The notes under the pieces are model-generated. The model searched no databases, was not told where the DNA came from, and was given only the letters and a program-made list of their open reading frames with translations. The translations under genes were made by a program, and so were the position numbers. This document shows, one piece after another, positions 1 to 64,000 of a DNA stretch of 64,000 bases. Position 1 is the first letter of the stretch, and each line of letters starts with the position of its first letter. Source of the stretch: Nemertoderma westbladi (taxonomy: Eukaryota; Animalia; Xenacoelomorpha); contig JAUCBJ010007480.1 in NCBI GenBank assembly GCA_032718475.1, positions 32,214 through 96,213 on the forward strand. Direction: 5' to 3'.

Positions 1-883
1 TAATCAAATGGGGCATTAAAGCTACGAGTATATTTTCCTTTACATCCTCCCCCGATTTTACACAAATCTGGGTAAAAGGCAGTTGAAGGGCTATCATTCC
101 CAACATATGCGGTCCCCCCTTTAATGTTTCATTGTTCTATTCATAGTCGCCTTTAAGAATTTCTCGGGAAAATAAGGACGATCACTTTCAACCCATGCGG
201 CCCTCCCTTTCACGATTTCATTGAACTATCCATAGTATGAACAATCAAACCAAAGCCTTTGAATATCCTCGCGTCTTATCAGCGGCGCCATGGCTAACGG
301 CTTAATATCAATAGTGAAGCATCTAAAAGACGGAGTGTCTATGATAGGGCAGAACAGCGTACTTACAGCTTAGAGGTGGGCGCGCTGAAAACTTTGCTCG
401 CCATCAATACATACAAAGCATCGCCTGATGGAAAGAGTAATAGCGTGGATATTTTCATTTTGGTGAATATAATTTATAGCATTAATCACGAAAATCGCTA
501 AATAATATATTTTAACTAAAATCAACTCTGATAAACAACTTGCATATCGAGTTTGTAAAGAATTCATAGGGATTGGCTGTTTATTTAGGGGTTAACATTC
601 AAAATGATTATGAACGAGCAATAGGGTCATTAATGGTATGCTGAGACTCACTTACTTCATGGCTCGCTCTCATAGAATAGATTAACTAATAGAGAAAAAT
701 GAAAAATAACCGGTTAAACATCTCATATTTTTTAAACATTATGGGGAAACAAGAATAAATAATTTACCGACAACATCAATAATAAATAATTTACCAACAA
801 CATTAATAATAAATAATATAAGAACATCAACAATAACAAAAGATATAGTCAGAACAGTTTTTATTAAATAGAGACTGTTTATA

Positions 884-2596
884 TTAATAGGGTTGCTGGT
901 CTCCGAGAGTAACGTTTGGTTTAACCCTTTTAGGGTCCGATACTATTAATGGCTGCGATAATTTTCTCTTTAATAGTTTGTTGAGATAACCTTTTCTTGG
1001 GGGGTAAAATAGATTAAGGTGTGTTTGCTGCGGGAGAAAGATGCCTTCTCTGAGAGAACGTTTTAGTAATTCGAAAAGGCGCGCGATGGTAAAGTCGTTG
1101 GATAGAGTGATAGTGTTGGTATTTTTCGTATTGGTGAATATAATTTCTGTTGGTTTGTTCTCGATATGAATGTAAGGACTGAGGTAGTAGTGAGAGTTGG
1201 GTGGGTTGGTTATATTTATCGTGAGAAAATCGCTGCCCCTAATATTGAGACCGTTGGTGAACTGAAAAGTGGTATTCTCTTCGTCTTTCATTAAAATGGG
1301 CCAGATACCGACATATTTTTCGGATTTGAACTTATAGATAAAGGCTGCGATACTGCTATTTATGAGATAGCGCTGGTGATTGGGGATCGTAATCTGCTTC
1401 GGTTTGAAAGCAAATTGTATAGCCATAGCCTTGAATCTGATTAGAGCCTCGCGCGCTTGAATCGTGTTAGCTATAGTAAAGGATTTGTTAAATTTTCTCT
1501 CGGTTATCTGTAAATCAATTTCTGAATCACTGATACAACTTTGTATCGATATTCGCTCGGAAATGTTGTCTTTGTATACGTTAAGTTCATCGTAGCAGAC
1601 ACATTCACTATCCTCGATGGTTGAATCGAACCATTTCAATTCGCCGACCTCGGTTGGTGTAAGAAGAATCATGCCCCTAGAAGAAACAATAGCCTTTCCA
1701 TCGTCAACCTCGTAGCCATTGGTGATCGCTAAATTGCGCTCGTTCCGAATATTTGTAACAAACCCAAAAGTGCAATAGTCAAAAGCAACCCAATTACCCG
1801 GTTTTAGGACAAGGTGAGTAGTAGGATTAATAAAAGGGCGACAGATGTTTACATATTGTCGAAATAAATTGGCGCAGGCGACGGAAAATGTGATCCATGA
1901 ACTGTTTACAGTGTCTTCCAGCTTTATTAACTCGAGTGGTTTCACTGGGTTAATACTTCCATAGGTGCCAACTCTATAATTGAATCCAAAGTAATAGGAG
2001 ACTTTATTGGCGAAAAAGCATGTGAGCTCATTCAATTTCTCGCCGAAAGCGAGAACATCCTTGTCGAAAAGTTTAAAGAAACGAGTCTCCTCTTCCTCGG
2101 TCGGAGTCGACGAGTTCCAGATGAGAAGAAGAATCGAGTTTGCGATACTATGAAAATCGAATAAGCGATCATCGGAGAAGAAGGAGGTTACGAGAGTGGT
2201 TAAACCCAGTAAACGATTTGCCACATCTTGGTTGATGTTTTCTCGAATAAAATCGACTATGCTAGTTGGAATCGTAAACGTCTCGGGCGAAGTAGTTAGA
2301 TTGAACGTTATTTTGTTGTCCCTTTTTAAAAGTTTGAAACCGTGGTTGGAGGAATGAAGTTTATTATCGTCGAGGGTTTGATATTGTCCATCGTGAAGTT
2401 CGTAGCAGGCACGGAAAATAAAGTGCGCGTAGTTTGCCGGAATCGGGATGGGTTGGTTTAAGGTTGTATTTATCGTTAACGGGAAGAGTTTGTTCGCCGA
2501 ATCGAAATATAGACCAAACGAGTTGTCTTGTAGCATAAACTGATTTTCGTTGCAAACCAGATCGTTGCTTGAATAGCTGATTTCTGAATGTGCCAT
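884..2596 (-). CDS. Orphan 570-aa intronless ORF of unknown function (possibly viral or transposon cargo)
   Basis: Long ATG-initiated ORF with AATAAA just after the stop (plus-strand tttatt 860-865), an upstream TATA/CCAAT/CRE cluster and a basic C-terminal NLS-like motif (KRKL...PKRVK). No family motif recognised. Confidence 0.7.
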   Translation of the reverse strand: MAHSEISYSSNDLVCNENQFMLQDNSFGLYFDSANKLFPLTINTTLNQPIPIPANYAHFIFRACYELHDGQYQTLDDNKLHSSNHGFKLLKRDNKITFNLTTSPETFTIPTSIVDFIRENINQDVANRLLGLTTLVTSFFSDDRLFDFHSIANSILLLIWNSSTPTEEEETRFFKLFDKDVLAFGEKLNELTCFFANKVSYYFGFNYRVGTYGSINPVKPLELIKLEDTVNSSWITFSVACANLFRQYVNICRPFINPTTHLVLKPGNWVAFDYCTFGFVTNIRNERNLAITNGYEVDDGKAIVSSRGMILLTPTEVGELKWFDSTIEDSECVCYDELNVYKDNISERISIQSCISDSEIDLQITERKFNKSFTIANTIQAREALIRFKAMAIQFAFKPKQITIPNHQRYLINSSIAAFIYKFKSEKYVGIWPILMKDEENTTFQFTNGLNIRGSDFLTINITNPPNSHYYLSPYIHIENKPTEIIFTNTKNTNTITLSNDFTIARLFELLKRSLREGIFLPQQTHLNLFYPPRKGYLNKLLKRKLSQPLIVSDPKRVKPNVTLGDQQPY

Positions 2597-2689
2597 CGTG
2601 ATTGTGTACCGGTAACTCGTTTAGGAAATAAAAATAAATAAATACTTTTACGAAAATAATTAAAACTTTTCAGGAAAACAAAGAGACAA

Positions 2690-2820
2690 TGATTGGGAAT
2701 GTGGTGAACGGGGGCTATTATAGAGGGGGCTAGAATGGGTTAGCCAATCAGGGAACAGGAGGGAGAAAAGACTGTATAATTAAACCAATCAGAGAGCAGC
2801 TTTGATGACGTCACATCAGG
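2690..2820 (-). promoter_or_regulatory. Putative Pol II promoter of the orphan ORF
   Basis: TATA-like CTATAATAG on the minus strand (~2715-2723), CCAAT boxes (agccaatcag ~2742, aaccaatcag ~2783) and a CRE palindrome TGACGTCA within tgatgacgtcacatca (~2803-2818). Confidence 0.5.
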
Positions 2821-3144
2821 CGAGATAATGATTGCCCAATGTTATTCAATGGTAGCCAGAGTGGCGCCATTGAATAACGAAGACAAAGGGGCCGCGAGAG
2901 GAAAGATTATAAAGTTAACGATAAGGGATCTATAAACCATAGAGCTAAATATAGACATTATGTCATAGTGATCTCATTGGTAATATAAAAACTAATTAAT
3001 CTAAAAATAGAAATCAATGTATAAAGTAAAAGTAATACAATTAATTAATTTAAAATAAAGTACAAATGAATAAATAAAGTAAAATAGAATACAAATAATT
3101 AATTAAAATTAAAAATAAATAAATAGGTATTAATGAATAAAAGA

Positions 3145-3446
3145 GCCGCGGTGTCACTTATGACACCCTCTTGAGCCGGCTCTGTGACACTTGGACAACA
3201 CTGATGACCCATTGTGTGTCAGGGCGCTAATCAGTCTGATTAATTAGGATAATCAATTAAACCCTAATATGACACCTGTTAGGGTTTATTGTACTAATTA
3301 ATTGATGACACCTTTCAATTAGGGTCTAATTAGCCTAATTGGGAGGTGTCACCCAGACAGTCTGGCGCCAATGACACCCAATGACACCCATAGGGTGATA
3401 ATTGGTTAACTTTAAAATTAACGGAGCTTCGTGTCGCCCGCCCCTG
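3145..3446 (-). mobile_element. Possible DNA-transposon terminus with subterminal TGACAC(C) repeats
   Basis: About 9 copies of TGACAC/GTGTCA in both orientations, ending at ...cgcccgcccctg (minus strand reads CAGGGGCGGG, resembling hAT-type termini). No partner end in the window. Confidence 0.3.
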
Positions 3447-4170
3447 GGCTGCTGCTCTACGATTGGCTGTTGCCTTGTTAATTAATCGCCTATTTTCCTG
3501 ATTAATCCCTGTCTCACTATGTATGGGCAAAGGCTTGTGGTTAGTAAGCCGATGCCTATAGTAGGTTGTTATATGCACTATACCAATAAATATATACATG
3601 AAACAATAGGTTTAACATTTAGTACAAATTGATAGCTTGCGCGGCCATCTAACTGTCCAATTTGGCTCCTTTGGCAAGGCTCCCGAAATTGATTTCCCAT
3701 TTTGGTTACTAACTGTTTGAGGCGACATATTGGTTTTCTGGGTGATGAAGTGCCTAAGGGATCGCTCCTGTAACAGTGTGAGCGCATTTTTTAAATGTCT
3801 AATGTTTAGTATTGCCATTAGTAGTCTTTTGTAGCCTAACAACCATAAATTTTTTGTTCAAGTGAATTTTCCAGTATAAAACTACTTTTTCACTATGACT
3901 CGAAAGAACTTGGTGTTCAGGTGACGGGAGAGGTCTGATTTCCAGATGGCATCCATTTTTGAGATGGCATCCATTTTTGATAGAGCTACCCACACCTACA
4001 TATCGTTACGAAACGTAAATACTATTATAAATACTAATAATATCCATCATACTACAGTATATAGACAAAGACTACAAAGTTTTCTAAAATTCAATAATTC
4101 AAAATTCCAACATTAAGGTTGATTAAATAGATTACTATTCAGTCATATACTCATATATCATTCCATGTTA

Positions 4171-5660
4171 TTAGATCCTGCGTTTAAACACTACTCGATA
4201 GCTTGACGGTCTTCTTGTAATTCCACCCGCCACCTCCCCATGTTGTGGTAGTTTATCATCGCTGGGTGGCAATATCTCGAATGTATGCAGAAGAAATCCG
4301 TATATGATTCTCATTTCAACTTTAGACAATGATTCACCGATACAGATCCGAGGACCAATTCCAAAAGGCATAAAACATTCTGGGATTACCAACTTATAAT
4401 CGTCATCAAGAAAATGATGAGGGCAAAATTCATCGGGTTTCTCCCAAACGTCTGGATCGCGAGAAATCGCCCACAGGTTGGCGACTAGAACAGAATCACG
4501 AGGTAGATTGTACGACTGGAAAACAGTGTCGCATTCCAGTCTGTGAGGTGCGGTAAGGGGTGCAATACACCCAAACCTTAGCACCTCGCACAGTACGGCT
4601 TCCAAATACGGTAATTCCCGGAATATATCATTGCTTGGCAGACCATTTCGACCAACTTTGCTCTCCAGTAAATCCTGGCATTTTTTCTGAATGGCTGGAT
4701 TCTTAGCCATAATTAAAACGAACCAATAAACAGCATTAGATGTGGTATCAGAGCCCGCAATAAACAAATCCCTAATAACTAACATAATGTTATCATCATT
4801 GACATATTTCAAATCCTCGGATTTTGCATTAGATGAAACATGCTTCATATAGGAGTCAATTAAATTCGTATCTTCGTTGTCGTAATTGAATGCAGCTCGA
4901 TGTGAAGCAATTTCTTTCCGCATAAGATTTTTCATTTTGATTTCGGCTCTATGATATTTGTTGCTAACTGTACCTGGTATCCAATACGGAAGTATCGGCT
5001 GCTTAGAAGGACCAGCAGTTCGCATTATTATCTCATTGGATTCCATAAACTCACAGAAATATGGATCACCTGTATCAAATCGTTTGCCAAAAATAAAAGT
5101 ACAAATGACATTAAAGATGGTCACGCAAATAGCTTTGTGTGGATCGTAATCTTCGTGTTCATGACTGAGCAACTCATCACAAAGATGATTCGCTTCGTTG
5201 ATTACTCGCTGTTCTATTCTACTGCTGCCAATTCCAAAGTTGCGAAAAACTCGAGTGACCAGACGTCGCATCACAGCCCAAGATTTCCCATCATTGAAAA
5301 CCAAGCCAGTTTTATTGGATGGTCTATCAGTTTTGTTTATTACTGGTCTTCCTGAGAAAATCTTGGAATTTTCAACAAAGGCTTCTTTGACCAAAGCGTA
5401 ATTGTTTAACACAAAGAGATGCTTGGGACCAAGTTTTATGGTTATAAAGCCACTTCGTAATTCTTTGGACCAGTTAGTGAGTGTCTGAGGAAATGTATAG
5501 GAATCGAGTAAAGATAGAAGATTTCCCAAGAGAGGTAGACCCCTATGAGACGGGGGTAACTTATCATCGCGATGGTTACAGTATGATAATAGAAGTAAAT
5601 ATAGACTCCCAGAAATACAGTCACGAATAAAACAATCGACAAGATATCAACCTCAACCAT
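4171..5660 (-). CDS. Cytochrome P450, clan 2 (CYP2-like), intronless; one apparent 1-nt frameshift near 5608-5610
   Basis: N-terminal TM anchor MVEVDILSIVLFVTVFLG; hinge KLPPSHRGLPLLGNLL; WxxxR (WAVMRR); I-helix AGSDTT; ExxR (EVLR); FCPHHFLD; haem motif FGIGPRICIG. Adding one G to the GGG run joins ORFs 5442..5660 and 4171..5529. Confidence 0.92.
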
Positions 5661-5828
5661 ATTTTTGTATATAATTATTTCACTTTAATAATTTATGTTA
5701 ATAACAGAAATCAAATATCGATTGTAGCAAATAACTTCCCACCTTTTTTTGACCTTCCAGACCACTACAGACCCCAAACATAAGAGTTGTTTATGTTACT
5801 AATTTGAGGGGGGGGGGGGGGGGGGGAC

Positions 5829-5955
5829 TTGACGCGAATCCCATCTCGGCGAAATAATATTTCGTCTCAATGTTAAATTACAATGAGCAGGTTACAGTGG
5901 CACGTTATTCTAACCAAAACAATAAACGAAAGTCAATAGAACAGGTTACAGGTTT
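5829..5955 (+). repeat. Dispersed repeat (TCTAACCAAAACAATAAACG family)
   Basis: Inverted copy at ~36283-36420; partial copies at ~57680, ~57753 and ~63499. Confidence 0.55.
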
Positions 5956-6029
5956 ATTTTTTAAGAGTAATCAGCTGTTATTAGTATCGATTTTCCACGA
6001 GGTAGGGATAAATTTTGATTGTGTCGGAA

Positions 6030-6650
6030 TTCCCCACCCCCCCATACTTTTTCAAATTTCAATAACATGCCTGAAAATGAAGATAGACAACTTTTCTTAC
6101 TTCTGGCAGAGCAGGATTTTTAAATTTCTGAGCTATTTCGATACTGTGACGGGATCCAACGGAGTTGGCAGTATGGATCCCGACCGGTGTGTGTGTTATA
6201 CGCGTCGCCGCTTTTGCTTGCTTCTGCTTGCTTCTGCTTGCTTTTGCTTGAGCTATTTCGATTCGATACGGTACAAAATGCAATTAAATAATGTCTTTTT
6301 TATCAATATTTAACAACCTCAGTTGGCTTTATTTTTTGTCTTTTTAACACGTTAGTATTTTAATAATATCTTTGGCAATTTTTGGTGAAATTTAAAACGG
6401 TTTTCAGATTCGGAATCTGCAGATGAAGGCTGTTCTAATGATATCTAAATTGCATAAGAAAGACGACAAATAAGGACGACGGAGGTGGCTAAAAATTGCC
6501 AAATAGAAGATATTTAACGGCTTGTTGTATCGAAATAGATCAGAAATTACAAATTCCGGATCTGCCAGCAGTAAGAAATGTCACCGAACTATCATCACAC
6601 TAAATACATTTTGTAGCTTTTGAGATTGAAATTTGAAAATATTTTGGGGG
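6030..6650. mobile_element. Degenerate MITE / foldback element
   Basis: ~6030-6145 (tggcagagcagg...aaatttctgagctatttcgatac) is an imperfect inverted repeat of ~6525-6650 (gtatcgaaatagatcagaaatt...ctgcca). Confidence 0.45.
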
Positions 6651-7097
6651 CGAGACTCCGACTTGCTAAAAACGGTTATTGTATTAAGGGAGATGGTGTT
6701 TAATGGGAGATGGAATTAAATGGTAAATAATTATACTATTAATATTAACATTTAACACAGGTACTGTATTTAAATATGCCCTACTATAATTCAATGGATT
6801 ATAGATTCGAATAAGGCGCTCACATTGTTAAAAATGCTTGTACAAATACGGCACCTAATCTATAATATATATTTTCAGTAAATAAATAATACTGTACAAT
6901 ATCAGTACTTTATGATAAAAAATTGTATTTTGAACTCTGACGTAATTCAATAATAAAACAAAGTAGTCCAATAAAGATACCAAATAGAATCAATAATGCT
7001 AGAATATCCCGTAGTATTTGCCAAATATTTACTCTCATCCTTTGGGCATATAGCTGAGTCCATGTGTTTGTACTCTGAACAGTAGGCCTAGGCCTAC

Positions 7098-7290
7098 ACT
7101 GCCTTAGTGGAAAGTGTAACTTTTATACGGGGATGAAACCTGGAATCTGACAAAATCACTTTAACAAAGAATTGATGGTTGTTACAAGACTGCTGACTAC
7201 TAAAGGCAGACATAAAGATGAGCTGGAGACAACACATGACAAATGGCGTTCTTTATGGTAGGCCTTCAATACCACTTGTATCAACTACAA
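7098..7290 (+). pseudogene. Degenerate 3' fragment of an RTE-type LINE
   Basis: Translates with breaks to LVESV..LYGDETWNLTKSL*QRIDGCY..RLL..MSWRQHMTNGVLYG, the post-RT domain of RTE-like elements. Homologous to LLYGSPCWALT..LDGTFTRML..HISNQTLY in the 41760 ORF. Confidence 0.6.
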
Positions 7291-8014
7291 TTCTTGCTAT
7301 GTCATTTTTAACATAATCACTACCATTGAAAAATGTCGGAATAAGACAAGTGACGAAAATTCAACATTTATTAAAAGCTATTGATGATAAAATCTTGAAG
7401 TTTTAAAAATTTTAGATTTGACCTACAGAATTATGTGAGTCCGCAACGAAAAGTAATTAAAGTTTTAATTTGGAGTACCTACACCCCGTATGCATATTAC
7501 ACAGACAATTATTTCCTTTGAGTTTACAACCAATCAAATCCATCCTTTAGGTCTCTACAGTATGTTCTGTATTGCAGCTGAAACGTTTAAGAACAGCGTT
7601 ACGGACTCCCACATTTTCGTTAACGGACTCACCATGCGGTAGGTTTAGGTATGAATCATTATGCTTTGTATACATTATTCACTATGTAAACTGAAAGTAT
7701 TTAACTCATTTTAGTCTGACAAGTGTCCATCGACAGTACATTCGAAGTATTCATTCATACATTATCCTACTGTAGGCCTAGGTACGACATTCTGCATTGC
7801 GCCCGTTTAATCCTGTCTGATTCGGCTAATAACGGCATATCATCACGGATGACATAAATTACTGACAAAGGATGGTATAGTATGATATCCGCGAAGTCGG
7901 CCAAAATTTTCATGAAACAAGTGAGTAAGTGATGGATTGTGATACAATAAAATTTTGTTCGACCGTTAGGCCAGAGATTACACACAAAGTCTCAATAATT
8001 ATTTTCAGACCTAC

Positions 8015-9205
8015 TGTTCGCGCTTTCAGACCTTTGGCAGTTTAACCCGCCAAATTAAGATGTCTTCTAGATATTAAATCGCTTTTTAGCCTATGACAAG
8101 TATTTGATTCACTACACTAGTCGAAACCAATCCGTGCGCGACCATTCACCCGCTGGATATTCCCGGGAGATTGGGTTCGACGGTTTAATTTTATTGCTAT
8201 GTAAGCCTAATGTATTATTCGACTGACAGTATTATATAATCTCTGACAATATTATTCACCTTCGGGAATATTAACAGTTCCTTTAGGACGTGGCGCTTTA
8301 TCTATATAAACAGAGTTATGACTTAAACTACTCACAACGATATGGCTTAATTATAATTCACATATATGGCGCATTCTTTAGGAATGCTTCTTTAACAGAC
8401 TCACTCATACGCAATGCTGCACAATACTGCACACTAATCTGCCAATCTTCACTGATTTTAGTCACATATAAAAGGAACACAGACTGACTCATGTAGGGTC
8501 TATCAAATAACATTAGATTCACTTCAAACCACTTTAACATAAGTCACAATCGTTATTGGTAACCTTTCTCTCTTACCTTCGGTATATCAAGAATATTGGG
8601 TATCGGGGTTATTTCTCGTTATTCCAATATAATAATTCATCAACAAATATAATGAATAACCGACAACAAATAGCAGTATACAGTATGATTGAGCAGGTAA
8701 TTTTGCAGTTTCGCAGTTATTAAAAGCCGTGTGGCAGCAGTTGCTGTCGCCAGTTAAAGGATATATGTCCTTATAATTAAACCTACTAGTGTTGAGCTAA
8801 AAAGCAGAAAGCACAAAACACTAAAAAGCCGTTCTTTCGTGGCTTTGAAAAACTCGTGACTACTGCTCTATACGAGGATACCAACTCCCTTATTCCACGA
8901 AGCTCCCGTTCAACACAGAGAAAGAGCAGTGAGATAGGAAATTTTCAGTTCAGTAGCCTGTGATAGGTCAAAATCAAGGCTAACTCAAATTCTATTGGGA
9001 GATACAAAAACAAGGCTATGACGCAACCTCCCTAGGCTTGTTGGCCGATTAAACAGAGCCCAGATGCCTGCGTACAGCAAATCAGCCAATAAGCTGGTAA
9101 CTTGCACTATTTTTAGCTGTAGATCACTTTGAGAGTATTCTTAGCGACTGGGGGGGAACTGGCCAACAAGGCAAACGAATCAGTTATCCCACAAAAGCTT
9201 TTACA
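8015..9205 (-). repeat. 3' LTR of element 1
   Basis: tgttcgcgc...gcttttaca; nearly identical to 20140-21332. Confidence 0.95.
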
Positions 9206-9216
9206 CCGCTCCCAGA
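9206..9216 (-). promoter_or_regulatory. Polypurine tract (plus-strand primer) of element 1
   Basis: Sense strand reads TCTGGGAGCGG directly before the LTR TG; identical at 44936-44946 in element 2. Confidence 0.6.
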
Positions 9217-9283
9217 AAATGGGATTTAAGTCTATAAAATATACAAAATCACAGTTTCTAAAATATAAAAATACTCTAAACAG

Positions 9284-11000
9284 TTAGTCTTTCTTGCGCG
9301 GACGGCGTTTACGCAGTTTCTTGAGGCTAGCAAGAGTCCTTTTCTCTTTGGGGGGAGCCACTTTACTAGGAGGGCCATAACTCCTGGGTGAAGGGTGCAA
9401 TATGATTGCATCAGAAGGTGTAGATTTATGGTCGAGGTATCTGCCGTTTCAATATGCTTCTCCTCGAGCTGATTTTCCTCCGCTCGTAGCTGGATACGTT
9501 CATCCAAAAACTCTCGCAGAGAATAGGATCGTCCAAGTTCGATAACTTCTTAGAGATTCTGGATTTCCCAATCGAATTGAGATAAGGCCAATTCGTTTAT
9601 CGATTGGACTTACTGTTATAACTTACGTTTATCTGAACAAACGCAGGTTTCTTTTTTGATCTTTATAGAATAGCGTTTAACTCGTTTCGTACAACGCTCT
9701 CCTTCACCTTGATGAGGGGTTGTATCGCGTTAAACGGGGACGACCATACGGTTGGATAGTGATATTAGGTGTCCGCGTCACAATCCGGCTAGGTAAGATG
9801 GGCGGCTAGCTAGAAATCACTGTCGGAGTGTTACCGATTAATTGTTAGGGTAGCACTAGATCTTTGAACAGTGAATACAGTCCGCGAGGATCCGCGACAC
9901 CACCAGGATCGCAGGTCTGAGGTCCAACTAAGGAATGAGGAGGTTTGACCGAGTATTCCGGGACTCTGATCGTAGGTTTACTCCAGGATCGTTCGAGCCG
10001 AGTGAGCATAGGTGATACGTCAACAAGTTTCGGTTTACGTGGATGTTTATGTCTTTCCGTTTATTAGTTGGGTCTAGGGCATTTATCGTAATAATACCAA
10101 AGACGCACGTCTGGTAGGGTAAACGCGGGTGATATTTATTTGTTGTTACAATGCTTCTATCAAGAATTCCAAATATACGTTGGAGTTACCGCGTCCATTT
10201 GTTTCTTTAGTGTCTTTTCTTTCGAGTCGATTTCGAATAGAATTTTCGCATTCGAATTTCAGTTTATGGTTCCGACTCCGCTGGGCAGGATATATAGTCG
10301 ACATAGTCCGTATTGTGTAAATCGATAGGATGACCAGTAGTTAAGAAGCCCATATACGTACCATTACGCTGCGTATATCGAGCAGCGAATTTTCTATAGT
10401 CCAACTCGCGCGAGCTGCTCTTGGGACATTGGCGGTTCGATATAACGACCATCGTCCTCCGCAGCAGTTGGACTAACGTCGCCGCGTATTAAGCTATCAA
10501 CAAACGCTTGTAAAAGTAGAGTATATCGCTCCCCGATACCAAGACCATCTTCTATCAACTCCGTCATATCTGCTATATATGAGTTTATCCATATTATAAT
10601 GAGTCTACATTTAGGCGAGCGGGCGTCGCTGCCTACCCCAATCAACCCCCGGACAGTACGAGATCCTCAGCGCCGATGTGTCGTCGCCGCTGTACTTTCG
10701 CCAACGACGTAGCCGCACAACGACAACGACAACCGGCACAAGTCACTCAACTGTCCGTCCCAAAGGCTTAGATGTACTTCAGGTTTTCCTTGGAGAGTTA
10801 GGTTACTTTTACGATTGCGACTAGCTACTGTAAACACACCTTAGCAGTAACATTCACCTATAAACTCACAAATACCACGCACACAACTTGTCACAAATTA
10901 CACACATTCGGGCCATTTGTCCGTTAGTCAATGCCTTCCAGAATGTCACTGTATTATTATGTATCCTTGGATACTAGCAGTGCGCTATTTATTCCCTATG
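9284..11000 (-). pseudogene. Decayed second ORF in the env position of element 1
   Basis: Fragments YPRIHNNTVTFWKALTNG, LWDGQLSDLCRL, MTELIEDGLG...AFVDSLIRG, IKVKESVVRNELNAI and TLASLKKLRKRRPRKKD* align with element 2, with many third-position differences; stops and frameshifts present. Confidence 0.55.
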
Positions 11001-12218
11001 CTATTCAATGGGACAAGCTTTCTATTGTTCTTTTAACTCAATTCTAATTCTAGCGTGGTTGTTGCTATGGTGACATTATGCAAAGCTAGCGGTAGAATTA
11101 GTGTAATTCCAATGCATACAGATCTGGGATGTTATTTAATAGTATTCTTTAATAGTCAATGTTCTGTTTTATACATGACTTTATGAATTTTATCGGCTAT
11201 TAACTATGTTTGGGAGACTTTCGTACACGCATACGCATAATAATATAAATCTCCGCTCCCTTGATCTATTAATTAATGGAATTTTGGGAATGTTATAAAT
11301 CGCGTAAAATGGCAATTTATTAAATTCATTAAAAGACATGAATTTAAATTTATTCCCTGAAATTTTATTATTTGATAATTAAATGGGCATATTTTGATTC
11401 TAGAACATGTCTAGGGACACAAGATCCTTAATTCTAAGAAAATTGTCTCTTTAAGAATATCGGTAAATGCTACGATATCTTAATTGACTAGAATTGTTGA
11501 AGGATCTGAATTTTACAGATTTTGACTTATTTGATTTGTAAATATTAACTAATTAATATTTGAGATGGGCACCGATTTATTCCAGAACTTGTCTGGGGAC
11601 GTTAACCACTGATTCTATAATTTGTCTTTCAAGTATATCGGTGGGTGCCACGATATCTTAATCGACTAGAATTACAGATGGTCAAAGGGTTTAACAGATT
11701 TATTTTGCGTTATACGCTACTGTTAAAGGGACATCACGCTACTATATGTATTATTTAATATACGGTATGAGAGCAATATCGCACGAAGCAATGTCAGTGT
11801 GAAGAGGCAAGTCGTTTCCAAGGTCTACCCAGAGCTTGGTTTAGCCGAGACACGAGGATCTGAACTTTGCATTCCTAATACTCTGCCTACCAATAATACT
11901 TAAATATAGTAGTGGCTTTATTGTACTTTAATAAGTACGGACATTTCATCTTACTGTAGTTACGTATTTATAATATAATACGGACAGTAAGGAAAGAGAA
12001 AAATAATTATTTCTTCGCCGTCTCAATAAATATAATATAAGTAATTACGTACGTAATAAACACAAATATATTGCACTATTCTACAAAATAATCGCTAAAT
12101 AATATTCTACTAAATTAAATAAAACGATTATAATAAAATTACATAGTAATACATACATAAATATAAAAATAATAATATAATATAAAATAATCGAGTCACA
12201 TGCCCACTCCGAACGATA

Positions 12219-12945
12219 TTAAGTTGGGGAGTCCCTAGATGTCGGTTGGATTAGGGAGGTGGTCGTGGGAAGAGAATCTTGCCTTCCACAGTTTCCGGAG
12301 AGTCCTCCATTCCCTTCCGATAAACACAAACGACCGACTGGGTGATTGAGTCGCTGCATCCTGAATACAATTCCAGGTTTCCTCTTCGTCCTGGAATAGT
12401 GACGATAGAAACATCGCTCAAAGTATATGACGGCGTCACAAAGCCGATTCCAGGAGCTATAGTGGTCCATCGCTCTCTGCAGGAGAGGTGAGAGTCCCTG
12501 CGAGACGTCTGATGTTCCAGAGCTCCAATCGCTCTCTCTGATCTTCATGAAGGATCCACTCGCGGTGGGGAGGTCCAGATCCACGGCGTCGTCCCTGGCA
12601 ACATGTAATACCGACAGATCTATCCCGGGTTCAAATAACTCCGATCCACCCGTCCGGGTTTTAGGTTTAACTTTCTCCGCTCCCTTGGCTGGTCTAATCT
12701 CAGTCGGAGTAGGATGGGGAGGCCATTCATCCTCCTTACTCAGGAAGTCGGGTTCACCTAACCGGTCTGTAGTATCTGTCAGTTCTTGAGGAGTTGCTCC
12801 TCTGGAAACGATGTCAGTTGTATTCATCGTTTTGGGGCAATATCTCCATTGATCTACGTTGGAGTTAAGATTGTCATTATCTGAGGAGTGTGGTGTTCCC
12901 TCAGTTGGGTCGTCTCCCTCACTAGTATCATCTTCCCATTCACTC
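12219..12945 (-). pseudogene. Remnant of the BEL/Pao pol RNase H end / linker
   Basis: QWRYCPKTMNTTDIVSRG...GEPDFLSKEDEWP and HYSSWNRL match the BEL QWRHV..NPAD.ASRG..GP.FL..EWP and YSSW.RL motifs. Confidence 0.7.
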
Positions 12946-14189
12946 CGCTTGCGTCCTTCTGGGCTCCTCTCCGATGACTCCGAGGCGCACCCATGAGGCG
13001 GACGCTGTCCCACCACCCTTGGGGCCAGTCCGACTGATGTTTTTATCAGACCGGGCCGGAGGGTAGCCCGATGCTTCCCGGGTTCACTTTTCAATCCCCC
13101 GATCACACCGGCACAACTCGTCGGTGTAGCCAGATGGTCGGCTACTGTCAACTTGCTGTGGCCTGACTGTACATTGAGCCAACTCAGAGAGTCAACCGGC
13201 GGGTGGACCAGTCGATAGCGATCGAGCATCAAGGTCGCCCTTGAGCCAAACCGACGGTCTTGTCCCAAGTGGGCTTGTGCTACCCAACATGGAATATTGA
13301 CCGTTTTCACCCGCCTCGCCGGCAGTATTGAGGGTTAACCACTCCGCAACAATACTGACTAGCTCGAAAGCTAGGAACAAGTAACCACTTACCAGTCACT
13401 GTACACGTGTACTCAACAGATGCTCACGAAATCGAGTACACAACGGTAAACACAAAATCGAACACATACCATGCACACACAGAGGACATAATCGGGGAAG
13501 ACAAAATCGGTGACAAAATCAGAGGGGACAAAATTGTATCGACTAATAAAAGAGTCGAGAGTACCTTATTTTGCCGTCAGGGCAAAATAACTTTGTGTGC
13601 ACAAAGTATGCTGGGGCGCAGTGAAGATATGGTCTTATTAATAACCAGCGGCGACTGGACCAACCGGCAAGGGTTCCCATACTCACTCGCAGTGGCCATA
13701 CATACACTCACGTATACCACGTACACACACAAACCACAGATTCCAGAGTATCATTCACTCGGACCACACTACAACACTAACCCCTCCTTGCAGCCGATAT
13801 TCCGGGTGCCACCTCCATTCCAATAGTAGTACCAACAGAATCATCAGAACCTGTCCATTCCGATGCAACACCTCCATTCCAATAGTGCTACCCTGGGAAA
13901 AAACACGTTTTGGCAACCGATCGGAGACAGTACAGAGTCTGGTCAACTCATACATACCAAACATAGACCTACCACATAAACCACATAAACCACAGATCAC
14001 ACTAAGCCACCACCCCTACTGTGTACAGGACTGGCAGTACGGCAACAGGCCGACTAGACGGTACCACGGCACCATGTTGATTCATGGTTCGCAAGACACG
14101 AGGGCCTTCAGTAACTCCCTTGCACTATAGCGTCGATTTAACGTGTCCCCAGAGCCTCACGAGTCCGCCGCCGCCTGTTCCAGGCACCC

Positions 14190-17100
14190 CTATAGAGACC
14201 TCACCTCCTTGGGTACCTGGCAGACGCGATCTTGAAGCAGTCTTTCCCTGAGCGTTCTACGGGAAGGTCCAGTAAGGTACCAACCTACTCTAGTTCTTAC
14301 CGCATAGGTCTGTAGTGGCTGCGGTTGAGCAGGCCGTTTCTCTAATGTCTCCAGCGCCTCATGCGCGTTTTGGCCGATGAGTATTTGCACTCCAGGATAA
14401 TCAGTCTGGAATCGAGGTATGTTAAGATGTTGGATGCTCTCATCCTCGTCCCAATTATAAAGGTCTGCTTGAGTAGTAGCGAAGTTCTTTATAGCCACCA
14501 TTTTCACTGACCTGATGCTATGTTCTCCTAGTTCGTCCTGGGGGGTGGACAACTCACCTATATAATAGTCGGCAGCTACAGTATAATTCCAAACCTGCAT
14601 GATCCCTGACATGTTTAGCTTGGTTCGGAACTTGGGTTGTCCAGCAAAGATGTCTTCGGCTAGTTCTTTATCGATGAATGTTCCTGTGCTGCCGGAGTCC
14701 AGGAGGGCGTTCACTATATAGCTCTTCTGAGGTCCGTGGACCCGTAACTGAACTACAGGAAATTCTCGGATTCCTATATTGGAAGTTGGCGCTTTCCAAG
14801 ATGGTTGTTGATCGGAAGTAGTTAAGGTAAGGTCGCTGTCTGTGTCTTTCTCATGTACGAGTGCTCTATACACTGCGGTGGTGTTTATTAGGTAACAGGA
14901 TTCGTTTTGGTCGGAGAACTCGTCCGTATAGAATCCTTCCATCTCAGATTGATCAGTGTCGTTCACATCACTGAATTGGACATGTAGTTCGGACTCACTT
15001 ACCTGACTCGGGCTGTTTCGTTCGAATTCCGTGTGCAACAAGATATGATGTTTTGCGCCGCACTTTGCACACCTTGCGTCGGAGTTACAGGTTCGCCGTT
15101 GGTGTCCTCGTCTGAGGCAATTATAACACAACCGCTTATTCCACATGACTTCACGTCTATCCTCGAGTGATTTCCTCAGGAATTTATCACACGCATTTAA
15201 ACGGTGGGGCCCGTCGCACAGCACACATTTCGGCTTGATGTTACTTACTTTAACCTGTGCTATGTGGTGCACACTTGTTCTTTCCTCGGGCTTTCTCACC
15301 TGAATTCTTTTAGGAGACGTAGGAAGGGTTTTTTGTACCGGTTCCCTTCTGTCATTGGGTCGAGACTCGGATTTACTTACCTGATCTTTAGGCAATTTAT
15401 TGACATAATAAGATCTGTCAGTGTCTTTCCCGCTGTCCTCTCCTTGAGAAGTTTGGCTTTCACCGTCGTAGGTATAACATACTGGTGTTACCCTTCTCCT
15501 AGAAACGGGTTTCTCACTTACGTTGTTTTCCAGTGTCTTCTCTCTGGACTGTCTTAGGAGCTGTAATTTCACTTCTCCATCTAAGAATGACATGAGATCA
15601 GCCATGGTAGGGTCTCGTTGTTGTTGTTCCATCATATATAACACTTTCTTGTCCCAGCGTGTACCTACTCCACCCTTGGGCAAAGTAGATGCTAAGGCTC
15701 CTACAACCATAGAATTCTGGTATTCATGAGACTTACCTAACCAATCTAGTTGTCTACAGATCTCCTGAATCTCATCGGAAAACTCTATAATCCCGCTGCT
15801 AAGAAACTTTCGGGGCGCCATTAATTTCGCATATAAATACCTAGCTATGTTAGTCCTATTACTATACCTGATGTTTAGTGTATCCCAAACTTGTCTTAAT
15901 CCATCTGGATGTCCAATAAATTTTAACGCCATTAACTTGGGAGGTCCTTCCAAACATTCGATGAGGAATCTAAGTTTCTCTCCGTTAGATAGTACAGAGT
16001 TCTGTATGTTATCTTTATAATATTCATTAAAAGGTAACCATTTCATCTCATCTCCATTGAACTTGACGATCTCTCCCACCTTTACCGCTTGCCGGGCTTC
16101 GGTTCTAGCCATTTGACGCGTAAAACTTTCTTGGGCCATCGTGTTATTTAATATCGAGTTATCGGTATATAAATTTCTCGGATTATGATCAGTTCTATGT
16201 GGAATATCATTATCAACAGGTCTATAATTACCCTTAATAGGGTTCACTATAGGAGTTTCTACTTCGCTAGCAGTATATATGCGTGTAGGCTCCACACCTT
16301 GCGCATGAGATACTTCAGACCTAACAGGTTGACACATTGTTACAGAGGGTGGTGGTATACCTCTTTGAGTATTTACTAATTTATCGCGTTCTAACGCGAT
16401 ACTTTGCTGCACTTCTTGCAACTCTAGTCTACTTTCCATTACTGTGCCCTTGAACTGCTGGACAGTCTCCTGCATCTGCCCGAGCAGGATATCCATCCCC
16501 CGCCGTCTCTCGTCTACCCAATCAACCGCCGAAACGGGATCCGCCAACGTCGTAGCGGGCAGACGAGGGACAACGGGCGACAAATTTGGAATATTTCGCT
16601 CGGGGTCCAGGACCTGAACTGTCTCCTGGGCAGTTCTACGGGGCACAGGTAGCTTAGTGCTATGCAGAGGGAATTTATAGGTAGCTTCAGGGAGCACAGG
16701 TGTGTCTATCACCGTAGGGGTGATTTCAAGAACAGGCCTAATTATTTCAGGCTCATCTACTATAGTAGGGAGTCTTTCTATTTCAATTATTTGGTCTGTG
16801 GGTTCTGTACTACCTAAGTTGGTGTTATTTAGTTGTCTTCTAACAGCTGGAGGCAAATCAGGCAATTTCTGACGGTGGGATGTTCTTCTACGTCTGCCTA
16901 GACGAGATCTATTTCCTTTGCCTTCAGTGTCTGTTGTATCTCCTTCATCAGAGGATGTAAATCCCTGTCTCTTGGAAGTAGTCCTACTTATCAGCTGCAT
17001 ATCACTAGCCGTTATCTGTTTATTTAAGTAATCGTGCTTCTCTTGAAGATTCTCCAACTCTAGTTGGACTTTTTCTTCAGATGCCCTCCGTTCCGCTTCG

Positions 17101-17927
17101 GCCACTGCCTCTGCGGCCTTTCTTTCAGCCTCGGCCACCTTTCTTTCAGCTTCGGCCGCTGCCGCTGCCTCTGCCGCTTTTGCCTTGGCCGCTGCCGCCT
17201 TTCTTTCTGCCTCTGCCACTGCAGCTGCAAAGGCCGCTGCTATTTTCTTTCTGTCTTCTATAAGTTTTTTCTTTACTTGCTCTTCTTGGACTCTAGTGAT
17301 GCGGAGTTGTTCATCAAATTTAGCCTGATTCGCAGCTAACATTTCCGCATCAATTGCGTCCAGCACAAGCTTGGTTCCTTCACTATTAGGGCTAAGCCCC
17401 TCCAGCCTTCTCCTCAACTCTTCATCTCCTACAAAGCGTTGATAGTCTGACAGATAGATGTCAATAGCATCCCTCTTAAGCGGTTTCTCTGCTGTCACTT
17501 CGCTTTCTTCTTGAGAAGAAGTGGCGTCGGTTGATTCTTCATAGGTTGGCCACTCATCATAAACCTTATCCGCCATCTTCGCTCCGCGTTTGGGCGTCAG
17601 CTCTACAGTATCCTCACTACTGGAGCTGCTGGGCCGCTGAGGAATAAGTTCTTGACTCGCGGGTTGTTGCTGTTCCGCTGCTTCTGGGTCCCGCTTGACC
17701 TGAGCTCGAGTGCCTATGATAGACCTACGATGTTGGACTAGCCTAGGGTCTGATACTACTACTTGAGGGATGATCTTTCGCACAGTAGGAGGGGACTTAG
17801 ACTTTGGTCTGGGATGTTCCATACTTTGATCTTGGTCACAGATCCTTTTAAGACGCTGTCTAAGTCGAATACTCATTCTAACACCCTCTAAGAGACTATC
17901 TGACAATGTTTGTTGTGAGTCAGACAT
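14190..17927 (-). CDS. BEL/Pao Gag-protease polyprotein (1245 aa)
   Basis: DUF1759-type KFNGDEMKWLPF...EKLRFL...LEG...W..L..RY; triple Zn knuckle CVLCDGPH / CYNCLRRGH / CAKCGAKHH; aspartic protease ALLDSGS...ILIG...RTRVGW; N-terminal Ala/Glu coiled coil. Confidence 0.93.
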   Translation of the reverse strand: MSDSQQTLSDSLLEGVRMSIRLRQRLKRICDQDQSMEHPRPKSKSPPTVRKIIPQVVVSDPRLVQHRRSIIGTRAQVKRDPEAAEQQQPASQELIPQRPSSSSSEDTVELTPKRGAKMADKVYDEWPTYEESTDATSSQEESEVTAEKPLKRDAIDIYLSDYQRFVGDEELRRRLEGLSPNSEGTKLVLDAIDAEMLAANQAKFDEQLRITRVQEEQVKKKLIEDRKKIAAAFAAAVAEAERKAAAAKAKAAEAAAAAEAERKVAEAERKAAEAVAEAERRASEEKVQLELENLQEKHDYLNKQITASDMQLISRTTSKRQGFTSSDEGDTTDTEGKGNRSRLGRRRRTSHRQKLPDLPPAVRRQLNNTNLGSTEPTDQIIEIERLPTIVDEPEIIRPVLEITPTVIDTPVLPEATYKFPLHSTKLPVPRRTAQETVQVLDPERNIPNLSPVVPRLPATTLADPVSAVDWVDERRRGMDILLGQMQETVQQFKGTVMESRLELQEVQQSIALERDKLVNTQRGIPPPSVTMCQPVRSEVSHAQGVEPTRIYTASEVETPIVNPIKGNYRPVDNDIPHRTDHNPRNLYTDNSILNNTMAQESFTRQMARTEARQAVKVGEIVKFNGDEMKWLPFNEYYKDNIQNSVLSNGEKLRFLIECLEGPPKLMALKFIGHPDGLRQVWDTLNIRYSNRTNIARYLYAKLMAPRKFLSSGIIEFSDEIQEICRQLDWLGKSHEYQNSMVVGALASTLPKGGVGTRWDKKVLYMMEQQQRDPTMADLMSFLDGEVKLQLLRQSREKTLENNVSEKPVSRRRVTPVCYTYDGESQTSQGEDSGKDTDRSYYVNKLPKDQVSKSESRPNDRREPVQKTLPTSPKRIQVRKPEERTSVHHIAQVKVSNIKPKCVLCDGPHRLNACDKFLRKSLEDRREVMWNKRLCYNCLRRGHQRRTCNSDARCAKCGAKHHILLHTEFERNSPSQVSESELHVQFSDVNDTDQSEMEGFYTDEFSDQNESCYLINTTAVYRALVHEKDTDSDLTLTTSDQQPSWKAPTSNIGIREFPVVQLRVHGPQKSYIVNALLDSGSTGTFIDKELAEDIFAGQPKFRTKLNMSGIMQVWNYTVAADYYIGELSTPQDELGEHSIRSVKMVAIKNFATTQADLYNWDEDESIQHLNIPRFQTDYPGVQILIGQNAHEALETLEKRPAQPQPLQTYAVRTRVGWYLTGPSRRTLRERLLQDRVCQVPKEVRSL

Positions 17928-19256
17928 GTTTGGTTGTACAGTTGAATGCCTACTGCTATATTACAGTCTAAGCAAGTCTAGTAATTCAGTATTAACTGCT
18001 AGCCTAGTAATTAATTACCGATACTGCTACCCAGTGTAGCGTGATATATATAATATTAGAATACCGGTATGCTTATGGTATATATAAGTATTATGACAGA
18101 CTAGGTTTTTCACAGAAACCGGTATATAATTTTAGCACAAATATATATAAATATATAATAGGCCTATCGTGGATACCGGTATGCAGTTTACACTTATAGT
18201 GTATATATATAAGTATAATTACAGACTAGAATTAATTACAGAATACCGGTATGATTTCAACCTAAAATTTATAGAAATAAAGATAATAGGCCTATCGTAA
18301 ATACCGGTATATCAATTATTTTAAAATAACTGAATTTCTGAACTTTAGGGTTACTTGGTTACTTTAACTTACTTTATTACCGTTATTTAAGCAGTAATCC
18401 AACTGATATTGAGACCTAATGGTTGTATGGTAGGCCTACTATTTATAAATCGTTAGATTTGATTTATAATATATATATACCCGTTTTAATGGGTTTTGTC
18501 TATGTTTGAAATAAATGTTATTATTTCTGGGGTAATCACTACACAAAGCGGTGCGCTTTCAGTGAAGTGTTACGTATAGGACACTAAAACAAATAATTCT
18601 AATTTACCTAAGTTACTTAATACTACAAATTACGTACAATTCGGGTTGAGATTACAATCTCTAAATAAACTCAAAAATTTACAAAAAACACAAAATACGA
18701 ATTTTTAGGGTAATTTTGCAAGAAGTCTACAAACCAGCCTAACAAAGGGTTAGAAAACTGGTTATTACAACGGACAGGGTACTACGGTATTTGAAATAAT
18801 AAGTAGTAGTAAATACACTGCGTTGTCTAGATAGGAAAATACCACCGCCTGACGACCTATAGCCGTATCGCTATAGGTTCTACGTTATGTATCACGGAGT
18901 GTTCCTACCTAGAAGTTAATAGAGCTAATCGAATGTGCCTATCAACCACTTTACAACACAAATATAATGCCTACAATAATTACTTCGGAAAGTACTGTAC
19001 ACTAAACCCTAAATTAGGTACGAGTACTTGTACAACAGATAATCAGTAGTTAAATATACTTGAACAGCTAAAAGAACCACGGCATCTGCTGGAGTGACCG
19101 ATGCACAAAATCACCAGTCTTTACCTACGCCGAGCAGCCCGTGTAGTACCGGGGTTAATTTAACTATAGCGGTATGTATAACGAACACAATTACTGTAGG
19201 AACAAACTTGGGGAATGAATGTTGCGGATAATCGCATAAACTCTGAATAATAAATA

Positions 19257-19815
19257 TTACGCTACGCGTACAAACTACTCAAACAAAATACAGACCGAAC
19301 ACTGACAGACTACCATCAAGCCTAAACAAACTACGGTATATGCAGACTCCGAAATGATTAGGGAGTATGCGCTCTAACCCAGTAGTGCGACTTATTCTTT
19401 AGTTGGGGGTTTACCTTACAGCGTTCGCTGCCCCTACTGCCTAACCGTACTTAATCGGACAGATGATCTACACACACGGCAATCCGTTCAGACCTAATAA
19501 CAGCCAGACAACTATCCAGCCTACAAATTATCTAAATAAAATTATACGCTACCCGTACAGACTTACACAAACAAAGTACAGACTAAACGATGGCAGACTA
19601 CTCTCAAGCCTAAATAAACTACAGGACATGCAGACTCCGAAATGATTAGGGAGTATGCGCTCTAACCCAGTAGTGCGACTTATTCTTTAGTTGGGGGTTT
19701 ACCTTACAGCGTTCGCTGCCCCTACTGCCTAATCGTACTTAATCGGACAGGTGATCTACACACACTGCAATTCGTTCAGACCTAACAGCAATCAGACAAC
19801 AGCTCAGCCTACAAA
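19257..19815 (-). repeat. Tandem ~288-bp duplication in the 5' leader of element 1
   Basis: gcagactccgaaatgattaggg... at 19342 and 19630; element 2 has an equivalent duplication with a ~282-bp period. Confidence 0.85.
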
Positions 19816-20127
19816 TCGTCTGTACAATCTGATCAGGCTTACACGCCTTCTGTTCAATACTGGCCTACAAATAAATAAAACTTGACAGAAATAAGTAAAA
19901 TCTCAATAAAAAATCAGGGCGGCCGTTCCCTGATTAAGTACTAAGACCTACCGGTATACAACTATCAAATCGAATAATACTGCTGTACCTGTACTGCTGT
20001 AGGTACCGGTCCGGGTGGTTAGGTAGTCAGGCCTACTGGTACCGGTTCTGGCAGTTGGGCCTACTGACCTACAGATGTACCGGTTGACCGGTACTTTCAA
20101 CTTTATTGCTTACTGCAATAAAGAAGT

Positions 20128-20139
20128 TATATCCTTTAA
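20128..20139 (-). promoter_or_regulatory. Non-tRNA primer-binding site (self-priming type), element 1
   Basis: Sense TTAAAGGATATA directly after the LTR CA, with no TGG. Perfectly complementary to the sense strand of LTR 20883-20894 (8754-8765 in the 3' LTR). Confidence 0.75.
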
Positions 20140-21332
20140 TGTTCGCGCTTTCAGACCTTTGGCAGTTTAACCCGCCAAATTAAGATGTCTTCTAGATATT
20201 AAATCGCTTTTTAGCCTATGACAAGTATTTGATTCACTACACTAGTCGAAACCAATCCGTGCGCGACCATTCACCCGCTGGATATTCCCGGGAGATTGGG
20301 TTCGACGGTTTAATTTTATTGCTATGTAAGCCTAATGTATTATTCGACTGACAGTATTATATAATCTCTGACAATATTATTCACCTTCGGGAATATTAAC
20401 AGTTCCTTTAGGACGTGGCGCTTTATCTATATAAACAGAGTTATGACTTAAACTACTCACAACGATATGGCTCAATTATAATTAACATATATGGCGCATT
20501 CTTTAGGAATGCTTCTTTAACAGACTCACTCATACGCAATGCTGCACAATACTGCACACTAATCTGCCAATCTTCACTGATTTTAGTCACATATAAAAGG
20601 AACACAGACTGACTCATGTAGGGTCTACCAAATAACATTAGATTCACTTCAAACCACTTTAACATAAGTCACAATCGTTATTGGTAACCTTTCTCTCTTA
20701 CCTTCGGTATATCAAGAATATTGGGTATCGGGGTTATTTCTCGTTATTCCAATATAATAATTCATCAACCAATATAATGAATAACCGACAACAAATAGCA
20801 GTATACAGTATCGATTGAGCAGGTAATTTTTGCAGTTTCAGCAGTTATTAAAAGCCGTGTGGCAGCAGTTGCTGTCGCCAGGTTAAAGGATATATGTCCT
20901 TGTAATTAAACCTACTAGTGTTGAGCTAAAAAGCAGAAAGCACAAAACACTAAAAGCCGTTCTTTCGTGGCTTTGAAAAACTCGTGACTACTGCTCTATA
21001 CGAGGATACCAACTCCCTTATTCCACGAAGCTCCCGTTCAACACAGAGAAAGAGCAGTGAGATAGGAAATTTTCAGTTCAGTAGCCTGTGATAGGTCAAA
21101 ATCAAGGCTAACTCAAATTCTATTGGGAGATACAAAACAATGCTATGACGCAACCTCCCTAGGCTTGTTGGCCGATTAAACAGAGCCCAGATGCCTGCGT
21201 ACAGCAAATCAGCCAATAAGCTGGTAACTTGCACTATTTTTAGCTGTAGATCACTTTGAGAGTATTCTTAGCGACTGGGGGGGAACTGGCCAACAAGGCA
21301 AACGAATCAGTTATCCCACAAAAGCTTTTACA
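20140..21332 (-). repeat. 5' LTR of element 1
   Basis: Matches 8015-9205; followed by TSD CCTAC. Confidence 0.95.
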
Positions 21333-21359
21333 CCTACAGTATAGGAAACTCCAGTACTA

Positions 21360-21460
21360 ATTAAGCTACCATTTATGGAAGGCAGAGATGTTCCCTGGCT
21401 TAGTTCCTTTATGGTCTTTAAAGTATCGTGCCGAAACGAAAAATACCCTAGCCCCATGTT
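21360..21460 (-). mobile_element. SINE body fragment
   Basis: agctaccattta...ggcagagat...tcgtgccgaaacgaaaa...gccccatg matches 58129-58215. Confidence 0.55.
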
Positions 21461-21587
21461 GTTTGGCAAAAGTTTAGAAATTTTCCAAGTTTAATTTACT
21501 TGTGGCCTTCGAGAAGGTAAGATAAATTCAGTTAATTAATTAATGATCAATTAATTAATGTTGGTTAGGGTAAAAACAGCATTTTCA

Positions 21588-21944
21588 ACATTTATTATAG
21601 GAAGGGACTGTAGGGGTCTTGACCTCGAATGATAAGTTTATTTTACCGAAAATAACTTATCTTTTATTGCCGCAAGTGTAGGACTAATCCCATCACATGC
21701 GTACTTTTTAACCGGGTAGTGTACAAATTTAGGAATCGCGTAATTTTTCTTGAAATTAATATCTCATATCTTAATTTCAAGAAAAATTACGCGATTCCTA
21801 AATTTGTACACTACCCGGTTAAAAAGTACGCATGTGATTTCTACTTCTACTACAATTGCGCCAATAAAAGATAAGTTATTTTCGCGGTAAAATAAACTTA
21901 TCATTCGAGGTCAAGACCCCTAGATCCCTTCCTATAATAAATGT
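21588..21944. repeat. Near-perfect ~355-bp palindrome (foldback/MITE)
   Basis: Arms acatttattataggaaggg...ttcttgaaattaa and ttaatttcaagaa...cccttcctataataaatgt around an 11-nt loop at ~21760-21770. Confidence 0.9.
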
Positions 21945-22168
21945 ATATAACAAACACCTCGAAAAATACAGCTTGCCAACACATTGTTACTATCATTTTC
22001 AACATGACACTTAATGGAAATTAATTATTTTATAGTATAAGATATAAATAATTATACTTAAAAAATATACAGCTGTAATCCCATACTCCATTCCATTATA
22101 GTTTTTAATTAGTTCAAGTGATTTGCTTTAAGAAATGTGATTTTAATTGATCTAAACGTAATTAAGTT

Positions 22169-23804
22169 ATTAGGAGCCCGCTCGACAGGCGGGATACTTA
22201 CTGTAAAAATCTGCGGGATACTTACTGTAAAAATCTCAGAATATATAACACTGACTGACTGACTGACTGACTGATAATTATCTAGGTTCAGGCACTTCCT
22301 GCCTGGCGATTTTGTTGAAATTTTACAAGTAAATTGCTTTGGTGGTTCATAATCGCGTTACAAAATATCAGATCAATTCAATGTGTGATATTCGATATAA
22401 TTCGTTTTTTTGAAATTATTTTGTCGCGAAATTAAAAGCAATGGTAAAGTAACAACTCCTGCCTGAGCTGCTGCAGCAGCTAGCTGTGTATAGCTGTGTA
22501 GTAATGGTTGAGATAAGGGCTGCCTGAGATAGAATTCCATCAAGGCAGAATTTCTTGACTACACCCCTCCTACTGCTGGCTGCTGGCTGAGTCTACACAT
22601 CCTTTATCAGCTCTCAGGGATAGACAGAAAATAGTTGAGTTGTTAATAAACAAAATAAATTATACCACTGCAGTAGGATTATATTATTATTCCACGAATC
22701 ATTGGGTTGATTATTTTGTATAGGATATATGTAGAATGTTCTTAAAAATAATATTCTTATTTTTTTTATTACATAGGATTAGCATCATTTTTTAGCTGAA
22801 GCATTGATAGTGCTAATTAATTTAATTATATTTTAATACCATTACTACATTGGCATAAGATAAGTTTTAACATTTCTTACAAATATTATAAAACTCAATA
22901 GTGGTGCGAGCATAAAACTCAAATCACACAAATTTAAAAGAACCAGGTGTGTTGTCATAATATCTATCTCCATAGGTTATTCTGCTGGACTGGGTCTGGG
23001 TGCGGCTTTGCTTTTGGGACGGGGTGCTGATTGAAAGGGGGGTTGAAGGGGGGAACTGTCTCCCCTTTTCACTTTGACTGATTTGCGGTTTTGTTAAATT
23101 TCTTGGATATAGTTGTTGTGATGCTAAAATTTAATTTGTCTTTGATAATGTATTATTTTGTTTCATATTGTTTAGACTTTCAATTTTCATAATATTAGTT
23201 GAGTTTTTGTTTATACATTTGCTCTATAATATATTATATAATTTGTATTTATTAAAATAATTTAATGAAACTGTTATCACTATTATTATCTTACTAGAAC
23301 TACTGACACTAAGGTGGAAGAGCTAGGATATTTGCGCTTTGTTTGTGTTTTAGTTTTAGTAACTATAGCTACCCCTTTCTATTGTTAGTTTTGTTCTATA
23401 ATGCAGCATTGGTTGATCGCCTTAGCAGCCGGTGTTGTAATATTCGTATGGAAATGGAGTCGCATTTATAATATAGGGTGGTTCTTGGGTGGGTTCAGGG
23501 TCATCACTCGCTCGGTGTCCTGGTTGTGCATCATGGGCATTTTTTCATAAATATTCGGTAATCTTATATCTTGTAAACGTGCTTATTTGCTTCATATTAT
23601 ATTTTTGTTAGTGGTAGCAAAGTTTAATTTTTTATTATGTGGGACGATCGACAAAGTCAGCTAGCCTCACGCCTTACAGTTTAGACAATTGTTTAGTTTA
23701 GGCCTACTTACTAGGCCTACAGCTGACTGACATAGTTCATTTGTAATAGTCTTGGCTAGGATTCTTCCCCCGGGCTCCTTCCAGCCAGCTTGCTGGCTTT
23801 CTAG
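22169..23804 (+). mobile_element. Non-autonomous Helentron-type element (HINE/DINE-1-like), copy 1
   Basis: Sub-terminal inverted repeats AGGAGCCCG / CGGGCTCCT, 5' hairpin CCCGC..GCGGG, (CTGA)n microsatellite, and 3' stem-loop AGCCAGC-TT-GCTGGCT followed by CTAG-T. Confidence 0.8.
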
Positions 23805-23931
23805 TTAAAATACCCTGTCACTCTATACTACTTCCAGCTCCCTCAATCCAAGGCATGCTTTATATTGCATAGCCTAACTGGGAACCAGTCCAACACGTAC
23901 CACCTCACCACTATTCAAAGGAACGAATGTA

Positions 23932-25572
23932 ATTAGGAGCCCGCTCGACAGGCGGGATACTTACTGTAAAAATCTGCGGGATACTTACTGTAAAAATCTC
24001 AGAATATGTAACACTGACTGACTGACTGACTGACTGATAATTATCTAGGTTCAGGCACTTCCTGCCTGGCGATTTTGTTGAAATTTTACAAGTAAATTGC
24101 TTTGGTGGTTCATAATCGCGTTACAAAATATCAGATCAATTCAATGTGTGATATTCGATATAATTCGTTTTTTTGAAATTATTTTGTCGCGAAATTAAAA
24201 GCAATGGTAAAGTAACAACTCCTGCCTGAGCTGCTGCAGCAGCTAGCTGTGTATAGCTGTGTTGTAATGGTTGAGATAAGGGCTGCCTGAGATAGAATTC
24301 CATCAAGGCAGAATTTCTTGACTACACCCCTCCTACTGCTGGCTGCTGGCTGAGTCTACACATCCTTTATCAGCTCTCAGGGATAGACAGAAAATAGTTG
24401 AGTTGTCAATAAACAAAATAAATTATACCACTGCAGTAGGATTATATTATTATTCCACGAATCATTGGGTTGATTATTTTGTATAGGATATATGTAGAAA
24501 GTTCTTAAAAATAATATTCTTATTTTTTTTATTACATAGGATTAGCATCATTTTTTAGCTGAAGCATTGATAGTGCTAATTAATTTAATTATATTTTAAT
24601 ACCATTACTACATTGGCATAAGATAAGTTTTAACATTTCTTACAAATATTATAAAACTCAATAGTGGTGCGAGCATAAAACTCAAATCACACAAATTTAA
24701 AAGAACCAGGTGTGTTGTCATAATATCTATCTCCATAGGTTATTCTGCTGGACTGGGTCTGGGTGCGGCTTTGCTTTTGGGACGGGGTGCTGATTGAAAG
24801 GGGGGTTGAAGGGGGGAATTGTCTCCCCTTTTCACTTTGACTGATTTGCGGTTTTGTTAAATTTCTTGGATATAGTTGTTGTGATGCTAAAATTTAATTT
24901 GTCTTTGATAATGTATTATTTTGTTTCATATTGTTTAGACTTTCAATTTTCATAATATTAGTTGAGTTTTTGTTTATACATTTTCTATAATATATAATAT
25001 ATAATATAATTTGTATTTATTAAAATAATTTAATGAAACTGTTATCACTATTATTATCTTACTAGAACTACTGACACTAAGGTGGAACAGCTAGGATATT
25101 TGCGCTTTGTTTGTGTTTTAGTTTTAGTAACTATAGCTACCCCTTTCTATTGTTAGTTTTGTTCTATAATGCAGCATTGGTTGATCGCCTTAGCAGCCGG
25201 TGTTGTAATATTCGTATGGAAATGGAGTCGCATTTATAATATAGGGTGGTTCTTGGGTGGGTTCAGGGTCATCACTCGCTCGGTGTCCTGGTTGTGCATC
25301 ATGGGCATTTTTTCATAAATATTCGGTAATCTTATATCTTGTAAACGTGCTTATTTGCTTCATATTATATTTTTGTTAGTGGTAGCAAAGTTTAAGTTTT
25401 TATTATGTGGGACGATCGACAAAGTCAGCTAGCCTCACGCCTTACAGTTTAGACAATTGTTTAGTTTAGGCCTACTTACTAGGCCTACAGCTGACTGACA
25501 TAGTTCATTTGTAATAGTCTTGGCTAGGATTCTTCCCCCGGGCTCCTTCCAGCCAGCTTGCTGGCTTTCTAG
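23932..25572 (+). mobile_element. Helentron-type element, copy 2
   Basis: Nearly identical to copy 1, with the same termini. Confidence 0.8.
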
Positions 25573-25703
25573 TGAGCCAGACTAATAAGAGAGCTTCCTC
25601 GCTTTTTATGTTTACCTTACAAAATGATTGGCTTAGTATTTAATCGTGATTCTTTAGAATAATTAGCTAAATAATTTCGTTGAGGTGTTGACATGGTAAA
25701 TTA

Positions 25704-26607
25704 ATTAGGAGCCCGCTCGACAGCGGGATACTCACTGTAAAATTCTGCAGGATACTTACTGTAAAAATCTCAGGATATATAACACTGGCCCTTCCTGCCT
25801 GGCGATTTTGATGAAATTTTGCAAGTACATTGCTTTGGTGGTTTATAATCGCGTTACAAAATATCAGATCGATTCTATGTGTGTGGTATTCGATATATTT
25901 TGTTTTTTTGAAATTATTTTGTCGCGAAATTAAAAGCAATGGTAAAGTAACAACTCCTCCCTGAGCTGCTGCAGCAGCTAGCTGTGTAGGAATGGTTGAG
26001 TAAAGGGCTGCCTGAGATAGAATTCCATCAAGGCAGAATTTCTTGACTACACCCTTCCTGCTGCTGGCTGAGTCTACACATCCTTTATCAGCTCTCAGGG
26101 ATAGACAGAAAATAGTTGAGTTGTCAATAAACAAAATAAATTATACCACTGCAGTAGGATTATATTATTATTCCATGAATCATTGGGCTGATTATTTTGT
26201 ATAGGATATATGTATGTAGAATGTTCTTAAAAATAATATTCTTATTTTTATTATTACATAGGATTAGCATCATTTTTTAGCTGAAGCATTAATAGTGTAA
26301 ATTAATTTAATTATATTTTAATACCATTACTACATTGGCATAAGATAAGTTTTAATATTTGTTACAAATAGTGGTGCGAGCATAAAACTCAAATCACGCA
26401 AATTGAAAAGAACCGGGTGTGTTGTCATAGCAATGTTTCATTTTTTATTATGTGGGACGAGCCACAAAGTCAGCTAGCCCCACGCCTTATAGTTTAGACA
26501 ATTGTTTAGTTTACTTACTGCTGACTGACAAGATTTATTTGTAATACAGTAGTATTGGCTAGGATTCTTCCCCCGGGCTCCTTCCAGCCAGCTTGCTGGC
26601 TTTCTAG
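25704..26607 (+). mobile_element. Helentron-type element, copy 3 (shorter, diverged)
   Basis: Same termini; lacks the microsatellite and ~0.7 kb of internal sequence. Confidence 0.8.
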
Positions 26608-27239
26608 TGTTTCAGTATATCAATACTATCGGCATAAGGTAAGTTTTAATATTTCTTACAAAGTGGGTCGCCTCCACGCCTAAAATATATAATATATTAC
26701 TTTATGAGTTTAACATAATATATCCAATAACATGAGTTAATTTATTTCTTTGTTGGTTAGGTAAATTAAATAATACAGTATGCGATCTTTAATTATTTTT
26801 GCTAGAAATTTTTTGCCTTTTTTGTATATTTGTGAATCGCTTCCCGTTTTATTTTTGTGTTATATTAAAAAAATATAATTATATACTGTATTACTTTTAA
26901 AACTCAAATTCCGCCTTTCATCAATCCACTGTGCGCATTTGGGTTGGGGTGGTGCAGTTGAGGGTGGTGCAGAAGAGGTAGGATTGGGGATAGAGTGCAG
27001 GATTGGGAAGGGGGGGGGGGGGGGGGGGGCTTTATTCCCCTCTCTTTGATTTATTGGTGTTTGGTTAAACTTATTAAATAGCGAGTTTTTGTGATACAGT
27101 AGAATCGCTCGATATTACTCTGTATCTCATAACTGAGACTCGTGCTGCGCGAAGGCCCCACGAACGTGGTATACCGGCTTATCAATAAACCACAACTCCC
27201 TATCTACCATAGCTTTACCGAGACTATCCTCATCTCCAA

Positions 27240-27595
27240 GGTAGAGTGTCCTTTAAGAAGCGTTTTAAGAAAATCATGGACTGTCCACCATGCTATATTA
27301 TCTCCATGTTTTTTCTCCAAGCACAAGATTGTGTACAGGCTGGTTCTTACGGCGAAAACAAAGTTTTGCAAAGCGGCGGCGGCTTTGTTGAAGTGCCAAG
27401 CTTGGGGGAATTAACCAATGATACACCTCCAATGTTGTTACAGCATACATAGTGCTGGTTTGGTGAGATATGTGTGCATTGTACAGTACTTGACACAGTG
27501 AACCCGGTGTGTACCATTCTTGCGAATGTGTCATCCAGAGATTTGGTGTCATTAGCAGTTAAAGCCCGCAGCCACACCCCTCGCCAAAATTGGAA
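27240..27595 (-). pseudogene. Degenerate 3' fragment of the same RTE-type LINE family as 41719-43368
   Basis: ALTANDTKSLDDTFARM, YNAHIS and FRRKNQPVHNLVL match the C-terminus of the 527-aa ORF. Confidence 0.8.
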
Positions 27596-27654
27596 ATCCA
27601 CTTTGGAAAATCACCATGGACCATGTTTTGCATGGTTATCAACCAGATCAAGAC

Positions 27655-29400
27655 AAACCGAAAAATTGTGTTTTTAAAATATTATGACATATTCCGGCAT
27701 TTTTCATTTTTTGAAAAAATACCGGGACTTTTCAAAATTATGAGCCTGAAAAAATTAAACCACCATGTCCAATTGTTATTCAAAAGTGAGAGCAAGGTTT
27801 AGAAAAACCCACAAGTAGTATTTTTTAAATATTCTGTCCTGGTTTTCGAAATATCGGCATTTTCATTTTTTCAAATAATGCTGGAGGCGCTTTTCAAAAT
27901 TATGTGCCGGAAAAAAATTAAATCACCATGTCCAATTGTTATTCAAGAGTGAAAGTTCATCGTAGTGACTAACTAAATACAATCAATGCCACCGCACCCC
28001 CACAACCCCCTCACGAAAACCTCCGATAACTGCCTCTGTTCGCGCTTTTAGACCTTTAGCAGTTTAACCTGCCAATTTTAGTTGTCCTCTTGTTTATAAA
28101 TCGACTTTAGCCTATATCAATTACCTAGTGTACTGAAGTTACATCAGCCGAAGCCAGTCCGTGCGCGGCGTATGACCCACGGTGTGGGAGACTGGATTCG
28201 GATTCCTTGAGAGTTATTGCAGTGTAGACCTACTGTATTATTCGATTGATCGCTACTATATAATCTCTGACAAATATATTTACTTTCGGGGAAATATTAA
28301 CAGTTCCTTTAGGACGTGGCGCTTTAAGTATAAAAACAGAGTTATGACTTATACTAATCACAACTAGATGGCCACAGAGTTTCGTAAATAGCGCATTCTT
28401 TAGGAGATGCTTTATTAACCTTCACACTACTTCACACGACTTCACACTACTTTCACTAGTTCGCACTAATCTGCCGACCGTCACAGAATTTGATCATATA
28501 TAAGGAGGATTGCAATTGACACACGTAGGGATTATGAAATAGCATTTAATTCACACAAAACCACTATAATTTAAGTCGCAGTTGCTACCGGTAAACTCTA
28601 TTCCTCTTACCTCAGTAATCAATAAGATTGAGGGGTTTATGGTTATTTATCGGTATTTTCCAAATATAACATCAATATCCATTAATATAACAACAATTAA
28701 TACTATAAAACAGAAGTAAAATAATGCGGTGAACAGTCAGTATGTGTTAATGAATTGAGTATGAAAGTCAGGCAGTCAGGTGTGAGCCGGTGAGCCGGAT
28801 AATAGATTTACGTTCTTATATTCAAAGCCATCTGATGTTCCTAGGCTAAAGTCTGAAACTTCCACACAGAAGCACAGAAAATTCCGAGCTGGCTCTGATG
28901 CTCAGAAAATGTAAACAAAGACCGTAATGCATTGCGCGAGTTTCCATAGGTTTCTGTTAGACATAAAGTGAAAATTGCTCTGATTGGCTGAATAAGGCAG
29001 AACAAAGATAACCTCCACGTCCACAAAGAATCAGCTGACAGATTTCGTCATTTTGGTTCTAATTCCTTCCCGTCGCGTAGTTGGATAAATTTAGGGCTAT
29101 TTTAGAGTATTCTGCGCATTGCGTAAAAATGACTTGTTATGTACGCAAAAGCTTTTACAGCCTCCGCCACACTAGGCCTACTGTACTTCCCCAGATAGAT
29201 GTTATATCGCTCCCTCCCCTCCCCCACCCCCCATCCCTACGGTTTTTCTTGACCTGACAAATAAGTTGACATATAAATTAATCATTAAATTTTTCAGGCT
29301 CAAAATTTTGAAAAGTGCCGTTATTTTTTCAAAAAATGAAAAATGCCGATATCTCGTAAACCAAACGACAGAATATTTTAAAAATACTATTTTTGGGTTT
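27655..29400. repeat. Foldback-like repeat interrupted by the solo LTR
   Basis: Two direct ~150-bp units (27655-27790, 27805-27950) and one inverted unit (~29260-29400). Confidence 0.5.
28037..29159 (-). mobile_element. Solo LTR, third subfamily of the same BEL/Pao-derived group
   Basis: tgttcgcgc...gcttttaca with 5-bp TSD GCCTC on both sides; shares conserved blocks such as cagttcctttaggacgtggcgc with the other LTRs. Confidence 0.92.
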
Positions 29401-31193
29401 ATCCCCTAGTAGCACATAACGTTCACACACAGCTTTTGGACGTTGAGAACATGTCCACTCCATAAACGTCGCACATACTGTACCAGATTTCAACGTTCTA
29501 AATTAGTCTCCATATAATAACTCCTATATGGTGTTGGTGTTTCAACTGAAAAGTAACGTTCATTAATGGTATCAGTTAATTTTCCGTTAATGTTCTTGAA
29601 CGTTTGAATGGCGTCCTACGCATTAACCAGTTCAATTTGAGTTCAGAAACTGAAAAGTAGGATTTGTAAATGCAAGTTATATTTCCGTTAGCTATTGTGA
29701 ACGTTTCAATAATGTTTATTATCCAATAAAAATTATCCAGTTCAATTTCAGTTCAGATATTTTTAAAATTGTCATTCAAAAAATGTCCAAACTATGTTTT
29801 TCATAACCGTAGTTCAATAGCGGTTCAATACTAAACATTTTCCGTTCAAAATAATAATTATCTGAACGAGAAACTTTCCCACGCTATGGGAACGAGTGTC
29901 TGTGATGAGTCATACAATTACAGGCAATACTAGAACAGCCCAAGTATGATGTAAAATAGTGGCATATTGGTTCATACATAACTCAGGAGCAAAGTATACA
30001 ATACTGTAGTACTGTACAACGGTGTAATATACTGTAACATAGTGCATTGTATAACTGTAATTTAAATTAATTTCTGTTTCGTCTCAATTATTTGCTGTAT
30101 ATTTTTATAGCGGCATGGGGCACATACAGTACGGCATGAGGTACATACATTCAACATGTGAACAGTGCGAAGATCGAGGTCAATTTTGTGATGCTTTTCA
30201 ACAGTATCGGGAGTCGGGACCAATAATAAACGCCGCCATCCATCAAAGACACTAAAAAGGTGATTCTTTCAAATTGTATTTTTAGTTAATAATTTAATTT
30301 CTAATCGAATATACAGTATGACACAACTTTACAGTTATTAGCTTAAAATATGAACTTTAATTTATCACTTTATTGTATCAATGAGCGGTACTGCATGTAA
30401 TTTAATTCGAAGATTGTTGTAATAAAAAGATAAGATTGATGCAAAAAAATATCATTGAATAAATATACATTTTTTAAATTGATCCAATTTACATAATACT
30501 GTAATAAGTACCTGATAGTAATAAAAGTACGGTATTATATAAAGTGATAATATAAAATACCTAAATAATAATAGGCCTATAAAGTAATTATAAAATAATG
30601 AAATTTGTTGTGCATCTTTAAACAAATAATAAAATAATACATAGAAACTAAATAACGGCACCTGATATCGAAGGACTTCAAAAGTACATAACGAAAGGGA
30701 CTACATAATTTATTATAAACACAAAAAACATAGAAAATAATTCATGAAAGCAACAGATAATTGAAAATCTAATACCAGAAATAGATTCTCCATAATTTTT
30801 TACCGCAGAATGTACATGTTTATCATTCAAATTGGTTACAGGTAACATAAACAACATGCTGACATGGACTTCGCTAGCGAAGTCTGGATTTACCATGTAC
30901 CAGTCCTTGCTTCAGTCGTCCTTCAGTCCTTGGCCTAAACAAAAGAATTATTTGCAGTTCTCATACATACCAGCATACCACAGTACAGCAGTACTGCAGT
31001 ACCAGCATTCAGTCGCACCTCTACCTGCCAGCCTGCTGACCTGTACCGTACCCGGTGCCAGTTCGGTAGGCGTACCTACACCCTGACACCTACAGTGTGA
31101 CAGTACCGGTATAGACGGATAGAGCGCAAGAGTGGTACCGTACTGCCGTATACCAAAACCGCTACGGTACCAGCAGACCGGTAAAATACTGAA

Positions 31194-31324
31194 ATGGCAA
31201 TGTATGATAGATTTTATGGTGGATACCGTGTATTTGTTGGCGATCTAAGCTCTCGAGTCACTAAAAGTGATTTGGAACGTGAACTGGAAACTTTCGGATC
31301 TTTGATTGACGTTTGGGTTGCAAG
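31194..31324 (+). CDS. SRSF7: SRSF7-like exon 1 (RNP2)
   Basis: RVFVGDL...DVWVA; donor AG|gtttgt. Confidence 0.9.
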
Positions 31325-34300
31325 GTTTGTTTTGTTAATTTGTATGTTTACAGTTTAATGTTCAGCTTCAAACTGTCAAATATCAGACATTACTGGATTA
31401 ATCAGCCTACTGCATTAATCAGTTATACCGGTACCGGTACCGGTAGCATTCAGGCATTACTACTGTACTACAGATACAGTACTAGCATTAGACTATCTGT
31501 CTATTAGCTGATTAGAGATTAGGGCCTACTGTCTGACTGTACTGTGTTACATGCTGACAGGTCAGCAAGTGTGGCTGTGGGTAGGGCCTATACTGTTATC
31601 GATAGGGCTGTAGCCTGTAGGGCCTATCAGCATCAGGCAGTCAGGTGCAGAGGTAAGGGTACCGGTCTGCCGGTATAATGTCAATTTTTATCAGCTTCCC
31701 GCTGGAAGGGCCCTTTCCAGCTTCCACGTTGTTTGAGTTTTAAAGATATTTCTGTATTTGGCATTGACTAGGCCTAGCTCAGTAGCTGCTCAGCTGCTAG
31801 AGCTAGCCCCAGCCCCAGGTTGAAATTCATGCATGGGCGCGCAGGCTGGCAGGTACGCGTCCGAGATTTGCAGCATGAATTGGAATTCCAACCTGGGCCT
31901 AGCCTATTTCTGTATTTTGGCAGTGATATTGCTGTATTGCTGTATTGAATTAGTTCTGTAATTCTTACTGTCTGACTGTAGGAGAGCCTGACATGCCATG
32001 CTGCCATGTCGCCCAGATACTTCCCAGTTCTGCAGTTTTACCTATTTCTTGGTCTGCGAAACAGGAAACAGCCTGTATATTATCCTTTTGAAAGCAATTT
32101 ATTTATTCTGCTAGTTAATTACTAAATATTAAATGACTGTGACAATTCATGCAATTTATTATGTACCTGTGCAGTGTAGTAATTTGCCACTTTAAAAATG
32201 TAAGACTCTAAAATAGTGAGTTAGGCCTATATTATAGTGAGAAATGCTGGATGGAAAATAATAACTTTCCGCCTCAGCTGAAACTAGCTCTATGGCCCAC
32301 TTTAGTAATAAAGTCATTCACACCATAGAGACAGCGAGACAGGTTTAAAGGGTCGTCTGTACCGAAATTTCCATCCCCTTGGTGAAATTTTTAAAATGGT
32401 TGACGAATTTGTAATCGAATTTTGTTACAAATTATAGGTTCTTTCCTTTCCCAACTCTCCTGATGTTTCATAATGTAATAATTACGGTATTTATTTTGCC
32501 AAAAGAAATATATTTTTGTCCGACTTTTTAATCCGCATTGTCGAGGACCATTTTTTTCCGAGGCCGAAGGCCGAGGAGGACTAAAGGAAAAAGTTGAGGC
32601 CAGGTAGGTTCCAGTTGAGTAGTGTAGCAGTGTAGGTTACCATTATTCCATCCGCAGTAGACTATCAGAAACAACGGTAAACTTTTATCCCCTACGAAGG
32701 GTGAATGTTGAAGTGATTTTGATGATTTACTTTACCTCACCGATCAGAGTCAACTGGTATGCTTGAGCTGGACGTTACCATTAGAATGGCCATGCAGGGT
32801 TATTGACATAACGTTCGAAAATCCACAAAATTTAAAATTTAATTTGACTTTTAATGGAATGAAAACGAGTAAAAGTGTGGAAATTTGTTTATAATAATGA
32901 TAATAAATAACCCTCTTGCAATCTCAAAATTCTTACATTGATTGCGTTTTGGTTTATTTTTCTAGGCGAACGTTATTTCATAAACAAATAGTTTTGTTAA
33001 AAAAACCTATAAGTAAAATGCGATACATTTAATTGTTATCTTATGTATGTATATAATATCTAGGAGTCCTGGTGTTGGATTTGCAGTCTATAAACATCGT
33101 GATGACGCCAACCAATTTGTTGATGATATGAACCAGAGGTAAGTGAGACCACAGAATGTCTTATTAATCTCGTCTGTTTGCAATAGGTTTATATTACCCT
33201 TGTTTCAGAAGTCCACCGGGTTTTGCGTTTTGTACGTTCAAACACGGTGGTGATGCTGAACGATTCGCCGACGAAATAGATGGCAGGTACGGAATGGTAG
33301 GAACGAGATACGAAACGGTAGGAACGAGATACGAAACGGTAGGAACGAGATACAGAACGTTAGGAACGGGATACGGAACGTTAGAAACGGGATACGAGAC
33401 AGTATAAGCGTTGGAACGAGTCCGGTAATGAATCTCTATGATCATTGAAGCCAAATGGTATGAATTATCATTCGTACAAAAGCAAGTGCAAGTCTCCGTA
33501 ATCGTGTCTAGATTTGCTACCTATTTGCTATTAAGTATATATTTGAAGTATTATTTAGATTTGAATTAGTATAATAATAATATCAAATGTCTTAATATCA
33601 AAATATGTTTCAATAACCATGGTTATCGTTCTCAATTAACACTAAGGAAATGCAGAAGTAAGTAATGATAGTACGATAATGATACCGGTCTGCCGGTGTG
33701 TGATTACTAATTTATTATTAAAGTATGGATAGCATACCATCTGGAAGTCTGGTGGTGTTCAACCTGTATAATTATGCCTATCTAAAACCAAAGTAAATTA
33801 GTAACTGAACCCTACCTAAAATAGCTAAACAACCAAGAAACTAGTATACAGTATAAATATTATTGCACTGAAATACAAAAATAATGATATACATTTTGTT
33901 AAACACTATTTAACCCACCCACCCTAGTATCCTAGACTTGTTTTGGTATTGTGCTGGTCCCTGTTATTTTGTTCACTTCACTTAATCCTAATCCTCTTTC
34001 TTTATCCACCCAACCCCCCAAAGCGGCTGTGCTGAGGTGGTCTACCTCAACAGACAACCGTTTGTTGAAGGCTTTGTCTCCTAATGCACAAACTTTCTGG
34101 AATTTTTCGTCTATTAGTGTGGTTTTCGCGTGCAATTGTTATTAAATTAGTATTTTTGTTGTAAAGATAAAAACCGAATCCACAAATGGTCGCACTTCGG
34201 ATCTCGAGAGTCTAGAAGTTCTTCGCTGGACGTACTGAAAAATCCAGGGGTACGAAGGTCGAATAAGTCAAGCCGTTCTAAATGCGGTCTTCCCACTAAG

Positions 34301-37300
34301 GTCCGCCAACCACTGCTAATCCCCCGTGAACAGCGTAAGAATCGATAATCTTCATATTCTGGGGCGTACAGCTGTTGCTAACTACGTCAAACATGTAACC
34401 TCACCAGGGCTACGCTCTCCAGTTGGGATGAATCTATTTTATCACTCAAGAAATGAAGCCTTACCAACTGACCGACAGTCTGTAGTCCAGGGTGCGTGCG
34501 ATGCGAGGGCGCGGGTCAATTTAATTCTTATCATTTTATCCGAAAATACAATGAATACCGAATGTGCAAAACCTGGTTCAAACAGCTGTTGCTAGTACCG
34601 GATTACCTAAGGTTTCTTCAAATAATTATACCGGTTGAACACCAGATGGTATGCTATTGATACTTTAATAATAAATTAGTAATCACACACCGGCAGACCG
34701 GTATCATATCATTATCGTACTATCATTACTTACTTCAGGATTTCCTTAGTGTTAATTGAGAACGATAACCATTGTTATTGAAATATATTTTGATATTAAG
34801 ACATTTGATATTATTATTTTATACTAGATTTGTATTGGGTATTGAGTGTTTCATATTATATTGTTTGATATGATATATTTGGGGGAGAGGGGGAGGTAGC
34901 TATGTCATGTCGTCCTGACACAAATTTGTATTGATATTAAATTAATAATAATTACAAACAAAGAAATATGGAAACGATACGAATAGAGGTTTACCATAAT
35001 AATGATTCTTAGGTATATATATAGTACATTATTATATATTGCCAATGGAAGGAACTATTGCCAATAGCTACGAAATTAGAAATCGTTCGTTAATTATACC
35101 TTATATGTACATTGTATAGACCAATGATAAACCTATGACAATCTATAAACGTCTTCGCCCATAAATAAAAGCACAGATTGTAGTATTACACACATATTAT
35201 AATAATGGTATTAATTAACAACTAACACATTGTGAATTTCTATTAAGTTGAATCCGGCTGGAAAAACTTAGTTAATGAAGTTGAATGATCGCTACTCTGG
35301 GTACATGTTTTCTTATTCCCAAACTCCACAGGTAACCGTCGACTTTATTTACCAACTAATTAGTTACGTTTTGTTTCCCGTTACGCAGACGATTACTGGG
35401 TCGTGTTGTTCGCGTGGAACACGCTCGCCCCAACCCCCGGGTGGGGGGCGGGGGCCCCCGCAACTTCCGAGCGCCGCCCCCACCTCCCCAGCGGTTCCGC
35501 ACTAGCGAGAAGTGCTACAACTGCGGGGAGCGGGGCCACTTCGCCAGGGATTGCTCCCGTGTTGGCTACCGGGGTTCCCGGTACAGCAGGTGAGTCTAAC
35601 GGATTGAGGTCGGCCTTTTTTTTTTTATAAAGGCAGTGATTTAATAATCATAAACCTTTCACAACTTTATGAACCATAATTTTGTCTAATAAAACCTTCA
35701 GATTTCAAAGTTTGCTTTGCAACCAAGTTAATGTTGGTTTTATGAGTTAATAAATTCCACTTCGCGGTTGTGACTACGAGGGCACTCACTCACTCAGGGA
35801 ATAAATGTAAAGAAATACAAGATCTTCACTGTAAAACCAAAATAATCTGTTTCTTGAATTGTTTCAAAATCTATAAAACAATAATAAAACAAGTATATAT
35901 TTTATTTATTTTTATTATCAACTTATATTAATATTTCGAAAAGATAGCGAATTTATCGGATTAGCATATTAAACACAACACCACGAATAGCAACACAGTG
36001 GTTGTAATGTTTGGAAATCTTCACTAACTTTTATTTAATGATTCTGTTCGTTCGCACAAACATTCCGTAAAACCAGAATGTATTTCGTCGCAGGGCAATA
36101 AAAAGGCGCTAAGAGTTATTTATACCACCAGATAGCTGATAAAATTTGTCATCTATTGGTACTATTTGGAAAAAGTGATATATAAATTTCACAGATAGGG
36201 GGGGAACTGGACGCAATAAAAATTCATCCCTCTCCAGGGGAAAGTGGACACAAATAACAGATGATTACTCGCAAAAATAAAACTGTAACCTTTATATTGT
36301 GTTTAGTTTATTGTTTTGGTTAAAATAACGTGCCACTGTAACCTGCTCCTTTCCCTAAATTGAGAATTTAACATTGCGGCGGAATATTAATTCGCCAAGG
36401 CGGGTTTTGCGTCGAGTCCCCCCCCCTCCCCCCCCCCCCCCTGTCTCCAATTTCAATATTTATATCCTGTATAATACATTCAATTTAATTACATTTTGAA
36501 TAGGAATTCCAATAACTGAGTTCCTTTTTAACGGAACCCTATAAAGGGAGCTAAAGGGGCGTTCAAAAGTATGTCACGCAAGCTCTAACCCCCCCCCCCC
36601 CTCCCCCCCCTCCCCTCCCCCCTCCCTAGTGCGTGACAAACTTTATGAACGCCCCCTAAACTGAAATTCATACTTTTAAATGGTTGATTTTAAAGTTGCG
36701 ATTTATTGTGATGGCAATTTGGCTGGAATAAATGAGTTCTTTTCTCAGTTTGTTAAAATTCCGAGTTAGCGCCTTTTTATTGCCATGCGACGATTTATCT
36801 ACAGTTCCAGAGTTAAAATAAGCTTTATAATATCCTGGCGGGAAAATAAGTCTATTTAATTTACCGAGGATGTGCCATATAGACAGGGTTAATTTTAATA
36901 TGTAAATATTATTTTCCTTTTAGATATTCATTGGTAGTTTAGTTAGTCTCTTTGTAACTAAATTATCTATTGTAACTCTAAATCTGTCCTTTTGGAATTT
37001 ATGCCTAGCTCGTAGCTTCTTCACTAATTATATATAATTGTAAATGTAAACTGTCTTATTGGAGAAATTGGTTTCATTTTGCTAGTCGATTGTCAGACGC
37101 GGGGGGTCCGAGACCCTGTTACCAATAACTACGGACACATGAGTCGTCTACCACAGACCAATTACGCAGCTGTTGATAGACCACGGTGGTGGCACACTGA
37201 CTAGCTACTAAACCAAACCAAACTAGGCAGAACCAAACCCACGCGTTGGCACCAAACGAACGCGTTGGCACCAAACGAACGCGTTGGCACCAAACGAACG

Positions 37301-38189
37301 CGTTGGCACCAAACGAACGCATTGGCACCAAACGAACGCATTGGCACCAAACGAACGCGTTGGCACCAAACGAACGCGTTGGCACCAAACCCACGCGTTG
37401 GCACCAAACGAACGCGTTGGCACCAAACGAACGCATTCACTTCACACCCCAAGTGACCAACTTTTTTTTATACACAATATTTTTTACATATGCGCCTTTA
37501 CCACTTTCATTACTTTCGCTTTAAACATGAGCTGCGGTCACCATATCTCTGATGTCTTAAAGGTTTGTATTGGAAGTCGGAAAAATAAAAAAAAATATAT
37601 GAAATGTTTTTTATTATCGTGTTAAATTTGCGAGTGAAAACCCAACCAGCGACTTGTGTTTGAACTTGTAACTTTAAAGTAACTTGTTGAATATTAATTT
37701 AACTTATTTATTATTTAATTTGTTAGGTCTCGTTCGAGGAGTCGCGGTCGTCGACGGCGTTCTTACAGCCGATCGGTGTCGCGCGGTCGATCCTACAGCC
37801 GGAGTCGGAGTCGGAGTTACGATCGACGTCGGAGGAGTTATAGTCGCGACTCGCGGAGCAGGTCACGGGGTAGACGGTCCCCTAGACGGAGCAGTAGGTC
37901 GCCTAGACGGAGCAGTAGGTCCCCTAGACGGAGCAGTAGGTCCCCTAGACGGAGCAGTAGGTCGCCTCCACGGAGGCGCGCTCGCTCCTCCTCCAGGCAG
38001 AGTCGATCGCCGGCCACCGGATACCGGAAGTCGTCACGCGGGTCCCCGCCCCGGAACGAAAGGGACAGCAGGTCGCCCCCTAGCGGAGGTGCGGGGGATC
38101 GATCCAAGGCACCCCCGGAGCGGGTGGACACCGCTGTTAACGGTGAGGAGTCCGCACCGCTGTTCCGAGCCGTGGAAGGTTCGAGTTAA
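31194..38189 (+). CDS. SRSF7: SR splicing factor SRSF7/9G8-like (RRM + CCHC knuckle + RS domain); exons 31194-31324, 33064-33138 or 33209-33286, 35389-35589, 37727-38189
   Basis: Spliced translation MAMYDRFYGGYRVFVGDL...DVWVAR-SPPGFAF...DGR-RLLGRVVRVEH...CYNCGERGHFARDC...SRSRSR. All introns are GT-AG and phase 2. Confidence 0.9.
33064..33138 (+). CDS. SRSF7: SRSF7-like exon 2a (alternative RNP1 exon, 75 nt)
   Basis: tctag|G...AG|gtaagt; encodes SPGVGFAVYKHRDDANQFVDDMNQ. Confidence 0.75.
33209..33286 (+). CDS. SRSF7: SRSF7-like exon 2b (canonical RNP1 exon, 78 nt)
   Basis: tttcag|A...AG|gtacgg; encodes SPPGFAFCTFKHGGDAERFADEIDG. Confidence 0.88.
33287..33420 (+). repeat. 21-bp tandem repeat starting at the exon 2b donor
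   Basis: About 6 copies of GGTAGGAACGAGATACGAAAC. Confidence 0.85.
33567..34826. mobile_element. Mutator-like non-autonomous element with ~210-bp TIRs in the SRSF7 intron
   Basis: 33567-33774 is the inverted repeat of 34622-34826; flanked by 9-bp near-TSD gatttgaat / gatttgtat. Confidence 0.75.
35389..35589 (+). CDS. SRSF7: SRSF7-like exon 3 (RRM end + Zn knuckle)
   Basis: acgcag|A...AG|gtgagt; encodes CYNCGERGHFARDC. Confidence 0.9.
37229..37436. repeat. 19-bp minisatellite
   Basis: About 11 copies of GCGTTGGCACCAAACGAAC. Confidence 0.9.
37727..38189 (+). CDS. SRSF7: SRSF7-like exon 4 (RS domain)
   Basis: tgttag|G TCT CGT TCG...; RS dipeptides and repeated SPRRSSR; TAA ends at 38189. Confidence 0.9.
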
Positions 38190-38749
38190 CCTGGTTGAAC
38201 TTCCGGTTAACCCAAAGTAACTTAACTGAAATATGTTGATTTTTATTATTTTCATTTTCTGACTCATTTATTGCTAAACAACTGAAATTTACTTTCACTA
38301 TTCTCAATAACATATTATAAGTTACCGGTACTTACAGCTGAAAAACATGGTTATTGTGTAATAAGCACTTTTATGTCGTTTTATGTGTTGAGAAGATTAA
38401 AAAAACAATATTATTAATTATTATTCTCATTTTGGACAACTTTATAATAATGATCTATCTATCTAAACAAAACAATAAATTGCTATCGGCATTTTACAAC
38501 CGGGTAATTGTTAATTCAGAGGTTTTTATTATTAAACAATGACATACTTTTAATTCTGTGGCACATAATCGCAAATTTGTATATAACGTGGCTCATTTTT
38601 TAATTTAATTAAACGGAAATTTAATTTATCTGGCCATGCCCTACTATAATAGATACGACCCGCCAAGCCGCGCTGCAAAGCTCCTAAATTTAGTGGGCCA
38701 GTTATTTATCTTAGTTAGATTCCATGTAACAATAGGTCTAGCGCGTCGA

Positions 38750-39160
38750 AGGTACTTGGCCCTAACTAAAATTATGTCCTCTTTGAGATGAGGCCAATAA
38801 GAATTTAATAGTTCCAGTAGTTTTCGTGATTTATTATGGTGAGTTCCTGACACCCATTTCAGTACCTTTCGGAAATTTACAAATTTCTCAAACGCCTCCC
38901 TAATGACTTTGGTATAACCAAACCATATTTTATTTTTTGGTGTGTTGAGTTCATTATTAACAATCGAAAGTAAGATTAGAAGTCAAAACACCGATTTTTA
39001 GTAGACAACAAATGAGTATTAATAATAATTTATTCAACACACCAAAAAGTAATATTATGCTTCAGGAACTCCTCATATCTCGAAAACTACTGGAGCTATT
39101 CAATTTTTATTTGCCTCATCTGAAAGAGGACATAATTTTAGTTATGGACAAGTAGTACTT
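38750..39160. mobile_element. MITE-like inverted-repeat element
   Basis: taactaaaattatgtcctcttt...ccagtagttttcg is inverted at ~39080-39150 (cgaaaactactgg...aaagaggacataattttagtta). Confidence 0.6.
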
Positions 39161-41718
39161 TTTATGTATTACTATGTTATCTAAACCGGGAAAATTCACA
39201 AATAAACCTGGAAAAACCGGGAAAAAACATGTCAAAATCGTTCGACACCCTGATAGACCTTTTGGCACTTATACGACATGGGTATTGGGTACCTACATTT
39301 TCAAATTTTGATTAAGTGAAAGAAGGTCGCTTCCAGTCATCTAAACCAGTTACAGGTGCCAATCTGGTCTCATACGGAATTACAAATCATCAAAAAAAAC
39401 GAAGGAAAAAACGAACGATAAATAAAAAAAGTTGAAGCAAAACCTGGTGAATTCCGCTGGCGGTTGACACACCATTCTACTCGAGCTCATAAAGAAAACA
39501 TACCCAACTGATTACAAAGATAACAATTATTAATGTGTAGAATTAATAAACAGTTGTGGTATAAACATTGTGGTATATTTAAGCAAGAACATAAATGTAC
39601 CATGCATATAGGCTCACCGTTTTACATAAAATAGATAAGTTTAAAAAAAAATGAAAATGTAAGTACCCAGGTCGTATAAGTGCTGACCTTTTAAATAGTG
39701 AATACAGTTGCCTCGGGATACCTACCACTCGATAGGGTATTCACACAAGTGCTGAAGAGCATATTAGTATAATCAATCACGCTAAATACGGGTTTCAGGC
39801 ATTGTAAACAGTGTGTGTGTGTGGGGGGGGGGGGGGGGGGGGGGGGGGTTTACCGTGGAAGTGGAAGACAACTCGTGGTGGTGAACAGGCATTATTTTAT
39901 GAAACAGAGTGAAAGGGTTTACTGTGAGATCACCCATGGTGGTGAACAGGCATTCCTTTAGGAAACAGAGTGGAAGCGTTTACTGTGGAAGATCACCCAT
40001 GGTGGTGAACAAGTATTCCATTGGGAGACAGAGTGGAAGGGTTTACTGTGGAAGATCACCCACCCATGGTAATGAACAGGCATCCGTTAGGAAACAGAGT
40101 GGAAGGGTTTACTGTGGAATATCACCCATGGTGGTGAACAGGCATTCCATTGGGAAACATAGTGGAAGGGTTTACTGTGGAAGATCACCCATGGTGGTGA
40201 ACAGGGATTCCTTTGGGAAACAGAGTGGAAGGGTTTACTGTGGAAGATCACCCACCCATGGTAATGAACAGGCATCCGTTAGGAAACAGAGTGGAAGGGT
40301 TTACTGTGGAATATCACCCATGGTGGTAAACAAGTATTCCATTGGGAGACAGAGTGGAAGGGTTTACTGTGGAAGATCACCCACCCATGGTAATGAACAG
40401 GCATCCGTTAGGAAACAGAGTGGAAGGGTTTACTGTGGAATATCACCCATGGTGGTGAACAGGCATTCCTTTAGGAAACAGAGTGGAAGGGTTTACTGTG
40501 GAAGATCACCCACCCATGGTAATGAACAGGCATCCGTTAGGAAACAGAGTGGAAGGGTTTACTGTGGAAGATCACCCATGGTGGTGAACAAGTATTCCAT
40601 TGGGAGACAGAGTGGAAGGGTTTACTGTGGAAGATCACCCACCCATGGTAATGAACAGGCATCCGGTAGGAAACAGAGTGGAAGGGTTTACTGTGGAATC
40701 ACCCATGTTGGTGAACAGGCATTCCTTTAGGAAACAGAGTGGAAGGGTTTACTGTGGAAGATCACCCATGGTGGTGAACAGGTATTCCATTGGGAAACAT
40801 AGTGGAAGGGTTTACTGTGGAAGATCACCCATGGTGGTGAACAGGGATTCCTTTGGGAAACAGAGTGGAAGGGTTTACTGTGGAAGATCACCCACCCATG
40901 GTAATGAACAGGCATCCGTTAGGAAACAGAGTGGAAGGGTTTACTGTGGAAGATCACCCATGGTGGTGAACAGGCATTCCTTTAGGAAACAGAGTGAAAG
41001 GGTTTACTGTGGAAGATACCTTCCATGGTGGTGAACAGGCATTCCTTTCGGAAACAGAGTGGAAGGGTTTACTGTGGAAGATCACCCATGGTGGTGAACA
41101 GGTATTCCATTGGGAATCAGGGTGGAAGGGTTTACTGTGGAAGATCACCCATGGTGGTGAACAGGCATTCCTTTAGGAAACAGAGTGAAAGGGGTTACTG
41201 TGGAAGATCACCCATGGTGGTGAACAGGCATTCCTTTAGGAAACGGATTGGAAGGGCTTAATGAGGAAGATCACCCATGGCGGTGAACATGCATTCCTTT
41301 AGGAAACAGAGTGGACGGGTGTACTGTGAAAGATCGCCCATGGTGGTGAACAGGCATTCCTTTAGGAAACAGAGTGGAAGGGTTTACTGTGGAAGATCAC
41401 CCATGGTGGTGAACAGACATTATCCTTTGAGAAACAGAGAGGACCTGTGTACTGTGGAAGATCACCCGTGGTGGTGAACAGGCATTCCTTTAGGAAACAG
41501 AGTGGAAGGGGTTACTGTGGAAGATCACCCATGGTGGAGAACAGGCATTCCTTTAGGAAACGGGTTGGAAGGGCTTAATGAGGAAGATCACCCATGGTGG
41601 TGAACATGCATTCCTTTAGGAAACAGAGTGGACGGGTGTACTGTGGAAGATCGCCCATCATGGTGGTGAACATGCATTCCTTTAGGAAACAGAGTGGAAG
41701 GGTTTACTGTGGAAGATC

Positions 41719-43368
41719 TACTACTACTAGGATCGGCATGCTGCATTGCAGCTGCATTTTTAAGAATGCTGTGCCGGCTTGTCAACAAAATTGCGCCGCC
41801 ACAACTCCCTATCACCCATGACATTTGCTAGATCATCCGCATCTTTAAGGCCAGTGTCCTTTAAGATGCGTCTCAAGAAAGTCATGGGCTGTCCACCATG
41901 CTTATTCACTCCATGAGGCTGCCAAAGTACAAGATTATGCACTGGCTGGTCCTCACGGCGAAAGCAATGTCCTGCAAAGCGGAGGCGATTTTGTTCTAGT
42001 GTCAAGCTTGGGGGAACCAATGAGACACCTCCAATGTTATATAGTGTCTGGTTGGAGATGTGTGCATTGTACTTGACACAATGTACCCGGCGTAGCATTC
42101 TTGTGAATGTGCCATCCAGAGATTTGGTGTCCTCAGCAGTTAGAGCCCAGCATGGACTCCCGTAGAGGAGTACTGGAACTACTGCTGCTCTAAATAATCG
42201 GACCTTAAGTTTCCGATTAATTCTAGGTGACTTCCAAATCCTGGAAAGCCTATTCAAGGCTGCCCATGCCTTTCCCTTACGTATTCGAAGGTCCTCACCT
42301 GACTTCCGGATCCATGATCCCAGGTAACAGAAGTCGTCCACATGCTCAAGCATACCATCCTTTGAGCTTATGCTCATCCGATCAGAGACTTGCTGAGGAC
42401 TTTCAAAGTTAACTGTCAGAATTTTGGTCTTTCTGGAGTTAATAAAAAGACCAACACTAGAAGCAGCATGTTCTAATGAGCTGAGGAGCCGCTGGGCTCC
42501 CTCTAATGATTCTGAGAGTACTCCTAAGTCATCAGCAAAGTCTAGATCAGTTAGGTACTTGGCAGGATTTCCTCGACTTCTGGAGCCAGTAGGTGGAGTT
42601 ATCATCACCCCATCATCATTATGATGATCTAAGGACATGCGTAGAACATAGTCAACCACAATAATGAACAAGAATGGTGCAAGTGTGTCTCCTTGGAGGA
42701 CGCCCCATAACACTTCAAATGGTTCTGTGTCACCGTCAACAGTAGACACAAATGTTGTCGAACCATCGTATACTGATCTGATTGCTGCAATAATTTCATC
42801 AGGAATCCCATATAATGAAAGTATGCTGAACATACGTGAGCGAGAGACTGAATCAAAGGCCTTGAAGAAGTCAACAAAGATAACAGCCAGATGCCTGTCT
42901 TTCTTTTTTGATAACTCTTCAATTATCCTTCTAAGTGCCAAAATGGGCTCCATGGTCCCACGACCTTTACGGAACCCATTCTGATTTCCACGTAGCAGTC
43001 TCTCAATGGGATCCCTGATGCGATTTAATAGAATTCTATTGTATAGTTTTGCAGCAATCGAGATCAATGAGATTCCCCGAAAAGAACCATAGAGTGTTAG
43101 GTTGCCCTTCTTGGGAACTGGCACCAACTTATTTGTTTTCATTTCTTGTGGGACTCTTGTTGTACGGTACATGTCTACTATGATGGGATAGATGAGCTTT
43201 AGACACTCAGGTATTTTAAAGACCTCAGGGGGAACACCATCTACTCCACTGGCACGATTGGTCTTAATGCTCTTTGCAGCAGCCTTCACTTCTGCAAAGG
43301 AGATATCGCCAATGGGAATATCTGGGAGTACAGACTCAGACACTTTTACTTCTATAAAGTTAAAAAAA
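41719..43368 (-). mobile_element. 5'-truncated RTE-type non-LTR retrotransposon
   Basis: (TAG)4 3' tail; 10-bp TSD GTGGAAGATC (41709-41718 / 43369-43378); uninterrupted RT frame. Confidence 0.9.
41760..43343 (-). CDS. Reverse transcriptase of RTE-type LINE (N-terminally truncated, no endonuclease)
   Basis: PKKG..FRGISL, QNGFRKGR, FVDFFKAFDSV, GVLQGDTLAPFLF, LDFADD, FCYLGS. Confidence 0.92.
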   Translation of the reverse strand: MSESVLPDIPIGDISFAEVKAAAKSIKTNRASGVDGVPPEVFKIPECLKLIYPIIVDMYRTTRVPQEMKTNKLVPVPKKGNLTLYGSFRGISLISIAAKLYNRILLNRIRDPIERLLRGNQNGFRKGRGTMEPILALRRIIEELSKKKDRHLAVIFVDFFKAFDSVSRSRMFSILSLYGIPDEIIAAIRSVYDGSTTFVSTVDGDTEPFEVLWGVLQGDTLAPFLFIIVVDYVLRMSLDHHNDDGVMITPPTGSRSRGNPAKYLTDLDFADDLGVLSESLEGAQRLLSSLEHAASSVGLFINSRKTKILTVNFESPQQVSDRMSISSKDGMLEHVDDFCYLGSWIRKSGEDLRIRKGKAWAALNRLSRIWKSPRINRKLKVRLFRAAVVPVLLYGSPCWALTAEDTKSLDGTFTRMLRRVHCVKYNAHISNQTLYNIGGVSLVPPSLTLEQNRLRFAGHCFRREDQPVHNLVLWQPHGVNKHGGQPMTFLRRILKDTGLKDADDLANVMGDRELWRRNFVDKPAQHS

Positions 43369-43668
43369 GTGGAAGATCACCCGTGGTGGTGAACAGGCAT
43401 TCCTTTAGGAAACAGAGTGGAAGGGGTTACTGTGGAAGATCACCCATGGTGGAGAACAGGCATTCCTTTAGGAAACGGGTTGGAAGGGCTTAATGAGGAA
43501 GATCACCCATGGTGGTGAACATGCATTCCTTTAGGAAACAGAGTGGACGGGTGTACTGTGGAAGATCGCCCATCATGGTGGTGAACATGCATTCCTTTAG
43601 GAAACAGAGTGGACGGGTGTACTGTGGAAGATCGCCCATGGTGGTGAACAAGCATTCCTTTAGGAAAT

Positions 43669-44935
43669 TGTACGCGCTTTTATAGACCTTCAGCAGTTTA
43701 ACCTGCCGAAATTTATATGTCTTTATTGATAAACTGCCTTTTATAAGATGACAAGATTTAATACAAAACAAACCAAAAACATTAGCCGAAGCCAGTCCAT
43801 GCGCGTCCAAATGACCCGTTTATAACACCGGGAGACTGGATTCGTGGGCTTAAATTTATTTGCGGTCAAGCCTACTGTATTATTCGATTGATTACTAATA
43901 TATAATCTCTGACAAATATTATTCACTTTCGGGAAATATTAGCAGTTCCTTTTAGGACGTGGCGCTCTACCTATGTAAACAGAGTTCTGACTGATACTAC
44001 ACACAACGATATGGCTTAAATTTCAAGCATAGGGCGCATTCTTTAGGAATGCTTTATTATCAGATCCAATCACTTTACAATCACGCACGCTACCGGTAAC
44101 GCACAACACTGCTCACTGATATGCCGACAGTTACTGACTTTGATCAGGTATAAAGAGATATGCACTGGACTCAGGTAGTGTCTGTCAAACAACATTAGAT
44201 TCACTACAAACACAATAATAAAGTCGCAATTGTTGTACATAACCTTTCTCTCTAACCTGTAGTGTATCAAAGATATTGGGAAAATGTGGGTTGATTATTG
44301 ATATTCTTCAAATAAAAACATCCAATTATACTGATACAAATTACAAACAGTAAAAGCAGTATGACGGTAGGTTAAGATATAATTAGATTGCATTGAATTA
44401 AGATCGATATAAAGTGATATGAATCGAGTTGATTTGATAATAGCTATGCTTTCTATAATTTAGCCTACTAATGTTCTTATAAAAAGGCAGAAACATTGCG
44501 TCATTCCAGCCGATCTTCAGGCAGTATGGAACGACATAAACACTGAGTTTGGGAGCTGCTGTAGGTATCTCTTCAAGGAAAACGCAAATCGCCCTGATTG
44601 GTTGTTAGACCAAAACAAAGGAACCAGGAGTCCAATGAGAGCTCCCTCCACGTCATCATCCAGCTGGGAGATGTCGTAATCAGAATCCTTCCCTTGACAT
44701 AGTGACAGTGAAATGCCGCATTGCGGGGTTTGTACCCTGCTACGTCCGCATAAAGCACACATTCAGAAGAATCTATTTTATGTCCGTTAAAAACACTTAT
44801 ACAGCACCCCGAGGGCTAGGGGATCCAATTATATCTGTAAACGCTTTTACAGCAGGTTTCAGAGTATTTTAGCGTATGGGGGGAAAACTGGATCGCGGGG
44901 CGAAGGACCAGTTGCATCCCACAGAAGCTTTTACA
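43669..44935 (-). repeat. 3' LTR of element 2
   Basis: tgtacgcgc...gcttttaca; matches 54394-55666. Confidence 0.95.
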
Positions 44936-45013
44936 CCGCTCCCAGAAAATGGGATTGAAGTCTATAAAATATACGAGATCACAGTTTCTAATATACATAA
45001 ATACTCTAAACCG

Positions 45014-46800
45014 TTAGTCTTTCTTGCGCGGACGGCGTTTACGCAGTTTTTTAAAGCTGGCCAGAGTCCTTTTCTCTTTGGGGCGAACCACTTTACAAGG
45101 AGGGCTATAACTCCTGGGTGAAAGGTGCAATATAATTGCATCAGAGGGTGCAGGCTTATAGTCGGGGTATCCGCCGTTTCGATATGCTTCTCCTCGAGCT
45201 GATTTTCCTCTGCTCGTCGGTGGATACATTCGTCCAAAAATCTCGCGGAGAATAGAGTCGTCCAAGTTCGATATCTTCTTAGAGATTAGTTTAAGTTATC
45301 TGAACAAACGCAGGTTTCTTTCCTGATCTTTGTGGAATAGCGTCTAACTCGTTTCGGACAACGCTCTCCTCTACCTTGATGACGGGTGGTAGCGGGTTAA
45401 ACGGGAACGATCCCGATTACACGGTTGAATGGCAACAACGGGTGTCCGTGCCTCAATCCGGCCAGGTAAGATAGGCGGATATTTAGGGAGCCATTAACCT
45501 GAGTGCCACCAACCAACGGCTCGGGCAACACTGGATCTCGGAACGGTAAGCACAGTTCATGAGGATCCGCGATACTATTAGGATCAAGAGTCCGAGGTCT
45601 AACTAAGGAAGGAGGAGGTCTGACCGAGCATTCAGGAACTCAGATCATAGGTCTACTCAAGGATCGCCCGAGCCGAGAAAGCGTGGGTGACACATCGAAC
45701 AAGTTTCTCTCGAAACTCCCGCAAACACAGCGAGCAAACCGTGTTTAAAGCTTCGTCTCCGTTGACGTTTATGTCTTTCCGTTTGTTGGTTGGTCTTAGG
45801 CATTCATCGTAATAATACCAAGACACACGTCTTGTAGGGGAAACGCGAGTGATATTTATTTGGTGTTACAATGCTTCTCTCAAGAATTCTAAATATACGT
45901 TGGAGTTACCGCGTTTATCCGCTTCTTGAACGTCTTTTCTTTCGCGTAGACTTCGCATAGAATTTTCGCATTCGAATTTAAGTTCATTGTTACGACTCCG
46001 CTGGGTAGGATATTTAAATAATACCATTTCCCTTTTGTGTTGACATAGTCCGTATCGTGTAAGTCGATAGAATAGCCGGTAGTTAAGAAGTCCATATACA
46101 TACCATTAATATGCGTATAGCGAGCGGTGAACTTGCTACAGTCCAACCCACGCGCAAGTTGCTCCTGGGACATAGGTGGTTCGATATAACTACCATCGTC
46201 CTCGGTAGTAGTTGGATCAGCTTCACCGCGTATCAAGCTATCCACAAACGCTTGTAAAGGTAGAGTATATCCCTCTCTAATACCAAGATCATCTTCTATC
46301 AACTCCGTCATATCTGTTATATGAGTTTACCAATATTAGAAGGAGTTTGGCTTTAGGCGAGCAGGCGTCGCTGCCTACCCCTCTCTGCCCCCGGACAGTG
46401 GGATCCTCAGCGCCGATGCACCGTTGTCGCGTGTTTACGCCAACGTTGTGGCAACAGCACGACAACGATAACCGGCACAAGTCACTCCACTGTCCGTCCC
46501 AAAGTCTTGAAATCACTTGAGGTTCTTGCTATGGGAGAGTTGGGCTACTTTACAATTGCGACTAGCTACGGTAAACACACTTTAGCAGTAACATTCACCT
46601 ACAAACGCACAAATTCCACACAACAGCTACCAACTACAATCATACAGGCCACTTGTCCGTTAGTCAGTGCTTTCCAAAATGTCACGTTGTTATTGTGTAT
46701 CCTTGGATACCAACAGTGTGCTATGTAATCACTATGCTAGGCAATGGGCAAGCTTTCTATTGTTCTGTTAACTCGTTTCTAATTCTAGCGTGGGTGTTGC
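45014..46800 (-). pseudogene. Decayed second ORF in the env position of element 2
   Basis: ORF pieces 46289..46516, 45889..46311 and 45014..45265 are colinear with the element 1 fragments. Confidence 0.55.
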
Positions 46801-47930
46801 TATGGTGACATTATGTAAAGCTAGCGGTAGAATTAGGGTAATTCTCATGCATACAGATCTGGGATGTTGTTTGATAGTAAGTCTTTAATTTGTCAATATC
46901 CTCTTTATACATGATTTTAGGAATTTTATCGGCTATTGACTATATGTTGGAGATTCTCGCACTCTAGCACACTCAATAGGGTGAATCTCCGCTCCCGTGA
47001 TCTATTAATTAGTGGAATTTTGGGAATATTAGAAATTGTGCAAAATGACAATTTATTAAATTCATAAAAATATGAATTTTAAACTTATTCCCTTGAATTT
47101 AATTATTTGATGGTAAAATTGACACAATTTTGATTCCAGAACATATCTGGGGACATAAGATCCTTAATTCTATAAAATGGTCTTTTAAGAATACCGGTAA
47201 GTGCTACGATATCTTAATTGACTAGAAATTTTAAAGGATCTGAATTTGACAGATTTAATAAATATTAAATTAATATTTAAGATGGGCACCGATTTATTCC
47301 AGAACTTGTCTGGGGACGTTAACCACTGATTCTAGAATTTGTCTTTCAAGTATATCGGTGGGTGCCACGATATCTTAATCGACTAGAATTACAGATGGTC
47401 AAAAAGGTTTAACAGATTTATTTTGCGTTATACGCTACTGTTAAAGGGACATCACGCTACTATATGTATTATTTGTTATAAGGTAGAAGAGCAATATCGC
47501 ACAAGGCAATGTCAGTGTGAAGAGGCAAGTCGTTTCCAAGGTCTACCCAGAGCTTGGTTTAGCCGAGACACGAGGATCTGAACTTTGCATTCCTAATACT
47601 CTGCCTACCAATAATACTGAATATATAGTAGTGGCTTTATTGTACTTTAATAAGTACGGACATTTCATCTTACTGTAGTCTCGCATTTATAATATAATAC
47701 GGACAGTAAGGAAAGAGAAAATAATTATTTCTCGCCGTCGCACTAAGTATATTATGTAATTACGTAATAAACACTAATATATTGCACTAATCTACTAAAT
47801 AATCTAAAATAACACTCTACTAAATAAAATTAAATAAAACGATTATAATAAAATACATAGTAATACATACATAAATATAAAATAAAAACAAATATAAAAT
47901 AATATAGTCACACACCCACTCCATATGTTA

Positions 47931-50900
47931 TTACGTGATGGAGTCCCTAGATATTTGTCGAATTAGGGAAGTGGTCGTAGGAAGAGTATCTTGCCTTCCA
48001 TGGTTTCCGGACAGTTTTCGGTCTCTTCCCGGTAAACCTAAACGACCAGCTGGGCGATTAGGCCGTCGTGATATTTCCTCCGCTCCCTTGGCCTGTCTAA
48101 TCTCCGCCGCGGCAAGACGAGGAGGCCATTCTTCTTCTTCTTTACTTAGGGAGTCGGGTCCACCCAACCAGCCGGGAGTATCTATCCGTTCTTGAGGAGT
48201 TACTCCTCTGGAAGCGATGTCGGCTAGATTAATCGTCTCGGGTCGATGTCTCCATTGATCTACATTGGAGTTGATATCGTCGCTATCTGAGGAGTATGTT
48301 GTTCCCTCAGTGGCTTCGTCCACCTCACTGCTCTCCTCTTCCCAAGCTTTTACTTGAAGTATCCGGTCTTGTGGCAGTCTTTCTTCAAGGGTTCTGCGGG
48401 AAGGGCCAGTGAAGTACCAACCTACTCGAGTTCTTACCGCATAAGGTTGTAATGGCTGCGGTTGAGCAGGCCGTTTCTCTAACGTCTCGAGCGCCTCATG
48501 CGCGTTTTGGCCGATAAGGATTTGTACTCCAGGATAATCAGTTTGGAATCGAGGTATTCCCAAATGTTGGATGTTCTCGTCCTCGTCCCAGTCATAAGGT
48601 TCTACTTGAGTAGTAGCGAAGTTCTTTATTGCCACCATTTTTACTGACTCTATACTTTGTTCCCCTAATTTATCCTGTGGAGTGGACAATGCGCCGATAT
48701 AATAATCTGCCATTAAGGTAGATTTCCAAACCTGCATAATTCCGGACATATTTAACTTAGTTCGGAATTTGGGTTGTCCAGCAAAAATATCCTCGGCTAA
48801 CTCCTTGTCGATGAATGTTCCGGTGCTACCTGAGTCAAGGAGGGCGTTCACTATGTAACTTTTGTTGGGACCGTGAACTCTTACCTGGACTACCGGAAAT
48901 TCTCGTATTCCTATGTTGGATGTTGGAGTTTTCCGAGATGGTTGCTTGTCCAAGGAGGTTGATGGAAACTCCGTGTCGTTATCCTTTTCGTACGTAAGTG
49001 CTCGATACACTGCGGTGTTTATTAGATAACAGGATTCGTTGGCATCAGAGAATTCGTCAGTATAGAATCCTTCCCACTCAGAACTTTGGTCAGTGTCGTT
49101 CACATCACTGAATTGGACATGTGATTTGGGCTCACTTACCTGACTCGGGTGGTTTCGTTCGAATTCTGTGTGCAATAAGCTATGATGTTTCGCGCCGCAC
49201 TTAGCACACCTTGCGTCAGAGTAACAGGTTCGCCGCTGGTGTCCGCGTCTGAGACAGTTATAACACAACCGCTTATCCCACAGGACTCCACGTCTATCTG
49301 CCAGGGATTTCTTTTGGAATTCCGCACACGCACTCAAACGGTGGGGCCCGTCGCACAGCGCACATTTTGGTTTGATGTTACTCACTTTAACTTGGGCAAT
49401 GCTGTGCACTTTCGCTCGTTCTTCGGGCTTGCTTACCTGAATTCCTTTGGGAGATTGAGGAGGGGTTTTGTTAAACTTATCTCTCCTATCATTGGTTCGA
49501 GGTTGGTATTTACTTACGTCTCTCGGGCTTTTGTTAACATAATAAGAGTGGTCTGTGTCTTTTCCGCTGTCTTCTTCTTGAGAAACTTGGCTCTCGCCTT
49601 CGTCAGTATAACATACTGGGGTTACTCTCCTTCTAGAAACTGGTTTCTCACTTACCTTGGTTTCCGATGTTTTTTCTCGAGATTGCTTGATTAGCTGTAG
49701 TTTAACCTCGCAGTCTAGGAATGACATGAGATCCGACATGAGAGGACTCCTTTGTTGTTGTTCCATCATATACAACACCCTCTTGTCCCAACGTGTACAT
49801 ACTCCACCCTTTGGCAAAGTAGAGACTATAGCTCCGATAACCATGGAGCTCTGATATTCATGGGACTTACCTAACCAATCCAATTGTCGGCAGATTTCTT
49901 GAATCTCATCGGAAAACTCTATAATCTCGTTACTAAGGAACTTTCGAGGAGCTACCAGTTTTGCATACAAATACTTAGCGATATTATCTTTATTACCATA
50001 CCTGGTGTTTAATGTGTCCCAGACTTGTCTTAATCCATTTGGATGTCCAATAAACTTCAACGCCATTAACTTGGGAGGTCCTTCCAAACATTTGATGAGG
50101 AATCTCAGTTTCTCTCCGCTAGATAGTACAGAGTTCTGTATGCTATCTTCATAATATTCTTTAAAAGGTAACCATTTCATCTCATCACCGTTGAATTTGA
50201 CAATTTCTCCCACTTTGACCGCTTGGCGGGCTTCTGTTCTAGCCATCTGACGCGTAAAGCTTTCTTGGGCCATCGTGTTATTTAATATCGAATTATCGGT
50301 ATATAAATTTTGCGGATTATTATCAGGTCTATAGGGAATATCATTACTCACAGGTTTGTAATCTCCTTTAATAGGGTTTACTATAGGAGTTTCTACATCG
50401 CTAGCAGTATATATGCGTATAGGCGACACACCTTGCGCATGATACACTTCAGACCTAGCAGGTTGACACAGGGTTACAGGGGGTGTTTCTACTTTACTAG
50501 CAGTATATATGCGTGTAGGCGACACACCTCGCGCATGATACACTTCAGACCTAGCAGGTTGACACAGGGTTACAGGGGGTGTTGGTATTCCCCTTTGTAT
50601 ATTGACTAATTTGTCGCGCTCTAATGCGATATTTTGCTGCACTTCTTGCAGCTCTATCCTACTATCCCTTACGGTTCCCTTGAGTTGGTAGACAGTCCCT
50701 TCTAAGTCCCGGATCTGTTGCGAGGAACAGTCCCGCTGTTCCCGCATTTGACCGAGCAAGAGACTCATCTCCCGCCGTCCCTTCTCCACCCACTCGACCG
50801 CCGAAGCGGGAGTCGCCAACGTTGTAGCGGGCCGTATCGGGGCGACGGGAGACAGATCTTGTATGTCTCTCTCGGTCTCCAGAACCGGGGCTTGGGCTGC

Positions 50901-52232
50901 TCCACCAGGTGCCGTTAGTTTAATAGTACTGTGTAAAGGGAATTTGGTAGTAGGTTTGGGGAGTACAGGGGTCTCTCTCACCGAAGTGGTGTTTTCTAGA
51001 ACAGGCCTAATTATTTCCGGCTCATCTACTATAGTAGGGAGTCTGGTAATGGTAATAGTTTGGTCTGTGGGTTCTGTACTATCTACTGCTATGCTAGCTA
51101 GTTGTCTCTTAACAGCTGGAGGCAAATCAGGCAATTTCTGACGTGGAGACATTCTTTTACGCCTACTGAGACGAGATCTATTTCCTCCACCTTCAGGGTC
51201 GGTAGTGTCTCCTTCCTCCGATGATGTATACCCTTGGCGTTTCGAAGTAGATCGACTCAGTATCTTCATTCGACTTTCTGTGAGGCGTTTATCGATGTAA
51301 TCATGTGTCTCTTGCAGATTTGCCAACTCTAGTTGGGCGATCTCGTCAGAAGCTCTCTTTTCCGCTTCTGCCAATTTTCTTTCTGCCTCTGCCTCTGCCG
51401 CTGCCGCTGCTAATTTTCTTTCTGCCTCTGCCTCTGCTGCTGCCGCTGCCCTTTTTGCTGCCTCTGCCTCTGTCGCTGCCGCTGCTATCTTTCTTGCTGC
51501 CTCTGCCTCTGCCACTGCTACTGCCTTTCGATCTTCTATTCGTTTTTTCTGGACTTGTGTTTCCTGGGCTCTAGCGATGCGTCTTTCCTCATCAAATTTA
51601 GCTTGATCTTCAGCTAACATCTCAGCATCAAGGTCGTCCAACACACGCTTAGCCCCTGCACTATTAGGTGTAAATCCATGCAACCGTCTTCTCAACTCCT
51701 CGTCTCCTATGAATCGCTGATAATCTGACAGATAGATATCGATTGCATCTCTAGTTCGCGGCTTCTCTGTAGATGTTAATTCGCTTTCCACTTCGCTTTC
51801 CACTTCGCTTTCCACTTGGGAAGAAGGGGCGTCGGTTGATTCTTCAAAGGTTGGCCGCTCATCGCAAACCGTATCCGCAATTTTCGCCCCGCGTTCGGGC
51901 GTCCGCTCAACAGTCTCCGAACTACTGGAGCTATCTGGTCGCTGGGGACTAGGTTCTCGATCAGGATGTTGCTGCGATAGGACAGCTTCCTCTAGGTTCC
52001 GTTTTACCTGGGCCCGAGTGCCTATGATAGACCTATGGTGGATTAGCCTAGGGTCTGATACTACTACTGTAGGGCTAGGGATGACCTTGCTTACAGTAGG
52101 AGGGGACTTGGACTTCGGTCTCAGACGTTCTATACTCTTAGCTGAGTCCCAGATCTTTTTAAGACCCTGTCTAACACTCGTTCTAGCACTTTCTAAGAAA
52201 CTATCTGACAGTGATTGGGTTTGTTCAGCCAT
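47931..52232 (-). CDS. BEL/Pao Gag-protease fused in frame to an RNase H C-terminal remnant (1433 aa)
   Basis: Same DUF1759, triple-knuckle and LLDSGS motifs, then directly QWRHRPETINLADIASRG...WLGGPDSL..EEWP; internal 32-aa duplication. Confidence 0.93.
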   Translation of the reverse strand: MAEQTQSLSDSFLESARTSVRQGLKKIWDSAKSIERLRPKSKSPPTVSKVIPSPTVVVSDPRLIHHRSIIGTRAQVKRNLEEAVLSQQHPDREPSPQRPDSSSSSETVERTPERGAKIADTVCDERPTFEESTDAPSSQVESEVESEVESELTSTEKPRTRDAIDIYLSDYQRFIGDEELRRRLHGFTPNSAGAKRVLDDLDAEMLAEDQAKFDEERRIARAQETQVQKKRIEDRKAVAVAEAEAARKIAAAATEAEAAKRAAAAAEAEAERKLAAAAAEAEAERKLAEAEKRASDEIAQLELANLQETHDYIDKRLTESRMKILSRSTSKRQGYTSSEEGDTTDPEGGGNRSRLSRRKRMSPRQKLPDLPPAVKRQLASIAVDSTEPTDQTITITRLPTIVDEPEIIRPVLENTTSVRETPVLPKPTTKFPLHSTIKLTAPGGAAQAPVLETERDIQDLSPVAPIRPATTLATPASAVEWVEKGRREMSLLLGQMREQRDCSSQQIRDLEGTVYQLKGTVRDSRIELQEVQQNIALERDKLVNIQRGIPTPPVTLCQPARSEVYHARGVSPTRIYTASKVETPPVTLCQPARSEVYHAQGVSPIRIYTASDVETPIVNPIKGDYKPVSNDIPYRPDNNPQNLYTDNSILNNTMAQESFTRQMARTEARQAVKVGEIVKFNGDEMKWLPFKEYYEDSIQNSVLSSGEKLRFLIKCLEGPPKLMALKFIGHPNGLRQVWDTLNTRYGNKDNIAKYLYAKLVAPRKFLSNEIIEFSDEIQEICRQLDWLGKSHEYQSSMVIGAIVSTLPKGGVCTRWDKRVLYMMEQQQRSPLMSDLMSFLDCEVKLQLIKQSREKTSETKVSEKPVSRRRVTPVCYTDEGESQVSQEEDSGKDTDHSYYVNKSPRDVSKYQPRTNDRRDKFNKTPPQSPKGIQVSKPEERAKVHSIAQVKVSNIKPKCALCDGPHRLSACAEFQKKSLADRRGVLWDKRLCYNCLRRGHQRRTCYSDARCAKCGAKHHSLLHTEFERNHPSQVSEPKSHVQFSDVNDTDQSSEWEGFYTDEFSDANESCYLINTAVYRALTYEKDNDTEFPSTSLDKQPSRKTPTSNIGIREFPVVQVRVHGPNKSYIVNALLDSGSTGTFIDKELAEDIFAGQPKFRTKLNMSGIMQVWKSTLMADYYIGALSTPQDKLGEQSIESVKMVAIKNFATTQVEPYDWDEDENIQHLGIPRFQTDYPGVQILIGQNAHEALETLEKRPAQPQPLQPYAVRTRVGWYFTGPSRRTLEERLPQDRILQVKAWEEESSEVDEATEGTTYSSDSDDINSNVDQWRHRPETINLADIASRGVTPQERIDTPGWLGGPDSLSKEEEEWPPRLAAAEIRQAKGAEEISRRPNRPAGRLGLPGRDRKLSGNHGRQDTLPTTTSLIRQISRDSIT

Positions 52233-53530
52233 GTTTGATTGTACAGTTGAATGCCTACTGCTATAGTTACAGTTAAAGCAAGTCTAGTAATTCAGTAAGA
52301 CTGTTGGCCTAGTACCGGTAATTAATTGCAATATATTAGAATACCGGTATACACTTATAGTATATATAAGTATAACAGACTAGATTTGTCACAGAGTACC
52401 GATATATAATTTTAGCACAAATATATATAAATATATAATAGGCCTATCGTGAATACCGGTATACAGCTGACACTTATAGTATATATAAGTATAATTATTA
52501 CTAGAATTAATTACAGAATACCGGTATGATTTCAGCTCAAATTTATAGAAATAAATATAATAAACCTATTAGAGATACCGGTATATCAATTATTTAGGAT
52601 AATTGAATTTCTGAAATTATAAGTTACTTAGTTACTTGAGTTTACTTTGTTACCGTTATGCAAGCAGTAGTCCAACTGATATTGTGACCTACTTGTTGTA
52701 TGGCAGGCCTACTGATTTATAAATCTTTGGAGTTGATTTATAATATATATATATACCCTGATAAGGGATTTCGTTACAAGATTGAAATAGGTGTTACTAT
52801 TTCCGGCAAAATACCACTACACAGAAGCTAAGCGCTTTCAGTGAAGTACTACTTATGGGACACTAAACAGAATAATTCTACTGGCCTACGTTACTTATTT
52901 ACTAGTTACTTACTATTGGTGAGATTACAATCTCTAATAAACACACAAAACGTTACGTACAGAAATTTTTTAGGGCAATTTTACAGGGAAACTACTAACC
53001 AGTCTAACAAAGGGTTAGATCTTCTGGCTATTACAACGAACAGGATACTACGGTATTTGAAAATAATAAGTAGAAGTAAATACTGCGTTGTCTAGATAGG
53101 AAAGTACCACCGCCTGACGACCTACAGCCGTATCGCTATAGGTACAACGTTATGTATCTACGGAGTGTTCCTACCTAGAAGTTAATTACCGCCGTCTACC
53201 AGAACGAGCGTGCCTATTAACCACTTTACAACACAATAATGCCTACACTAATTACTTTCGGAAAGCACTGTACACTAAACCCTAAATTAGGTACAGGTAC
53301 TTGTAAAAACAGATAACCAGTAGTTAAATATACTTGAACAGTTAAAAGAACCACAGCATCTGCTGGAGTGACCGGGGCACTGAGTCACCAGTCTTTACCT
53401 ACGCCAAGCAGCCCGTGTAGTACTGGGGTTAATTTAACTATAACGGTATGTATAACAAACACAATTACTGTAGGAATAAACTTGGGGACATGAATGTTGC
53501 GAGTAATCGCATAAACTCTGAATAATAAAT

Positions 53531-54078
53531 ATTACGCTACCCGTACAGAATACTCAAATAAAATACAAACCGGATGCTGACAAACTACCATTAAGCCTAA
53601 ATAAACCACAGGATGTGCAGATTCCGAAACTTGTTAGTGAGTATGCGTGCTAATAAGGTAGCGCGGCTTATTCTTTATGGGGGTTGACCTTACAACTTAC
53701 GAGTTGCCCCAACTTACTAACTGGCACCTATCAGACTCTCTACACACGCGGCAATCTCTTCAGACCCAACAACAGCTAGGCAACAATCCAGCCTACAAAA
53801 TATCTAAATAATACTATTACGGTATCTGAACGGACTATACAGACAGTACAGTATAAACGCTGACGGACTACTATCAAGCCTAAATAACCACAGTATATGC
53901 AGATTCCGAAACTTGTTAGTGAGTATGCGTGCTAATAAGGTAGCGCGGCTTATTCTTTATGGGGGTTGACCTTACAACTTACGAGTTGCCCCAACTTACT
54001 AACTGGCACCTATCAGACTCTCTACACACGCTGTAATCTTCAAGCCTAACAACAGTCAGACAACAGTCCAGCCTACAA
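53531..54078 (-). repeat. Tandem ~282-bp duplication in the 5' leader of element 2
   Basis: gcagattccgaaacttgttagtgag... at 53617 and 53899. Confidence 0.85.
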
Positions 54079-54382
54079 TGATCTGAACAATCTGAGCAGA
54101 CTTACACGTCTTCAGCTCAATATTAACTTACTAGGAAATAAAACTGACAGAAATAAACCTAAGTAAAATCCCAATAAAAACCAGGCGTCCCCGATTTAGT
54201 ATCAAGACCTACCGGTATACAATAATCAAAATCGAATAATACTAATGTACTTGCACAGCAGTACCGGTTATGACAGTTGGGCCTACGGACCTACGGTAGT
54301 AGTACCGGTTATGACAGTTGGGCCTACTGACCTACTGGAGTGCCGGTATTTTCAATCTTATTGCTTACCGCAAATAAGATCG

Positions 54383-54393
54383 ATAGCTATTAT
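54383..54393 (-). promoter_or_regulatory. Non-tRNA primer-binding site (self-priming type), element 2
   Basis: Sense ATAATAGCTAT directly after the LTR CA; perfectly complementary to the sense strand of LTR 55168-55178 (44437-44447 in the 3' LTR). Confidence 0.75.
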
Positions 54394-55666
54394 TGTACGC
54401 GCTTTTATAGACCTTCAGCAGTTTAACCTGCCGAAATTTATATGTCTTTATTGATAATCTGCCTTTTATAAGATGACAAGATTTAATACAAAACAAACCA
54501 AAAACATTAGCCGAAGCCAGTCCATGCGCGTCCAAATGACCCGTTTATAACACCGGGAGACTGGATTCGTGGGCTTAAATTTATTTGCGGTCAAGCCTAC
54601 TGTATTATTCGATTGATTACTAATATATAATCTCTGACAATATTATTCACCTTCGGGAATATTAACAGTTCCTTTAGGACGTGGCGCTTTATCTATGTAA
54701 ACAGAGTTATGACTTATACCACTCACAACGATATGGCTTAAATTTCAAGCATAGGGCGCATTCTTTAGGAATGCTTTATTATCAGATCCAATCACTTTAC
54801 AATCACGCACGCTACCGGTAACGCACAACACTGCTCACTGATATGCCGACAGTTACTGACTTTGATCAGGTATAAAGAGATATGCACTGGACTCAGGTAG
54901 TGTCTGTCAAACAACATTAGATTCACTACAAACACAATAATAAAGTCGCAATTGTTGTACATAACCTTTCTCTCTAACCTGTAGTGTATCAAAGATATTG
55001 GGAAAATGTGGGTTGATTATTGATATTCTTCAACTAATAACATCCAATTATACTGATACAAATTACAAACAGTAAAAGCAGTATGACGGTAGGTTAAGAT
55101 ATAATTAGATTGCATTGAATTAAGATCGATATAAAGTGATATGAATCGAGTTGATTTGTTAATAGCGATAATAGCTATGCTTTCTATAATTTAGCCTACT
55201 AATGTTCTTACAAAAGGGCAGAAACATTGCGTCATTCCAGCCGATCTTCAGGCAGTATGGAACGACATAAACACTGAGTTTGGGAGCTGCTGTAGGTATC
55301 TCTTCAAGGAAAACGCAAATCGCCCTGATTGGTTGTTAGACCAAAACAAAGGAACCAGGAGTCCAATGAGAGCTCCCTCCACGTCATCATCCAGCTGGGA
55401 GATGTCGTAATCAGAATCCTTCCCTTGACATAGTGACAGTGAAATGCCGCATTGCGGGGTTTGTACCCTGCTACGTCCGCATAAAGCACACATTCAGAAG
55501 AATCTATTTTATGTCCGTTAAAAACACTTATACAGCACCCCGAGGGCTAGGGGATCCAATTATATCTGTAAACGCTTTTACAGCAGGTTTCAGAGTATTT
55601 CAGCGTATGGGGGGAAAACTGGATCGCGGGGCGAAGGACCAGTTGCATCCCACAGAAGCTTTTACA
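54394..55666 (-). repeat. 5' LTR of element 2
   Basis: Matches 43669-44935. Confidence 0.95.
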
Positions 55667-55707
55667 GTGGAGGTGTTGTAGCTGTGGGGGAGACAGGTGG
55701 AGAATCA

Positions 55708-56625
55708 TTAATTTTTTTTAACAATCGTATTATTCATGCAATAATTTTTTTTAACAATCGTATTATTCATGCAATATTTTTTTTAATAATCAATAATTAT
55801 TCATGAAATAATTTTTTTTAATAATCAATAATTATTGATTATTAAAAATATTTATTTTAATAATCAATAATTATTCATGCAATATTTTTTTTAATAATCA
55901 ATAATTATTCATGAAATAATTTTTTTTAATAATCAATAATTATTCATGCAATATTTTTTTAAATAATCAATAATTATTCATGCAATATTTTTTTTAATAA
56001 TCAATATATAATTATTCATGCAATATTTTTTTTAATAATCAATAATTATTTTTGAAATAATTTTTTTTAATAATCAATAATTAATTATTGATTATTAAAT
56101 ATATTTTTTTAATAATCAATAATTATTCATGCAATATTTTTTTTAATAATCAATAATTATTCATGAAATAATTTTTTTTAATAATCAATAATTATTGATT
56201 ATTAAATATATTTTTTTAATAATCAATAATTATTCATGCAATATTTTTTTTAATAATCAATAATTATTCATGAAATATTTTTTTTTTAATAATCAATAGG
56301 CCTAATTATTGATTATTAAAAATATTTTTTTTAATAATCAATAATTATTCATGAATATTTTTTAAAATGGTCAATAATTATTCATGCAATATTTTTTTTA
56401 ATAATCAATAATTATTCATGAATATTTTTTAAAATGGTCAATAATTATTCATGCAATATTTTTTTTAATAATCAATAATTATTCATGAAATAATTTTTTT
56501 TTAATAATCAATAATTAATTATTGATTATTAAATATATTTTTTTTAATAATCAATAATTATTCATGCAATATTTTTTTTAATAATCAATAATTATTCATG
56601 AAATAATTTTTTTAAATAATCAATT
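55708..56625. repeat. AT-rich ~33-bp satellite
   Basis: Tandem TAATAATCAATAATTATTCATGCAATATTTTTTT with self-complementary variants. Confidence 0.9.
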
Positions 56626-57125
56626 TATCACTCCATAACTTATTCAGTTATTTGCTTGCCTTCAATCTTCAAAAATTTACATATATTTGCATCAGCACAT
56701 TGACATCTAAACATTGCACATTTCTTCATCCAAGAACTTGAAGAGAGCGATATTTCACTTTTTAAATCTAATAAAATACTAAGAAATTGCAAAATGATGT
56801 TTTAAAACAATATAGTAAATAAGTTAGTGTTATTGCTGTACTCGTGTACTGTCAGACTGTACTGATAAGTGCTGTACTACTGTCTGACTGTACTAGTAGT
56901 ACTGTCAGACTGTAGTTAGTCTATATAATGTACAATGAAATTTACAGTAATTCGGATCCTACATTCTTAAATAAATCCTCTTAAAATGAACTGGCAAGTC
57001 ACCATTTTCTTAATTAAGAAAAATCAAGACATAAAATATTTAAATAATTTATTAATTAAAATAATTTCAGTAACATACTGAGAATCAGGTGATATAGGCT
57101 AATCTGATACGTGATACTGATAAGT

Positions 57126-58372
57126 CTACTCTATATCGAGGTAGAATAAAACGTCTGTCCTTATCTGATCTGATCTGATCTGATCTGACAGCATCTGATT
57201 CTATAACCAATCAGGAGAAAGAGATATAATATTTACCTAACTGTCTGTTAGGTAAATAGCCAATAGCTGAATAGGGGATCACGTTTCAGGTTGCCTGTTA
57301 CGTATCAGTATCATCATATGAAGTAGCATAGTACAGGCATACCAGTATGCATCTAATGCACAAATGCATGTTATTATATATTAAAAATGCGATATACAGT
57401 AGGATGAAGGATGGCGGGTATGAAAGTTGTGTGATTGTCCCAGCAAGATGGATAGCAGGATAGTTTCAGATGTAAACAACTTTCGTAGATTTAGTTGGTG
57501 TTGAAACATTAAACTTTTATTAAAAACAATACAGCATTTGCTGCAATATTTTTTTCGTAAATCTTTCTTGTTAATAGTTATCATTATTAATAGTTAAAGT
57601 TAATTATATTAATTATAATTAATATTATTAATTAAGTACGGTAATGATACTTATTAATATATTACATTTAAAATATTTATCTAACCAAAACAATAAACGA
57701 CGTTGTTACCTACAAATTGAGGGAAAGGAGCAGGTTACCGAGACAGGGTTTTCTAACCAAAACAATAATAAACGATTTTGTTACCTACCAATTGAGGGAA
57801 AGGAGAATATGTTACCGCGGCGGCTTGTTTACACCCACCTTCTTACTAACCGTCCGACTAACTGATCAATAGATCACCCCCCTCAAAAAATAAAGGACAT
57901 CGCACACGCGCATAAAACACTTAATAAAGATAAATTTAATAAAAAATATCGACCAATAAAAGCTAATTTATTTGAATTCCTTTTAGTTCATTTCAGTTAG
58001 TCTTTATAGTTAGTATCGTTAGTTTCAGAGCGGGAGGTATTATATTGACCCCCCCCCCCCCCCGGGTTTAAGGGGAATACCGGGGAAACTTCACATGCTG
58101 ACATAGGCAGAAAGTCCGGTACTCATTTAGCTACCATTTAAGGATGCAAGGCAGAGATTCCTCGCTAAACCCTTCAAAACATTCGTGCCGAAACGAAAAC
58201 TACCTTGGCCCCATGCCGGGGTTGAACCCACAACCTCCGGGAGAGATGTGAATTCAATATAACCACTACACCAAGGTGCGCTCTGACTGACTGAACCAAG
58301 GTGGAACAAGTATCAGATACCGTCAGATCAGATCAGATAAGGACAGACGTTTTAGCCATCCTACTCTATATC
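57126..58372. mobile_element. Inverted-repeat-bounded ~1.25-kb element containing the SINE
   Basis: aaaacgtctgtccttatctgatctga (~57148) is inverted at ~58323-58353; direct repeat ctactctatatc at 57126 and 58361. Confidence 0.5.
58060..58281 (-). mobile_element. tRNA-derived SINE
   Basis: Minus-strand A box TGGTGTAGTGG and B box GGTTCAACCCC, followed by a body also present at 21360-21460. Left boundary approximate. Confidence 0.65.
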
Positions 58373-58563
58373 ACTGCAGTATTTATAGGCAAGTGCATAT
58401 TTAGGATTACACTAATAAGAATTAATTACATTATTAGCTACATGCTGTCAGGCTGTTGTTTGTGCTACAATATATACTGAAAACCGCATGCAAACATAGG
58501 ATAAATGTGAAACGATACAGATACCGCAGGAAATAGGACACCAGCTGGCAGCATTCCGGCATT

Positions 58564-61500
58564 ATGGACGGGAATTCCCATTCATGTTGGCTTCCTGACA
58601 CTAATGATCCACCAAGCATTGCTATGAGGAATTATCAGAGATATTTGCCACCCAAAGGAACTAAACGTCCTTATCAGTCAGTTCACCCAGAAAATCAGCC
58701 ATCTTCATATATTTATACTACACATACACCGCAATTTGACGTGGGATTCAGTGAGGTTTACCCGAATTCCCATAATATATCAACCATTCATCCAATGATG
58801 CCTTCTGATGAAACCCCATTGAACATACAACATATAGTGCCCCCACCATTGCCACCATTTCTAGGCCATACCTTACCAGCTGCCAGAATTAGTGGTAGCT
58901 CCAATCCAACTACAAAAAAAGTAAAGACTTTGCATAGTAGTGACGGTTCTGCATATGCTGCAATAGGTTCTGTAAAAGGGAAATCAAATCTGAGTCAACC
59001 ACCTCCAAAGCAAAAATCTAGAGAAGCTGGTTTGGCTTCATTGACAAACACAGATGTTACAATGTCCAATAAACAAATAAAAGCAATGCAAAGAAATATG
59101 GACAAGTTTAAGAAAAATCCTCAAAGTTGGAAGTTCTTTGATAATATTCTCCAAATACCATCTCTAACTGAGGCTGGGAGAAAATATTTTGTAAAGTTAA
59201 TTCTGAATTGCCATTGGCATCAAGATAGGGATTTACTTTCATATAAGCTTGTGCCTGTGGGTGATGGGCGATTGGAGTATTGCCATCTAACAGCGTTGCA
59301 CATTTTCCAGACATGGGGCATGCATTCCATATCCGGAATTATAGGTGTTTCAGAATATTTACCAAATCATGCTCTCAGTACCATTACTAAACTTCTGGAA
59401 TCTGAAAAATATAATTATACAACATTTGGAGTATCAGGGGAAATTACATATCCCACTTTTAAAAATTACTTCCAGCGTATTTCTCCTCGTTGTATAATTG
59501 ACTTAAAAAAGGCATCAGGACGAACTATAAAACCCCCTACAAACCAACTTATTTTTAAGTGCACTCCTCCCTTCATCTCGAAAAGTGAATGCTCAATTCC
59601 TAGAAGACCTTTGAACTCCAGAACTTTCAATCTTACACTGACGATCCGAGGGAGTTTACATAAAATAATTAATCGTCTAAGAGAATTACAAACTGAGGGT
59701 TTTACCAATTACTTTGGAAATGCACTGCCCGTTGGAACAAACCCGAGGGTTCCTTATGAATTTATTGATAAATATATACTGTTAGGTAGATGGGATAATG
59801 CAGTTGATGCAATTCTGTCTAACGACTCTGCTCTCTATGAATGGTGGGGTACATCCAGTGAGATCATGTCTGAAACTTCTTGGTGGATGAACAATGAGTT
59901 ATTAAGTGCAGGATTGGACATATTGAAAGATTGCAATTCACATAGTATTGCATATCAGCTGATATCCTTATTAAAAAGGTATAAAAGAAATGCAGAGAAA
60001 GCCATACTAGCTCTAAATGCTCAGGGAGAACTGAGTCCTTACCGTGGTTTATACAGAAAATATTGTTGGAACAACCTGGTAACTGAGAGGTTAGAAAAAA
60101 CAAAGAGAGTTATTCTAGGCGATATTCTACTGTCAGATTCGGATTATAAACACTGTTTGGTGTCTAAGACTAATATTGCCCACTTGGTTAAAACGCACAT
60201 GATCACAGATGTCTGTATGCCATTACCAATGTCTACCGTTTGTGTTGATCATATCAATGAAAATGGATATTATGAATGGCCCAATTGGCTTACTACTGTG
60301 TGCACCAACTCAAACTCCAGGTACTCCTATTCTCGGAAATATATCACACTGAGGAAAATACAGATACAACCTTCATTTATGAGGACCGACATTGTGATTT
60401 TAAAGGAAGATGGTGACATGGGCACAGATGTACAGATCGTAAAGAAATCTAACTCCGGTACCATTGGCTCCTCGGGTTTTCTTATTAGGCCTACTGATAA
60501 GGATATTGAACACTGTAATAGAGAATCATTGGACCCAGTAGAAGACCCGAAATCTCCAAGGCCATTTGAAGATGATGTAGTGGGAGAAAATTTGGTGGAG
60601 GAATCAAAGCCAACAACTCAACCAGATATCCATAATATAATGGAATGCAGTTTCAAGGAGTCTTTGCAAGGTACGTGTCAGGGGAGTAATGCACTAGAAG
60701 GAAATTCATTCAGAGGGCCTCAGAGTCCATCTCGGGGGGAAATGGTACTGGTGGAGAAACCACAATCTCCAGGAAAACCAGAAGACAATATGCTGGAAGG
60801 GGAACTGCCAGTGCGTAGTATTGTTGCTACTTCACCCGAAGTTCAACATACTTCTAAAACGAATGATTTACTGGAGCATAGTTTAAATGAGGATTTACGG
60901 GTTTCAGCTCAGATTGATAATGTGGCGGAAGGATGTTCATTTGGGCTTCACCTTCCAGCTCAGAAGCAAGTTATGGTGGAAGTTGAGAAGCCACAATCTC
61001 CAACAGAATTAGGCGATGTGTTGGTAAAGGAACAGCAACATCCAATACAATCCATTACAGATACTGGTGAAGATGTGCATCAACATAATGCCAATACCGC
61101 CATTAATGAGTTGGAAACAAGTACAGGCGAAGTAAAATCTGAATATTCAGTGGATAAATATCTATCATATAGAGAAAATATACTGGAACGCTCTATAAAT
61201 GAAAAAGTTTCAGCGCAGATTGATGATGTGACGGTAGGACGATCATTAAGGGAACTCGAAGTTCCAGCTCAGAAGGATGTGGAACTAGTGGTGGTGGAGG
61301 TGGCGGAGGTTCAATCGTCAACCCAAAGCAGTACAGGTGGTGCCTTGGTAAGGGAACCACAACAGACAGTGCAATCGGATTGTGAAAATATACTAGAACA
61401 CTGTTTAAATAAGGATTTACAGGAGGTACAGCTGGGGACGTGGATAATAACCCAGAAGGAAACTTGGGTTTAGTATCAACTATTGCTGAAGTTTCTGAAG

Positions 61501-61916
61501 ATTTGCTTGAAGATCAGGTCAAAATTGGCATGAACAACGAATTTGACATAAACAGGGAAAGGGAAACTGAACTTCAAGAGAAACCTCTTATTTTTATTGA
61601 AGGTCAAAAAGAAAGTGAGTCCAGTAATATTGATCCTAAACTCCACGACCATGCGGTGGTAGATGACCCCATGAATATAGACACGGCTTTAATGAAAACA
61701 CAACCCAGTGGCTCGTCGCATGAGAGTAAGACAAAACATTTTAGTTTGACAATTACTGACAGTCAAACCAGGACTTCAGCTATCCATCCAAACAGCCAAT
61801 ACACGAGAGTTCTCAACTCGCCTGACAGGATCGGTGAGTTTCAGCTGCAAATAAGTCTAACTATACCAAAAGAATCCTGCGCTTCGGTCTTTGTTCGTGA
61901 ACTCATCCAACCTTAA
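58564..61916 (+). CDS. Divergent PUS7/TruD-family pseudouridine synthase-like protein, intronless; apparent 1-nt frameshift at ~61421-61440
   Basis: GFTNYFG, YCWNNLVTERL, VILGDILL, ITDVCMPLP, LRKIQIQP and, in ORF 61440..61916, LQISLTIPKESCASVFVREL correspond in order to PUS7 motifs GFINYFG, YxWN, VVGDLV, DVVLPLPG, YRKI, FxLPxxxYATxxLREL. Confidence 0.8.
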
Positions 61917-63044
61917 CGACTAATTCTTTGGTTTTGTTTACAAACAAACTTTTAACTGAACTCGCACAGACGTTTCGTTCACGAACACCCGAAATCTTTA
62001 TTATTAATTTTTGTTATTAATTTTTCTTTTGAATCGTTCGGTTTGGTCTTTTTTAAGTTATGTAATTTATTATTTATCTCGGCCTACTTGTAAGGTTGTG
62101 AGGTTTCTCTTTATGAAGTATGTTGAAGGTCGGTTCATGCTTATTTTCGGGATTTCCCACCCCTTTTCACAGTTCAACATCAACATCAAGTTCACATCAA
62201 CATGTGTCACCCCAAGTTTTTAAATGAATAACTGAAAACATATGTAGAGCCGCCCTCCGCCTCCAACCAACCCACATTATAAATACTTTGCCGTAATGTC
62301 ATTAGTTAGAAACACCCCGATGCTTTGATTATATAGATTGCGATTCGCATATAATTTTTCATAACGTCGTCGACCCGCTTCGCCTCATGGGTAGAAGAAG
62401 CAAACGAAAATAACATAAAATTCATTCGTTTAGTTTATAGTTTACGTTGTCTATATGAATTGAATTTATATCTAATTTTCGCTTTCCTGTATACGAGTAC
62501 TATTGTGCTTATCTATTATATTACATAAGGCATCCATTCCATATTGGCACCGGTATATACCTACTGTATATTGGCTTTGTGGATATGGGCTGGGCAGGTA
62601 CAGGGAGACTTACAGGGAATACATTACATTAAAGCTACATAAATTATTTACCGGTACTGGTGTTGTTTGTTGTTTCTCTTTATATATTATTTATATTTCG
62701 TCGTGTTTATTCGTCGTGCTTTCTTGGTAATTAATTATGTAGACACCGATGAATCGAGGTGCCTTGTCATACAGTATATATTACATGTAAATAAAAAATT
62801 AATCCCAACCGTACGCTGTTATTTTTAAGCTATTGGGTGTAATACTGAGCCAACATGTAAAGAACATATACGGTCTGTCTAGTGTCGTCGATCTTGAAAT
62901 ACCAATTGCAATGAAAAAATATAAGATGCGTCACACATTTAATGGAACACCATTTATTAGGGATTTGTGAAATTAATTAATTTTAATTCGTTTTTATAAT
63001 GTATTATTATAGGTTATCCAAAAGAAACCTAATATTATCTATAA

Positions 63045-63257
63045 ATGGTTAAAGTGGAGGAGAGAAAGGCGTCAACAAGGCGTTATTGGGTTCACCATGC
63101 CAAGCGAAATACCAGGGGTTTTATGGGAAAATTTTACACGCAGTTAAGAGAAGAAGGAAAAATTAAAGAATTACACTCGCATTTAAAAAAACCTTCGATA
63201 AACTTCACGAAAAAAATATCAACTAGCCAGAAAAGCAACAAACAAGCATTTTGGTAA
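63045..63257 (+). pseudogene. Possible PIF/Harbinger transposase N-terminal remnant
   Basis: RRYWVHH....R...G.FYTQLR resembles the RRxWVHP...GEF..L..LR start of Harbinger transposases; no DDE region seen. Confidence 0.35.
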
Positions 63258-64000
63258 AAATAAATTAATTGCTGTACAATATTTTCTGGCTTGCTGCGAC
63301 CCTAAGTAACCAATCACAGGGCTCCAGCCCACCTGTATATAACTCATTCAATTTAATTGAATCAATCACTAAAATTTATGATTGTCGCAGAATAAGTTTG
63401 CTAATTATTTTCAGATTCGCTTGACAACTGTGTGTGCCCGTTAATTTAATAATTATAAATTAAGGGAAAGGACCAGGTCACATTGACTGACGGTCTATTC
63501 TAACCAAAACAATAAACGAGAATCGAAGAAATTTTAAATGGCAGAAATAAACAAAAAAAACTCACTAACTCTTATACCGGGTATTGTTTCATTTTATTAA
63601 TATTGTTGGTAATAAATAAATGTATATTTGGAAATGGAGGCCAACTTTATTTTCGGTCAGTAAAGCAAAGCCCCACCACAATCTAAGTTGCTGAACTATT
63701 TAACTTAACATCAATTAAATTGAAAATAAATTCCAAGACACCGTGCCGAACAACTAAACAGCAGAGCTACGTACTGAGAAGGACTGACTACTTTGCACGC
63801 AAGAGACAATAGTAAAAACAAAATCCTATCAATTATCTAATATCTACATCTCTATGTGAAAGGTAGTATTTTTCAGCGCTATGACCCCGAGAGAGTATAC
63901 AGTATGCACCGAGCGCGCGTAGGAGGTTTACATAAAGTAAAGTAAGTGATCGGTGAAGGCGTGAACCACCGGATGCAACCCGAATGTGACGGGATCCAGG

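Follow-up and report, generated by a model that had tools for sequence, protein, structure and literature searches.

What primes reverse transcription in an LTR element that carries no TGG-type tRNA site next to its 5′ LTR? The question is raised by the 64-kb window analysed here (the whole stretch of DNA, 64,000 nt), which holds two full elements (E1 and E2) and, from the same family, a solo LTR, all on the minus strand (Table 1). The original prediction was that E1 and E2 derive from BEL/Pao and prime from their own RNA, as Tf1 does. According to ICTV, Belpaoviridae have an 18-nt primer-binding site (PBS) for tRNA-Arg or tRNA-Gly (PMC8742986). Passages of PMC7175516 describe Tf1 as having no tRNA site; ~11 nt of its own LTR RNA pair instead with a site adjoining the terminal CA of the LTR.

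Table 1. Coordinates of the elements, the pairing sequences and the predicted features of their LTRs and leaders (positions in the window)
Feature	Position	Strand	Remarks
E1, non-autonomous BEL/Pao LTR element	8015..21332	-	5-bp target-site duplication 8010-8014 / 21333-21337
E1 5′ LTR	20140..21332	-	1193 nt, TG...CA; 98.9% identity with 3′ LTR
E1 3′ LTR	8015..9205	-	1191 nt, TG...CA; second segment copy at 8754-8765
E1 primer-binding position (PBS)	20128..20139	-	12 nt, adjoins 5′ LTR, without TGG
E1 LTR segment complementary to PBS, candidate self-primer	20883..20894	-	CA directly upstream, A = 20895
E1 open frame	14190..17960	-	1256 aa stop to stop: DUF1759 Gag, CCHC fingers, aspartic protease
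E1 RNase H C-terminal region remnant	12372..12863	-	
E1 purine-rich tract (PPT position)	9206..9213	-	adjoins 3′ LTR
E2, sister subfamily of E1	43669..55666	-	without matching target-site duplication
E2 5′ LTR	54394..55666	-	1273 nt, TG...CA; 98.0% identity with 3′ LTR
E2 3′ LTR	43669..44935	-	1267 nt, TG...CA; segment copy at 44437-44447
E2 primer-binding position (PBS)	54383..54393	-	11 nt, without TGG
E2 LTR segment complementary to PBS	55168..55178	-	starts at A of a CA (55178)
E2 open frame	47931..52283	-	1450 aa: Gag, CCHC fingers, protease, then in-frame RNase H C-terminal remnant (48117-48269)
E2 purine-rich tract (PPT position)	44936..44943	-	same as that of E1
Solo LTR, third subfamily	28037..29159	-	5-bp target-site duplication; third sequence at segment position (28799-28810)
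E1 TATA-like motif	20898..20903	-	9 nt upstream of segment; TATAAG in 3′ LTR and most family contigs, 5′ LTR copy one base off
E2 TATA-like motif	55183-55188	-	upstream of segment
E1 candidate LTR intron	20368..20701	-	334 nt, downstream of segment; strong donor, weak acceptor
E2 candidate LTR intron	54634..54978	-	345 nt, same position as in E1
E1 predicted U5 structure	20144..20266	-	last 20 nt of LTR pair with 20254-20266, enclosing hairpin 20158-20179
E1 predicted leader hairpin	20101..20123	-	directly past PBS
E2 predicted leader hairpin	54355..54380	-	directly past PBS

The derivation of both elements from BEL/Pao held up. A domain search found DUF1759 in the frames of E1 and E2 (E = 2.7e-12 and 2.7e-13), all 45 longer homologues are BEL/Pao polyproteins carrying the Pao RNase H domain PF05380, and tblastn of six polyproteins against the elements matched the Gag, the protease and an RNase H tail. 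The same six polyproteins gave no reverse transcriptase (RT) or integrase match in E1 or E2. Gag and protease, TG...CA LTRs and the purine-rich tract place both elements within BEL/Pao, with a target duplication in E1 and the solo LTR only, and the purine-rich tract abutting the 3′ LTR of E1 fixes the orientation of the element. Judged by their coding content, E1 and E2 are non-autonomous deletion derivatives of BEL/Pao origin that lack the PR-RT-RH-IN order. They are young insertions of an abundant family, which was matched by 12,675 contigs in one sequencing run.

Several features of the two copies differ or are shared. The flanks of E2 (43664-43668 and 55667-55671) are not alike, the left one being 63-bp satellite and the right one unrelated, and E2 is possibly a recombinant of two insertions or the product of an assembly join. 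Between the protease and the RNase H remnant, E1 contains ~1.3 kb (12940-14227) absent from E2, in which two plus-strand frames gave no Pfam match. A 3′ region of ~3 kb (9206-12219 and 44936-47930, 82% identity between E1 and E2) holds short degenerate frames of no known family and is possibly a decayed extra gene, and the 5′ leaders have a 288-nt tandem duplication in common (19242-19816 and 53517-54078). Elsewhere in the window we found a 578-aa intron-free frame with no Pfam match (884-2620), an intron-free P450 (4171-5646) with CYP2-like matches at 26-34%, an arginine/serine-rich frame (37719-38189), a long TruD-like frame (58537-61473), a 357-nt palindromic element adjoining E1 (21588-21944) and about three repeats of a 1.76-kb unit (22166-26609).

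The PBS of E1 is the exact reverse complement of a segment of its own 5′ LTR and of the copy of that segment in the 3′ LTR, and the same holds for the PBS of E2; the 5′ LTR matches are those noted originally. Beyond these copies, neither PBS word nor its complement occurs anywhere in the 64-kb window. TGG is absent from the first 25 nt past either 5′ LTR, which bears out the claim that neither element has a TGG-type tRNA PBS, and the duplex stops at the LTR boundary as described, with no extension of the pairing into the LTR end. The lengths of 12 and 11 nt correspond to the perfect complement of ~11 nt between PBS and own LTR by which Tf1/sushi elements are recognised. The two segments occupy equivalent positions, ending in one alignment column (526) with their starts one column apart. 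Counted from the LTR end, 4 of the 11 positions are not the same in the two sites, and each of these four differences is compensated in the segment, in agreement with the covariation described originally. Drift of the PBS between subfamilies is not expected where a tRNA resets the site. ARAGORN and Rfam returned no match in the window, and the fetched loci of relatives contained no tRNA genes.

We compared the matches with shuffled and interior sequence. Base-shuffled LTRs reached a match at offset 0 in 3 of 20,000 trials for E1 and in 17 of 20,000 for E2. Among 10,904 interior start positions of E1 the PBS alone has a 12-nt complement in the LTR; an 11-nt complement exists at 10 of 9,428 interior positions of E2, one of them the PBS. 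In four runs no variant of at least 15% was listed in the PBS or segment of E2, compared with 26 rows elsewhere, the depth at the site being low and changes at contig ends being unlisted. For E1-type contigs, none of the best 40 of 164 variant rows falls in the PBS or segment, and in these rows position 20127, directly beyond the duplex, is changed in most contigs. One contig has a third, different TGG-less leader followed by the same hairpin arm.

The sequence directly past the segment is itself variable. The 5′ LTR of E2 has a 9-nt tandem duplication there (55158-55167) that is absent from its 3′ LTR, with the shorter form of the sequence present in three of four runs, the solo LTR has one of 8 nt (28783-28798), and E1-type contigs diverge at this place too. 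These duplications sit where strand transfer after a cut would land. In run X5, unlike three other runs, contig depth is 10-40x higher over a U3-side stretch of the LTR (55000-55296) than over the remainder of the LTR.

To place E1 and E2 among their relatives, we fetched 95 autonomous BEL/Pao loci, 15 of which had clear repeat-defined LTR ends, and tested 14, dropping L094 as a disrupted near-copy of L091 and keeping L088 despite its non-canonical LTR ends. The suggested check for the same complementarity in autonomous relatives came out in its favour: all ten non-TGG elements with mapped LTR ends match their own LTR and none of the four TGG-type elements does, their self-match never rising above 7 nt. 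In nine of the ten, three of which are one family, the match of 10-14 nt, located 0-3 nt from the LTR end, is to a splice junction of the LTR, and the introns spanned are of the form GT(A/G)AG...YAG, 71-697 nt long and inside the element's own LTR; the tenth has a contiguous 10-nt match. In a null of 234 mismatched pairs, the maximum was 8 nt with strict splice sites, and with any GT..AG 12 nt was reached once and 10 nt five times. That the match in these relatives is present only after splicing points to the RNA of the element as the partner of the PBS, and it is our strongest argument for such a partner. An unanchored scan of 59 more loci gave a weaker signal, with eight matches of at least 11 nt versus 6 of 177 null pairs, some of these probably same-family; of the eight, L027 and L034 (near-copies of L025 and L035) and the doubtful L067 were left out. 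Of ten further loci, six were blank, one gave an unconfirmed contiguous 10-mer, and three, probably from one related group, had 11-nt spliced matches. L088:7166-14071, whose LTRs are 99% identical and do not have TG...CA ends, shows the longest self-match across a splice junction (14 nt).

A splice-built primer was also considered for E1 and E2 and was rejected, the best junction matches being only 6 and 8 nt. Downstream of the segment their LTRs do have a strong splice donor, which the three LTR types share, and 334-345 nt beyond it a weak acceptor. The contigs of the four sequencing runs contained no intron-type joint, a result that bears on neither splicing nor start sites. If real, this candidate intron would cut the loop between PBS and segment, which measures 743-774 nt in E1 and E2 versus 44-216 nt in the relatives, to ~410-430 nt, and it would build no primer. 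The segment has weak similarity to the downstream exon junction in E2 only (p 0.01 and 0.03; 0.93 in E1 and 0.78 in the solo LTR).

In a tree of RT, RNase H and integrase (33 rows), the self-matching loci form one clade with support 0.994, which includes fish and oyster proteins and none of the TGG-type loci. Placed on 519 columns, E1 and E2 are sister to this clade on a long branch with support 0.43. Among the best full-length Gag-protease matches, 22 of 37, including the seven best, lie inside the clade, the node of which drops to support 0.2 once these 37 proteins are added. The original inference of an independent or acquired mechanism in a BEL/Pao lineage needs a correction: the trait appears to be inherited from a deep BEL/Pao clade and not to be new to this family, with an intron inside the primer in most sampled members and a contiguous primer in the family of E1 and E2.

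No close autonomous partner of E1 and E2 was found among 1.84 billion representatives, the viral contigs contained no relatives, and the LTR-end pattern had no match in metagenome contigs; three bacterial matches to this pattern were taken as chance. The window itself has a 538-aa non-LTR RT frame (41760-43376, RVT_1, E 6e-29), which lies in an array of 63/66-bp satellite (39861-43667) and is not the partner. Two full BEL/Pao elements with tRNA-type sites, L082 and L092, are found in a Wolbachia chromosome record (NZ_OU909470.1), and many of the BEL/Pao loci L070-L103 are in bacterial MAGs, by host contamination or real insertion.

We then asked where the 5′ end of the primer lies. Across 17 elements the duplex is 10 nt long in two, 11 nt in nine, 12 nt in three, 13 nt in one and 14 nt in two; five of the 17 had been selected at a length of at least 11 nt, and among the 12 unselected ones 11 nt occurs in five. 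A CA with its A 10-13 nt before the 3′ end of the primer is present in 10 of 13 elements taken one per family, where 2.2 are expected. The distance range for this count was chosen post hoc, and it still ranked first when all 16 dinucleotides were counted over 91 such ranges, TT following with 8 as the next count without overlap. The CA edge also occurs in all three later-found loci; the solo LTR has TA instead. In nine of 13 families the edge reads CA-N-A/T, which is initiator-like. The 5′ edge of the primer is thus fixed, and it marks a start site or else a second cut.

Folding predictions for E1 and E2 favour the duplex only for RNA starts no more than ~15 nt from the segment: predicted segment:PBS pairing is 0.8-0.94 with a start at most 6 nt away and falls to ~0 from 60 nt upstream. 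In nine relatives this trend was the same in three, opposite in one and unclear in five. A U5 stem with a small hairpin inside it is predicted in all three LTR types, formed by the last 20 nt of the LTR and a stretch ~110 nt further upstream (z = -1.9, -3.3 and -0.7), and two-sided change is seen in 5 of its 32 pairs. The segment had been placed near a transition from conserved to divergent LTR sequence, with CCAAT upstream. LTR identity is ~40-50% around and upstream of the segment and 60-95% from 100-200 columns downstream, so the rise is there, but it is gradual and has no sharp border at the segment; the sense CCAAT was recovered 154 nt (E2) and 232 nt (E1) upstream.

Altogether, we put the probability that self-priming of some geometry replaces the tRNA in E1 and E2 at roughly 0.8. 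Transcription would likely start at the CA bordering the segment (20895 and 55178), making the segment the 5′ end of the RNA. The segment would then fold onto the PBS, aided by the predicted U5 stem and leader hairpin on either side. Since E1 and E2 encode no RT and only part of an RNase H, a partner element would have to provide the enzyme: its RNase H would cut past the duplex, and DNA synthesis by its RT would proceed from the new 3′ end into the terminal CA of the LTR. In every cycle the PBS would be rewritten from the primer during plus-strand synthesis, which would account for the joint changes of site and segment. For the exact geometry of Tf1, with the 5′ end of the RNA as primer, the balance tips slightly in favour. 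The mode at 11 nt, the CA edge and the folding of E1 and E2 count for it; the TATA-like motif at -10 and the lack of one at -30, the mixed folding of relatives, the long loop and the first exons of only 3-9 nt that a 5′-end primer entails in the spliced relatives count against it.

It is conceivable, and in our view unlikely, that the segment is an internal self-primer, with transcription starting ~75-105 nt upstream and RNase H cutting the segment on both sides, as it does with the purine primer of the plus strand; the 5′ cut would then fall at the CA. Such an arrangement would spare the relatives their minute first exons, and TATA/initiator-like motifs are present 92-105 nt upstream in four of nine spliced relatives, with TATAGA at -106 in E1 and the above CCAAT in E2. 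It sits poorly with the loss of predicted pairing in E1 and E2 given at least 60 nt of upstream sequence and with the initiator-like character of the edge. Moreover, we found no significant extension of the duplex upstream (p 0.57 for E1, 0.69 for E2 and 0.16 for the relatives combined, the ban on intramolecular pairs being imperfect).

The pairing could instead be real but structural or regulatory, serving site masking, packaging or dimerisation, and the primer be an RNA of the host, for instance a fragment of a tRNA. Parts of PMC6317226 report half-tRNA priming in some Ty1/copia lineages, and the duplexes of E1 and E2 are weak (-11.6 and -10.6 kcal/mol). We consider this improbable, since the site varies among the subfamilies and all relatives yet always fits the element's own RNA, over a near-fixed 11 nt and at most 3 nt from the LTR end, and TGG-type relatives have no such match.

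The TATA-like motif argues for a different placement of the segment. TATAAG or TATAGA lies 9-10 nt upstream in the E1 3′ LTR, E2 and the solo LTR, kept across three LTR types that are only ~50% identical there, with a CA ~28-31 nt past the motif in each; it would put the start ~8 nt past the segment, at about 20873 and 55160, and does not fit a start at the segment itself. The segment would then belong to U3, and of its two copies only the one in the 3′ LTR would be transcribed, priming from the opposite end of the same RNA or from another RNA molecule. In that case the cut would be expected to take away the repeat that strand transfer requires, except where a second RNA serves, the CA at the 5′ edge of the duplex is left unexplained, and the motif is absent from the relatives, all of which makes a U3 placement decidedly improbable. 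No element has a TATA ~30 nt before the CA.

It is very improbable that the segment ends at a poly(A) cleavage site and that the 3′ end of the RNA is the primer: weak signal-like hexamers, called against a list of variants, do lie 17-18 nt before the segment end in all three LTR types, but the canonical AATAAA is 562-582 nt downstream of the segment, near the LTR end, in E1 and E2, and eight of nine relatives have AATAAA/ATTAAA past the primer and not before it. A chance match in AT-rich sequence, to which the ten interior complements of E2 lend some colour, is largely refuted by the shuffles and the interior-position scan, and leaves the match at offset 0, in the same column, with different letters in two subfamilies and again in relatives, to coincidence.

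Self-priming from the element's own RNA, if true, would have several consequences. A BEL/Pao RNase H would be able to cut an RNA:RNA duplex, failed PBS calls in many marine BEL/Pao elements would be explained, and a simple rule would be at hand for locating the LTR ends and start sites of such elements, which would also be beyond the reach of silencing by tRNA fragments. The exact 5′-end predictions named above come from two subfamilies whose letters differ at one and the same place. It is tempting to speculate, at somewhat less than even odds, that a deep BEL/Pao lineage of marine animals and fish swapped tRNA priming for an 11-nt self-primer at the capped 5′ end, that in most members the spliceosome builds this primer from a first exon of 3-9 nt, so that splicing licenses reverse transcription, and that the family of E1 and E2 is the intron-free form.

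Our search of the main text of openly accessible papers returned no published account of self-priming or of a splice-built primer in BEL/Pao; Repbase, GyDB and subscription papers may contain remarks on the PBS of Sinbad/Suzu elements. The Cer7 element of C. elegans reportedly encodes its own tRNA-like primer. By word search, priming is undiscussed in the accessible text of five BEL/Pao surveys (PMC3118150, PMC554778, PMC6238403, PMC8556966, PMC8220671), and the accessible parts of four further papers (PMC3601003, PMC5443660, PMC5445492, PMC3286476) do not tie self-priming to BEL/Pao.

Compared with Belpaoviridae (Semotivirus), E1 and E2 share the DUF1759 Gag, CCHC fingers, protease, Pao-type RNase H remnant, 1.2-kb TG...CA LTRs, purine-rich tract and, in E1, the 5-bp target duplication. 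They differ in having no PBS for tRNA-Arg or tRNA-Gly (PMC8742986) and in the deletion of Pol; four relatives do have a TGG site. With Tf1 and Tf2 of Schizosaccharomyces pombe and the Tf1/sushi chromoviruses of Ty3/gypsy (Tj1, Tosmo, Tcn1), they have in common the lack of a tRNA site and a complement of ~11 nt to their own LTR RNA beside the terminal CA of the LTR (PMC7175516). Parts of PMC5341516 describe a dependence on the start site in Tf2, and parts of a preprint (bioRxiv 10.1101/2022.12.06.519325) a three-duplex 'pretzel' around the PBS of Tf1. The predicted U5 duplex beside the PBS of E1 and E2 resembles one arm of this structure, and the duplex on the leader side is replaced by the predicted local hairpin. 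In contrast to Tf1/sushi elements, E1 and E2 are BEL/Pao and not Ty3/gypsy, all their homologues being BEL/Pao, and are therefore not members of that group; these copies are without RT, RNase H core, integrase and chromodomain, their loop is long, and in their BEL/Pao relatives the primer spans an intron. The feature is real, and on every sequence-level test bar the start site and part of the 'pretzel' it behaves like Tf1.

In the TAR lineage of plant Ty1/copia (Houba, Osr-1), outside Ty3/gypsy, self-priming was predicted from complementarity between PBS and LTR, and it was predicted for Tcn1 of plants as well (parts of PMC6317226). The TAR elements belong to Ty1/copia and E1 and E2 to BEL/Pao. 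As the trait has already been proposed in this second superfamily, BEL/Pao would, if our reading is true, be the third LTR superfamily with self-priming, the first being represented by Tf1/sushi and the second by the proposed TAR copia of plants, and E1 and E2 likely represent a known mechanism at work in a superfamily described as tRNA-primed.
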